From: Mobula hypostoma | Lineage: Eukaryota | Assembly (NCBI RefSeq): GCF_963921235.1 | Contig: NC_086097.1 | Coordinates: 103,728,001 to 103,792,000, forward strand | Direction of reading: 5' to 3' | Length of the DNA: 64,000 nt | Shown: positions 1 to 64,000 of the stretch, in pieces | Position numbering within the stretch: position 1 is the stretch's first letter | Layout: the number at the start of each line of letters is the position of its first letter | Notes under the pieces: model-generated | The model's input: the letters and a program-made list of their open reading frames with translations, nothing else | What the model was told of the DNA's origin: nothing | The model's database searches: none | Translations under genes and position numbers: made by a program

Positions 1-385
1 TGTTAGAAATTAATGGGCACATGTGATGCAGTATACCACCAGCTCTTCTCGATCTGCCTGAATACATTAATCCTGACTGAAATCCCACTTGATATCCACA
101 TGACAATTGCTATCAGATCAGCAACTCTAAACCAGTTAACCTTTGTCTGTTAAAATGTGTTATGCATGCTTTCACACTTTCACCAAATTCTGAGGTATAT
201 TTCTCCTTCAAAACGCAACAGTATATTCTTTAGAATGTGTTAATATTCTGTTAAGTTGACTTTTTAAAACAAATCTAACAATTTAAAACTTTTGTGGAAA
301 CTGAATGGCTCAACTTGAAAATAACAAATGATTCTGCTTTTTGTTTTAAAATCAACCCAACTAAATCAGATTAGTGATGCATATA

Positions 386-787
386 CAGTACTGTGCAAAA
401 ATCTTAAGTACATGTAAAAAAAATCCTGTGAAGTGGAGATGCTTTCAAAAATAATGAAATGAAAAGCTCGTAATTTTTTAAAATTACCATAAAGAGCAGT
501 AAACAATGAAAAAACTAAATCAAATCAATATTTGGTGTGACAGCCCTCTGCCTTTAAAAGTGCATTAATTCTCTTGGGTACACTGTCATGTAGTTGTATT
601 AGAGAATTGCCTGATAGATTGCTCCAAGCATCTTGAGAACTAGCCACAGTTCTTCACAGACTTTAGGTTTCTCTCCCGGTAATCTCAGAACAGCCTCAAT
701 GCCGTTGAGATCAGGGCTCTGTGGAGGCTATAGCATCTGCAACCATATAAAAAAATCTGGGATGCCTAAGACTTTTGCACAGTATTG
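386..787. mobile_element. Non-autonomous Tc1/mariner-type element (MITE-like)
   Basis: TIRs CAGTACTGTGCAAAAATCTTAAG (from 386) and CCTAAGACTTTTGCACAGTATTG (to 787), with TA on both sides (384-385, 788-789); no transposase ORF. Confidence 0.85.
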
Positions 788-819
788 TAGGTATATATGT
801 AATGCTAGAAATTGCAAAT

Positions 820-1545
820 TTTCTTATAATCACGTGTACTGAGCTGCAGTGGAAAAAACTTGATGACTCGCATACTATTCATACAGATCAATTTGTTGCA
901 ACAGTGTATTGAGGTGGTCAGGGTAAACAATAACAGAATGCAGAAAAAAATACTACAGCTGCAGAGAAGATGCAGTGCAGGTTGCCAGTAAAATGCAAGT
1001 TAATAACAAGGTAGACTGAGGCCAAGCTTATTTTATTGTAGCAGGAAACCATTCCACAGTGGGCTAGAAGCTGCCCTGCTGGTGTATCTTCTAACCAATG
1101 GAGGAGGGAGGTTAGAAAGAATGCCTAGAGTTGGTGGGTTCTTTGATCATGTTAGCCACTTTACTGGGGCAGGGAGAAATGTAAATAAAGTCCATGGTTT
1201 TTGTGAAATGCTGACACAGCACTACAACTTCCTGTGGCCAAGGGCGGGCCAGTTGCCAAACTAAGCTATGACTCATCTGGATAAGATGCTTTTTATGATG
1301 AGTGCCAATGGGGACATGCCAAATTTTCTCAGCCTCCCAAGGAAGTAGAGGTGCTGGTGAGCTTTCATGGCCATGGCGTCAATGTGGTTCAATCAGGACA
1401 GACTGATGCTGATGTTTACTCCAATGAACTTGAAGCTCTACACATTCTTTACCTCAGCATGTGAATCACTCCACTTCTGAAGCCAATAACCAACTTTTTT
1501 GTTTTGCTGACAATGCAGGAAAGGCTGTTGCCATGAGACCAAGGT
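820..1545 (-). mobile_element. Decayed Rex1/Babar LINE, 3' fragment
   Basis: Reverse complement resembles the RT C-terminal region of the adjacent plus-strand copy (H-LYFL-RL-KFGM-like stretch near 1315-1360); boundaries approximate. Confidence 0.6.
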
Positions 1546-2826
1546 AACATGCCTGAATGGCTGGCGTCCTCTCGCACTCACCTCAATAATAAGCAAATGC
1601 TTTAAGAGGCTGGTCAAGGACTAACTACATCTGCAGCTTGCTACAACCCACACTGGACTCCCTACAATTCACCTACTGACACAACCAATTGGCAGGTAAC
1701 GCAATAGCCACTGCACTACATACCGTTCTTACACATCTGGAGAATGCTGTTTTTGGACAACAGTTCAGCATTCAACACCATAATTAGATCCAAGCTCGAC
1801 AGGAAGCTCAGAGACCTCGGCCTTGACCCTGCCTTGTGCAGCTGGATCCTGGACTTCCTGTCAGATCGCCAGCAGGTGGTAAGAGTGGGCTTCCTCATCT
1901 CCACCCCTCTGACTCTCAACACAGGAGCCCCTCAGGGCTGTGTACTAAGTCCCCTTCTTTACTCTCTGTATACCCATGACTGAGCCACCACCCACAGCTC
2001 AAATCTACTAATTAAATTTGCCAATGACACTAGATTGATTGGCCTAATATCAAACAATAACAAGGTGGCCTACAGGGAAGAAGTCATCTCATGACACAGT
2101 GGTCTCAAGAAAACAACCTCTCCCTCAATATTGCAAAAACAAAGGAGCTGGTTATGGATTACAGGAGGAATGTAACCCCTATTGACATCAATGGAACTGG
2201 GGTTGAGAGGGTAAACAGCTTCAAGTTCCTTGGCATCCACATCACGGAGGATGTCACATGGTCTGTACACACCAGCTGTGTGGTGAAAAAGGCACAACAG
2301 CACCTCTTTCACCTCAGACGGTTGAGGAAGTTTGGTATGGGCCCCTAAGTCCTAAGAACTTTCTACAGGGGCACAATTGAGAGCATCCTGACCAGCTGCA
2401 TCACTGCCTGGTATTGGAACTGTACCTCCCTTAATCGCAGGATTCTGCAGAGAGTGGTGCGGACAGCCCAGCGCATCTGTAGTTGTGAACTTCCCATGAT
2501 TCACGACATTTACAAAGACAGGTCTGAAAAAAGGGCCCGAAGGATCATTGGTGACCTGTGTCACCCCAACCACAATCTATTCCAGTTGCTAGCATCTGGG
2601 AAACCGTACCACAGCATAAAAGCCAGGACCAACAGGCTCCAGGACAGCTTCTTCCACCAGGTCATCAGACTGATTAACTCACGCTGATTTGAGTGTATTT
2701 CTATGTTACATTGACTGTTCTATTTATTATAAATTATAAATGACTACGATTACACATTTAGACAGAGACGTAATGTAAAGATTTTTACTCGTCATGTATG
2801 TGAAAGATCTAAGAATAAAGTCAATC
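1546..2826 (+). mobile_element. 5'-truncated Rex1/Babar LINE (RT domain to 3' end), frameshifted
   Basis: ORFs 1744-1983 ([32 protein letters not shown]), 2091-2348 (KKAQQHLFHLRRLRKFG) and 2454-2687; ends near AATAAAGTCAAT. Confidence 0.85.
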
Positions 2827-2929
2827 CGTATCACTAGGCTCTCTATCTCCTTCCTGCATGTTCATTGTTATCATCTCACTAAAGTTCAAAGTAAATTTAT
2901 TAACAATGTACATAAATGCCACCATATAT

Positions 2930-5495
2930 TCATTTTGGAGAAAAGGCCAAGGTTATTCTTGTAAGACATGCTCCCCAATCAGGCAATATCCTTGTAAATC
3001 TCCTCTGCAGCCTTTCTATAGTTTCCACATTCTTCCTGCAGTGAGGTGACCAGAACTGAGCATAATACTCCAAGTGGGGACTGACCAGGGTCCTATATAG
3101 CTGGAACATTACCTCTTGGCTCTTAAACTCAATCCCACAGTTGATGAAAGCCAATGCATTGTATGCCTTCTTAACCACACAGTCAACCTGCGCAGATTCT
3201 TTGAGTGTCCTTTGGACTCGGACCCCAAGATACCTCTGATCCTCCACACTGCCAACAGTCTTACCATTAATACTATACTCCGCCATCATATTTCACCTAC
3301 CAAAATGAACCATCTCACACTTATCTGGGTTGAACTCCATCTGCCACTTATCAGTCCAGTTTTGCATCCTATCAATGTCCCATTGAAACCTCTGACAGCC
3401 CTCCACACTATCCACAACACCCCCAACCTTTGTGTCATCAGCAAATTTGCTAACCTATCCCTCCACTTCCTCATCCAGGTCATTTATAAAAATCACAAAG
3501 AGTAGGGGGTCCCAGAACAGATTCCTAAGGCACACCACTGGTCACCAGCCTCCATGCAGAATATGACCTGTCTACAACCACTCTTTGCTTTCTGTGGGCA
3601 AGCCAATTCTGGATCCACAAAGCAATGTCCCCATAGATCCCATGCCTCCTTACTTACTCAATAAGCTTTACATGGGGTACCTTATCAAATGCCTTGCTGA
3701 AATCCATATAGACTACATTTACAGCTCTACCTTCATCAACATGTTTAGTCACATCCTCAAAAAATTCAATCAGGCTCGTAAGGCACGACCTGCTTTTGAC
3801 AAGGCCATGCTGACCATTCCTAATCATATTATGCCTCTCCAAATGTTCATAAATCCTGCCTCTCAGGATCTTTTCCATCAATTTACCCACCAGTGAAGTA
3901 AGACCCACTGATCTATGATTTCCTGGGCTATCTCCACTCCCTTTCTTGAATAAGGGAACAACATCTTCCAATCCTCTGAAACCTCTCCCATCCCCATTGA
4001 TGATGCAAAGATCATTGCCAGAAGCTCAGTAATCTCTTCCCTCGCCTCCCACAGTAGCCTGGGATACATTTCATCCTGTCCCAGCGACTTATCCAACTTG
4101 ATGCTTTCCAAAAGCTCCAGCACATCCTCTTTCTTAATGTCTATATGTTCAAGCTTTTCAACACACTGTAAGTCATCCCTACAATGCCAAGCAACACACA
4201 TAAAAGTTGCTGGTGAACGCAGCAGGCCAGGCAGCATCTCTAGGAAGAGGTACAGTCGACGTTTTGGGCCGAGACCCTTCGTCAGGATCTCGGATTTCCT
4301 CGTGTTTGTGCCTACAATGCCATAGTGAATACTGAAGCAACGTATTCATTAAGTACCTCTGCTATCTCCTCCGGTTCCATACACACTGTTCCACTGTCAC
4401 ACTTGATTGGTCCTGTTCTCTCACATCTTATCCTCTTGTTTTTCACATACTTGTAGAATGCCTGGTGGTCTTCCTTAATCCTGCTCGCCAAGGCCTTCTC
4501 ATGTCCCCCTTTGGCTCTCCTAATTTAATTCTTATGCTCCTTCCTGCTAGTCTTATAATCTTCTAGATCTTTATCATTACCTAGTTTTTTGAACCTTTCG
4601 TAAGCTTTTCTTTTCTTCTTGACTAGATTTATAACAGACTTTGTACACCATGCTTCCTGTACCCTACCATCCTTTCCCTGTCTCATTGGAATGTACCTAT
4701 GCAGAACGCTACACAAATATTCCCTGTACATTTGCCACATTTCTGCTATACATTTCCCTGAGAACATCTGCTCCCTAATTATGCTTCCAAGTTCCTGCCT
4801 GATAGCTTCATATTTCCCCTTACTCCAATTAAACACTTTTCTAACTTGTCTGTTCCATCCCTCTCCAATGCCATGGTAAAGGAGATAGAACTGTGATCAC
4901 TACCTCCAAAATGCTATCCAACTGACAAACCTGTCACCTGACTAGGTTCATTTCCCAATACCAGATCAAGTACAGCTTCGCCTCTTGTAGTCTTATCTAC
5001 ATATTGTGTCAGGAAACCTTCCTGAACATACCTAACAAACTCCACCCCACCTAAACCCCTTGCTCTAGGGAGATGCCAATCAATATTTGGGAATTTTAAA
5101 TCTCCCATCACGACAACCCTGTTATTATCACACCTTTCCAGAATCTGTCTCCCTATCTGCTCCTCGATGTCCCTGTTACTATTGGGTGGTCTATATAAAA
5201 AAAAACACCCAGCAGAGTTATTGACCCCTTCCTATTCCTAACTTCCACCCACAGAGACTCCATAGACAACCCCTCCATGACGTCCTCCTTTTCTGCAGCT
5301 GTGACACTCTCTCTGGTCAACAGTGCCACACTCTTTTGCCTCCCTCTATATCCTTTCTGAAACATCTAAAGCCTGACACTTGAAGTAGTTGTTTCTGCCC
5401 CTGCACTATCCAAGCCACAACATCATAGCTCCAAGTGCTAATACATGCTCTATGCTCATCCGCTTTATTCATAATACTCCTCGCATTAAAATAAA
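2930..5495 (-). mobile_element. CR1 LINE fragment (APE to RT), decayed, interrupted by a Penelope-derived insertion
   Basis: Minus-strand ORFs with YMDFSKAFDKVPH, RSCLTSLIEFFE and GEAVLDLVLGNEP motifs. Confidence 0.85.
4190..4310. mobile_element. Penelope-derived short insertion with inverted arm; hammerhead core mutated (GAAA to AAAA)
   Basis: 12-bp TSD CCTACAATGCCA at 4178-4189 and 4311-4322; same sequence family as 21104, 41892 and 54995; minus-strand CTGACGA...AAAACGTC at 4258-4285. Confidence 0.8.
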
Positions 5496-5519
5496 ATGTT
5501 GAAACTGTTCACCCTTTCC

Positions 5520-7250
5520 AGGGGACAAGGCGATGGCAGATGAACTAAATGAGTATTTTGTATCATCCTTCACTGCAGAGGACACTAGCAGTGTGTCAGA
5601 TGTTGAAGGATGTAAGGAAAGAGAAGTGACTGCAGTTACCATTACAAGGGAGAAGGTGCTCAAGAAGCTGAAAGACCTAAGGGTACATAAATCACCTGGA
5701 CCAGATGAACTGCTGCCTAATGTTCTGAAAGAGATAGCAGTAAAAACTGTGGAGGCATTAGTAATGATCTTTCAAAATTCGCTGGACTCTGGCATGGTGC
5801 CAGAGGACTGGAAAATTGCAAATGTCTCTCCATTCTTTAAGAAAGGAGGAAGGAAATTGTAGACCAGTTAGTCTGACCTCAGCAGTTGGGAAGATGTTGG
5901 AGTCAATTGTTAAGGATGAAGTGATGGAGTACTTGGTAACACAGGACAAGATAGGACAAAGTTAGCATGGCTTCCTTAAGGGAAAATCTTGCCTGAGAAA
6001 ACCTGTTCGAATTCTTTGAGGAAATTACAAGTAGGGTAAATAAAGGGGATGGAGTGGATGTTATTTATTTGGACTTTCAGAAGGTCTTTGACAAGGCGCC
6101 ACACATGAGGCTACTAACCAAGTTAACAGCCCATGGCATTACAGGAGAGTTATTAATATGGTTAGAGCATTGACTGATTAGGAGGAGGCAGCAAGTGGGA
6201 ATAAAAGGATCCTTTTCTGGTTGGCTACCAGTGACTAGTGGTTTTCCACAGAGGTCGGTGTTGGGACTGCTTCTTTTTATGCTGTCTGCCAGTGATTTAG
6301 ATGATGGAATAGATGGCTTTGTTGCCAAGCATGATATGAAGATCGATGGAGGACCAGGCACTGTTGAGGAAACAGGTAGGTGGCAGAAGGACTTAGACAG
6401 ATTAGGAGAATGGGCACAAAGTAGCAAATGGAATACAATGCTGGAAAATGCATCATCATGCACCCTGGTAGTAGAACTAAATGTGCAGATTGTTTTCTAA
6501 ACGGGGAGAAAATCCAAAAATCTTAGATGCAAAGGGACTTGGGAGTCCTTGTGCAGAACACCCTAAAAGTTAACATGCAGGTCAAGTCAGTGGTGAGGAA
6601 GGCAAAAGCAATGTTAACATTCATTTTAAAAGGTCCAGAATACAAGCACACAGATGCATTGCTGAGGCTTTATAAGGCACTGGTGAGGCCTCACCTTGAG
6701 TATTATGAACAGTTTTAGGCTCCGTATCTAAGAAAAGATGTGCTGCCACTGGAGAGGATTCAGGGGAGGTTCACAAGGATGATTCCAGGAATGAAAGGGT
6801 TATCATATGAGGCATGTTTGATGGTCCTGGGTCTGTACTCGCTAAAATTTATAAAGGTGAGGAGGGATCTCACTGAAACCTTTCAAATGTTGAAAGGCCT
6901 AGACAGAGTAGATGTGGAAAGGATGCTTCTCATGGTGAGGGAGTCTAGAACAAGAGGGCACAGCCTCAGGATAGAGGGGTGTCCGTTTAAAATAGAGATG
7001 TGGAGAAATTTCTTTAGCCCGAGGGTGGTGAATTTGTGGAATTTGTTACCAAAGACAACTGTGGAGGCTAGGCCATTGGGTGTATTTAAGGCAGAGCTTG
7101 GTACGTTCTTAATTGGACACGGCATCAAAGGTTATGGGGAGAAGGCCAAGGAGTAGGGCTGAGGAGGGGAACAAAGGATCAGCCATGATTGAATAGTGAA
7201 GCAGACTAGATGGGCCAAATGACCTAATTCTGCTCTTATGCCTTATGGTG
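5520..7250 (+). mobile_element. 5'-truncated CR1 LINE (RT to 3' UTR)
   Basis: ORFs with ADELNEYF, VPEDWKIANV, LYKALVRPHLEY and RVVNLWNLLP motifs, followed by a CR1-type 3' UTR; same subfamily as 50830-53545. Confidence 0.85.
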
Positions 7251-7404
7251 ATTTTAACTTTCCACATATTGACTGGACCCCCACACTGTAAAAGGACTGG
7301 ATGGGATAGAGTTTGTCAATTGTGTTTAGGAAAGTTTCATTAATCAATACAGAGGTCAATATTGGAGAATACTGGATATTGGATCACTATCAGGTCTGAT
7401 TATG

Positions 7405-8800
7405 TGAACCTGCTGGGGATCTGGTTCAGAGAGATCGAGACAAACAACAAAAATTGGCTGAAGCAGACTGGGAAGGTAAAACAGAAATTGGGATGGGTGG
7501 AGGGCACTCCCTATCGATAATGGGATGAACCTGGCTACCAGGCGCGAGGTGCTCCCAGGGCTGCTATACTTACTGAGGGTGCGATCCATCCTCTATTCCT
7601 CCAGCTTCGGAATCACCCGAGCTGTCTTCATGTTCATGAACTGCCATTAGGCTCTATAATAGGTCATCCTATAGCCAGTGAATTTGATGACCCCCTCCTG
7701 TAAGACCGTTTGTAGTAACTTATTTTTTATTTTCTCTACTTCTCTTCTATGGACTGGATCAGATGGGTCACAATGCACAAGTCCCTGGACAACAAGAGTA
7801 AAAATGCCCTCACCCCTGATGACCATCTTCATACGTGGCTGCATCTGACTCATGCATGGAACCTAAATATGCGGGCACCAAGCATCACTAAGTGCCGAGG
7901 TGTTCTCTCTTCCTGGTGTTGTGAAGGACAGGTCTGGCCCCATTGCCATGCAATGTCCCAGTCCACTAGATGTTCAACCTGGCCTTTGTGGAAAAAGTTC
8001 TTCCAGACCATCACTTTTGACCAAAAGACCACCAGTGGTCAGCACAGAATGTCCTGCACATACTGCAGGAGGAGGACTCGATGGACACAGTGAGGTGGGT
8101 TCCTGAGGAGACTATCCAGACCATCTGGCAGAATGCCTCGACACCAGGCTTCCAAGACTGTCTGGTGGTGAGACAGACCCTCTCAAATCAGACCCTTCCT
8201 GCATGCCTGGAGCATCACTCCAACGGTACAATGCCCATGGGATGACAGTGGCTCACTTCTTTGCAGACTGTGGGTTTGCAAAGAGGGTGTAGAGAAAGAT
8301 CAAAGGGCCTGTGTCACTGTTTATCCTGAACAGCTGCGTGACAGAGGTTTCTGATCTACAGGCTGTTCCCAGGAATACACTGGAGACAAACATCAAGTGC
8401 TGCTGGCAGATTGTCAACTCAGTGAAAGATGCTCTTTGGTCTGCCTGAAACCTGTTGGTTTGCCATTACAATTTGATGTCCATGGAGAAATGCTGCCGAC
8501 GGGCTCATTCTAGGCTGCAGGAGTAGATGCTGAGGGTCGCACTGAAACTTGAGGCATCCGCAAGAGCGCGGGGTAGAAGGACCACAGTCTAGGGTTCTTC
8601 TCCCACTGGTGAAGGGAAAGCCGTGCTGGGGAAGGAAGCCCCTCAATTATTATTGTAGCAGTATACCCACGCCAGGGTGCTACAAGAGTGGCAGCAGAGC
8701 TATGGATGTGTATGAATGTAATAGAACAGCATGGAAAGCATTGACTATCAATATAAACGATGAAAAGGTTCAATGGTTTAATCTTGTAAATTTTTTAAAA
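7405..8800 (+). mobile_element. Decayed L1-clade (Tx1-like) LINE, ORF2 C-terminal part
   Basis: Remnant translations LLGIWF near 7410, AHFFADCGFAKRV at ~8250-8290 (L1-clade C-terminal Cys/His region) and CWQIVNSVKDALWSA at ~8400-8445. Confidence 0.65.
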
Positions 8801-8804
8801 TTAT

Positions 8805-9172
8805 GATCTGATAGAGATGAATAAAATGATGAGAGGCATTGATCATGTGATAGTCAGAGGCTTTTTCCCAGGGCTGGAATGGCTAGCACAAGAGGGCACA
8901 GTTTTAAGGTGCTTGAAAATAGGTACAGAGGAGATGTCAGGGGTAAGTTTTTTTATGCAGAGAGTGGTAAGTGCGTGGAATGGGCTGCCGGCGACGGTGG
9001 TGGAGGTGGATATGATGGGGTCTTTTAAGAGACCCCTGGACAGGTACATGGTGCTCAGAAAAATAGAGGGCTATGGGTAACCCTAGGTAATTTCTAAGGT
9101 AAGGACATATTCGGCACAGCTTTGTGGGCCAAAGGGCCTGCATTGTGCTGTAGATTTTCTATGTTTCTATGT
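8805..9172 (+). mobile_element. CR1 3' end fragment
   Basis: ORF 8817-9080 (QRVVSAWNGLP); ends in a TTCTATGT-type tail. Confidence 0.8.
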
Positions 9173-9209
9173 TGGGATGCTGGGTAGTACAGCCCATTGG
9201 TCTAGAAGG

Positions 9210-10545
9210 ACCTGATAAATTATTAGAAAGGACTAGATATATAAATATTTGGATAGCCAGATATAGTCGACATGGCTTTATGCGTGGTAGGTCACATGTA
9301 ACAAATCTTGGAGTTTTTCAAGGAAGTTACTAGGAACGTTGATGAAGGAAAGGGATTGGATTTTTATTTACATGGACTTTAGCGAGGCCTTTGACAATGT
9401 CCCACATGGGAGGCAATAAAGAAAGTTCAGTAGCTACGCATTCAGGATGAGGTAGCAAATTGGATTTGATACTGGCTTTCTACGAGAAGCTAGAGAGTAG
9501 TACTAGTCGACAGTTGTCTCTCTGACTGGTGGCCTGTGACTAGAGGTGTGCCACAGTGATTGTTGCTGAGTCCATTGTTGTTTGACATCCACAGTATATC
9601 AATGATCTGGATGATAATGTGAAACAAGATCAGCAAATGTGCAAATGGCACCAAGACTGGGATGCAGTGGACAGCAACGAAGGCTATCACAAAGCTTGCA
9701 ACAGGATCTGGACCAGCTGGAAAAATTAGCTTTAAACATGGTAGATGGAAGTTAATGCAGACAAGTACGAGGTGTTGCACTTTGGAAGAACAAACTGGGA
9801 TTGGACAGTGAACGATAAGACACTAAGGAGTGCAGTAGAACAGTGAGATCTGGGAAAACAGATCCATAATTCCAGGACAATGGCATCGCAGGTAGATAGA
9901 GTCGTAAAGAGAGCTTTTGGAACACTGGCCTCCATAAGTCAAAGTACTGAGTACAGGAGTTGGGATGTTAGGTTGCAATTGTATAAGATGTTGATGAGGA
10001 CTAATTTGGAGTACTATGTGCAGTTCTGGCCATCTACCTGTAGGAAAGATATCCATTAGATTAAAGGAGTTAAGAGGAAATTTACAAGGGTGTCACCATG
10101 ATTTGAGGATCAGACTTACATGGAAAGTTTGAATAGGTTAAAACTTTATTCCCTGGACCATCAGAGAATGAGGGGAGGTTTGACAGATGTGTACAAAACT
10201 ATGAGGGGTATAGATAGAGTATATGCAAGAAGGCATTTTCTACTGAAGTTAGGTAAGACATAAACTAGAGGTCATAAGTTAAGGGTAAGTGGTGAGCTAC
10301 TTAAGCGTATCCTGAGGGGGAACTTCTTCATTCAGAGGGTGGTGAGAGTGTAAAACAGCCCGACAGCAGAAGTGGTGGATATGGGTTCTATTTCAACATT
10401 TGAGAGAAACTTAGGTAAGTACATGGATGGAAAATGTAAGGGCTATGGTCCAGGTGAGGGTCAATGGGACTAGGTAGAATTACAACTTGGCCCAGACTAG
10501 ACAGGCCAAAGGGCCTGTTTCCCTGTTCAAGTGCTCATGACTGTA
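9210..10545 (+). mobile_element. Decayed CR1 LINE (RT to 3' UTR)
   Basis: Nucleotide similarity to 34550-35850 (catggctttatgcgtggtaggtca, tacatggactttagcgaggcctttgacaa); many stops. Confidence 0.8.
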
Positions 10546-10900
10546 ACTTGTAAATTGAATTAGAGCAGAATCTGGCCACACAGTCATGAGTGTATAGGGA
10601 GAAAATCGGGGGTTGATGATGCAGCCTCGTGGGGCAGCAGCGTTGAGGGTTATCATGAATAGCTCAGAAGGTGGAGATGAAGTCAATAAACTATAGTCCA
10701 ACAGTATTACTGTCCAGATGCCGCAGACATGAGTGTAGGGCAAGGGAGATGGCATCTGCCATACACGTTTTTCGACAGTAAGCAAATTGCAGGGGGTCAA
10801 GATTGTCTGGGAGGCTTTAGTTACTATGAGCCACGACCATGCTCTTGATGCATTTCATGACAGTAGATGTCAGAGACATCAGGCGGTAGTCATTAAGGCA
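10545..10900 (-). mobile_element. Decayed Rex1/Babar RT fragment
   Basis: Minus-strand remnant TLNAAAPRGCIINP resembles [14 protein letters not shown]. Confidence 0.55.
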
Positions 10901-11639
10901 CTTTATGGCATTATACCTCGAATTTATAAAATTTACATTATGGAAGGCATTTGCATAATGAAAGGCATCACAATGCAAATAAACAAAATGCAGTCACGGT
11001 TCACTGACTGCAACATACAATTCTTTGTGAAATGGTCTTTATAATCCAGATCTCTGCATGTGACATTCTTGATAGATGAGCTGGTAAAGGAAACAATTAA
11101 TCAAGGGTCAAAGAACCAGACTTGCTACTTGGGGCTTCTGCACTCAGAGGAAGACAGAATGTGTGTGTGGGGGGGGGGTGGAGGTGGAGGCGGGGGGGGG
11201 GGTCAGTTGATAGGTTATCTACAAACTACTCCACTAGTCAGTGGTAAATGATTATCACTAGAGGACATGTCACAATTTATTTCCTTGTACTCAGAGGGAG
11301 AAAGAATTCTTAAAATATCCCTCTATGTAGCAACGTTCATTCTACCCAGTATGCCAATCTATGCTGCGATTCATGAATATTCCTTCTGTTCATCAGTCAA
11401 TTCTGCAAACTTCAATAAAGAGACTGTGTTAGCCAAAAAAATGACAGCATTTAGATGGCATGTGATGCAGTGGATCAAAAAATTTGGATTTAAAAGTTAA
11501 AGAATATGAATGGATTTTTCTTCCATTGAAAACGTAATTCAAGTGAATTTTATGCAAGCAAAATGTGTCTAGTTTAAGAAAAAACTGACATTAATTAATA
11601 GGTTTGGGGCTCTGTTTATTCTACATTGTGAAAAATCGT

Positions 11640-14403
11640 TCCAAGTCCTGAACAACATCATATAAAATTTCTGTATGTTCTATGAATATATCAGGAGACA
11701 GAGGATAATTAGTGAAAGAGTAGGATCGCTCAAAGATAAAGCTGGGGACATACGCTTTGGAGATGGAGGATGTGGGTGAGGTCCTAAGTGAGTATTTTGG
11801 ATTGGTATTTACAAAGGAGAAGGATGTGGAAGATACAGAGATCAGTGTGAAACATATTAATAGGCCAGAGAATTTTGAGAAAAAAAAGGATGCATCAAGT
11901 CTCTTAAAGAACATTGAGGTGGATAAAGTCCCAGGACCCAATGGGATATACCTCAGGTAATTGAGAGGCAAGAGATGAAATTACTCAGGCTTTGACCAAG
12001 ATCTTTGAGTCCTCCCTAGCCACAGGTATGGTGCTGGAGGACTGGTGAGTAGCTAATACTATATTATTAAATAAAGGAAATCGGGATAATCCTGGAAACC
12101 GCAGTGTTAGAGATATTCTTGGATATAGAATTTATAAGCTTTTGGAAAACCATGGCCCAATTAGGCAGAGTCAGAATGAATTCCTGCATAGCAAGTCATG
12201 ACTTAATACCTTTATTGGTTTTTCAAGGAAGTGACAAAGGTATTAATGAAGGTCAAGTTATAGATGGTGTGTACATGGATTTTAATAAAGAATTTGACGA
12301 GGTCACTCAGGGTCGGCTCATCCAGGTATCTACGGTGGCTTGGCTATTTGATTTCAGAATTGAATGTCCACAGAAGGCAGGGACTTTTTCTGGTTGGAGG
12401 TCCTTTACTAATGGTGTTCTGCAGGCACCTGAATTGGCACTCTGCTTTTCATTATCCATACCGGGATCTCTGCTGTTTGTGATACAAATTACCTCAATGA
12501 ATATGTGGATGGGTGGGTTTGTAAGTTTGCAGACAATACAAAGATTGGTGGTGCTATGGAGAGTGTTGAACATTACTAAAGATACATTTGCAAAAATAGC
12601 AGATAGACTTTAATCCAGTCAAATGTGAGGTGTTGCACTTCTGAAGTTCAAATGTAAACAGATGGTACACTGTTAACACTAAGACTATTATGGTACAGAA
12701 GGATCAGGGAAGAGGCTACGTAGCATCCACACCAGGTCCATCAGATTCAAAACAGTTATTTTGGCCAAGCAGTAAGGCTGATCAGCACCTCCACCCACTA
12801 ACCCATCCTACTACACCCCCCACCACCACTATTTTAGATCCACATCCAAAGCTCTCCCTCAAAGTGGCTATATACATTGATAGGATAGTGAAGAAAGCAT
12901 AATGGATGCTTGCCTTCATTAGTCAAGGAACTGAGTTCAAGAGTTGGGAATTAATGTTGTAGCTTTATGAAACTCTGGTTAGGACTCATCTGGAGTGTTA
13001 CATTCGATTCCGGTTGCTCCATTATAGGAAGGATGTGGAGGCTTTGAAGAGGGTGCAGAAGAGGTTTACCGGGATGCTATTGAGGACATGTGCTAAGACT
13101 GTTTAACGTTCAATGTCATTTCCAGTAAAGGAGAACAAAATAATTGTTATTCCAGATCCCATGAAGCACGAAAGATAAAGAACACAATACTATAATAAAA
13201 ACACAGCATAAGATAAATTGATACATAGGTTGATTGTAAGTGTATAAAGTGACACAAGACACAGGAGTGTCTGTACATTAGGTGACTGACAGGGAATGAT
13301 AAATTCGTGGTGGTAGGAGGAGTGAAGGAGTTTATCAACCTGATAGCCTACGTAGCCTCCTCCCTGATGGGAGTGGGACAACCAGTCCATGAGCAGGATG
13401 GGTGAGATCCTTCATGAAGTTACTGACCCCTTTCCAACATCTTTCTGTCTACGTCCTTGACGTCCGGCAAGCTATTGCTGGTGATGCGTTGGGCACTTTT
13501 GACTACCCGTTGTTGAGCCTTCCTCTCTGCCACAGTGCAGTTTCCGTGCCATGCAGTGATACAGCGGGTTAGAATGCTCTCTACCGCACATCTGTAGAAG
13601 GACGTGAGCATAGATGTGCATAAACCAGTTTTCTTCAGCCTCCAGAGAAAGCAGAGGTTTCCTGATTGTAAGCTTTCCTGATTGCGTTGTACTGCATGTG
13701 TTCTGGGACCATGAGAGGTTGGGCAAGGTGTGCACACTTTTGGCTGCTGTGCCGCTGATATAAAAGAGTGTGAGTGATGCAAGTTCTCTTGAAGTCAATA
13801 ACTGTCTCCTTTGTCTTGTTGACACTAAGGAAGAGGTCATTTTCCTGGCGTCAGGCCTTGAGCTCTTTCATATCCTCTCTGTAGGCCATTTCATGGTTGT
13901 TGGTGATGAGCCCCACCAGTGTCATGTCGTTTGCAAACCTGACAATGTGATTATAAGCAGAGGTTAGGCAAACTTGGTTTGTTTTCTCTGGAGCAGTAGA
14001 GGCTGTGGGGAGACTTAACGGAAGTTTATCAGATTATAAGGTATAAATAAGCAGCTGGCATCATTTACTCCAGGGCTGAAATGTCCATTGCTGAAGAGTA
14101 TGCATTTCTACTAGAGGGCATGCATTTAAGGTGAAAGTGGATATGCTCAAAGTTGATGTTTTTGCTTACAGTGAATGATGGATGCCTGGAATGTGCTGTC
14201 ATGGGCGGTGGTGGAGGCAAGTACAGTACAGCTGTTTAAGAGGCTCTTTAATCGGCACAGGAATGTGCAGAGAATTGAGCAATATGGAGAGTTTGTAGAC
14301 AGAAGGAATTAGTCAGTTAGGCATTTAATTTCTAATTTAATTAGTTTGGCACAACATCATGGGCTGAAGGGTCTGTTTCTGTGTTGTACTGCTCTATGTT
14401 CTA
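11640..14403 (+). mobile_element. Decayed CR1 LINE split by younger insertions
   Basis: EDVGEVLSEYF, VDKVPGPNGIY and VYMDFNKEFDEV motifs; the 3' end resumes after 13950 and ends ctctatgttcta. Confidence 0.7.
13100..13950 (-). mobile_element. Rex1/Babar LINE 3' fragment nested in CR1
   Basis: ORF 13420-13782 (FYRCAVESILTRCITAWHGNC). Confidence 0.8.
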
Positions 14404-14644
14404 AAATTGTACAATATATAACACACAAGATTGGTCTATTAACTACTGGACACATTATTTTATGAAAATATCTATATACTATAATCTGGATTTTTTACCT
14501 GTTGCATTCTTGATAAATGAGCCACCAATGTAAAGATTGAAGAGTTATTAAGCAGATCAAATTCCATTCCAAGCCAGCACTAATCTCAATCCTGTCAATT
14601 AAACTACTGCCATGTTGTTATGACAACCACCTTTCCTTTAACAT

Positions 14645-15225
14645 CAGCAAAAGAGCTGACTACCAATTTGAGGAAGCAGTGTGGTCCTATTTATATCACT
14701 GGTGCCGAGGTCGAGATGGTTGAGAAAGTTCCCAGGAGTGAACCACCAATATAAGATCTAACCATATCGATGCCACAGGAAAGCACACCAGCACCTCCAA
14801 TTCCTCAGAAGGCTGAAGGAGTTTGATATCTCTCTATTAGCCCTCAGCAACTTTTATAAATACACCACAGAAAGTATCCCATCTCGATGTGTGCAATTGC
14901 TTTGCCCAAGACTGAAAGAAATTACAGTGTTCTATCAGGTAGAAGATAAAAAACATGAAAGCACATGTCACCAGGTTCAAAGACAGCTCCTATCCCACTA
15001 TGAGAAGACTACTGAATAGACCTCTTGTATAAGATGGATTCTTGATCTCACAAAATACCTTGCTGTGGCCTTGTACCTACCTGCCTGCACTTACTCTGTA
15101 ACTGTGACACTGTATTCTGCATTTATATGGTTGCTTGCCCCTTGTACTACCTCAACAGATGTAATGAAATTATCTGTATGCATAGCATGAACAATAGCTT
15201 TTCACTGTACATGTGACAATAATAA
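14645..15225 (+). mobile_element. Strongly decayed Rex1/Babar 3' fragment
   Basis: Similar to 2120-2690 (cagcacctccaattcctcagaaggctgaagg, caccaggttcaaagacagc); ends tgacaataataaa. Confidence 0.6.
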
Positions 15226-16164
15226 ATAACTTCACCACTTCAGATTAAGACAAGAAAAAGAAACCATAAAATCAAAAATGTTTTGATGGAAGTATTCAAT
15301 TTGTAGCATTCTCCTTTTCCATTCCCCATTCTGGCTCGCCTCTTACCTGTTTGCATATCACTTGGTGTGTTGACCTGTAGTATTCACTGTTTTTCTCATG
15401 TAAACTGACCTTAAGTCTAGCATTTTTTTTTAAATGACAAAGGAACCAGACTTGCTTTCTGTGGTGTATCTCCTCTCATCCCCCATACACAAAAGTTCCA
15501 CACATATGAAGTTCCATAAAGCCCATTTACTTTTGAAGCAAAATACAATGGAGGATTTACAAATGAAGAAATGAAGATCATTTGGCCCTTGCAGCCATCA
15601 ATCTGAATGCAACCACAACTCCACGTTCACATCTAATCCTGGTAGCTGTTCACCTCCTTGCTTATTAAATTTCCATCCATATTTCTTTTAAGGTTCAGAG
15701 ACTGTGCATCTACTAAGCCTCAAAAAAGACAGGCCAAAGACTCATGAATCTTGGTGAAAGCCAAACTGCATTATTCCAACTTAAACAACTGACTGCTTAT
15801 TTGTAAGTTATCCCAATTCCAGATTTTCTACTTCAGGAAACATCCTCCTCAAATGCATTCTGCCAAGTAAATCCTCATGATCTCCTTCAGATCTTAGTCA
15901 AGTCCCTTCTCACTCAACTAAACTCCAGCAGATACTAGCCAATCCTGGCCAACACTTCCACACAAGACAACCCACCCATACCAAATATACTTCTATCAAA
16001 TTTTCAATAAACTGCTCCCAAAGCACTAAATCCTTCCTTAAACAAGAACATGGTAGAGTGCTCCAGATGTAGTCTCACAATTTGCCTAACAGATGCATAA
16101 CCTCCCTACTTTTCAAATCAATTGACCTAACTTAATAACATTCTCTTAGCTTTCCTATTACATA

Positions 16165-16503
16165 GTCATAGAGCACTACAGCACACAAGCAGGCCCTCTG
16201 GCCCATCTAAATGCCAAGTAATAATTCTTCCTAGCCACATTGACCTCACCTGGAACATAGCCCTTCATACCACTCCCTATCCATGATACTATCCCATTTC
16301 TCTGAATCGTTGAAATAAACCTGTATCCACCACTTCCACTGGCAGCTCATTCCACACTATCACCACCCACTGAGTGAAGCTCCCCCTCATGTTCCCTCAA
16401 AACATTTCACCTCCCATCCTTAACCCAAAATCTCTAGTTCTCGTCTACCACCTACTCCCATTGGGACCATAGCTCTCCATACCGCTTCTATCCATGTACC
16501 TAT
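16165..16503 (-). mobile_element. CR1 3'-end fragments; target of the LTR insertion
   Basis: Reverse complement of the CR1 3' UTR and of the final ORF2 codons. Confidence 0.65.
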
Positions 16504-16795
16504 TGTGACAAGAATACACATAGATTAAGATGTTAGCTGTCCTGTGGAATCAGCAGTTGGTCTGCCACCTGTCTTCAGGAGAGAGAGAGATAAGGAAAAC
16601 AATGGAGCAGCATGTGGAGATGTTAATGAAGGAAGGAGAGCTGTCAAGAGCAGCTCCCCCTTTGAACCTTGAACTGTTTGAAGTGATGGACAGGCGATAC
16701 CCCAGCAGGGGGATAAAAAGGGACAGGCAGGACACACATGACACCCGAGGTAACGAGACCCTGGAAGCAGTGCGCCTCTCACGAGTCGGTGGGAA
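16504..16795 (+). repeat. 5' LTR, truncated (distal LTR, PBS and gag start deleted)
   Basis: First ~220 bp match 19470 onward with 5 substitutions by eye; similarity ends near GTCGGTGGGA (~16793), where gag sequence starts directly. Confidence 0.85.
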
Positions 16796-18341
16796 ACTCC
16801 TCGAGCTGGATAAGTTAAAGATAAGGGCAGAGCAGGGGCTCGTGCCGAACCAAGGTGGAGGGTTCCGGGCAACCCAGGAGGTTAGGCTGGTTCCCCCATT
16901 TGACGATACCGATGTGGATCAGTACTTTCTCCACTTCGAAAAAGTGGCTATAAGTCAGGACTGGCCGAGGGATAAGTGGGTTGTTTTGCTTCAGAGTGTA
17001 CTGAAAGGGAAAACCCAACAAGCTTACTCAGCTTTGTCCGTGGAAGATGCCCAGAGGTATGAGGTGGTGAAAGAGGCCATCCTCAGGATTTATGAGTTGG
17101 TCCCGGAGGCATACTGGCAGAGGTTCCGGAATGCGAGGAAGCAGTGGGACCGCACGTATTTGGAGTTTGCCCGTGAGATGCAGACATATTGTGAGCATTG
17201 GTGCGCCTCAAAGGGGGTAGAGGGGGATTATGACAGACTGCTACAGCTGATCCTGATTGAGCAGTTTAAAGGTTGTGTCCCTGAGGGTATGAGACCCTAC
17301 CTCGATGAGAAAGAGGCAGACACGTTAGCCACAACTGCTAAGTTAGCGGATGAGTATGCGTTGACGCATAAAATGAAGTTTGCCCCGAGTAAAGGCTACA
17401 AGAAGGGTAGTCAGGACGGCGGGGAGAGTCCGCCGGAAAAGTCAGAAAGTAAGCCGGGGACTAGTGAGAAGGATAAGGTAGACCGGGAGCAGTCTGGTAG
17501 GAAGTCTCCTGGGATCGTCTGCTATAATTGCGGGAAAGTCGGACACTTTGCGTCCAGGTGCTTTGCCCCAAAGAAGGAGACGGGAAAAGGAAAAATGGCA
17601 ATTTTGACTGGCTGTATCGAGCTGGTACACGAATCGCTAGGGAAGGACAGGTCTGCCAAAGTTCAGGAAGGGTGCAAGAAGTTTATCTCGGCCGGATTGA
17701 TGTCAGTGAAGGAGGGGTTAAAACCAGTTCCAGTGCGGATCTGGAGAGACACAGGAGCGTGTCAGTCACTAATACTGAAGAGTGTATTAGAGTTTAGCTC
17801 AGAGACCCAGACTGGGGAGGTAGAGGTCAAAGGTGTTGGGGAAGGGACAGAGTCAGTCCCTTTACACCAGATACACTTACAAAGCAACCTGGTCTCTGGA
17901 CTAGTCACGATCGGGGTGAGGTCCGAATTACCGATGAAAGGCGTGGAAGTCTTGCTCGGTAATGACATCGCCGGGGGAATCGTGTTCCCAGTCGTGAGAT
18001 TGACAGGTCAGCCTGCCAGCACTGAGGCCCCGCCCATGGACTCACAGGTTCATCACGGGACCGCGGTAGTGAATTTAGCTGAGACGTTTCTGCCAGTGTT
18101 GTACGAGACGGGGGTAGAAAATGAAAAGAAGGAGTGTAGTGAGACAAGAGATAGTGAGGGAGCTGGGACAGACATAGCAGTAGCCAGGAAAGAATTTGTG
18201 CAGACGCAGGAGCGAGACGAGGGGCTGATGGTTTTGGCAGAGACAGCTCTCTCTGACACAGACTTAACAAGGGAACTAGTAGGCTATTGTGCGGAGGAGG
18301 AAGTGCTAAGGAAGAAAATCAAGTACAGTACCCGCAGATGA
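16530..18341 (+). CDS. gag: Retrotransposon Gag-protease ORF (SCAN-like capsid, CCHC zinc knuckle, aspartic protease) with an LTR-derived N-terminus
   Basis: 603-aa uninterrupted ORF with YELVPEAYWQRFR...LILIEQFK (SCAN-like), CYNCGKVGHFASRC (17520-17561) and WRDTGACQSL (DTG at 17748-17756). Confidence 0.85.
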   Translation: MLAVLWNQQLVCHLSSGEREIRKTMEQHVEMLMKEGELSRAAPPLNLELFEVMDRRYPSRGIKRDRQDTHDTRGNETLEAVRLSRVGGKLLELDKLKIRAEQGLVPNQGGGFRATQEVRLVPPFDDTDVDQYFLHFEKVAISQDWPRDKWVVLLQSVLKGKTQQAYSALSVEDAQRYEVVKEAILRIYELVPEAYWQRFRNARKQWDRTYLEFAREMQTYCEHWCASKGVEGDYDRLLQLILIEQFKGCVPEGMRPYLDEKEADTLATTAKLADEYALTHKMKFAPSKGYKKGSQDGGESPPEKSESKPGTSEKDKVDREQSGRKSPGIVCYNCGKVGHFASRCFAPKKETGKGKMAILTGCIELVHESLGKDRSAKVQEGCKKFISAGLMSVKEGLKPVPVRIWRDTGACQSLILKSVLEFSSETQTGEVEVKGVGEGTESVPLHQIHLQSNLVSGLVTIGVRSELPMKGVEVLLGNDIAGGIVFPVVRLTGQPASTEAPPMDSQVHHGTAVVNLAETFLPVLYETGVENEKKECSETRDSEGAGTDIAVARKEFVQTQERDEGLMVLAETALSDTDLTRELVGYCAEEEVLRKKIKYSTRR

Positions 18342-18351
18342 GGAATGAGGG

Positions 18352-19345
18352 GTGGTGCAAAAGAGTTATGAGGATAAGATTTTTAACCTGGCCCACAAGG
18401 TACCCCCCGGTGGACATTTTGCGGTGCTGGAGGAAACAGTTGGTGGAATCATGAAAGAGGTTTACCGGCTGCCCAGGGGGGAGGATGTTATTGATTATGG
18501 CCGACGCGAACTGAGACGGTCACAGGCTTTTGATATGCTAACAAACCTAGTCGGGGTTAGCGTGGAAATCAATGAAGCTAGGGTGCCCCCGAGGAGAGAG
18601 AAAAATCATTTTGAAAAGATTAGTATGCTATCGATCAGATGGGAGAAGGCTATTGTTTTGGCCAGGTCTGCTGATAAAGTCTCTCCCTTAATCCCCGAAC
18701 AAAGCAACTCTTTAGGAGAAGTAATTAAACGACTCGCACCCGTGTGTTTGATTGTCCCGAGGCGATGCAAAGAACTGGGACGTTGGGTGGTGTCTGTTAC
18801 AATAGGTTAGCCTAATAAACAACAACCGCATAGAATGAGTAATTCAGTGACTAAAGGGCTGACGAACACAGAGGTGTGTATTGGCAATTTAATACGGCTG
18901 TCTGAAGCCAGTTTGATAGTGAACCTTGAAAAAAATGAATTCGGCCACACGAAGGTCACTGACCTGGGAATTGTGGTGACACAGGGGCAGCTGGCAGCGA
19001 TGCAAGCTACAGTGCAGGCTATCGCTGACCTCCCAACCCCGACAGACAAGAGGGCCCTCAGAAGGCTCTTGGAGATGGTGCGGTACTGTAGGAAGTTTTG
19101 CAATAACTCTGCGGTCACTACCCCTCCCCCTCCTACTAAGCCCTTGCGAGAGAAAACTAAGTCGGAATGGGACGACCCTTGTTATTGTGGTCCGGGACAA
19201 AACCAAATGAGAGGTTACATTGATCGCAAATCATCAATGTTTTTGACCACTATGAAGTTTGCTAAGTTGGAGCCTGGTCTAAGGGATTATTAATAACACA
19301 TATAAAAGGAACAGAAAATGTGATGGCTGACTGTCTGTCAGGTGT
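18352..19345 (+). pseudogene. pol: Collapsed pol remnant: integrase zinc-binding region, then RT thumb, then RNase H C-terminus
   Basis: LAHKVPPGGHF (integrase His motif); EVCIGNL where YxDD is expected; RLSEASLIVNLEK...PTPTDKRALRRLL; ITHIKGTENVMADCLS at ~19293-19340. Confidence 0.8.
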
Positions 19346-19457
19346 TGACAACTTCAAACTCGCTGTATTAGCCAAATAGCTGATAAAGATGTATATTTGT
19401 GTGTGTATCAAATGATGTATTCATGTTTGTAATTTTTACCCCCCGGTAAAAATCCTT

Positions 19458-19469
19458 AAAGGGGGGAAG
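19458..19469 (+). promoter_or_regulatory. Polypurine tract
   Basis: AAAGGGGGGAAG immediately 5' of the 3' LTR start (TG). Confidence 0.85.
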
Positions 19470-20185
19470 TGTGACAAGAATACACATAGATTAAGATGTT
19501 AGCTGTCCTGTGGAATCAGCAGTTGGTCTGCCACCTGTCTTCAGGAGAGAGAGAGATAAGGGAAACAATGGAGCAGCATGTGGAGATGTTAATGAAGGAA
19601 GGAGAGCTGTCAAGAGCGGCTCCCCCTTTGAACCCTGAACCGTTTGAAGTGATGGACAGACGATACCCCAGCAGGGGGATAAAAAGGGACAGGTTTGCTA
19701 AGGCAGGACACACACGACACCACGAGGTAACGAGACCCTGGAAGCGGTGCCCCCCCCCCGGCAAGTCGGCGGGAGTCGTTTGGAAGGCTGGTTGCGGAAC
19801 CAAGCCATAGACGCACAGGGTGGAAAGGTACGATCAGCGGGAACCCGGTGTGTGTCCACCCTTGCTTGGGTGCCAGGTTCACTGCAGAGGATCGACCGCA
19901 TCTGGAGGAGGGGTCACAGTCGGTGACCTCAGGTGACATCACAAAGGACTCGCCCGAAAGCTGCTGTGAGCAATATCGCAGGTCTGTGAGTGGAAGCCGT
20001 TTCTGAATGATCATTCGTTCTTGTTCTCTCTCTCTCTCCCCCCACATTGTCCATCGTCACGGCAACGATTACTGTGAACTGAACTAAATTGAACTGGACT
20101 TTGTGTCACTTTGAAATTGGTCATTTACCCCTAGACAACGATAGAGCTTGATTGATCCTGTTATCTTAATTCTGTGCACATGTGT
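19470..20185 (+). repeat. 3' LTR (right end uncertain, probably truncated)
   Basis: Repeat of 16504 onward; runs into CR1 sequence near 20190 without a clear terminal CA or TSD. Confidence 0.75.
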
Positions 20186-20189
20186 CTCA

Positions 20190-21555
20190 GCTATATGTGC
20201 ACTTGCTTCCCAAAGGAAATGAGGGATCACTTCGTTAGGCCCTGGGGATTTATCCACCCTGATTTACCTCAAGACAGCAAACACCTCCTCCTCGAGTCCA
20301 AGTTGATGTAATTTTGCCTTTACTTTTATACACTCCATTCCTGTCTCCTGAGTAAATACATATTTAAAATCTCCCCATCTGCTTTGGCTTCATACATGGA
20401 TTACCATTCTGATCTTCCAGAGGACCAATTTTGTCCCTCGCAATCTTTATGCTCTTAACATATTTGCAGGATCCCTTAGGATTCTCCTTCACTTTGTCTG
20501 TTAGGGCAATTTCATGCCTCCTTTTAGCCCTCCCAATTTCTCTCTTAAGTGTTCTCTGCTGTTTCTTATACTCCATAAGCACCTCATTTGTTCCTACCTG
20601 CCTATACTGCTATGCAGCTATTTTTTTCTCTTAACCAGGGGCTCAATATCTCTTGAAAACCAAGGTTCTCCACACTTGTTATTCTGATAGTTGTACTCTC
20701 AAAATTTCACCTTTGAAGGCCTCCCACTTAACAAGTACACCTTTGCCAGAAAACAGCCCATCTCAATCCACACTTGCCAGATAATTTCTGATACCATCAA
20801 AAGTGGCCCCTCTCCAATTTAGAACCTCCAATCACAGACCAGACCTATATTTTTGCATATTTACTTTGAAACTAGCGGCATTGTGATCACTTACTGCAAA
20901 GTGCTCCCCTACACAAACTTCTACCATCTACTCTGTCTCATTCCCGATCAAGTGTCACAGACTATCTTGTTGGGACTCCCTTGTACTGATTAAAGAAGCT
21001 TCCCTGAACACTCTTGACAAACTCTATCTCATCTAGCCCTTTTACAGTGTGGGAGTCCCAGTCAATATGTAGAAAGTCAAAATCACCACCTATAACAACC
21101 TCAGGAATTCTGCAGATGCTGGAAATTCAAGCAACACACATCAAAGTTGCTGGTGAACGCAGCAGGCCAGGGAGCATCTCTAGGATGCATCTTCCTAGAG
21201 ATGCTGCCTGGCCTGCTGCGTTCACCAGCAACTTTGATGTGTGTTACCTATAACAACCTCATATTTCTTGCAACAGTCTGTGATCTCTCTACAAATTTGT
21301 TCCTCTAAATCCCAGGGTGGCTGTAATATAGCCCCATTAACGTGGTCATGGCTTTATTTCTCAGTTCCACCCATAACACTTCACTAGATGAGTTCTCCAG
21401 TTGGTCCTGATAAAGCAATACTATGATATTTTCCCTGACTAGTAACACTACCCCTTCCACTTAATCCTTTCCACTCTGTCCCATCTAAAACAAAGGAACC
21501 CTGGAACACTGAGCTGCCAGTCCTGCCCCTCCTGCCACCAGGTCTCACTAATGAC
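20190..21555 (-). mobile_element. CR1 LINE fragment (APE/linker region)
   Basis: ORF 20364-20582 (REIGRAKRRHE...VKENPKG...KIGPLEDQ); interrupted at 21104. Confidence 0.8.
21104..21245. mobile_element. Penelope-derived fold-back insertion (ribozyme segment absent)
   Basis: TSD ACCTATAACAACCTCA at 21088-21103 and 21246-21261; 53-bp inverted arms 21133-21185 and 21193-21245 with 1 mismatch. Confidence 0.85.
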
Positions 21556-23182
21556 AGCTGTCAAAAAATTCATGTATGAAAAACATTTCACACCAATTGA
21601 GTACTTTAGAAGTTTTGTCAATAAAGGAAGAGGTGGTGGGGTAGCTTAACGAATCAAAGTACAGTTGTGAGTGCAGATGAAGGTGACAAAATAAGTGGAA
21701 AGGCAACAATGGTAGGAGCATATAAGTTCCCAAATAGTGGGGAGGAATCTAAATTTTTAAAAAAGCGAATAAGCATGGGTGACTTAAAACCTTAATGCAG
21801 ATAGGCAAAATTAAATTGGAAATGCTAACCACAGCAATGCATTTAAGGTAGATGGCTAAGCAGTACATTATGTTCTGGGAAGCTATCCTCAATACGCAAT
21901 GCACCAACCAGGGAATCAGGGAATCAGGAAACATGCGATTTTGCATCTGGTGAATAAGTTAAACAAATGACCTTAAAGTACACTATGTCCATGAAGACTG
22001 TTATCATGGCATGATTATATCTGAGAGTGAGAAAATTGAGTCTGAAACAACATATTTAAATAAGGGTTATCACAATGGAAAGCAGATAGAGGTGGCTAAA
22101 TTGAACTAGATAAGGAGATTAGCCAGTAAAACATCATTGCCACAGTGATGTGCAAGTATGGAAAAGGTCTCTGACCCACTGAATCTATGCTAACCATCAA
22201 GTACCCATTTATATTAACCCCCATCTGTAAACAAGCAGTGACAGACACTGAAGCAGATAATTTGTGGCTCACGGCAGAAAACAAATATCCCAATGACGAG
22301 CAAGTTTCTCAGCAGGGCAAAATAAACCAACCTTGGATAAGCAAAGAAGTTGTGGTTACTTCTTTAAATTAATACCCTCCAAACTGTGCCAAAAGTTAGT
22401 GGAAGACTTGAAGTCTGGAATGAATGAATTTACGAGCAAAGAAATACTATAAACATATTCAAGGAGGGATTGAACCTCTAGGGCAAACTAGCAAGAAATA
22501 TGAAAACCAAGACAAACACCTAGTATAGAATAAAGGGTTAAAGTGAATACAGGCCCTGTGGAGAATGAGGCAAGGGAAAAATTAGGGAGAACAAGGAACC
22601 ATCAGAAAAATGAAACTGATATTTTGCATTAGTAGATAATATGGACCTCCCTTAGGTTTACAGTTGTGTAAAATTTATTTGGTGCTGAGAATTATGTCAT
22701 TACACCATTTTATCAGTTTTCTACTGAAATATCAGTCTTAATTTTGGAGCCAGAGTCATGAGCAATACAGCACAATACCAGCCCTTCAGCCTAACCAGTC
22801 CAAACTGACCATGGTGTTCACCCAGCTAGTCCCAATTTCCTGCATTCAACCTATATCCCTCCAAGCCCCGGGCTTTTAATATACCTATCCAAGTGCTTCT
22901 GAAATGAGACCATTGTACCTGCCTCAACCACTTCCTCCGGCAGCTCAGTCTTTGTACTCACCATGCTACATGAAAAAGTTGACTCTCAGGTCCATTTTAA
23001 ATATTTCCTCTCTTGCCTGAAACCTCCAACCCCTAGTTTCGGGCTCTCCTCCATTTTGAGTAAACATCTGGCCTTGAAAACACAACCTAATGCTTCAGAG
23101 GCAACAGTGACAATTGACTGCATTGCTTATAAACTCCATTTCTACACAAGACAAGGGGCAGGATATATTCTCTTCTGGTATA

Positions 23183-23993
23183 AATTCAGTGGCCACTTTA
23201 TTAGTTACCTCTTGTACCAGTGAGGGTATGATCGTGGTCTTCTGCTGCTGTAGCCATCTACATCAAGGTTCAATGTGTTGTGTATTCAGAAATACTCCTC
23301 TGCACACCACTATTGTAACACGCGGTTATTTGAGTTACTGTCACCTTCCTCTTAATTTGGAACAGTCTGGTCACTCTCCTCTGACCTCTCTCATTATCAA
23401 GGTAACTTCATCCACAGAGCTGCCTGTATCATTAGATTTTTTTTTGTTTTTCACACCACTTTGGAAACTGTTGTGCATAAAAATCCTGGTGATCAGCAGT
23501 TTTTGAGATACTCAAACCACCCTGACTAGTACCAACAATCATTCCACAGTCAAACTTACTTAGACCACATTTCTTTCCCATTCTGACATTTGATCTGAAC
23601 TACTGAACCTCTTGACCATGTGGGCATCATTGCAGCATAGCGGTTTGTGCAATGCTATTACAGCTTGGGGTGTCTGAGGTTGGAGTTCAATCCCAGTGTC
23701 CTCTGTAAGGAGTTTCAGTACATCCTCCCCATGGAATGTGTGGGTTTCCCCCAGGTGCTCCAGTTTTCTCCCACAGTCCAAATGTGTATCAGGTAAGTTA
23801 ACTGATCATTAGAAATTGTCCCGTGATTGGGTTAGGGTTAAATTGGGGTTGTCAGGGGTTACTGGCAATGTGGCTCAAAGCTGTATCTCCAAATAAATAA
23901 AATGAATGTCTATGTTCTCATGCATTGAGATGCTGCCACATGACTGGCTACTTGCATTATCAAACAGGTGTAACTAAAAAAGTGGCCACTGTG
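23183..23993. mobile_element. Internally deleted Tc1-type DNA transposon containing a SINE
   Basis: Inverted ends CAGTGGCCACTTTATTAGTTAC and GTAACTAAAAAAGTGGCCACTG, flanked by TA. Confidence 0.75.
23622..23902 (+). mobile_element. tRNA-derived V-SINE (HE1-like), decayed
   Basis: Degenerate A box (GCAGCATAGCGG) and B box (GGAGTTCAATCCC); V-domain-like GTGGGTTTCCCCCAGGTGCTCCAGTTTTCTCCCACAGTCCAAA; AAAT-repeat tail. Confidence 0.75.
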
Positions 23994-24349
23994 TATCTCT
24001 CTTCTGCATCCCAAAAGTATTAGAATTTGACTGCTCAACCTGATGCAAGAATTCTAAATGACATTAATCATAAAACAAGTTTCGGATGACAGGCCTGTCT
24101 ATGAAGGCTGAATTGTTTTTAGCACATAGTAATAAGAACAATTTTCAGAAACATTTACATCTGCATTAGGCTTTTGTAAGCTACCTAGAAACATACTCAG
24201 AGGACAGACATGCAGCACCACAACATGAGCAGTGGCTAAAGTACCTGTAGGCGTCGCATGAAAATAAACAACATGCAATGTTACAAAGTCAGTATCAATT
24301 CCATAGCTTGTATGCCTGAAGGTACAGACATTTATCAGTAACTCTTCTA

Positions 24350-25275
24350 TGCTACATTCAGTTCACCTCAAGTTGATTGTCTATATACATGTACAGTGTA
24401 TAATGTATATAATCATATAAAGTATACAGAAATGAGACAAAGTTTCTTCAAACCAGGGTGTAAAGCACAGTAGTACACATAACACACGATAACTTATGAA
24501 GTTAAGGATAAAATCTACAGATGAATCACATATAAATATCAAACTAAAGTGCATTAGTTTTAAATATTGGAAGGTACAAAACAGATTAACCAGTGAGACT
24601 TCAAATATGATGCGGCAGGGAGTTCAGAAGCCTCATGGCCTGGGGGAAGAAACTGTTTCCCATCCCGACTGTTCTTATTTTTATGCATCGTAGTCTCCTG
24701 CCTGATGGTAGAAAGTCAAAGATGGATGGATGGTATCCCTAATAATACTAAGGGCCCTGCGTATACAATGCTCCTGATAAATGTCCCTGATGGATGGTAG
24801 GAATACCCCTATGATCCTCTCAGTTGTTCTCACAGTTCTTTGTAGGGACTTCTGGTCAGATACCGACTGCCCCCATGCCAGATGGACATGCAACTTGTCA
24901 GGATGGTCTCAATGGTGTTCCTGTAAAACGCAGTTAAGATGGGGGTTGGGAGCCTTGCTTGCCTCAATCTTCTAAGGAAGTGGAGGTGCTACTGTGCTTC
25001 CTTGTTCAGGGAGGTGATATTAAGGGACCAGGTGAGGTCATCTGTAACGTGAACTCCCAGGAACTTAGTGCACTTAACTCTCTCTATGGAAGAGCCATGT
25101 ATTCACAAAGGGGGATGGTTCATCTGCACCTTCCTAAATTCCACAATAATTTCCTTTGTCTTTTCCACATTCAGGCTTAGGTTGTTCATCTCACACCAAT
25201 CTACCAGCCACTCCACTTCCCTACTATACTCCGTCTCGCCATCATTCTTGATAAGGCCAACCACTGTTGTATCAC
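24350..25275 (-). mobile_element. Rex1/Babar LINE 3' portion
   Basis: DTTVVGLIKNDGETEY...NNLSLNVEKTKE (ORF 25103-25324) and KSLQRTVRTTERIIG. Confidence 0.8.
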
Positions 25276-25500
25276 TGAATCTGTGGAATGCTCTGCCACC
25301 GACAGCAGTCGAGGCCAAGTCCATGGGTATATTTAAAGTGGAAGCTGATATTATTTCCTGACTGATCAGGTCATCAAAGGATATGGCAAGAAGGCAGGTG
25401 TATTAGGTTGAGTGGGATCAAGGATCAGCCATGATGGAATGGTGGAGCAGACTTGATGGGCTGAATGGCCTAATTCTGCTCCAATGTCTTATGGTCTTAT
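25276..25500 (+). mobile_element. CR1 3' end fragment
   Basis: LNLWNALPPTAVEAKS followed by a 3' UTR ending tcttatggtcttat. Confidence 0.75.
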
Positions 25501-25599
25501 TCCTTGATGTTAACATGATTGCCATAAGTAGCAGCCTCTCCTTTCATTATACGAACTGGAGAATGTTCAACAGTCATGCAGTGCAGAGACTGCACCCTC

Positions 25600-26115
25600 A
25601 GGCCAGGTTTTCACCACTTTTAGAACTGGTTTAACCCATTTGATCATTGATTTGCATGCTAATTAACATCATAGATAAGTGATCAGAGAGTCCAGTGGTG
25701 GGGGGGGGTTTGAAGGACTGCTTTATAAGCATCTAGTATGTTAGTGTAAACCATGTCCAGTGCATTTTTATCTCTGGTAGCAAAATCGACATGCTGGTGG
25801 AACTTAGGCATGACCGACTTTGGGTTCGCATGTTTAAAATCACCTGCAATTATGAAGATAACATCAGAATGTCTGGTTTGAAAGTCACTGATGGCGTTGT
25901 AGAGCTCGTGCAGTGCCTTGCTGGCATTAACAAGGGGGGGATATTTACAGCTACCAACACAATTGTAGTGCGCTCCCCCAATATACAAAATAGTCTGTAC
26001 TTCACAAAAATGAACTTAATCATTGGTGAGCAATGGGATGCCACTGCTAAAGCGACTGTACACCAATTTTTATTTATATAAGTACAGATAACATTACTGC
26101 AGGTCTTGCCTGAGA
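25600..26115 (-). mobile_element. Rex1/Babar APE endonuclease fragment
   Basis: IIAGDFKHAN...HQHVDFATRDKNALDMVYTN (ORF 25683-25988). Confidence 0.7.
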
Positions 26116-26129
26116 TCAATTTGCACAAT

Positions 26130-26857
26130 CACAACACGCTGGAAGAACTCAGCAGGTCGGGCAGCATCCGTGGAAACAATCAATCAACGTTTCCGGCCAG
26201 AACCCTTCGTCAGGACTGAAGAGGGAAGGGGCAGAGGCCCTATAAAGAAGGTGGGGGAGAGTGGGAAGGAGAAGGCTGGTAACCCGACGTAGATTGCAGG
26301 ACTGCTTCGTTGAGTACCTCCGCTCTGTCCGCCACAACAGACAGGATCTCCTGGTTGCCACCCACTTCAACTCTGCTTTACATTTCCATTTGGATATGTC
26401 CATACGGATATGTCCATACATGGCCTCCTCTACTGCCATGATGAGGCTACCAAGGGGCTGGAGACTACCAAGACAGTATATGAGGTGTTGCTCCTCCAAC
26501 CTGAGTTTAGCCTCATCATGGCAGTAGAGGAGGCCATGTATGGACATATCCGAATGGGAATGTGAAGCAGAGTTGAAGTGGGTGGCAACCGGGAGATCCT
26601 GTCTGTTGCGGTGGACGGAATGGAGGTGCTCAACGAAGCGGTCCCCCAATCTGTGTTGAGTTACCAGCCTTCTCCTTCCCACCCACCCCGCACCTTCTTT
26701 ATAGGACTTCTGCCCCTTCCCTCTTCAGTCCTGATTAAGGGTTCCAGCCCGAAACGTTGACTGATCGTTTCCACAGATGCTGCCAGACCTGCTGAGTTCC
26801 TCCAGCGTGTTGTGAGTGTTGCTTTGACCCCAGCATCTGCAGAGTATTTTGTGTTTA
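26130..26857. mobile_element. Penelope-derived ~730-bp fold-back insertion with GIY-YIG C-terminal fragments and two degenerate hammerhead motifs
   Basis: 13-bp TSD CAATTTGCACAAT at 26117-26129 and 26858-26870; RLGDRFVEHL...PVATHFNS-like peptide on both strands; terminal arms inverted. Confidence 0.85.
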
Positions 26858-26883
26858 CAATTTGCACAATATAGTGTTTTTTT

Positions 26884-27690
26884 ACCATAGGACCAGAAAA
26901 CAGAGGAGAAGCATTAGGCAAGTTGACCCATTGAGTCTGTTCCGCCATTTGATCATGGCTGATTTATTATCCCTCTCCCCATAACCTTTGACTCTCTTAC
27001 TAATCAAAAACCTATCAACCTCTGCTTTAAATATACCCAATGACTTGGCCTCCACAACCATCTGTGGCAATAAAACCCATAGATTTACCACTCTCTGGCT
27101 AAAAGAATTCCTTCTCATCTCTGTTGTAAAGAGACATCCTACTCTGAGGCTGTGCCCTCTGGTCCTAGACTTGCCCACTATTGGAAATACCCTCTCCACA
27201 TCCACTCTATTTTGTCTTCTCAATATCTGGTAGGTTTCAGAGATGCTCCCATCCTCATTCTTCTAAACTCCAGTGAGTACAGCCCCAGAGCCATCAAATC
27301 TCCTTGTACGATATCCCTTTCATTCCCAGGATCGTTTTTATAAAGCTCCTCTGAACCCTTTCCAATGCCAACACATCTTTTGTTAGATATGGGGTGCAAA
27401 ACTGCTCACAACACTCCAAATGTTTTCTGATCAATGCCTTATAAAGCCACAGCATTACACCCTCGTCTTCTCAAAAAGAAGGCCAACATTGCATTTGCTT
27501 TTCCTTATTACCAACTCAACTTGCAAGTTAACCTTTAGGGAATCCTGCACTACGACTCACAGGTGTTTTTGTATCTCCAATTTCTGAATTTGCTTTCTGT
27601 TTAGAAAAATGGCCTGCCCCTTTATTTCTTTGACCAAAGTGCATGAAAGTACGCTTCCCTACACTATTTTGCTATTGCTATTATTTGCTC
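26884..27690 (-). mobile_element. CR1 3' portion
   Basis: ORF 26882-27223 (SRTRGHSLR...QRVVNLW). Confidence 0.8.
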
Positions 27691-28519
27691 CCCTGCTACA
27701 CAAATGAGGCTTAAGATAACATTGCTAAGCAAGTCTACATACATTTACAATTTCTCAGTAGAAAAACATAGAATATACCGCAATGCTAGATAAATAATGT
27801 CTATGGATTCAAAATTCTGGTTGGGAACTGACCCAAGAAAATCAATTGCTCCTGAGGTACTGTAAAACTAACAGGCCAAGCCTCTAGGGGATTTGAAAGT
27901 TGGAGCTGCAGTTTTCAAAGGATGGACTCAGAAGGAGAAACATTTGTATTGTGTGCAGTTGGGAAATAAATGTAGCTGATAAAATCTCTTGCTGACGTAG
28001 ATTATGAAAGTAAGAGAGGCTGATTGGAAATATGCACAGGATAAGACCAATACAGGGAAGGCAAGAGGGCAATAAATGAAATGAGTGAAGTGCAGGGAAA
28101 GCCAGAAACAGAATACAGTATTGTCTCTTGACAGAGGAGAGGAGAGGGCAGATGATATCGAGTAGAAACTACGTAAAGTTGCAAGTTCGACATTACAAAT
28201 GCAAAAATGGAAATCCCAGCAAAAATGTTAGTGCCTTTGTCATTTCATTCTTAAGCTCAAGACCATCTATCTTCATGGCAGTGAAGTTATAGATTTTAAA
28301 TGGTGAAGGAGAGGCAATGACGAGGCTCTTATTAATTCAAAGCTCAGACAGGGTTTGAATGATCCAGAAAAATCTGAGGACTTTGAAAAATCTTACTGAA
28401 GAGAAAGGTATAAAGAACTAGCACATAGTATGAAGGTGACTGCTGTCATGGATTAAAAATGCCATTCTGGAACAGAATATCCAAGCCATTTGTTATTTGT
28501 TATAAATCAAGTCCCACAT

Positions 28520-29185
28520 CAAGCTCAGTTGTGACAGGGCTTACATGCTGTAACAGGCTACAAAACAAAGTAGGGTGGCATTGCCAAAAGCAGCCCTTCC
28601 CTTGCCAATGAGCCCATGGATATTTTGAATGAAAAGGAATGGTTACAACACCACCCACCTGACAGTGTCCAGTGAAACTAAGCCCAGAGTCACAATTGAG
28701 GATGTAAGATCAGTCTTCCTAATGGAAAGCGTCAGGCCAGGATGTGTCCCTGGTCATGTCCTTAGATCCTCTGTAGCTCAGCCGGCAGGAGTATCTGCAG
28801 ACATGTTTAACCTCTCCTTGTTTCAATCTGTGCTCACCACATGCTTTAAGACCACTATCATTCTTGTAACTTAGAAAGACAAGATAATGTGCCTTCATGA
28901 CTACTACCCAATGGCTCCAATATTTACCACCATTAAGTGCTTTGAGAAACTAATCACGGCATGCCTTAACCCCAGCAAAACACAAAAAATACTGCCTGGC
29001 CTGCTGAGTTCTTCCAGCATTTTGTGTGTGTTGCCTGGATTTCCAATATCTGCAGGTTTCCTCTTGTTTATGCCTTAACCCCAGCCTTCCATACAACATT
29101 GACTCACCACAATTCACCTACTGCCGACATATACCTACGGTGAATGCCACCTCCCTCATCTTACACTTATCTCTGGAACATCTAG
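28520..29185 (+). mobile_element. Decayed Rex1/Babar fragment
   Basis: ADMFNLSLFQS..TCFKTTI and CLHDYYPMAP..IKCFEKL remnants. Confidence 0.7.
28977..29069. mobile_element. Penelope-derived terminal fragment with a very short inverted stub
   Basis: 16-bp TSD ATGCCTTAACCCCAGC at 28961-28976 and 29070-29085; similar to the termini of the 26130 and 44364 elements. Confidence 0.75.
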
Positions 29186-31240
29186 ACAAGGAAATCAGGA
29201 GGACTAAAAGAAGATGTGAAGTTGCCTTAACAAGGTTAAGGAAAATCCAAAGGGGTTCTACAGATATGTTAAGAGCAAAAGGATTGCAAGGGACCAGATT
29301 GATCCTCTGGAAGATCATAATGGTACTCCATATATGGAGTCAAAAGAGGGGGGAGATCTTAAATGCACTTTTTGCATCTGTATTTACTCAGGAGATTGAC
29401 AAAGTCTGTACAAGTAAGACAAACGGCATCAACTTCATTGACTCTATACAGATTACAGAGGAGGAGGTGTTTGCTGTCTTGATGCAAATTAGGGTGGATA
29501 AGTCCCCGGGGCTTCACAAGGCGCTCCTTGGATCCTGCGGGAGGCAAGTCCACAAATTGCTGAGGCCCTGGTAGAAATATTTAAATCATCCTGAGCAACA
29601 GAACAGGCAACAGGGGGATTGGAGGATAGCCAATCTTGTTTCACTGTTTAAGAAAGGCTCTAAAAATAACCAGGAAGTTATAGGCCAGTGAGCCTGACAT
29701 CAGTAGTGGGAAAGTTATTGGAAGGTATTCTAAAGGGACCAGATATATGAATATTTGGATAGACATGGTTAAGGATAGTCAACATGGCTTCCTGTGTGGT
29801 ACGTCGTGTCTAACCAATCTTAAGAGTGTTTTCAAGGAAGTTACCAGGAAAGTGATGAAGGCAAGGCAGTGGATGTTGTCTACAAGAACTTCAGCAAGGC
29901 ATCTGACAAGGTCCCACGTGGAAGGTTAGTCAAGAAGGTTCATTCGCTTAGCATTCAAGATGAGGTAGTAAACTGGATTAAACATCGACTTCGTGGGACA
30001 AACCAGAGAGAAGTAGTAAATAGTTTCCTCTCTGCCTAGAGGCCTGTGACCAATGGAGTGCCGCAGGGATGAGTGCTGGATCTGTTGTTGTTTGTCATCT
30101 ATATCAATGATCTGGATGATAATGTAGTTAAATGGATCAACAAACTGGCAGACAACAACAAAATTGGGGGTGCAATGGACAGTGACAAAAGCTATCATAG
30201 CTTGCAGAGGGATCTGGATGAGCTGGAAAAATGGGCTAAAAAAATGGCAGATGGAATTTAATGCAGACAAATGCAAGATGTTGCATTTCAGTAGAACCAA
30301 CCTGGGTAGGTCTTACACAGTGAATGGCAGGAGTGTGGTAGAACAAAGAGATCTGGGAATAGGTTTTTTTTAAGCCCCTAACTCCAAGTGGAGTCATCCG
30401 GATGCCGTCATGATGGCGTATTTTTAGCAGGCTTTCTTATTTTTACGAGGCTGAGTTGCTAGCTCGACGCTCAACCCAGCACGGATGGAAAGTGTGCAAG
30501 GGAGCCGGCTGGATTCGAACTCCGGAGCATTCGCTCCGGAGTTCGGCGCTGATGCCACTATGCCACCAGCCGGCCATCTGGGAATAGTAGTCCATAATTA
30601 ATTGAAATCAGTGTCACAGGTAGATAGGGTTGTAAAGAAAGTTCCACTGGCCTTCAAAAATCAAAGTATTGATACAGGAGATGGGATGTTACGTTGAAGT
30701 TGTATGAGACATTGGGGAGGCCTGTTTGGAATAGTGTGTGCAGTTTTGGTCACCTATCTACAGGAAAGATGTAAATAAGGTTGAAAGAGTACAGAGAAAA
30801 TTTACAAGGATGTTGCTGGGTATGGAGGAGCTGAGTTTATTGAAAGATTGAATAGATTAAGACCTTATTCCTTGGAATGTACAAGATTGAGAGGAGATTT
30901 GACAGAGGCATACAAAATTATGAGGGCTATAGATAGGGTAAATGCAAGTAGGCTTTTTCCACTGAGGTTAGGAGGGACTAAAACTGGAGGTCATGGGTTA
31001 AGGGTGAAAAGTGAGGTTTAAGGGGAACATGAAGAGAAGTATGTCTTCAGAGGGTTGTGAGAGTGTGGAACAAGCTGCTAGAGCATGCAAGCTCAATATC
31101 AACGTTTAAGAGAAATTTAGATAGGTACGTGGATAGTAGGGGTATGGCCCCAGTGCAGGTCAATAGGAGTAAGCATATTAAATGGTTCTGCATGGATTAG
31201 ATGGGCCAAATGGCCTGCTACTGTGCCATACTTTTCTATG
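29186..31240 (+). mobile_element. 5'-truncated CR1 LINE, decayed, containing a SINE
   Basis: LNALFASVFT, QHGFLCGTSCLTNL and LLFVIYINDLDD motifs; CR1 3' UTR. Confidence 0.85.
30363..30575 (-). mobile_element. Young tRNA-derived SINE
   Basis: 12-bp TSD ATCTGGGAATAG at 30351-30362 and 30576-30587; on the minus strand, A box TGGCATAGTGG, B box GAGTTCGAATCC and an A8 tail; CpG-rich. Confidence 0.85.
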
Positions 31241-31741
31241 ACCCTACCTACTCCATGCATTCTCTTTCTCCTCTTCCATTGAGATTACATAAAAGCCTGA
31301 AAGCACTTACCACCAGGCTCAAGGACAGTTTTACTCTCCTGTTAAATGGTTCCCTAGAGCCCTCAGAAGTCACTTGTAAAATGGAATCTTGACTTCACAG
31401 TCTACATTGTTAGCATTTTGTTCACCTGCACTGTACTATGTAGCTGCAATACGATAGTGTTATTATTTTACTTTATTCTCTCTCAATACACTGTAATGAC
31501 TTGATCTGCATGCAAGACAAGCTTTTCATGACTTTGGTACATGCGATTCAATGATTCAAAGTATATTACCAATGTATAAATAACACAACCTTGAGATTTG
31601 ACTGCTTACAGGGAGCCACAAAGAAAGAAACTAAAAGAACCCAAGTAAAGGGGTCGAAGCAAGCAGCTGAAGAAGGGAGTGGAAGAAACCGGGTAGAAAA
31701 AGTCTTTTTTTTAAACACTGCTCGGGGAGAAGGGTCTGCAC

Positions 31742-31778
31742 TGCGCAGGCGCGTGACGTAGCGCGCCAAAGTTTAAAA
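31742..31778 (+). promoter_or_regulatory. Putative CR1 internal Pol II promoter module
   Basis: TGCGCAGGCGC (NRF1-like), TGACGT (CRE/ATF core), GCGCGCCAAA (E2F, reverse) and TTTAAAA within 37 bp; motif match only. Confidence 0.45.
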
Positions 31779-31923
31779 GCAGACCACCATATACAGCGGC
31801 CATCGTCGGAGTGGACTGAGTCAGAGTGGGACGGCTTTGGTTCAAACAGGCTTCGGCGAGAACAGGCAAAGGCCACGGTAGGTTCCGGTAAGTTTTTTGT
31901 TCAGATTGTCTAGCGCAGAGAGA

Positions 31924-32913
31924 ATGCCAGGCAGGATGTTAGAATGCTCCTCTTGCAGGATGTGGGAAGTCAGGGAGCCCTCCGGTGTCCCTGACAACGA
32001 CACCTGCAAGAAGTGCATCCAGCTGCAGCTCCTAACAAACCGCGTTAGGGAACTGGAGCAGGAGCTGGATGACCTGCGGATCATTCGGGAGAATGAGGAG
32101 TTTATAGATAGTAGCTACAGGGAGGTAGTTACGCCAAAGGAGCAGAGGACAGGAAATTGGGTCACTGTCAGATGAGGGAAGAGGAAATGGCAGACAGAGC
32201 AGGGTTCCCCTGTGGCCATTCCCCTCAACAACAAGTATACCGCATTGGATACTGTTGGGGGGGATGACTTACCTGGGACAAGCTGCAGTAGCCGGATCTC
32301 TGGCACTGAGTCTGGCTCTGCAGTGCAGAAGGGAGGGTGGAAAAAGAGGAGAGCAGTAGTGATAGGGGACTCGATAGTTAGAGGTACAGATAGGAGGTTC
32401 TGTGGTCGTGACAGAGAATCCAGGATGGTTTGTTGCCTCCCGGGTGCCAGGGTCAAGGATGTCTCTGATCGATTGCATGACATTCTGAAGTGGGAGGGTG
32501 ATCAGCCAGATGTCATGGTGCATATCGGTACCAATGACATAGCAAGGAAGTGTGAGGAGGTCCTGGAGAGTGAGTATAGGGAGCTTGGTAGGAAGTTGAA
32601 AAGCAGGACCTCGAGGGTGGTAATCTCAGGATTGCTACCTGTGCTAGGTGCCAGTGAGGGTAAGAATAGGATGCTCTGGAGGATGAACAAGTGGCTGAGG
32701 AACTGGTGTAGGGGGCAGGGTTTCAGATTTCAGGATCATTGGGACCTCTTCTGGGGCAGGTGGGACCTGTACAAGAGATACGGGTTACACTTGAACTACA
32801 GGGGGACCAATATCCTTTCAGGGAGGTTTGTTAGTGCTGTTGGGGAGGCTTTAAACTGGATTTGCAGGGGGATGGGAACCAGAGTGCCAGAGCTGACAGT
32901 GTGGCTGGGGTGA
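31924..32913 (+). pseudogene. CR1 ORF1p: zinc finger and coiled coil plus SGNH esterase, one premature stop
   Basis: CSSC..CKKC, LTNRVRELEQELDDL, GDSIVR, HIGTNDI, GLHLN; ORFs 31897-32175 and 32212-32913 are in the same frame, separated by TGA at 32173-32175. Confidence 0.88.
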
Positions 32914-35784
32914 AAATAAATGATGTTAAAAGTTCAAGCAAATCCGCTAATAGAAAGGTTGTGAGTGGTGGTAAAAATCTTCTGAGGTGTATATATTTCA
33001 ATGCTAGGAGTATTGCGGGGAAGGCGGATGAGTTGAGGGCGTTGATTGACACGTGGAATTATGACGTTATAGCAATTAGTGAAACTTGGCTACAGGAGGG
33101 GCAGGACTGGCAGCTTAATATTCCAGGGTTCCGATGTTTCAATGTGATCGAGGCAGAGGCATGAAAGGCGGGGGAGTAGCATTGCTTGTTAGGGAAAATA
33201 TCACAGCAGTGCTCAAGCAGGACAGATTAGAGGGCTTGTCTACTGAGTCCTTATGGGTGGAGCTGAGAAACAGGAAAGGTATGGCCACATTAGTGGGATT
33301 GTATTACAGACCACCCAATAGTCAACGAGAATTGGAAGAGCAAATCTGCAGAGAGATAGCAGGCAACTGCAGGAAACATAAAGTTGTGGTGGTAGGGGAT
33401 TTTAATTTTCTATATATTGATTGGGACTCCCATACTGTTAGGGGTCTAGATGGTTTACAGTTTGTAAAATGTGTTCAGGAAAGTTTTCTAAATCAATATA
33501 TAGAGGGACCAGCTAGAGGGGATGCAATATTGGTTCTCCTATTAGGAAACGAGTTAGAACAAGTGACGGAAGTCTGTGTAGGGGAGCACTTTGGTTCCAG
33601 TGATCATAACACCATTAGTTTCAACTTGATCATGGACAAGGATAGATCTGGTCCTAGGGTTGAGGTTCTTAACTGGAAGAAGGTCAAATTTGAAGAAATG
33701 AGAAAGGATCTAAAAAGCGTGGATTGGGACAGGTTGTTCTCTGGCAGGGATGTGATCGGTAGGTGGGAAGCCTTCAAAGCAGAAATTTTGAGAGTGCAGA
33801 ATTTGTATGTTCCTGTCAGGATTAAAGGCAAGGTGAATAGGAATAAGGAACCTTGGTTCTCAAGGGATATTGCAACTCTGATAAAGAAGAAGAGGGAGTT
33901 GTATGACATGTATAGGAAGCAGGGAGTAAATAAGGTGCTTGAGGAGTATAAGAAGTGCAAGAAAATACTTAAAGAAATCAGGAGGGCTAAAAGAGGACAT
34001 GACGTTGCCTTGGCAGTCAAAGTGAAGGATAATCCAAAGAGCTTTTACAGGTATATTAAGAACAAAAGGATTGTAAAGGATAAAATTGGTCCTCTTGAAG
34101 ATCAGAGTGGTCGGCTATGTGCGGAACCAAAGGAAATGGGGGCGATTTTAAATAGGTTTTTTGCATCTGTATTTACTAAGGAAACTGGCATGAAGTCTAT
34201 GGAATTAAGGGAAACAAGTAGTGAGATCATGGAAACTGTACAGATCGAAAAGGAGGTGGTCCTTGCTGTCTTGAGGAAAATTAAAGTGGATAAATCCCTG
34301 GGACCTGCCAGGGTGTTCCCTCGGACCTTGAAGGAGACTAGTGTTGAAATTGCAGGGGCCCTGGCAGAAATATTTAAAATGTCGCTGTCTGCAGGTGAGG
34401 TGCCGGAGGATTGGAGAGTGGCTCATGTTGTTCCGTTGTTTAAAAAAGGATCGAAAAGTAATCCAGGAAATTACAGGCCAGTAAGTTTAACGTCAGTAGT
34501 AGGTAAGTTATTGGAGGGAGTACTAAGAGACAGAAGCTACAAGCGTTTGGATAGACAGGGACTTATTAGGGAGAGTCAACATGGCTTTGTGCGTGGTAGG
34601 TCATGTTTGACCAATCTATTGGAGTTTTTCGAGGAGGTTACCAGGAAAGTGGATGAAGGTAAGGCAGTGGATATTGTCTACATGGACTTCAGTAAGGCCT
34701 TTGACAAGGTCCCGCATGGGAGGTTAGTTAGGAAAATTCAGTCACTAGGTATACATGGAGAGGTGGTAAATTGGATCAGACATTGGCTCGATGGAAGAAG
34801 CCAAAGAGTGGTAGTAGAGAATTGCTTCTCCTAGTGAAGGCCTGTGACTACTGGTGTGCCACAGGGATCAGTGCTGGGTCCATTGTTATTTGTCATCTAT
34901 ATCAATATCTGGATGATAATGTGGTAAATTGGATCAGCAAATTTGCTGATGATACAAAGATTGGAGGTGTAGTAGACAGTGAGGAAGGTTTTCAGAGCCT
35001 GCAGAGGGACTTGGACCAGCTGGAAAAATGGGCTGAAAAATGGCAGATGGAGTTTAATACAGACAAGTGTGAGGTATTGCACATTGGAAGGACAAACCAA
35101 GGTAGAACATACAGGGTTAATGGTAAGGCACTGAAGAGTGCAGTGGAACAGAGGGATCTGGGAATACAGATACAAAATTCCCTAAAAGTAGCATCACAGG
35201 TAGATAGGGTTGTAAAGAGAGCTTTTGGTACACTGGCCTTTATTAATCAAAGTATTGAGTATAAGAGCTGGAATGTTATGATGAGGTTGTATAAGGCATT
35301 GGTGAGGCCAAATCTGGAGTATCGTGTTCAGTTTTGGTCACCAAAAACAGGAAGGATATTAATAAGGTTAAAAGAGTGCAGAGAAGGTTTACAAGGATGT
35401 TGCTGGGACTTGAGAAACTCAGCTACAGAGAAGGGTTGAATAGGTTAGGACTTTATTCCCTGGAGCGTAGAAGAATGAGGGGAGATTTGATAGAGGTATA
35501 TAAAATTATGATGGGTATAGATAGAGTGAATGCAAGCAGGCTTTTTCCACTGAGGCAAGGGGAGAAAAAAAACCAGAGGACATGGGTTAAGGGTGAGGGG
35601 GGAAAAGTTTAAAGGGAACATTGGGGGGGGCTTCTTCACACAGAGAGTGGTGGGAGTATGGAATGAGCTGCCAGACGAGGTGGTAAATGCGGGTTCTTTT
35701 TTAACATTTAAGAATAAATTGGACAGATACATGGATGGGAGGTGTATGGAGGGATATGGTCCGTGTGCAGGTGAGTGGGACTAG
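32850..35784 (+). pseudogene. CR1 ORF2p: APE endonuclease and reverse transcriptase, with several frameshifts and stops
   Basis: YFNARS, ISETWL, VGDFN, SDHN, YMDFSKAFDKVPH, GVPQGSVLGP, KFADDTK; breaks near 33140, 34832-34837, 34905, 35345 and 35570. Confidence 0.9.
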
Positions 35785-37339
35785 GCAGAAAATGGTTCGG
35801 CACAGCCAAGAAGGGCCAAAGGGCCTGTTTCTGTGCTGTAGTTTCTATGGTTTCTAAAAAGACCAATATCCAATGTGCAAGGAAAGAGAAAAAACACAAA
35901 TCAGGCAAACATTAGAAGCAAGCACCAGCATTGCGAACCACATTGAGTCTATAGATCCTGAATCCCCAGAACAGCCCAAAGCCTCGGTCTCAATTCATCA
36001 TACAGCGGGGCAAATCGCTGGGAAGCTCGCAGACACAAAGCTCATAACGGCAGCAGCAGCCTCAGCGTCGCGGCGGGAGGAGAGAACAAATGAAATCGGC
36101 CTGACTCTCACCTCTGGTGCCAACACCCTGCCCTTCCAGTCTATCTGGGCTGTTGTTAAAATTGTCCAAACACCAGATCATGCGTTGCATCAAGACCTGG
36201 GCCCCGCTGCAGCAAAACGCTCCAGGCGTAAACCTTGCCACTCAGTGATTTGCTCTGGGCATTGACCTCACCGCCTAGCCCAAGGCCACTTTTGACCTCT
36301 CCAAATTAGCTCAGCACATAGAGCAATTCAACCTCAGACCCGGTTTAGGTGGACTGGCATCAAAACTCCTCTGCCTTGACAGTGATACCATCTCCATCTG
36401 TGACCCCATCTCGAGCATGTCACACTCGGATTTTGCAACACACCAGCACGGCTCATCCCTCGAGTCAGCTTCACCTCCACCCGCCTCTTCATTGTTTGCA
36501 GTGATAGTTTACCACTCCTTACTTCACAAAAGATGTTATTAATGATGTTTATAGTTGTATTTCTTGACCTTTGAACTACCAGTAACCTGTCGCTGAACTT
36601 CAGTAGTGTCATCTTAAAGCAGATGTGACATGTGATAACTGCAATTCCAATTCTCAAACAATATAGGATTTATTGTTCACAACTGAATAGTCTCACAGAA
36701 GTAAAAAAAAAAATTATTTAAGTTCTCTGAGAAATTTAAATAATTGTTTCAAAATACTTAAAAAATGTTTTTTGGGATATAATTGTTTTCTTTCAAAGGG
36801 GACCAAAGGAAAACTTAACAGAAGCTTCAAGTACAAATGGCCTTGACACGATGAATGAGAACTTGGCAGAAAAGTAATTAAATTCATGACCTAGGTTTCA
36901 GGGTAAGCAATAGAAGGATTACAGAGAGTTGAGAAACTATGATTTCACTGAATAAACAGATGAGCAGTGGAAGTCTCTCCCTAAAATCAGGATGTGGAGA
37001 AGGTCCTGTGAATCCTCAGGTCACTTAAAACGTGAATGACCACAATCAAGTTGTACATTGGGCACTAGAAATTAAATCTGAGTGAAAAGATTTTTATTAT
37101 GGGCAGCAGATTCACCAATAGCCAATTTACTAACAATTAAATGCTATTAATGTGTTGTTACTATTGTATTCAAAGTAGTACAATAGTGATACTCATTAAA
37201 AGTGAAAAGGGCCAGTCAAGTCATCCTGCACACCTGAGATCAAGAGGAGTCATTGGCAAGTTCCTTGTGGGAGTGATATTTGAAAAAGAAAACAGTGCCT
37301 GTTGGATCCTGCACGCCTCAGACCACAGGGTAATTAGGC

Positions 37340-37860
37340 ACTTCAAGTTTATTGTCATACAACCATATACATGTATACCACCAAATGAAACTACATCCCT
37401 CTGGACCAAGGTGCACAACACAGTACATACAACTCACACACAAAGTAATATCATCACAAATAAAATTTAAAAAGTTAAGATTGACAACAGAAGTTAAAAT
37501 ATAAACAGTATAATGCCATTGACACATCATACGCGATGAGACCTGGGCAGTAGGAAGGAGGTCAGTATTTTTACAGCCTGAGGAAGAAGCTGCTTCCCAT
37601 CCTAACATTCCTTGTCCTACTGCTACAGTACTTCCTGTCTTATGGTGCGGGGGGGGGGGGTCAAAGAGATTGTTGGACAGATGTGAGGTATCCTTGACAA
37701 TGCCAAGGACTTTGCGTACAAAGTGCTACTTATAAATATCTCAGATGGGTGGAAGAGATGATCCTCTCAACAGTCCTCAATCCTTTGTAGGATCTTTTTT
37801 GTCAGATGTCCAGCAATTCCCATATCAGACAGTGATGCAGCTGGTCAGGACACTCCTTTA
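37340..37860 (-). mobile_element. Rex1/Babar 3' fragment
   Basis: Similar to 24350-24920 and 54760-55500. Confidence 0.6.
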
Positions 37861-37869
37861 AAGTCCATG

Positions 37870-38420
37870 GCAAGGGCCAATAAAAAGAAGCCAGGTTTAA
37901 GCAGAGTGGCCTATGTTAGATTGGAGGTATTGAGATTTTGTCCCAAAGAGGCAGAGGCAATGTGTCTGTTAGTGCAGAGTACATAGAGAGTGCAGTGAGA
38001 AAGGGCCCCGGAGTCAGTGGCATCTTCTTCATACCAGATATGTAAATTCTAGGAGACCACTAGTCTCCCTGATAATATCTGCATGAGGTTCATCCAGATG
38101 CAGCTCCTTCTAGATCATTTTAGAGAACTGGAGCTACAGCTGGATGACCTACAGCTCATATGACAGAACAAGGAAGAGACAGATAAGATCTAATGGGAGC
38201 CAGTCATGCCAAGTTGCAAGAGGCAGGCAGCTGGGTGACTGCAGAGTACCACTTTCGCTGGTCCCCTCAATAACAAGTATATCACTTTGGATACTGTTGG
38301 GGGAATGATCTATCAGGGAAAAGCTGCAGCAACCAGATCTCTGGCACTGAGTCTGGCTCTGTGGTTCAGCAGGGAAGTGGGGGGAAGAAGACTGCAATAC
38401 CTGTAGGGGCTTCAACAGAT
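37870..38420 (+). mobile_element. Decayed CR1 ORF1 fragment
   Basis: Matches 31940-32380 (gaactggagctacagctggatgacct, cccctcaataacaagtatatcactttggatactgttggggg). Confidence 0.75.
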
Positions 38421-39219
38421 AGAGGATCTTGAAGCACCCATTTAGACTGCAAATCTTGAAGCTGTCAGAGACAAGATGAAAGGTTTCACCAGGACATTGT
38501 GGTCATGGAGAAACTGTATCAGGGCAACTGGAATCCATCAATGCTGGCTGATTATTGCTGGACACCTAAGTAAGAAGCTTCAGATACAGAGTACAAATAA
38601 GACTTATCAACAAAACATTATCTTAGGTGAACTATTGCAAAGCATGGGCACCCTTTTGCAATTAAACATACAGTATTATATTCAGTGAAAGTTAATTTCT
38701 TGTTTCTCAAAATTATTTTTGTGCTCAGCTTCAAGCGATCTATCATAAACAAAAAAATAAGGAAGCAACACTTTTGAAAAAATTTATTGTCCAGTATTTG
38801 AATGGCATCTGAATCTAAAGCCACTTTAGCAAAATGGTGAGGTTCTTCAGTGAGGGACTCGAGTGTGAAGTCTGCCAATAGTCTATTATCTCAGCTGTGT
38901 ACAAATTGCAGATACTGTAATAATCAATCTTACACTAATATTAGCAAGTTAAAACTATGATTATATATTTATAGGAGACATTTAGCTTCATTATTAGGAA
39001 ATGACTTCATCATACTATTAAGAGTTAAATTCTACATTGTAGTCTGGGATTTAAGTTAGCAATTTTCAACGCTTCCGTTCTTTCCTATTCAAAACATCCT
39101 GAAAAACAAAGGTTTATAAAATTGAAGAGGAAGAAAGAGAACAATAACAATCATGTCCAACATATGAGTCGTTAGAATGAGCTGCTCGACACCAGATTTT
39201 TGTACACTTTACACTACAC

Positions 39220-40320
39220 ATGCCTAGATGAGGCACCTGGCCAAGTACTAAGACCTGCGCTAATCAAGTGGTCTTTATCCTGATCTTTAAAGATCTCGTT
39301 GATCTTTAACCTCTCACTTGGGCAGCCTGAGGTACCCACCTGCTTCAAGCAGGCTTCAATTATACCGGTGCCTAACCCTAACGTGCCTTAATGACTATTG
39401 TCCAGTGGTACTTGTATCTACTGTGATTGAAGTGCTTTGAGAGGTTGGTAATGAAACTGAGAAATGACTTGCACCTGCTCCAATTGCCTACCTGCACAAC
39501 AGGTCCATAGCAGATGCTATTACAGTGACTTTTCACTCAACTCTGAAACATCTGGACAGCAAAGATGCATACATCAGAATTCTGTTTGTTGACTAAAGTT
39601 CAGCATTCAATACCATCATCCCCTCAAAGCCAATCAATAAGCTTCAAGATGGTGGACGTGAGGTGGAGAGGGACAGTAACTTTAAATTCCTCGATGTTAT
39701 CATTTCAGAGGAGTTGTCCTGGGTGCAGCAGGCAAATGTAATTACAAAGAAAGCGCGGCAGTGCCTCTACTTCCATAGTTTCTGAAGATTTGGCATATCA
39801 CATAAAACTTTGACAAACTTCTACAGATGTGTATTGGAGAGTATATTGACTGGCTGCATCACAGCCTGGTCTGGAAACCCCAATGCCCTTGAATGGATAA
39901 ATCCTAGAAAAAATAATGGATAAGGCTCAGTCCATCACGGGTCAAGCTCTCCACACCACTGAGCACATCTACACGGTGCGTCATTGCAGGAAAGCTGCAT
40001 CTATCATCAGGGACCCCACCACACAGGTCATGCTTTGTTCTTGCTGCTGTCATCAGGAAGGTGGTAAAAGAGCCTCAGGACTCATACCACCAGGTTCAGA
40101 AACAGTTACCCTTCAACCAGAGAGCTCTTGAACCAAAGGGGATAACTTTATTTGTCCCATCACTGAATTGCTGTCACAACCTATGGACTCACTTTCAAAG
40201 ACTCTTCATCTCATATTCTCGATACTTATTGCTTCCTTATTATTTCCTTTTTTTCTTTCTTTTTATATTTGCACAGTTTGTTGTCTTTTCCACACTGGTT
40301 GTCCACCCTGTTTGTGCAGT
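39220..40320 (+). mobile_element. Rex1/Babar LINE, internally deleted
   Basis: aagtgctttgagaggttgg, cagcattcaataccatcatcccctc and tgcatcacagcctgg segments similar to 1590-2690. Confidence 0.75.
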
Positions 40321-41891
40321 CTTTCTCACCGGTGCTGAGCCCTCTGGCTCCCCTTCCTCCATCACTACTCCCCAACTCTGGGTCTCTCAGACATCCTTGT
40401 CACTTCTTGGACCACTTGGGCCTCAGAGCTTTCATCTTCTTTCCACTCTACTGTCCCTGAACAACCCCAACCCCCTCTTCTCTCTTGATGCCTCCAGCTC
40501 TCCAACCACCACCCCCCCCCCCGATTCCAACTCTAATCCCTGCCATTTATTCACCATTCCCTCTGAGCTTACCTTCTGTGAGACAGAACATTCTGTCCGC
40601 AGCTAGGGCCTTCCTCTCATCCCCCTTCGCTAACACCTCAGCGAGATCCATGCCTTCCAGGATATCGGGCTCTTATTCTGTCACCTTCAGCTCAGAGCCC
40701 ATTTATTTGGCAAGAATTCACCAGTTTAAACTATAAAGTACATTAGCAACCTTGAAATTCATCTCTTTACAGGCAGCCACAAAACAAAGAAACCCAAAAG
40801 AACCCATTTAAAGATGACCGTCAAATACCCAAATGTACAGAAAAACAATTGTGCAAACAACAAAAGCCAGCAAACAACTGAAGTTCACGAAAGTGAGTCC
40901 TCTCTCCTCTTCAAGCTTTACCCCTTCTGAACCCACTCCTCTCCAATCCCAACCTCACCTGCAGGTAAAGGGAGTTACTGTTGTCGTCTGACAGACTGAG
41001 CTCTACCTTGTTGAGGCAGGTGGCAACTCTCAGACCATTTTACTTACCCCTTGAAAAGGACCCCACTCAGGACCATTACACCATTGTCTCCTGCACCATC
41101 ACCCTCAGTTCCCTTACCCACACTGCTCGTTTGTACCTCCTATCCAAGATGCCCAAACCTGACTGTCTGGATAGGTCCATTGTTTCTGCCCGCTCCTGCC
41201 CAACTGAACTCTGGTCCACATACCTCAACTCCATTCTATATCTCCCCATCTATATCTACAACACTTCACATGCCCTGGATCTCAACAACTTTCAATTCTC
41301 TGGCGTGATCGCCTCATTTTCACCATGCATGTCCAGTTCCTATACACTTCTATCCCCCATCAAAGCCTTAAAGTACTTTCTCAACAATAGGCCAGTTTCC
41401 CTCCACCACCACCCTCTTCCATCTGGTGGAACTGGTCTTCATACTCAACAATATCTCTTTCAGTTCCTCCCATTTTCCCCAAGCTCAAGGTGTAGCTATG
41501 GGCACCATAATGGGCCCCAGCTCCTGCTTTTCACTGGCTATGTGGAACAGTCTATGTTTCAAGCCTTCCCTGGGAATACTCCCCAACTCTTTCTGTGAGA
41601 CATTGATGACTGCACTGCTGTACATGCAGCTAAATGAGCTCGCCGATTTCATCAACTTTGTCTCTAACTTCCACCCTGCCCTTGGTTCATTACTGACACC
41701 TCTCACCTTTCTCGATATCTGTCTCTAATTTTGTACACAAACTGCATCTCTGTCCCTTTTATATAACAACAAATTTCATGATATATGCCAGTGATATTAA
41801 ACTGGTTCTGAAACCTACGACTTCCACGGCTATCTTGACTATACTTCTTCCCATCCTATCTCTTGTATATAAAAAAACACCAATTCCTTTT

Positions 41892-42049
41892 ACTCACTCT
41901 TCCTTCAGTTAGTCCTGACGAAGGGTCTCGGCCTGAAACGTCGACTGCGCTTCTTCCTATAGATGCTGCCTGGCCTGCTGCGTTTACCAGCAACTTTGAT
42001 GTATGTTGCTTGAATTTCCAGCATCTGCAGAATTCCTGTTGTTTGCGTT
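41892..42049 (+). mobile_element. Young Penelope-derived terminal fragment, no inverted arm
   Basis: 12-bp TSD CCAATTCCTTTT at 41880-41891 and 42050-42061. Confidence 0.82.
41911..41946 (+). ncRNA. Minimal type I hammerhead ribozyme motif
   Basis: AGTC-CTGACGA-AGGGTCTCGGCCT-GAAAC-GTC-GACT: stem I AGUC/GACU, intact core, GUC cleavage triplet, no stem III loop. Confidence 0.7.
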
Positions 42050-42279
42050 CCAATTCCTTTTTCCTCAGTTCCTTCATCTCTGCCATATCTGTTCCTAGGA
42101 CAAAGTTTTCCTTTCTAGAACATCAGAGATGTCCTCAAAGAATGGGGTTTCCTCTTCCTCCACCATTGACACTGCTTTCACATGCATCATCTCCATTTTC
42201 CAGACTCCCGCCCTCACTCCATCTTCCCATTGCCTTACTGGGATAGAGTTCCTCTTGTCCTCACTTGGATCTACTGCTC

Positions 42280-43160
42280 TTTAGATCCCACCGCTCTACT
42301 CTCTCTACACCCATGACTGTGTGGCTGGCTAGGGAAAGCTCATATGCCATCTGTAAATTTGCTAATGATACAATCATTGTTGACAAAATTTCAGACGATG
42401 GTACAAGGGTGTACAGGAGCAAGGTATACCAGTTAGTCGAGTGGTGTTGCAGCAGCAACCTTGCATTCAATGTCATCAAGACCAAAGAGCTGATTGTGGA
42501 CTTCTGGAAGGGTTAGACGAGGGAACACAAACCAATCCTCATAGGGGGGTCAGAAGTGGAGAGAGTGAGAGGACCTAACCTGGGCGCAACATATTGATGC
42601 AGCTATAAAGAAGGTAAGACAGTGGCTATATTTCATTAGATGATTTGTTTTAGTTGGCAAACCAAATCTCCTCAAACTTCTACAAATTCTACGTGAAGAG
42701 CATTCTGACAGACTGCATCACCATCTGACATGGGTGAGGGGGTGGGGAGAACTACTGCACAAGATCAAAGTTGCAGAAACTTGTAAAATTAGTCAGCTCC
42801 ATAATGGGTACTAGCCTCTAAGGAGTGGTGCCTTAGGAAGGCTGCATCCATCATCAAGGATCCCCACCACCCAGGACATGCCCTCTTTCCACTGTAACCA
42901 TCGGGAAGGAGGTTCAGAAACCTGAAGGCACACAGTTAGCAATTCAGGAACAGATTCATACCCTCTGCCATTCGATTTCTAAATGGACATTGAACACTAC
43001 CTCACTACTTTTTTTAAATCCTGGGTTTTTTTGCACTACTTATTTTAAATTAACTATTCAATAGAATATATATATATATATATAAATAAATACTGCAATT
43101 CAGTTTTTTATTTATCATGTATTTCATTGTACAGCTGCCATAGTTAACAAATGCCATGAT
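42280..43160 (+). mobile_element. Rex1/Babar 3' portion
   Basis: ICKFANDTIIV..SNLAFNVIKTKELIVDF (ORF 42265-42516); tail ends ctgattctga. Confidence 0.78.
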
Positions 43161-44363
43161 ATTATATCTGATTCTGACCTACCACCTGATGAACCTCCAC
43201 ATCCGGCACATCATTCTCTGCAACTTATGCCAATTTCAATGGGATCCTCCAACCAAACACATCATTACCTGCGCCCCCCCCCACACACACACCTTTTGCT
43301 CTCCACAGGGATCATTCCCTCCATGATTCCTTTGTCCAATCATCCCTCCCCACTAATCTCCTTCCTGGTACTTACCCCTGCAAGCAGCCTAAATGCTACA
43401 CCTATCCATTCAGCTCATTCCTCACATCCATTCAGGGCCTCAAACAATCCTTCCAGGTGGGGTAACACTTCACTCAACCTGCACATGAACTGTCTGTCTC
43501 ACTGTCATCAGCATCCATGCCAGGACCAGACTCAAAAACAGTTAGTTCCCCCAAGCCTTTGGGCGGATCAGCACCTCCACCCATGAGTCCATCCCACCAC
43601 AGCTTTCTACTTCTTCATTTCCTGTCAGAGTCACCTTATGTACAGGTACTTCTGTAGCTGGTGTCACTTTATGTACATATAGTCTATAAAATTAATCTAA
43701 TGTATTTATATTTATTATGTTTTTATTGCGCTGTTTTTGCTTATTGTGTTTTTTTGGGTGCATCAGATCTGGAGTAACAATTATTTTGTTCTTGTTTAAA
43801 CTTGTGTATTGAAGAATGACAAGAAACAATCCTGAATCTTGAATTTGTTTGGCTTGTTCACACCAGCTGAAATTTCAGTTGGCACATGGTTATCCTTGTA
43901 CGGTAACGAAAGAATTTCCAAGTTCTATTGTAAGACACAACTAGACATATATAGGACACATGCTAAATTAAACCGAATAGACAGATGGCCGCTGCTAAAA
44001 GCGCAGTTGCTAAAAATTGCCAGTGCAATAAGAACCAAAAAGGAGACACCCTTCACTCCACCCCTCGAGCCTGCACAGTTAGTTGTTAAGACCCTGACTA
44101 AATTTGCAAAATAGTTAAAAACTGACAGTGACTATTCCAAACTTGAAAGACTTGAAGGTAATTATACAATTATACCAGAAATCATTCTGCTTTGCTGTAT
44201 TCCCAGTGTATTAACTCTAGCCATTTTCTCTCAAGCACATAAGCACAGTGACCATTATATGGGGAAAACAACATATCAAAGGTAGTAGTAATAGGGTGGA
44301 ATAATATTCCGATAATCTGCGATCCAATGATTCAGAAATCCCAATGACGTGGCAGCTCATGTT

Positions 44364-45668
44364 ACAAACACAAGAAAATCTGTAGATGCTGTAAATCCAA
44401 AGCAACAAAGTGCTGGAGGAACTCAGCAGACCAGGCAGCATCGATGGAAAAGAGTAAACAGTCAACCTTTCCAGCAGATACCCTTCCTCAGGACTGGAAA
44501 GGAAGGGGAGAAGTCGGAGTAAGAAGGTGGTGGGAGGGAGGAAGTAGTACAATATGGTTGGTGACAGGTGCAACCAGGGGAGGGGTAAAGAACTGGGGTG
44601 TTGATTGGCGAAAGAGATATAGGGCTGAAGGGGAATCTGATATGATGAAGGCCTTGGAAGAAAGGGAAGGGGAAGGAGCACCAGAGGGGGGTGATGGGCA
44701 GGTAAGGAGTAAGGTGAGAGAGAAACAGGAATCTGACATCTGCCCTCACAATCACACTAAGGATAGGTTCTTGTCCTCACCTACCACCCCACTAGCCTTC
44801 GCATCAAGCACATAATTCTCCACCATCTCCAATAGGATCCCTTCCCTCCCCCTCCCCACAATGCTTTCTGCAGGGATCGCTCCCTATGCGACTCTCTTAT
44901 CCACATATCCCTCCCCACTGATTTCCCTCCTGATATTTATCCTTGCAAGTAGAACAAGTGCCACATCTGCTCCTACCCTTCCTCCCTCACTACCATTCAG
45001 GGCCCCAAACAGTCCTTCCAGCTGAGGCAACACCTCATCTGTGAGTCTGTTGGGATCATATACTGTATCTGGTGCTCCCAGTGTGACCTCCTGTGTGGAC
45101 CCGGCATAGATTGGGAGACTGCACCGCCAAGTACCTTCACTCTGTCCAACACAAAAAGTGGACTCCGTTTCAGTTCTATTTCCATTCAGACATGCCAGGA
45201 TGAGGCCACACTCAGGTTGGAGGTGCAACACCTCAGATTCCATTTGAGTAGCCCCCGACCTGATCGCATGAACATTGATTTCTTGATCTACTAGTAATGC
45301 CCCCATTCCTCTCCTTCACCATTCCCCATTCCTGTTTCTCTCTCTTACCTAATCTACCCATCTCCTCCCTCTGGTCCTTCCCCCCTTCCCTTTCTTCCAT
45401 GGTCTCCTGTCCTCTCCTATCAGATTTCCCCTTCTCCAGCCCTTTATCTCCTTCACCAATCAACTTCCCAGCCCTTTATGTCACTCTTCCCCCTCTCCCG
45501 GTTTCACCTATCACCTAATACTTCTTCCCCTCTCTCCACCTTCTTACCCTGACTTTTCTCCTTTCCTTCCAGTTGTGAAGAAAGGTCTCGACCCAAAGTG
45601 TCAATTATTTACACTTTTCCATAGATGCTACCTGGCCTGCTGAGTTTCTCCAGTATTTTGTGCATTGA
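44364..45668. mobile_element. Older Penelope-like insertion with GIY-YIG region and inverted terminal arms
   Basis: Minus-oriented terminal repeat 44364-~44730 and plus-oriented copy ending ~45668; CESVGIIYCIWC remnant near 45040-45075; degenerate TSD CAGCT(C/A)ATGTT at 44353-44363 and 45669-45679. Confidence 0.75.
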
Positions 45669-48614
45669 CAGCTAATGTTTCTCACATTCCCTTTAAACCA
45701 ACCAGAGGCCCCACCCCTACACTTACTCCAAACTTAAGGTTCAATGGAAAATTTATTGGTAACACTATATAACATCTAAACAAAGAAAAAACTGTGATGG
45801 TGTATTCCTAACACCCAACAGTCTTGAAACTTATCAATCCATTACCTATGTCCCCAGCACACAGAATATTATTCTTTTACCTATATAACAGAACTGGGCT
45901 ATCAACATGGATTTCCAAGAGAAAAACAATTGTGACAAATCTCATTGAGGTTCTAAATAATGGAAGTGCAAAGAGAGCCAATTAACCAAATCTTATCTTT
46001 CAGACTACCTTCAAGAACAAGAAACTGTTCAATAAAATTAAGAGCACAGAGAAATGGGGGTGATATATTAATGTGGGTTGAGCCTTAACATAAAATATAA
46101 CAAGAATACAAGAATCATTTTGAGATCGAGAGGTATTGACTAAAGGGGTGCCACATTAGTCAGGGCTGGTACACAAGCTAAATCAATGATTTGATTGAGA
46201 GGGTCAAGAGTAATCGATCCAAGTTTGCTGATGACACAAGGTTGAGTGGCAGTGTGAGCACTGAAGAGTGTCTTTGAAATCTCATTACTATGCCCACCTG
46301 ATACTTTCTTTTTCCCCTGAGAACTCCTTCAATGGCACATGGATTAAAGAAAAATGAAGGGCAATGTGGGAAGGAAGGATTAGACTGATCTTGGAGTAGC
46401 TTAAAAGATCGGCACAACATAATGAGCTGAAAATTTTCTGTGTATGCATCATCCTCTGCATGAAGTTACTTCTCATATCCCTTCTCACCTTAAACCTATG
46501 ACCTGTAGTTTTTGATTCCCTTTCTCCAAAAAAAACCTGCGTACATTCACCCCTTCTATGCCTTATGTTATAAACACCTCTTTAAGTTCACTACTTGGTT
46601 ACCCACACACCAAGAAATGAAGTGCTAGCCTATCAACCTCTCACTATAACTCAGGCCCTCAATTGGCAATACATATTATTTCCAGTTTTATTACATCTTT
46701 CTTATAACAGGCTGTGAAGAGGTATTAGGGAAAATGAATGGGCTAAGTGACTGGGCAACACGAAGCAGACAGAAGATTATGTGGAAAAGTGTGCTGCTAC
46801 ACGAAGCATTAAGGAACAGAAGCCTGGGTGAATAACAATATTTTTAGGATTGTGAAGAACAATCTGATCAGGTAGGTAATGTGAATCCTTGATATAAAAA
46901 AGGCAGAGCATTGAAAGGCACATGTATTCAGAGGGACAGTATTTCACTGAAGTTAATGTGCAAGTACAGCATGCAATCAAAAGAAAGTTTATTTGAAGAG
47001 TAGATAGTGAAACTCACAAGTTACAATCTTGCAGAGACTAGTGCCAGACACAGAAATTGATTCCTGATCATCTGAGCAGCAGAACTGTTCTTTTTAAGTA
47101 CAGACACTTCCCCCAAGTCATCAGTGTTCCAAGAAAGGTCTATAACTTGAAGTTCCCCAAATCAAAAACCCTGCCAGCTGAGGAGCCAAAAATTGCACTG
47201 GTAGATTAATTACCGACAGACTAGTACAGATCTTAGTTAGATGATAGTATTAATTAGATTGTGCACATCTATGAGCTTCAACATGTACTGGATTGGATTC
47301 CCTTCCCTACTTGAGATAGAGAAAATGCAATGAGATTCACCAGATTGTTTCCTGCATTGACAGGTTTGTGTCTGGTAAGAGATAAGCAAACGGATCCATA
47401 TTCTCCAGAGCTCGGGGAACCAGAGATGACCACATTGAACCGTACTAAATTGACAGTATGGACGCACAAAAATTATGTTTCCCATGGTTACAAAACGTGG
47501 CTCAGTCTTTCAAAACTGAGACTAAAAAAACTTTCTTCCATCCAAAGAATAGCAAATCTTTGGAATTCTCACCCTTGAAGACTATATATTTAAAACTCTC
47601 AATAAATTCTGATGATCAATAAATTATGAGGTATTCAGTGAACATGGGGTGAGTGCAGGAAGGAGCAAAGGTGAAGAATCCACCCTAATGTTAAACAGAA
47701 GGACAAGGACTGAAGGCCCAAATGGACTGTGTCTGCTGCTGCAACCTGTGTGATGATAATAAACCGACCTTGATGATCTTGTGCCAAACCAGATGCCACA
47801 CATACAATTATGTCAACTGTGTGAATCATGTAAGAGGGTTCTTTTGCTTCAAAATGGAATGACCACAGTAAGAAAAGCAGCTTTGTCAAACACAAGTATG
47901 AATTTTTAATAAAGGTTGTAAATAAATTTCCTAGTACATTAGCATTCCAAGCATGCATAAACACTCAATCACCACAAACTCAAACACCTGTGATCTGCAT
48001 ACCTGACATGACAATACAAAAGCATGGAAAATGAAAGTACTGGTATTCCAGACCTGTGGAGAAAATTCTGCCTTCTGGAAAGTTCAAGATTTTTTTCCTT
48101 TTACTGTCAAAATGAGCCAATGTTCGGATTTTTGGAGAGAAAAAATATAGGCTATTCTGAAGTCTCAGGGGCAAATCCTCAGCTATTATACAGCTGTTCA
48201 CAGTTGTCCAGTCATAAATTGCAGAAATGGTGGTTTGAAAATTCCAACTGCAACTGGCCCATTTAAATGAAAAGGCTATGTTACTGGCATAGGGACAGTG
48301 GGATAAATTACATCATCTCCTCCCACCCCCCAAAAAAAATTAATATTTCTGAATCCCCCATGTGCTTTCACCAGATTTTTTTTTAATATATAAACATCCA
48401 TAGTCAGTCAGCAGACAAAACAGATATTATATTGCAAATCAATGAGAATGAACCAGCTTGTAAAGAAATTAATGCAGGCTTGCAAATATTTCGCCAGCTA
48501 AGCGTAGTATTCACATTCCACACCCACACAGATTGAACTTTCCTCATCTTAAATTCTTATAAAGCAGCCTCTTTTTCCTTGCATTTTATGCAACGACATT
48601 TCAGATTTTGCAGA

Positions 48615-50826
48615 GGGAAGGGTCACAACCAGGTAACTTGGTACATATTGGTACCAATGACATAGGAAGGAAAAGCAAAGGAGGTCTTGAAAAGAGAATT
48701 TAGAGAGCTAGGTAGAAAGCTGAGAAACCGGATCTCTTGGGCAGTAACCTCTGGATTGCTGCCTGTGCCACATGCCAGTGAGGGTAGAAACAGGATGATT
48801 TGGCAAATAAATGCGTGGCTGAGAAGCTGGTGCAGGGGGCAGGGCTTCAGGTTCTTGGATCGTTGGGATCTCTTCTGGGGAGGTATGACCTGTTCAAAAG
48901 GAATGGGTTGCACCTGCCCGAGGGGATCAATATTCTTGCGGGCAGGTTTGTTAGAGCTGTTGGGGAGGGTTTAAACTAATTTGGCATGGGTGGTGAGAAC
49001 CAGAGTGAAGGGACTCAGATTAGGGCAGATGGTAAAAAAGCAAAGATAAAGTGCAGTCAGACAGTCATGAAAAACAGGCAGATGATATGGCATAATTGCA
49101 GCCAGCAGAGTGAGTACCAGCGCATTAGGGATACAAAATCAAAAACGGTACCAAGTGCAGCACTCAAAGTGTTATATCTCAATGCACAGAGTATAAGAAA
49201 TAAGGTGGATGATCTTATTACACTATTACAGATAATCAAGTATGATGCTGTCGCCATCAATGAATCATGGCTGAAGGATGGTTGTAGTTGGGAGCTCAAT
49301 GTCCAAGGTTACATGTTGTATCAGAGGGATAGGAAGGTCGGCAGAAGGGGTGGTGTGGGTCTGCTTGTAAAGAATGGCATCAAATCAGTAGAAAGATATG
49401 ACAGGATCAGAAGATGTTGAACCCTTCTGGGTCAAGTTAAGAAACTAATGTAAAAGGACCCTGATAGCAGTTATATACAGGCCTCCAAACAGTGGCTGGG
49501 AGGTGGACCACAGATTACACAGAAAATAGAAAAGGCCTGCCAAAAGGGCAATGTTGTGATAGTCATGGGAAATTTTAACATGCATGTCGATTGGGAAAAT
49601 CAGGTTGGTAATGGATCTCAAAAGAGTGAGTTTGTTGAATGTCTAAGAGGTGACTTTTTAAGACCAGTTTGTTGTTGAGCCGACTAGAGGATCAGCTATA
49701 CTGATTGGCTATAATTGGCTATACTGTAATGAACCAGAGGTGATTAGGGAGCTTAAGGTAAAAGAACCCTTAGGAACCAGGGAGCACAATATGATTGAGT
49801 TTAACTTGAAATTTGATAGGGAGAAAGTAAAGTCTGATGTAGCAGTATTTCAGTGGAGTAAGGGAAATTATAGTGGTAAGAGAGAGGAGTTGATCAAAGT
49901 AAATTGGAAGGAGCTGCTGGCTGAGATGTCAACAGAGCAGCAATGGTGTGCATTTCTGGGAGAAATGAGGAAGGTGCAGGACATGTGTTTTCCAAAAATG
50001 AAGAAATACTCAAATGGCAAAATATTACAACTGTGGCTGACAAGGGAAGTCAAAGCTAATGTAAAAACAAAAGAGAGGGTATATAACAAAGGAAAAATTT
50101 GTGGGAAGAGGACGATTTGGAAGTTCATAAAAACCTACATATAGCAGCTAAAAGAATCATTAGAAGGGAAAAGATGAAATATGAAAGCAAGCTAACAAAT
50201 AATATCGAAGTGGATAGTAAAAGCTGTTTCAAGTATGTTAAAAAATAAAAGATGAGAGTGAATATAGGACTGCTAGAAAATAAGGCAGGTGAAAATGAAA
50301 CGGGACAAGGAGATGGCAGAAGAACTAAATGAGTATTTTGCAGACACAAGGATGTTTCCAGGAATGAAAGGGAACGTTTCACAAGGAACATTTGATGGTT
50401 CTGGGTCTGTACTCACTGGAATTTAGGATGAGAGGGAATCTCATTGAAAGCTTTTGAATGCTGAAAGGCCTAGACAGAGTAGATGTGGAAAGGATGTTTC
50501 CCATGGTGGGAGAGTCTAGGACAAGAGGGAACAGCCTCAGGATACAGGAGCATCCATTCAAAACGGAGATGCAGAGAAATTTCTTTGGCCAGAGGGCGGA
50601 GAATTGATGGAATTTGTTGCCTCGTGCAGTCATAGAGGCCAGGTCATTGGGTGTATTTAAGGCAGAGATTGGTAGGTTCTTGTTTGGACATGGCATCAAA
50701 GGTTACAGGGAGAAGGCCAGGAAATGAGGCTGAGGAGAAAAATAAAGGATCAGCCATGATTGCGTGGTGAAGCAGACTCAATGAGCCAAATGGCCCAATT
50801 CTGCTCTGATGTCTTATGGTCCTGTG
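48615..50826 (+). mobile_element. CR1 LINE: ORF1 end, APE region, large internal deletion, 3' end
   Basis: HIGTNDI and WLRSWCRGQGFRFLDRW; LYLNAQSIRNK; sequence jumps near 50345 from the ELNEYFA region to the 3' end. Confidence 0.82.
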
Positions 50827-50829
50827 GTC

Positions 50830-53545
50830 TAATTTGAAAAGGTGTGTCAAAAGAGCAATGTATGATAGTCATGGGAGATTTCAACATGCAGTTCGATTGG
50901 GAAAGATCAGGTTGGAAATAGATCTCAAGAGTGAGTTTTTTGAATGCCTACGGGATGGCTTTTCAGAACAGTTTGTCATTGAGCCCACTAAGGGATCATC
51001 TATACTGGATTGGACATTATGTAATGAACTGGAGGTGATTTGGAAGCTTGAGGTAAAAGAACCCTTAGGAGACAATGATCACAATATGATTGAGTTCAAC
51101 TTGAAACTTGACAGGGACAAAGTGTGATGTAGTAGTATTTCAGTGGAGTAAAGGAAATTACGGTGGTATGAGAGAAGATTTGGCCAACGTAAACTGGAAG
51201 GAGCTGCAGGCAGGGATGACAGCAGAGAAGCAATGGTGTGAGCTTCTAGGAAAAACGAGGAAGATGCAGAATAGATGTATTCCAAAAATGAATACCCAAA
51301 TGGCAAAGTGGCTGACAACGAAAGTCAAAGCTAATGTAAAAGCAAAAGAGAGGGCATACAACAAAGCAAAAATTAGTGGGAAGGTAGAGGATTGGGAAAG
51401 TTTTAAAAACCTACAGAAAACAACCAAAAAATGATGGGGAGGGAAAAAATGAAAGCAAGCAATATCAAAGTGGATAGTAAAAGCTTTTTCAAGTACATAA
51501 AAAGAGATCAGAGTGGATACAGGACCACTAGAAAATGAAGCCAGAGAAATAATAACGGGGGACAAGGAGATGGCATATGAACTAAATGAGTATTTTGCAT
51601 CAGTCTTCACTGTGGAAGACACTAGCAGTGTGCGAGATGCTGAAGGGTGTGAGGGAAGAGAAGTGTGCGCCATTACTATTACAAGGGTGAAGGTGCTCAA
51701 AAAGCTGAAAGACCCAAGGGTACGTAAGTCACCCAGACAAGGTGAACTGCAGCCTGGGGTTCTGAAAGAGGTAGCGGTAGGGACTGTGGGAGCACTAGTA
51801 ATGATCTTTCAAAGATCATTGGACTCTGGCATGGTGCCAGAGGACTGGAAAATTGCAAATGTCACTCCACTCTTTTAAAGAATGGAGGAAGGCAGCAGAA
51901 AAGAAAATATAGACCAGTTACCCTGACTTCAGTGGTTAGGAAGATACTGGAGTCAATTGTTAAGGAGGTGGTTATGGCGTACTTCGTGACACAGGACAAG
52001 ATTGGACAAAGTCAGCATGGTTTCCTTAAAGGAAAACTATGCCAGATGAACTTTGTTGGAATTCTTTGAGAAGATTATACATAGCATAGATAAAGGGATG
52101 CAGTAGGCCTTTAACAAGGTGCCATGCATAAGGCTGCTTACCAAGGTGCAGAGCCCATGGCGTTATAGGAAAGTTACTGGCATGGTTAGAGCATTGGCTG
52201 ATTGGCAAGAGGCAGGAATGGGAATAAAAGGATCCTTTTCTGTTTGAAAGGGGTGGTGTTGGGACCACTTCCTTTTATGCTGTATATCAATAAGTTAGAT
52301 GATGGAATAGATGGCTTTGTTGCCAAGTTTTTGGATGAGATTGGTGGAGGGGCAGGTAGTGTTGAGGAAACAGGAAGGCTGCAGAATGATTTAAACAGAT
52401 TGGGCAAGAGAGAGGCAAATAGAACATAGAATAGTACAGCACAGTACAGGCCCTTCGGCCCACAATGTTGTGTCGACCCTCAAACCCTGCCTCCCATATA
52501 AGCCCCCACCTTAGATTCCTCCATATACCTGTCTAGTAGTCTCTTAAACTTCACTTGTGTATCTGCCTCCACCACTGACTCAGGCAGTGCATTCCACGCA
52601 CCAACCACTCTCTGAGTAAAAAAACTTCCTCTAATATCCCCCTTGAACTTCCCACCTCTTACCTTAAAGCCATGTATTGAGCAGTGGTGCCCTGGGGAAG
52701 AGGCGCTGGATATCCACTCTATCTATTCCTCTTATTATCTTGAAATACAATGTTGGAAAATACATCAACATGCATTTTGGTAGTACAAATAAATGTGCAG
52801 ACTATTTCTAAATGGGGAGAAAATCCAAAACTCTGTGATGCAAGGGGACTTGGGAGTCCTTGTGCAGCACACCCTAAAGGTTAACTTGCATATAGAGTCA
52901 GTGGTGAGGAAGACAAATGCAATGTTAGCATTCATTTCAAGAGGTCTAGAATACAAGAGCAGGGATGTGATGCTGAAGCTTAATGAGGCACTGTTGAGGC
53001 CTCACCTTGAGTATTGTGAACAGTTTTGGGCCCCTAATCTTAGAAAAGATGTGCTGGCATTGGAGAGGGTTCAGAGGAGGCTCACAAGGGAATAAAAAGG
53101 GTTATCATACAAGGAACATTTGATAGCTCTGGGTCTGCACTCACTGGAATTTAGAAGGATAAGGGGGGACCTCGTTGAAACCTTTCGAATGTTGAATGGC
53201 CTAAACAGAGTAGATGTGCAAAGAATGTTTCCAATGGTGGGAGAGTCTAGGACAAGAGGACACAGCCTCAGGATAGAGGGTGTCCATTTAAAACAGAGAT
53301 GCAGAGAAATTTCTTTAGCCAGAGGCTGGTGTATTTGTGGAATTCATTACCCCAGGCAGCTGTGCAGGCCAAGTCATCGGGTGTATTTAAGGCAGAGATA
53401 GATAACTTCTTGACTGGACATAGCATCAGAGATTATGGGGAGAAGGCCGGGGAGTGGGGCGGAGGAGGGGATCAGTCATGATGGAATGGTGGAGCAGACT
53501 CAATGAGCCAAATGGCCCAACTCTGCTCCTATGTCCTATGGTCTT
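50830..53545 (+). mobile_element. CR1 LINE (APE to 3' UTR) containing an inverted CR1 3' fragment at ~52423-52742
   Basis: EPLGDNDHNMIEF, ELNEYFASVFT, VPEDWKIANV and LLRPHLEYCEQFW motifs. Confidence 0.85.
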
Positions 53546-55096
53546 ATTACAAAATGCTGCGGGGATCAAAGGCCTACTGAGAAAGGAAAATGATATTGAT
53601 ACAGAAGATCAGCATGATCCTGATTAACGGTAGATCAGACTCTTAATTTTTAGGTTGTTAGGGCAGATATACCTGTGCATTCTAGAGTACATCAAAACTC
53701 TGAACACTTTACACTGGGATGAAGAAATCTGTGTGAAAATCACCTTCGTGACACAGGAGTCAACATTTGGCCCATCAGAGCTATGCCAGCTCAGGAAACA
53801 TCCTCATTCCCCCACCCACTCCATTACAACACATTTTGTTATAAATGTTGGCATTAGAAGCAATTGCAAGCATAGCATGATAAAGCAAACAAATGTTAAC
53901 CACATGGCCTGTAAGCAGTGTAGCTCTGTGGCAACCCTAGCCCCAGCCTATATACTCCATGTCTTATCCAACCCCTCCCCACCCCATGCTCTGCAACTTA
54001 ATTTAGCTTTTCTCATTAGCAGATCTGATCTGAGAAGTTAACTAAGAATTTTACTCCACAGGTGATGTTTCCAGAATCTTGTTTTCAAATTAAGGTTACC
54101 AGGTTACTGATTTCCTTTCTTTGGTGTGCTCCTGGGTAACTTTGGTCTGCTCTGAATTCTATGTAAGTTCTAGTTAAGGATTCCTCCTGTGCAGAATCAC
54201 AAGGGCAATACCCAAACCTTAAAATGTTAGTTATACAGTTTCCACCAAATACCAATGGTTAAATACTTCTCAAGCAAGTTGCTCCAGTTTTCAAGATTTA
54301 ATTCCTATCAGATGATATTGGTATACAGGAGACACAGAGGGACGGCCAAAAGCATTGTAACTCTCAATATTAGTAACCACAAAGCACAAACATAAATATT
54401 CACTCCTACACCTCTGACAACTTGTTTGTGGACTTTTTATAGAAGCACAGGGTAAGTGCCCAAAAGAAAAAATGAAATTAAGGGGGAGAAAAGGAAGGGG
54501 GTGGAGCATGTAACCACAAAGTAGTAATGACAGCACCTCTACTTCCTTAGAAGTTGGCGTTGATCTGGCATGTCACCCAAAACTTTGACAAAATTATACA
54601 GATGCGCAGTGGAGAGTAACAGGTTGCATCATGGCCTGGAATGGAAACACTAATGACCAGGGATGAAGTAGTCTATAGACAGTGGTAGATACAAGCCCAG
54701 TAAATCAAAGGCAAGGCCCTTACCATCACTGAGCACATTCAGAAGGGGTGCTGCCACAAGTTCAAATTCAAATTTATGGTCCTTGAACTATACTCCAAAT
54801 GAAACAACACTCCTCTTGAGCTGGGTGCACAGCATAGTACATAAACACACAAGTAATACCACCACAAATAAATTAACAAATAATAAGGTACACAAGCTAA
54901 AAAAATAAACAGTGTAATCTTGCTGCCGCTTCATACGTAATAAGACCTGGATGATAGCATGGCCTGAGGGGAAAGCTGTTTCCTATCTTAACAGCATATA
55001 CACGAAGAAATCTGCAGATGCTGGAAATTCAAGCAACACACATCAAAGTTGCTGGTGAACGCAGCAGGCCAGGCAGCATCTCTAGGAAGAGGTACA

Positions 55097-55130
55097 GTCG
55101 ACGTTTCGGGTCGAGACCCTTCGTCAGGAC
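55097..55130 (-). ncRNA. Minimal hammerhead ribozyme motif (minus strand)
   Basis: GTC-CTGACGA-A-GGGT-CTCG-ACCC-GAAAC-GTC-GAC; stem I only 3 bp. Confidence 0.6.
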
Positions 55131-55138
55131 CCTTCGTT

Positions 55139-55174
55139 AGTCCTGACGAAGGGTCTCGGCCCGAAACGTCGACT
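55139..55174 (+). ncRNA. Minimal hammerhead ribozyme motif (plus strand)
   Basis: AGTC-CTGACGA-A-GGGT-CTCG-GCCC-GAAAC-GTC-GACT; predicted cleavage after 55170. Confidence 0.7.
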
Positions 55175-56879
55175 GTACCTCTTCCTAGAGATGCTGTCTG
55201 GCCTGCTGCGTTCACCAGCAACTTTGATGTGTGTTCCTATCTTAACAGTCCATGTGCTAATGCTATGGTACCTCTTGCCTGATAGTAGGGGGTTAGAGAT
55301 GGTTGAACAGATGTGAGGGATCATTGACGATACTAAGGGCTCTGCATACACAGTACTCTGCATAAATATCTCTGATGGGTGGAAAAGAGATCCCATGGGT
55401 TCTTCCAATCCTTTGTAGGAACTTGCAGTCAAATGCCTTGTAATTCCATATCAGACAGTGATGTAGCTGGTCAGGATACTCTCAAGGTGCTCCTGTAAAA
55501 ATTTGTTAGAATGGGAGAGGGAGTGAGCCGAGCTCATCTCAATCACCTCAGGAAGTGGAGACACTGCTTTCTTAACCAAAGAGGTGGTGTTGAGTGACCT
55601 GGAGAGGACGTCTGCTATGTGCACACCCAGAAACTTGATGCTCCTAACTCAACATGGTGTTTATGGTCAGCCTGCACCTTTCTAAAGTCCACTATCATCT
55701 CAATGTCTGCATTGAGACAAGTCAAGAAAGCAGCATCCATACCCACCCAGGCTATGCTCTCTTCTCACTAATTCCATCAAATCAGAGGCACAGCAGCCTG
55801 AGATGCCACACCACCAGGTTCAGGAACAGTTATTACCCAATAAGCATCAAGCTCCTGAAATGGCATGGATAACTTCTTTCAGCACAACTCTGAACTGATT
55901 CCACAACGTACAGACTCACAAGGACACTGCAGATCATGTTTTTAATATTATTTAAGTATTTCTTGCAGTTTGCCTTCTTTCGCATATTGTTTGTCAGTCT
56001 TTATGAATAGTTTTTCATAAATTATATGGTATTTCTTTATTTTCCTGTAAATGCCTGCAAGAAAATGAAATTAAGGTAGTATATGGCAAATAGGACATAG
56101 TACAGTACAGGCCCTTCAGCCTACAAAATTGTGACAACCTTTTAACCTACAACGATCAATTTAATCCTTCCCTCTACATAGCAATCCACTTTTTTTCATC
56201 CATATCTAAGGGTCTCTTTAACATCCTGAATGTATCTGCCTCCACCACCACCCTCAGTAGTGCATTCCACACACTTACCATGAAACTTGAGTTCATGAAA
56301 TTTAAGGAAGTACCAAATACTACCTAGAATTGCAGCGACAGTGCTTGTTGATGACACTCAGAATGTAAAATGAAAACTTCCTGTGCGTGTGAGCCTTTTG
56401 CCCCCTGGAGTCTGTGCTTCCATTCAAGAAGAACATGGCTGATTGAATCTTGGTCTCAGTTGCATTTTCCATCCTGTTCCCTTTATCTCATTAACATCTA
56501 AACTTCTATTTTTATATTATAACTCTAGAGCAGAAGTAGGCCACTTGTACAACAAATTACTCTCACTTTGAAGGACTACTCCACTGTTTCTCTCACACCC
56601 CAAGGATAATGCTAGTAGGTTAAAGATTTCCTCATTTGGGAATATGTCTTCATTATGAGTATACTGTATATTTGTGGGTTTGACTCCTTTCCCCCAGCTT
56701 CACTGCCTACACTGCAGCAATTTGCCAAATCAAAGCACTCAGTATCCACATTCAACTCTTTGCTCAGTGAAGCTGTTCACTCATCCCCAGACTGAACTAA
56801 AGTGGAAGTGTATGGGGAAATTTCCGTAAGGAATTGAGAACAGTGAGCCAATGAAAGGGCAGAGAGATCAGAATTGCCT

Positions 56880-57950
56880 ATTGCAGGGCAGGAAGAGGGA
56901 GCCCAGGTGTTCTACACATATGAAGAACAGGAGGATGACTAGAGTGAGGATAGGACTGATCAGTGATAGAAGAGAAAACGTGCCTGGAGTCAGAGGAGGT
57001 AGGGGAAGTCCTGAATGAATACTTTGCTTCAGTATTCACCAGTGAGAGGGACCTTGACACTTGTGAGGACAGCGTAAAGCAGGCTGATAGAACAGGACTT
57101 CAAGAAATGGCATGTGCTGGAACATTTGAAAAACATTAGGAAACAGAAGTCTCCAGGGTCAGATGGGAAATATCCCAGGTTACTACAGCAAGCAAGGGAA
57201 GAGACTGGGGTGGCCATTAGCAATAATCTTTGCATCCTCACCGGCTACAGGAGTAGTACTAGATGATTGGAGGGAGACCAATGCTAATCCTTTGTACAAA
57301 AAAAAAGAGTAAGGATAACACTGGGAATTACAGACCAGTGAATTTTACATCAGTGGTGGGTAGGTTGTTGCAGACAGGATTTACACACATGGCCTGATTC
57401 AAGAAAGTCAGCATGATTTTGTGAGGGGGAGGTCATGCCTCAGGAGCCTGTCTGAACTCTTTGAGGATGTGATAAAGCACATTGAGGAAGGTAAAGTAGT
57501 GGATGTGATATACATGGATTTTAGTAAGGCACTTGATAAAGGTTCCCACAGTAGATTCATTCAGAAAGTCAGGAGGTATGGGATCCAGGGAAACTTGGCT
57601 GCGTGGATACAAAATTGGCTTGCCCATAGAAGGCTGAGGGTGGTTGTAGATGGAGCAGATTCTGCCTGGAGGTCGGTGACTAATGGTGTTCCATAGTGAT
57701 CTGTTCTGGGCACTCTGCTCTGACTTTTTCTATATGACTTGGACGAGGAGGTGAAAATGTAGGTTAGTAAGTTTGCAGATGACACAAAGGTTGGAGGAGT
57801 TGTAGGTTATGTAGAAAGTTGGTGTAGGTTACAATAGAATATTAGCAAAATGAAGAGCTGGGCTGAGAAATGGCAAATGGAGTTCAACCAGAAGAGAATG
57901 AAGTGATACACTTTCGAAGGTCGAATTTATAGGCAGAATACAAGGTTAAT
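56880..57950 (+). mobile_element. CR1 RT fragment
   Basis: ORF 57421-57696 (GRSCLRSL..IYMDFSKALDK) and KFADDTK near 57770-57790. Confidence 0.8.
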
Positions 57951-60900
57951 CAAGTCCAAAGTAAATTTATTATCAAAACACATATCACCATATACAACCC
58001 TGAGATTTGTTTTCTTATGGGCAGACACAGTAAGTCCAAGAAACTCAATAGAGTGAATGAAAGACCCCACCAAATAGGATGGGCAAACAACCAATGTACA
58101 AAGGACAACCAGCTGTGCAAAAAAGAAAAAAAAATAGTAAAAATAATTTTAAAATAAGCAATAAATTTTGAGAACATGAGATGATGAGCCCTTAAAAATG
58201 AGTCCATAAGTCGTGGGAACAGTTCAGTGATGGGGTGAGTGAAGTACTGTAATCCACTCTGGTCCAAGTGCCTGATGGTTGAGTTGTAATAATGGTTCCT
58301 GAACTTGATGGTATGGATCCTGAGGCTTCTGCACCTTCTTCCTGATGGCAGCAGTGAGAAGAGAGCATGGCCTGAGCAGTAGGGGTCCTTGATGATGATG
58401 ATGCTTCTTAGCTGCAACAGCACTTCATGTAGATGTGCTCAATGGTGGAAAGGGCTTTACGCATGATGGACTGGAGTGTATCCACTACTTTTTAATATGA
58501 TTTTCCATTCAAGGGCATTGGTGTTCCCATACCAGGCTGTGATGCAACCAGTCAATAAACTTGCCACCACATATCCAGAGATGTTTTTCTGCATTTTAGA
58601 TTACATGCCCAATCTTCACAAATTTCAAAGGAAGTAAGGGCACTGCTGTGCTTTCTTCATAATTATAGGCCAGGACAAATCCTTTCAGATGATAACATTG
58701 AGTTTAAAGTTGCTGACCCTCTGCACCTCTGATTCCCCGACAAGGACTGGCTCATGGATCTCTGATTTCCTTTACCTAAAGTCAATAATCAGCTCCCTGG
58801 TGTAGCTGATATTGAGTGAGAAGTTGATGTTATGGCACCACTGAGCCTGATTTTCAATCTCCCACCTTTATGCTGATTTGTCACCTCCTTTGATTCGACC
58901 ACGACAATGGTGTCATCAGCAAACACTGTAAATATAGCACTGGAGATGTGCTAAGCCTCACAGTCATAAGTATAAAGTGAATAGAGCAGGGGGCTAAGCA
59001 CATTGTGGTGATTGTGGAGATGTTACCAGTCCGAACTGCCTAAAGTCTACAAGTGAGGAAATTGAGGATTTAATTGCACGATGAGGTATGGAGACCAAAG
59101 TCTTGAAGCTTATTGATTAGTTATGAGGGGATGATAGTATTGAATGCTGATCTGTAGTTGATAAAGAGCATCCTGATGTATGCATGTTTGCTGTCCAGAT
59201 GTTCTAGAATTGAGTAAAGAGCCAATGAAATTGCACGTGCTGTGGACATGTAGTGCCAATAGGCTAATTGGAGTGGATTCAAGCCTCTTCTCAGGCAGAA
59301 GTTAACCTCTTAAAATATTTCATCACTGTGGATGTAAGTGTTACTGGATGATAGTCATTAAGACAGATTACCACTCTCTTCTGAAGCACCTTCTTAACTG
59401 AAGTCTGCTTGAAGCTGTTGGGTACGTGAGACTGCTAAAGCATAAGGTTAAAAGAGCTGTGAACACTCCAGCCAGTTGATCAGCACAGGTCTTAAGCAGT
59501 CAGCCAGGTGTCCCACCTGGGCCAGATGCTTTCTGTGGGTTCAGCCTCCTGAAGTACACTCTCATATCAGTCTCAGAGACTGAAATCACAGGGTCGTCGG
59601 GAGCTGTGGGAGTTCATGAAAGTTCCTCCACATTTTGACTGTCAAAGCAAACATGGAAGACATTGAGCTCACCTGAGAGAGGAGCCTTATTGTCACCAAT
59701 GCCTCTTGTTTTCACTTTGTAAGAGGTAATAACATTCAAGCTCTACCACAGCTGTTGAGCATCCCCCAGTGACTCAAGATTGGTCTGGAATTGCCACTTT
59801 GCACATGAAATGGCTCTCTGGAGAATGTACCTGGACTTCATATCTTTCTTGGTTGCCAGCCTGAATGCCACCGATCTGGCCTCCTACAGTTTATCCAGGG
59901 CTTCTGATTGGGGAAGACTGAAAGATTTTGTGGGGACACATTCATCCACAACTGTTTTGATAAAGTCTGACAGCCATGGTATTCTCATTCAGATCCTCTG
60001 ATGCATCTTTGAACACAGCCCAGTCCACAAACATGAAACAATCCTGTTGCTGCTCCTCTGCCTCCTGCAATACCTTTCAGTTGTCCTCACCTCTGGAGCC
60101 TTCTTCTTTAGCCTGTCTGTATGCAGGCAGAAGGATAGTCAAGTGATCAGATTTCCCAAAATACAGTCTAGGCAAGTAACGGTAAGCATTCCTAATCTCA
60201 GTATAGCAGTGGTCAAGTAGGACACCTGGTTCTACAGGTTATATGCTGATGATAATTGGCCGAAGATTTCTTAAAATAAGCATGAATAAAATCCCTGACT
60301 ATGATTGCTAGATAGATACTTTATTGGTCCCCAAGGAAATTACAGTGTCACAGTAGCATTACAAGTTCACAGATATACAATTATTAGAAGAGAAATAAGA
60401 AAGAATAAAAACCACAGTCTAACAGGAGGGGGTCATCACTTCCTTGGCAAAAGGTTGACTCATTTTAGAGCCTAATGGCCGAGGGTAAGAATGACCTCAT
60501 ATAGCGCTCTTTGGAGCAGCACAATTGTCTTAGTCTATTATTAAAAGTGCTCCTCTGTTTAGCCAAGGTGGCATGCAGAGGGCGAGAAACATTGCCTAGA
60601 ATTGCCAGGATTTTCCGTCAGGTCCTTTGTTCTACCAAAGCCTCTAGTGTGTCCAGTCTGACTCCTATAACAGAGCCAGCCTTTCTAATCAGTCCATTGA
60701 ACCTGTTGGCATCACTCGTGTTGATGCCATTGCCCCAGCACACCACCGCATAGAAGATTGTACTGGCAACAACAGACTGGTAGAATATGTGAAGGAGAGG
60801 CCTGCATACTCCAAAGGACCTCAGTTTCCTGAGGAAATAGAGGTGACTCTGGCCCTTTTTGTACACTGCCTCTGTGTTGGTCCTCCACTCAAGTCTGTCA

Positions 60901-61500
60901 TCCAGGTGCACCCCCAGGTACCTATAGGTCCTCACCACATCCATGTTCTCACCATTAATTGTTACAGGGAGAAATGCAGGATTTGTCTTCCTAAAGTTTA
61001 TCGCCATCTCCATTGCCTTACTGATGTTGAGCTGTAGATGAGTCAGTTTGCACCATTTGACAAAGTACTCCACATTTGAAGTGTGTTGGGGTGGTCAGTT
61101 TGGTGATGGCGGCATTCAATATCTTGAGTGCCTAGTCAATGTTTGCTTTTGGTGGTATGTAAACTACGGTCAGGATCACAGAGAACTCTCTTGGTAAGTG
61201 GAATGGTTGGAACTTAATTGTTCGATGTTCCAAGACCACTGCCTCCGAGCACCAGAGAGTTTATCATGAAACAAAGACACCCACATTTTGTGTTCTCCGA
61301 ATCAGCAGTTTGGTCCATCCTGCTCATTGACAAGCCCTTAGGTCTGATCACTGAATCCAGCATGCTTGGAGTGAGTCATGTCCCTATGAAACACAGAATG
61401 CAGCAATTCCTTATTTCCCTCTGAGTTTTGTTTTCCAGCTAACAAAATGCTTGGTAGAAGGAGTTTCAGTCCTCAATGTCTTAGACTGGCCTGGAGCCTT
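57950..61500 (-). mobile_element. Long decayed Rex1/Babar LINE with a nested Rex1-type copy at ~60305-61075
   Basis: HALFSLLPSGRR (ORF 57950-58423); nested copy ORF 60618-61073 (YLGVHLDDRLEW..KKGQSHLYFLRKLRSFG). Confidence 0.75.
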
Positions 61501-61799
61501 CCTCTCCTCCCCTTCTTCCAGCAATGGCGATGTACCTTCAATCCATTTATAAAGGACCTGCATGCTTGAGAGTTAAACCTGGCGAGTCCTTCAGAAGATC
61601 GTGTAATTGCTAGTTCATTAAGATAGTTCAAAAGTACAGTGCTTAAAGGGAAATTGCAGATTGCAGTGAGTGAAATTCAGAAGAGGCACCTTTAGGAGTT
61701 TTATAAGCAGCCTGTTAAGAGTGAGCTGAAACAACCAATCCCAGACTGTCCTTCACTAATTGATCACTGTTCCAATCAACATCTTGAATATTGGATGGG

Positions 61800-62365
61800 T
61801 AAACCATTGAAATAGTTGCGCTTTGGGATGTACAGTTGAGTTTTGAGTTTGAAATTTGTAGTTGCATGGTTTTACTGAATAAAGGAATATTCTGAGTTCC
61901 AGCTTTGACCTATCTCCTAGCTTTGGGTCTCATCAGCAGTTATAGGTAAACGAACATGGCTTGGCGACAAGGTGCTGTATTATATCGACATGGCAATTTC
62001 AGCAGAAAACTTCTGTGCAATTCTACAACAGCAGTAAGCTCAATTTGAGGTGCTCCAGCTGAAGTTAGTTGTAACCTTGACCAGTAGGTTATCAGCGAGT
62101 CCAAGATGTCAGTGTCAAACAGTGAACAGAACTCAAGCGAATCAGTTGATGCATCTAATACCGATTTCCACTTTGATGTTGCTTCAAGAGTTACATTTGA
62201 ATCATGGTTTAAACGTTATGAAGATATATCCCAGGTCAAGTTCACCAGTAAAGGAAGACATGCTTTGCTCCGAAAATTGGGTACTGCTAAACATGATCAT
62301 TATTTCAACTTCATTCTGCTTAAGAACCCACATGACCTATCGTTTGACGAAACTGTCTTGACAGT
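61800..62365 (+). mobile_element. Gypsy (Mag-like) LTR retrotransposon remnant: LTR end, PBS-like motif, gag start
   Basis: PBS-like TGGCGACAAGG at 61962-61972; ATG at 61990 (MAISAENFCAILQQQ*AQFE); TFESWFKRYEDI..LLRKLGT..YFNFIL..DLSFDETV in ORF 62106-62486. Confidence 0.65.
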
Positions 62366-62596
62366 TGGACTGCACCTAGTGAGTGGGATTTCGAGAAGAA
62401 GCAATAATTTCATTCAGCTTCGTGGTTGGTTTAAAAAAGACAGCACTTTGCGCAGTTTTTGGAGTTGGATCGCACCCAATCAGTGAACAGGATTCATTAG
62501 AAAGGATACATAAAAGTAAGACAGGCAAGCAGAGCAGCCATTGTGAGAGTGGGCCAATGTTGGAATGCTTTCAGGAGATCAGGTTTAGGTGAGGTA

Positions 62597-63713
62597 CAAT
62601 GGTACTAGAAAGTTTGTGAACCCTGTAGAATTTTCTTTATTTCTGCATAAATATGATCTAAAGTGTGATCAGATCTTCATGCAAGTCCTAAAACTAGATA
62701 AAGAGAACCCAGTTAAATAACACACTAACATCATACTTGTTCATTTATTTATTTGAGAAAAATGATCCAACATTAAAAGTATTTGTTGGGAAAAGTATGT
62801 GAACTTTTGCTTTCAGTAACTGGTATGACTCCCTTGTACAGCAATAACTTCAACCAAACGTTTCCAGTAACTGTTGATCAGTCCTGCACATCTGCTTAGA
62901 GGAATTTTAGGCTATTGTTCCTTGCAAAACTGCCTCAACTCTGAGATGCTGGTGGGCTTCCTTCCATGAACTCCTTGCTTCAGGTCCTTCCACAACATTT
63001 CTATAGTATTAAGGTCAGGACTCTGACTCCAGCCATTCTAAAACACATTTTCCTGTAAAATGTCTTGATACAATTTTCAATTCATTGTCCTCTCAACGAT
63101 TGCAAGCTGTCCAGACACTGAGGCAGCAAAGTAGCCCCAAACCACGATGCTCCTTCCACCATGCTTCATAGTTGGGATGAGGTTTTGATATTGGTGAGTA
63201 TATATCGTGGACACATGAACAGAGACTTTAGCAAGTTCTAGAGATTTCTGCAGGCCTTTTGCTATTACCCTTGAGTTCTTTTTCACCTCCTTCACCATTG
63301 TACTCTTAGTGTGATTTTTGCAGGATGCCCACTCTTTGGAGAATAGCAACATTACTGAGTTTCCTCCATTTGTAGACAATATCTCTTACTGTGGACTGAT
63401 GAACACTCAGATTTTTAGAAATGCTTTTGTAGCCTTTTCCACCTTCATGCATCTCTACAATTCTTCTTCTAAGGTCCTGCTATTTTTGTAGAAGGCATTA
63501 CCCCAGAGGTTCATGTACTACTTCCAACAAATACATGCAATATTGAATCATTTTTCCTCAATAAATGAACAAATATAATTTCGTGTTATGTTTTTAATTG
63601 TGTTCTCTTTATCTAGTTTTAGGACTTACGTGAAGATCTGATCACACTTTACGTCATACTTGTGTAGAAATAGAGAAAATTCTACAGGGTTCACAAACTT
63701 TCTAGCACCACTG
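62597..63713 (-). mobile_element. Tc1-family transposon with long (~200 bp) TIRs and an internally deleted transposase
   Basis: TA-CAATGGTACTAGAAAGTTTGTGAACCC ... GGGTTCACAAACTTTCTAGCACCACTG-TA; minus ORF 63077-63379 contains LIPTMKHGGRSIVVWGYF. Confidence 0.9.
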
Positions 63714-63715
63714 TA

Positions 63716-64000
63716 AATAGCTGGCACATTTCTTCTTCTTTATTCCTTGTCTGTTACGGTGCAGTTAGTGCAGTGAGAATGGCTCTTGGAGTTTTGTTCT
63801 GTATGAGATGCTGGGATTCTGGGAGACCTCCAGGTGCATCAAGCTTCAGCTCCTCAGAGAACATGTTAAGGAACTGGTGCTGCAGCTTGATGATCTTTGG
63901 CTCATATGGGAGACCGAGAAAGTGATAGCTAGGAGCTCAGGTGAAGTAGTCACCCAGAAGTTTCAGGAGACAGGTAACTGGGTGACTATCAGGAAAAGGA
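63716..64000 (+). mobile_element. Decayed CR1 5'/ORF1 region, host of the Tc1 insertion
   Basis: Similar to 31940-32180 (gaactggtgctgcagcttgatgatct, ggtaactgggtgactatcagg). Confidence 0.6.

Follow-up and report, generated by a model that had tools for sequence, protein, structure and literature searches.

We found that the ORF1–ORF2 junction of a vertebrate CR1 retrotransposon carries the slippery heptamer U_UUA_AAC as the last seven nucleotides of ORF1, that this heptamer recurs in CR1 elements from sharks to birds and is kept at the nucleotide level, and that the frame encoding the endonuclease is open from it in the −1 phase. Comparison of the junctions makes it probable that CR1 ORF2 (endonuclease and reverse transcriptase) is made by programmed −1 frameshifting, as an ORF1–ORF2 fusion. 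A sequence-only reading of the same DNA had suggested such a gag-pol-like arrangement, and the comparative evidence supports it: the heptamer shows no synonymous change and there is no AUG at a conserved place. We regard the junction as a real, deeply conserved candidate recoding signal, with an unusual 3′ element that appears to be free of structure.

The element lies in a stretch of 64,000 nucleotides of Mobula hypostoma DNA (the window). Open reading frames and domain matches place a decayed CR1-type LINE, with ORF1 and ORF2, at 31924 to about 35860 (Table 1). Its ORF1 encodes an SGNH esterase and sits upstream of an ORF2 with APE endonuclease and reverse transcriptase (RT); ORF1 matched Pfam Lipase_GDSL_2 (E 4.8e-13) and the profile of PDB entry 4C1B, ‘ORF1-encoded protein’ (E 3.6e-40). 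The best named homologues of ORF1 are from Mobula, Hemitrygon, Pristis and Hypanus, with 64–67% identity. From this layout, and from near-identical junctions in published shark and ray CR1 consensuses, we assigned the element to the CR1 LINEs with an esterase ORF1. The window copy is dead, because an internal TGA at 32173–32175 breaks ORF1 and because ORF2 is broken near 33141, within the endonuclease frame, and again at 34832. The question of ORF2 expression therefore concerns the family.

Table 1. Features of the CR1 junction and its surroundings, in positions of the window.
Feature	Position	Strand	Remarks
CR1 ORF1, ends ...GEALN	31924..32859	+	N-terminal Cys motif and coiled-coil-like part, then SGNH esterase
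TAG closing the −1 (ORF2) frame, 15 nt 5′ of the heptamer	32832..32834	+	ATG absent from the interval between TAG and heptamer
Slippery heptamer U_UUA_AAC, final 7 nt of ORF1	32850..32856	+	Present at 12 of 12 junctions
AUG-free, stop-free −1 linker from heptamer to endonuclease, 46 codons	32850..32987	+	0 stops versus 4 and 7 in the other frames
ORF1 stop place	32857..32859	+	TGG in the window copy; TAG in about 98% of family sequence
10-nt spacer from heptamer to G run, includes the stop place	32857..32866	+	
GGGGG (+11 to +15), then a less conserved second G tract	32867..32876	+	Candidate 3′ stimulator
APE endonuclease start, −1 frame (CIYFNARS ... SETW)	32988..33140	+	Aligns with the start of the Pfam Exo_endo_phos match of P0331
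Remaining ORF2 (APE, reverse transcriptase), decayed	33119..35780 (3′ limit approximate)	+	Stop at 34832–34834, more frame breaks
Second, diverged CR1 junction, GGT TTA AAC TAA	48970..48979	+	Altered G run; endonuclease frame out of −1 phase as the copy stands

At the end of ORF1 the codons read GCT TTA AAC, which bears out the X_XXY_YYZ phase that the sequence-only reading had assigned to TTTAAAC. The other details it had given of the window junction were also correct. The −1 frame is open from 32835 to 33161 and contains no ATG; it reads FKLDLQGDGNQ...CIYFNARS and so runs into the endonuclease. All four ATGs between 32800 and 33010 (at 32872, 32920, 32923 and 33001) are in the ORF1 frame, and the codon at 32862–32864, where a start might have been placed, is TTG. 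The G-rich tract behind the heptamer is GGGGGATGGG at 32867–32876. Since the CIYFNARS stretch aligns with the first residues of a relative's Pfam match, a start at a later AUG would clip the endonuclease domain. TTTAAAC occurs 21 times on the two strands of the window, so that a single heptamer is within chance; what exceeds chance is its conservation at the ORF1 end. A second TTTAAACTGG, at 40721–40730 on the minus strand, was taken as a chance occurrence, and a self-search of the window showed no match there to this CR1.

The codon after the heptamer differs between the window copy and its family. In contigs of three public runs, A at 32858 accounted for 503787 of 512201 (X1), 1134489 of 1162463 (X4) and 3381 of 3463 (X12) depth units; a further run, X21, contributed only 2 reads to the family comparison. 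Because about 98% of family sequence thus has TAG here, the TGG of the window is a private change, by which its ORF1 frame extends to 32913. Among the 40 of 141 family differences listed, none fell on a heptamer position or at 32862, though minor variants are possible. The family signal is heptamer plus stop, U_UUA_AAC_UAG, with the heptamer adjoining the ORF1 stop. That the family codon after AAC is the ORF1 stop had been overlooked in the earlier reading.

Metagenomes were scanned with the CLPGA motif, which gave 34 loci; as this motif lies about 430 nt upstream of the junction, the scan was blind to the junction itself. No junction was found at 24 loci (the locus ends earlier, or no ORF1 end was detected), and the 10 that reach it comprise one fish-type and nine bird-type elements, classed by likeness to named proteins. 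With both window copies this gave 12 DNA junctions, nine of them bird-type and related, three of which come from one sample. The sequence-only reading had proposed that aligned junctions be compared for heptamer and phase, and had held that free synonymous variation in the heptamer would speak against frameshifting. TTTAAAC was present in all 12 junctions, with its phase read directly in 10, and a stop directly 3′ of it was seen in 10 of the 12. Nine ORF1 ends could be aligned over their last 60 codons, and across them the heptamer showed no synonymous variation. Of the 59 ungapped codon columns, no more than 5 have an unvarying third base: a Trp column, an Arg/Lys column and the columns of the three heptamer codons. 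Synonymous change is seen in each of the five remaining degenerate columns whose residue is invariant (Asn, Leu, Cys, Phe, Leu). Outside the heptamer, 13 of the 151 leucines of the aligned ORF1s have TTA, the least used Leu codon. Just ahead of the TTA of the heptamer stands a codon for Ala, His, Cys or Ser, which ends in T in every one of the nine. The heptamer is therefore kept at the nucleotide level beyond what the protein needs.

Published consensuses were searched in the supplement of PMC13343379, over the first 400 letters of each. The heptamer followed by TA, a query that selects for the motif itself, gave 23 matches, by eye 16 CR1 junctions, 1 junction-like Crack element and 6 matches elsewhere. 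According to the row prefixes, the hosts of the 16 CR1 junctions are alligator, crocodile, bowfin, bullfrog, chimaera, stingray, coelacanth, sawfish, catshark and dogfish. A second search of the same supplement, made on upstream esterase words, gave six rows with the junction in view, and all six have the heptamer. Viral contigs, also scanned by motif, yielded 38 matches.

The ends of ORF1 proteins were examined as well. The final catalytic motif is seen in 53 of 107 close homologues, and 48 of these full-ended proteins end in LN; in a wider set the LN end was found in 109 of 158. Among the named hosts of the homologues are rays, sharks, frogs, crane, turtle and lizard. Twelve different residues occur before LN, and E, K, Q, M or W, whose codons never end in T, is found there in 2 of 109 proteins, compared with 46 and 32 of 109 at two neighbouring positions; since several other helix positions are also low (0–5 of 109), this depletion is supporting and not decisive alone. 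When the set was thinned to 47 representatives, 17 ended in LN, 7 in GN and 1 in KN. None of the five representatives of a five-member fish clade with the same esterase fold, which we take to be L2-like, ends in N, and the fold can thus do without LN. In a distant group of GN-ending ORF1s, the residue before GN is Gln in 19 of 24 and is never one barred from a G-ending codon. This group would fit G_GGA_AAC, a prediction from protein sequence in which the LINE identity of the group is itself putative. A Fisher test of the GN/LN contrast was set aside, as its rows are related. No relatives of ORF1 were found in scans of viral and prokaryote contigs; a further scan yielded 5 bacterial SGNH hydrolases, which were left out.

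We then compared the ORF2 frame across junctions. In 10 of the 12 junctions a stop closes the −1 frame 3–15 nt before the heptamer, and in the other two the closing stop lies 111 nt upstream; an upstream ATG was found in none. Where the endonuclease start is in view, it is in −1 phase with the heptamer in 8 of 10 junctions, and in 7 the frame is fully open from heptamer to motif. Locus L005 is in phase but has a stop two codons short of the endonuclease motif; the junctions out of −1 phase are that at 48970 in the window and L022, both in decayed copies. The L005 stop and these two junctions count against frameshifting. The linkers vary in sequence and in length (33, 37, 48, 51, 88 and 93 codons), yet hold phase. 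A combined stop-free probability of the linkers was set aside, the copies being related and the L005 linker having been scored to 90 codons, which ends just before its stop.

In four of the eight in-phase junctions (L002, L003, L004 and L008) codon 4 is the first in-frame ATG; in L011 it is codon 22 and in L005 codon 89, and the window element and L001 have none. The statement that ORF2 has no AUG, made earlier for the window copy, thus holds for that element and L001 and fails elsewhere, as six of the eight carry an in-frame ATG before the endonuclease motif. A conserved in-frame AUG upstream of the APE domain had been named as an observation that would contradict frameshifting, and these eight junctions have no AUG at a conserved place. 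The codon at the place where translation might restart is ATG, GTG, TTG, TCG, TGG, AGG or TCC, depending on the element. TAATG is found in 3 of the 16 published junction consensuses, all from sharks (ScyCan_CR1-1a, SquAca_CR1-17a and SquAca_CR1-6c). A search for longer forms (48 matches) gave no full ORF1–ORF2 protein in a single frame. Two Hypanus gene models, P0330 and P0331, which lead from the esterase through FKL..QG to the APE motif, were read as decayed copies that have an open −1 frame but represent no natural fusion.

A stem-loop, pseudoknot or G-quadruplex (G4) would be expected behind the heptamer, but our analysis did not support one. Folding z-scores of the junctions range from −2.3 to +1.6, the window copy folds worse than its own shuffles (z +1.2), and the consensus fold of 10 junction sequences contains 0 pairs. 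In L001 the 60 nt downstream reach only −1.7 kcal/mol, in calculations that do not model pseudoknots directly. A long-range duplex scan found no partner at a shared place, and Rfam gave 0 matches. Local, consensus and long-range folding thus revealed no stem-loop or pseudoknot 5–9 nt 3′ of the heptamer. The set of four G tracts that a G4 at 6–8 nt downstream would need was likewise not found; a two-tier G4 is predicted in 2 of 11 folded junctions (L002 and L014), not in the window element.

The downstream region does contain a linear G run. GGGGG (G5) starts exactly 10 nt 3′ of the heptamer in 10 of the 11 genomic junctions with enough sequence (L007, where its place is out of view, was excluded) and is missing in the second window copy, while G5 runs start at about 0.4% of nearby positions (38/8875). 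The spacing in the 16 published consensuses, judged by eye, is 10 nt in five and 9, 9, 6 and 3 nt in four, and the run is short, broken or absent in seven; these rows are noisy and visibly miss columns, yet they limit the claim for G5. The run covers NNG-GGG-GNN of the −1 frame, and since the first residue varies (Gln, Lys, Arg), G5 looks constrained at the nucleotide level.

Frameshifting has to be weighed above all against its main rival, termination–reinitiation, in which ribosomes would restart near the ORF1 stop in the −1 frame, at AUG or another codon, and make free ORF2p, with the heptamer and G run acting as cis signals for the restart. The ATG 2 nt past the stop in four of the eight in-phase junctions and the TAATG of the three shark consensuses suit this account and speak against frameshifting, and it also explains the open, in-phase linker. 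Precedents are at hand: in SART1, UAAUG acts together with a downstream element, and reinitiation has been proposed for L1 (PMC5972666), where the first AUG of ORF2 can be replaced by any sense codon (PMC1965478). However, the variety of codons at the restart place means that no start is conserved, even if restart at non-AUG codons is possible, and reinitiation leaves unexplained an invariant, correctly phased heptamer containing the rarest Leu codon. We judge reinitiation unlikely, although the two mechanisms could each operate in different CR1 families.

The signal might also have nothing to do with decoding. The palindromic TTTAAA and a G tract resemble parts of a promoter, and their fixed spacing would suit a DNA-binding complex as well; the junction could be an internal promoter, in which TTTAAA is a TATA-like box beside a G-rich factor site, or it could hold a splice acceptor (CTAG) for a separate ORF2 mRNA. 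Neither accounts for a heptamer in exact phase at the ORF1 stop, or for a −1 frame that is open from the heptamer when AUG is absent (window element, L001) or comes after 89 codons (L005). Splicing is further opposed by TAA variants, which lack AG, by the purine-rich upstream sequence and by the absence of GT..AG ends among the 15 joints listed (156 others). We consider a promoter or splice site very improbable. Still less probable is that the heptamer is a by-product of protein constraint or shared ancestry, with Leu-Asn required at the end of the esterase. It is true that LN closes the final helix of the domain and that the elements sampled are related to one another, but synonymous change at every other residue-invariant degenerate column, with none in the heptamer codons, largely refutes this explanation, and relatives of the same fold have other ends. 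The persistence of G5 across NNG-GGG-GNN despite a changing first residue is likewise at odds with it.

Programmed −1 frameshifting in CR1 would resemble known systems in part. U_UUA_AAC is among the most shift-prone eukaryotic heptamers, and the viral and retroviral cases (IBV, which uses U_UUA_AAC; gag-pol; 1a/1b) share with CR1 the heptamer and its phase, a polymerase in the −1 frame and, as proposed for CR1, a structural protein made in excess, according to the part of the review PMC5009743 covered here. CR1, in contrast, is a non-LTR retrotransposon and lacks a stem-loop or pseudoknot 5–9 nt downstream. A parallel for the 3′ element is the −2/−1 frameshift in PRRSV nsp2, which is stimulated by nsp1beta and PCBP with no RNA structure and has a wild-type spacer of 10 nt, 9–11 nt being effective (PMC4937337, in part). 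Its short, linear, low-complexity motif at 10-nt spacing has a counterpart in 10 of 11 genomic CR1 junctions, but in 5 of the 16 published consensuses. The PRRSV motif, however, is C-rich (CCCANCUCC), its slip site is GG_GUU_UUU and it directs both −2 and −1 shifts, whereas the CR1 motif is G5 and a trans factor is only postulated. G-rich RNA engineered to form a G-quadruplex behind UUUAAAC stimulates −1 shifts to about 7% at best (PMC3919603, in part); this requires four G tracts and works best at 6–8 nt, while the genomic CR1 junctions have a single G5 at 10 nt, invariant in 10 of 11.

Among LINEs, the nearest statement concerns the Dictyostelium APE-type non-LTR elements TRE5-A and TRE3-A, for which a −1 frameshift is said to be needed for ORF2 (PMC5911963, in part). 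They differ from CR1 in clade, host and ORF1, and the passage gives no heptamer, stimulator or assay. A +1 shift or readthrough has been suggested for Paramecium LINEs (PMC5405496, in part). Mammalian L1 and silkworm SART1 resemble CR1 in having a bicistronic LINE RNA from which little ORF2p must be made; they differ in being described as using termination–reinitiation, which gives a separate ORF2p, across a 63-nt spacer in L1 and a UAAUG overlap in SART1 (PMC5972666, in part).

We envisage that most ribosomes would decode ...Leu-Asn and then the stop, releasing free ORF1p. A minority, holding UUA in the P site and AAC in the A site, would slip by −1, bypass the stop and continue into ORF2, giving the ORF1–ORF2 fusion in gag-pol fashion. 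The pause would most likely come from the linear G5 10 nt downstream, either bound by a protein or folded in an unpredicted way, and the adjacent stop codon may aid it. Rous sarcoma virus also has a stop directly behind its slippery heptamer. What the junctions show directly is the sequence, its phase and conservation, the open −1 frame and the lack of a common local fold; from these we infer that ribosomes slip, that a fusion results, how much of it is made and what G5 does. By analogy with PRRSV, a broader reading may be entertained tentatively, and with more doubt than confidence: a protein-stimulated −1 frameshift may have been kept in vertebrate CR1 since before the shark–bird split, a G-tract-binding factor, of the host or ORF1p itself, may sit 10 nt behind U_UUA_AAC and the stop and set the ratio of ORF1p to fusion, in a G-rich mirror image of the C-rich PRRSV signal, and distant esterase LINEs may follow the same logic with G_GGA_AAC and A_AAA_AAC.

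No report of frameshifting in CR1 was found in the literature searched, which did not extend to the CR1 papers of 1997–2003, where the overlap may be mentioned. By term search, the parts available of a 2026 survey of vertebrate CR1-group elements (PMC13343379) do not mention frameshift, overlap, start codon or translation, and those of PMC4316615, PMC4120745 and PMC3905857 do not mention frameshift. In the first 300,000 of the 449,034 characters of the review PMC5009743, ‘non-LTR’ occurs in a single passage, on the telomeric elements of Drosophila.

[quoted passage not shown] Most work on the translation of LINE ORF2 has dealt with L1 and SART1, for which reinitiation is the model. If CR1 indeed uses frameshifting, a fused ORF1–ORF2 protein would alter the annotation of ORF2 (its start and length) and the counting of intact copies. 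The junction would then be a recoding signal of roughly 30 nt, directly testable and seemingly structure-free, of a class so far known from a few viruses. Should the more tentative, protein-stimulated reading also be true, frameshifting and not reinitiation would be ancestral for RT expression in this LINE group, and would provide a switch that the host might control.

The diverged second CR1 copy in the window carries the candidate −1 slippery heptamer TTTAAAC at the end of ORF1, which encodes an SGNH esterase. As this copy stands, its endonuclease frame is the ORF1 frame itself, resumed past the stop, and an in-frame ATG lies three codons beyond that stop. The arrangement is probably explained by a one-base indel in a decayed element; less probably, the copy may represent a variant that uses readthrough or reinitiation.

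CR1-related and neighbouring features of the window
Feature	Position	Strand	Remarks
Inverted CR1 ORF2 pair	2983-6218		minus-strand piece adjoins plus-strand piece at about 5500
605-codon open frame	16524-18338	+	SCAN and CCHC zinc-knuckle domains
CR1 3′ end	35795-35857	+	short GGCC inverted repeat, TTTCTA(TGG) tail
CR1 ORF1 fragment	38052-38430	+	stops short of junction
Second CR1, diverged	48602-52241	+	same heptamer, then TAA
CR1 ORF1 fragment	63832-63993	+	stops short of junction

In the inverted pair, the minus-strand piece begins at the endonuclease motif. Ends resembling the CR1 3′ end were found near 9110-9169, 14344-14406, 16167-16427 and 31240. Judging by its domains, the 605-codon frame may be a gag-like gene of a retroelement that carries SCAN, a family label that is inferred.

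Among the published consensus rows of vertebrate CR1-group elements (PMC13343379 supplement), AldAff_Crack-2 has an esterase-like stretch followed by the heptamer and TAG. Read by eye, it lacks the GGGGG run (10 nt downstream of the heptamer), a candidate 3′ stimulator, and has a −1-frame ATG shortly downstream.

One protein in the ORF1 comparison, P0013, is a shark-type CR1 ORF1 (66% identity) whose database entry names it an SGNH hydrolase of Pseudomonas aeruginosa, an assignment that probably stems from a contaminated assembly. Seven distant esterase ORF1s (P0195, P0275, P0199, P0280, P0284, P0208 and P0223) have GF, FF or KN dipeptides near the C-terminus; these ends, known from protein alone, could conceal G_GGU_UUU, U_UUU_UUN or A_AAA_AAC heptamers.

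Follow-up and report, generated by a model that had tools for sequence, protein, structure and literature searches.

Head-to-head ends of a young Penelope-like retrotransposon form a hammerhead-bearing hairpin in Mobula hypostoma

We identified a hairpin insertion in a 64,000-nt stretch of the Mobula hypostoma genome (the window) whose two arms derive from a young Penelope-like element (PLE) and correspond to its 3′ ends (pLTRs). Intact copies of this element encode a reverse transcriptase (RT) and a GIY-YIG domain. The locus is a doubly truncated insertion, with two pLTR ends head to head in one TSD. It most likely arose from nicks on both target strands, with one cDNA per nick at start sites ~35 nt apart, followed by repair joining. 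The locus is genuine yet unremarkable, a stub whose retrotransposon class and layout are both known, and both of its hammerheads are passengers. As one of roughly 100,000 young insertions it matters little by itself. The statistics of the whole family, by contrast, bear on how PLEs form inverted ends and on what their hammerhead does.

The insertion and its parent element

The insertion comprises the following features:

54980..54994, no strand: left TSD copy, 15 bp, inside an older host repeat (sequence comparison; empty paralogous site)
54995..55034, minus strand: one-sided tail, which in intact copies runs on into the start of the long ORF (tail as defined in PMC8557442 and PMC11167929)
55035..55130, minus strand: left pLTR arm, element sense on the minus strand, putative cDNA from the distal start site
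55097..55130, minus strand: minimal hammerhead motif of type I, with cleavage predicted between 55100 and 55099
55131..55139, no strand: junction
55140..55235, plus strand: right pLTR arm without tail, putative cDNA from the proximal start site
55140..55173, plus strand: minimal hammerhead motif of type I, with cleavage predicted after 55170
55234..55248, no strand: right TSD copy, 15 bp, its first 2 nt overlapping the arm end

The original prediction described a TSD-flanked insertion of 241 bp with 96-nt hairpin arms and two mismatches, and mapping of the arms and TSD copies bears this out. The arms enclose a 9-nt loop and differ at 55111/55159 and 55073/55197. The insertion breaks an older host repeat. 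A paralogue of this repeat (~37490-37765) aligns uninterrupted over the insertion site with a single TSD copy, and seven BLAST matches span the empty junction. Two parts of the layout had been overlooked: the one-sided tail, whose first few bases differ from the reference copy, and the origin of the arms as the 3′ end of a coding element. At the junction, 55128-55137 is an exact 10-nt repeat of 55115-55124, and 55136-55139 are native upstream bases of the right arm. The repeat and the native stretch have 2 nt in common. A 10-nt repeat with a 2-nt overlap is what slippage and microhomology joining would be expected to leave.

In the 3.48-Gb genome, the best 40 loci by score all match nearly the full hairpin, and in stretches sampled at round coordinates the same arm terminates longer elements. 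At one unselected locus (L046), an inverted pair spans 2.9 kb, has a 14-bp TSD and contains a frame of 441 aa, which covers the RT C-terminus and a terminal GIY-YIG. Among 150 scored matches to this frame, four have 1043-aa open frames. The fetched copies are tandem or pLTR-flanked with a unit of ~3515 bp, and the window arm matches the pLTRs of two tandems (L196 and L200) at 92-94%.

The 1043-aa frame of L197 matches RVT_1 with E=4e-5 and also GIY-YIG, with E=2e-4, although neither match reaches the Pfam cut-off. Its translation contains DKG, YIDD, a CX4CX2C linker ahead of the C-terminal GIY-YIG, and two cysteines between GIY and YIG. Among 8000 candidates scored, 334 homologues reached E<=1e-30, and most of the 120 listed carry RVT_1. 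The closest named protein among the matches listed is from the shark Chiloscyllium punctatum (72% identity), which makes a cartilaginous fish the likely host. A CX2-5CxxC zinc finger in the RT-EN linker is described for Neptune and Nematis and as absent in Penelope/Poseidon (PMC8557442). The CX4CX2C linker thus excludes Penelope/Poseidon, and the predicted parent protein fits an EN+ PLE of the Neptune or Nematis type.

We identified 54 young insertions in 1.664 Mb (48 in 1.464 Mb and 6 in 0.2 Mb), which extrapolates to ~100,000 genome-wide, from samples that are not strictly random and include 164 kb of the window and its neighbours. The window also contains a hairpin that turns near +40 without a hammerhead, from the same or an older Penelope-like family (21103-21245), an older Penelope-like hairpin with arms of ~350 bp (26125-26857), a Penelope-like arm plus a short inverted tail piece (4188-4310) and a lone tailed Penelope-like arm (41912-42045). 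Other elements include a gag-like frame of 605 aa that carries SCAN and zinc-knuckle domains (16524-18341, plus strand) and a LINE with pieces of a GDSL-esterase ORF1 and an APE-RT ORF2 (32176-35439, plus strand).

Insertion layout and a hotspot of turns

Element positions are numbered from the first G of the 5′ strand of hammerhead stem I (position 0), and the scissile bond follows +30. Head-to-head pairs account for 23 of 48 clusters. Of 21 simple pairs, read by eye and including the focal pair, 20 have one tailed and one tail-less arm; the other two pairs (L055 and L157) are one three-piece locus and one cut by the locus edge. A one-arm tail is also found in both held-out pairs and in all 13 hairpins that have the focal junction. 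Of 17 pairs, 14 have TSDs of 12-16 bp. Arms vary continuously in length, between ~40 bp and more than 1.1 kb. Their 3′ ends show a bimodal distribution, at about +92 to +105 and +123 to +143, the two groups lying ~35 nt apart.

This layout is already published, including the inverted truncated copy, the one-sided 35-40-nt tail, the single TSD and the occurrence of hammerheads as opposite-strand pairs. The published PLE insertion layout is an inverted 5′-truncated copy with a 30-40-bp tail at one end and a TSD (PMC8557442, PMC3846280). Canonical EN+ PLE insertions have the same head-to-head pLTRs in a single TSD (PMC8557442, Fig. 2 legend; Adineta Pen2a, PMC3846280), and likewise a one-sided tail overlapping the ORF start and junction palindromes (PMC8557442, PMC3846280). 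The focal insertion differs in that both copies are reduced to about 100-135 bp and lack an ORF. TSDs are also longer in the focal family, at 12-16 bp against 8-10 bp given for Adineta (PMC3846280).

Arm 5′ ends cluster immediately 5′ of the hammerhead and inside it. Among unselected arms that reach +75 at their 3′ end, 7/67 terminate in +21..+65. In the interval -24..+20, 30/59 arms terminate (28/57 without the focal pair), compared with 1/28 in the following 180 nt. A small held-out set (200 kb) gave 2/6 arm ends in the hotspot and 0/4 in the following 180 nt.

Genome-wide, exact flanking 16-mers identified at least 1,254 hairpins that turn within 30 nt of the hammerhead 5′ edge, against 82,964 single 16-mers (1.51 per 100). 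The corresponding rates are 0.40 per 100 at +42 (514/129,937), 0.031 at -77 (19/61,344) and 0.030 at -337 (18/60,075). Turns are thus enriched ~50-fold just 5′ of the hammerhead relative to the two upstream controls, whose 16-mers may count older subfamilies too. The hotspot is ~40 nt wide with no sharp end, and it is seen for single arms as well as for pairs. It does not feature in the descriptions of canonical PLE insertions consulted in PMC8557442 and PMC3846280. Among the open-literature papers listed on Penelope twin and both-strand priming, on shark or ray Penelope, and on pLTR starts or strong-stop, none concerned this hotspot.

By eye, 12 of the first 50 listed hairpins, turning in +12..+41, are centred on the scissile bond and five on the adjacent ACGT. 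Since the site is a 6-bp palindrome, microhomology alone could explain these turns. We also considered a branch-point block of RT, in view of a polypyrimidine tract with AG at -4/0; no consensus splice donor was found by eye in -320..0, and this candidate was down-weighted. Contigs of five sequencing runs aligned to L197 and L196 showed no splice-type joint at the hammerhead among the joints listed.

Formation of the inverted pair

We propose that the element's enzyme would nick both target strands and that each nick would prime one cDNA, the two starting at sites ~35 nt apart. The cDNAs would stop on reaching the RNA 5′ end, ~0-25 nt upstream of the uncleaved hammerhead, and repair would join the two short cDNAs by microhomology or slippage. 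The observed parts of this model are the parentage, the layout, the one-sided tail, the varied junctions, the turn pile-up and a core that decays no more slowly than its neighbours. Arms that overlap, as here, require two templates or strand displacement.

Several of the proposed steps have counterparts in Anolis Poseidon (PAc). The PAc protein cleaves and extends both target strands in vitro, initiates reverse transcription at two positions that bound the tail, and copies mainly uncleaved RNA (PMC11167929). It is predicted to be a dimer, and hammerhead cleavage needs the protein (PMC11167929). The focal family would have the same two tail-delimiting start sites, extension on both strands and an uncleaved template, its priming being deduced from arm ends. 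PAc belongs to a different clade, Penelope/Poseidon, and its ORF begins inside the hammerhead (PMC11167929), whereas the focal family has the linker zinc finger and an ORF start ~90-170 nt downstream. The PAc experiments described in PMC11167929 do not include a demonstration of two-cDNA joining.

Because most cDNAs passed the scissile bond, they must have been copied from RNA still uncleaved at that point. The simplest reading of the hotspot, and possibly its cause, is run-off where the RNA would start, near -25..0; alternatively, it may reflect stalling of the RT or annealing at a predicted imperfect palindrome. We tentatively suggest, as an idea with somewhat less than even prospects, that 'double strong-stop' events give rise to the shortest Penelope hairpins. 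An enzyme acting as a dimer would use the 5′ pLTR of the RNA as template for priming from both target strands, and each cDNA would end by run-off at the RNA start, a short distance upstream of the uncleaved hammerhead. If so, thousands of junctions would constitute a genomic map of the 5′ end of the element RNA, and the smaller peak would possibly record RNAs cut by the ribozyme in vivo. The ~50-fold hotspot predicts the position of the RNA start and implies mostly uncleaved insertion templates. These predictions are testable because the family is young and has intact ORFs.

A different route, which we consider unlikely, would have one target-primed cDNA fold back at the imperfect palindrome by the hammerhead 5′ edge, copy itself to within ~35 nt of its own start, and there become linked to the opposite end of the target. 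Arkhipova et al. ascribe such junction palindromes to self-priming (PMC3846280), and the imperfect palindromic stem predicted across about -16..+13 would favour fold-back or annealing at the hotspot. Some junctions are symmetric, and alleles are common to both arms, as fold-back would produce. However, the right arm has native upstream bases (55136-55139) that are missing from the left arm, and in several pairs (e.g. L045, L075 and L195) the arm without a tail greatly exceeds the tailed one in length. That single arms have the same hotspot also argues against fold-back, as does the clustering of tail-less ends at a fixed element position, like the start sites in PMC11167929.

Less probable still is a non-autonomous unit of the MITE or retrozyme kind, with the entire hairpin being transcribed and inserted again, although the original prediction had regarded it as mobile. 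The TSD and at least 1,254 similar hairpins are consistent with such a unit, as are 13 hairpins with exactly the focal junction. Those 13 nevertheless represent about 1% of the 1,254, and junctions varied among the first 50 hairpins listed. The tail is on the left in eight of the 13 and on the right in five, and their subfamily alleles differ between copies while mostly agreeing between the arms of one copy; across hairpins, site +22 agrees between arms in 26/29 (p=2e-5). The mixed tail sides and differing allele backgrounds indicate that the focal junction recurs independently. The continuous range of arm lengths and the absence of tandem monomers also stand against a mobile unit. Neither the fixed unit nor the head-to-tail tandem of a non-autonomous hairpin or retrozyme was found, and the 13 same-junction copies largely refute that candidate. 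The hairpin was thus likely made anew at each insertion by two-sided priming and joining. Four of the 13 lie inside 33 Mb of contig C1 (82.7-115.7 Mb, L202-L205), a grouping that a mobile unit might produce; these four differ in alleles and tail sides, and the clustering was spotted post hoc and is possibly due to chance.

L1 twin priming generates inversions through priming at both nicks and microhomology joining, as proposed here for the focal hairpin. L1 inversions use non-overlapping parts of one RNA, whereas at the focal locus the same 96 nt were copied twice. A non-overlapping minority class is represented by two loci (L064:4630-5392 and L141:2723-4013). In these the second arm is tail only (about +92/+99 to +138) and ends where the long tail-less arm starts, as if one RNA primed both cDNAs. 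Non-LTR retrozymes are likewise non-coding, pLTR-related and equipped with a type-I hammerhead, but they are described as head-to-tail tandems (bioRxiv 10.64898/2026.07.22.740005), in contrast to the focal hairpin, whose arms lie head to head and which does not propagate as a unit. Folding predictions for L197:2698-2912 give a stem-loop at ~+70..+102, with the proximal start site on its loop and 3′ side, and pairing of the tail with pLTR sequence further upstream.

The hammerhead motif, its predicted folding and its decay

Both strands carry CUGACGA-A-4-bp stem II-GAAACGUC with stem I formed by GUC/GAC. This matches the minimal PLE hammerhead layout of CUGANGA, an extra base, stem II, GAAA, palindromic 15.2/16.2 and UH, closed by stem I. 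The sequence of each strand therefore contains a minimal hammerhead of the Penelope type, including the extra A and the palindrome ACGU, as originally proposed. A regular expression for the motif found 55 matches in 1.664 Mb and none in three mononucleotide shuffles. Rfam searches of the window yielded no match at the gathering threshold, which is uninformative for minimal hammerhead variants, and at E<=10 the only matches were sub-threshold ones to generic hairpin (miRNA) and snoRNA families, none of them to a hammerhead. In metazoan PLEs, minimal hammerheads, which are described as depending on dimer formation, similarly lack helix III, have palindromic 15.2/16.2 and an extra base after A9, and occur mostly as solo copies (PMC4209133). 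Schistosoma 'dual min-HHRs' on opposite strands, ~100-700 bp apart, were already known (PMC4209133); the focal motifs start only 9 nt apart, and the focal stem II has 4 bp.

The 96-bp near-perfect duplex has a predicted RNA fold of -214.5 kcal/mol (z = -28.7 against 200 shuffles). Forcing the hammerhead stems in the modelled read-through RNA of either strand costs 50-52 kcal/mol, and stem-pair probabilities of the sense ribozyme in that RNA are <1e-16. The proposed sequestration of the sense ribozyme by its antisense arm is thus predicted as well: the sense hammerhead would be locked inside the hairpin in read-through RNA, as a by-product. A modelled double hammerhead, at -17.9 kcal/mol, lies far above the cofold minimum of -35.3 kcal/mol.

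This duplex, the two intact focal cores and the predicted sequestration are what might be expected if the host retained the copy or the class as a self-inhibiting ribozyme switch or a Dicer/ADAR substrate, an explanation to which we give very little weight. In 88 unselected arms, non-CpG changes are no rarer in the core (9/614, 1.5%) than elsewhere (91/5185, 1.8%; p=0.74), and CpG changes give a similar result (28/301 vs 21/172; p=0.35). Adding 58 query-selected arms gives 12/1130 vs 148/9094 (p=0.16), a slight trend toward conservation in a test of limited power that weak constraint could escape. Excess conservation of the core across genomic copies was thus not found, and self-inhibition as a maintained function is not supported. 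Because 42/65 full arms keep an intact core, the intact core at the focal locus is expected from youth alone. Arms diverge by 4.1% within a hairpin and by 5.1% between hairpins, which also speaks against retention.

The arm difference in stem II does keep the pairing, as had been noted, but selection on it is not supported, since the change is private to the focal locus (0/76 unselected and 0/58 selected other arms, 0/134 in all), and a compensatory reading was rejected. The 27 motif types listed (55 motifs, mostly from one young family) vary in loop II and in the cleavage triplet, with no clear double change. At +22 (C11.1), the G10.1-C11.1 pair, which PMC4209133 calls highly conserved, is G-U in 82/135 arms, including copies with intact ORFs (e.g. 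L196 and L197).
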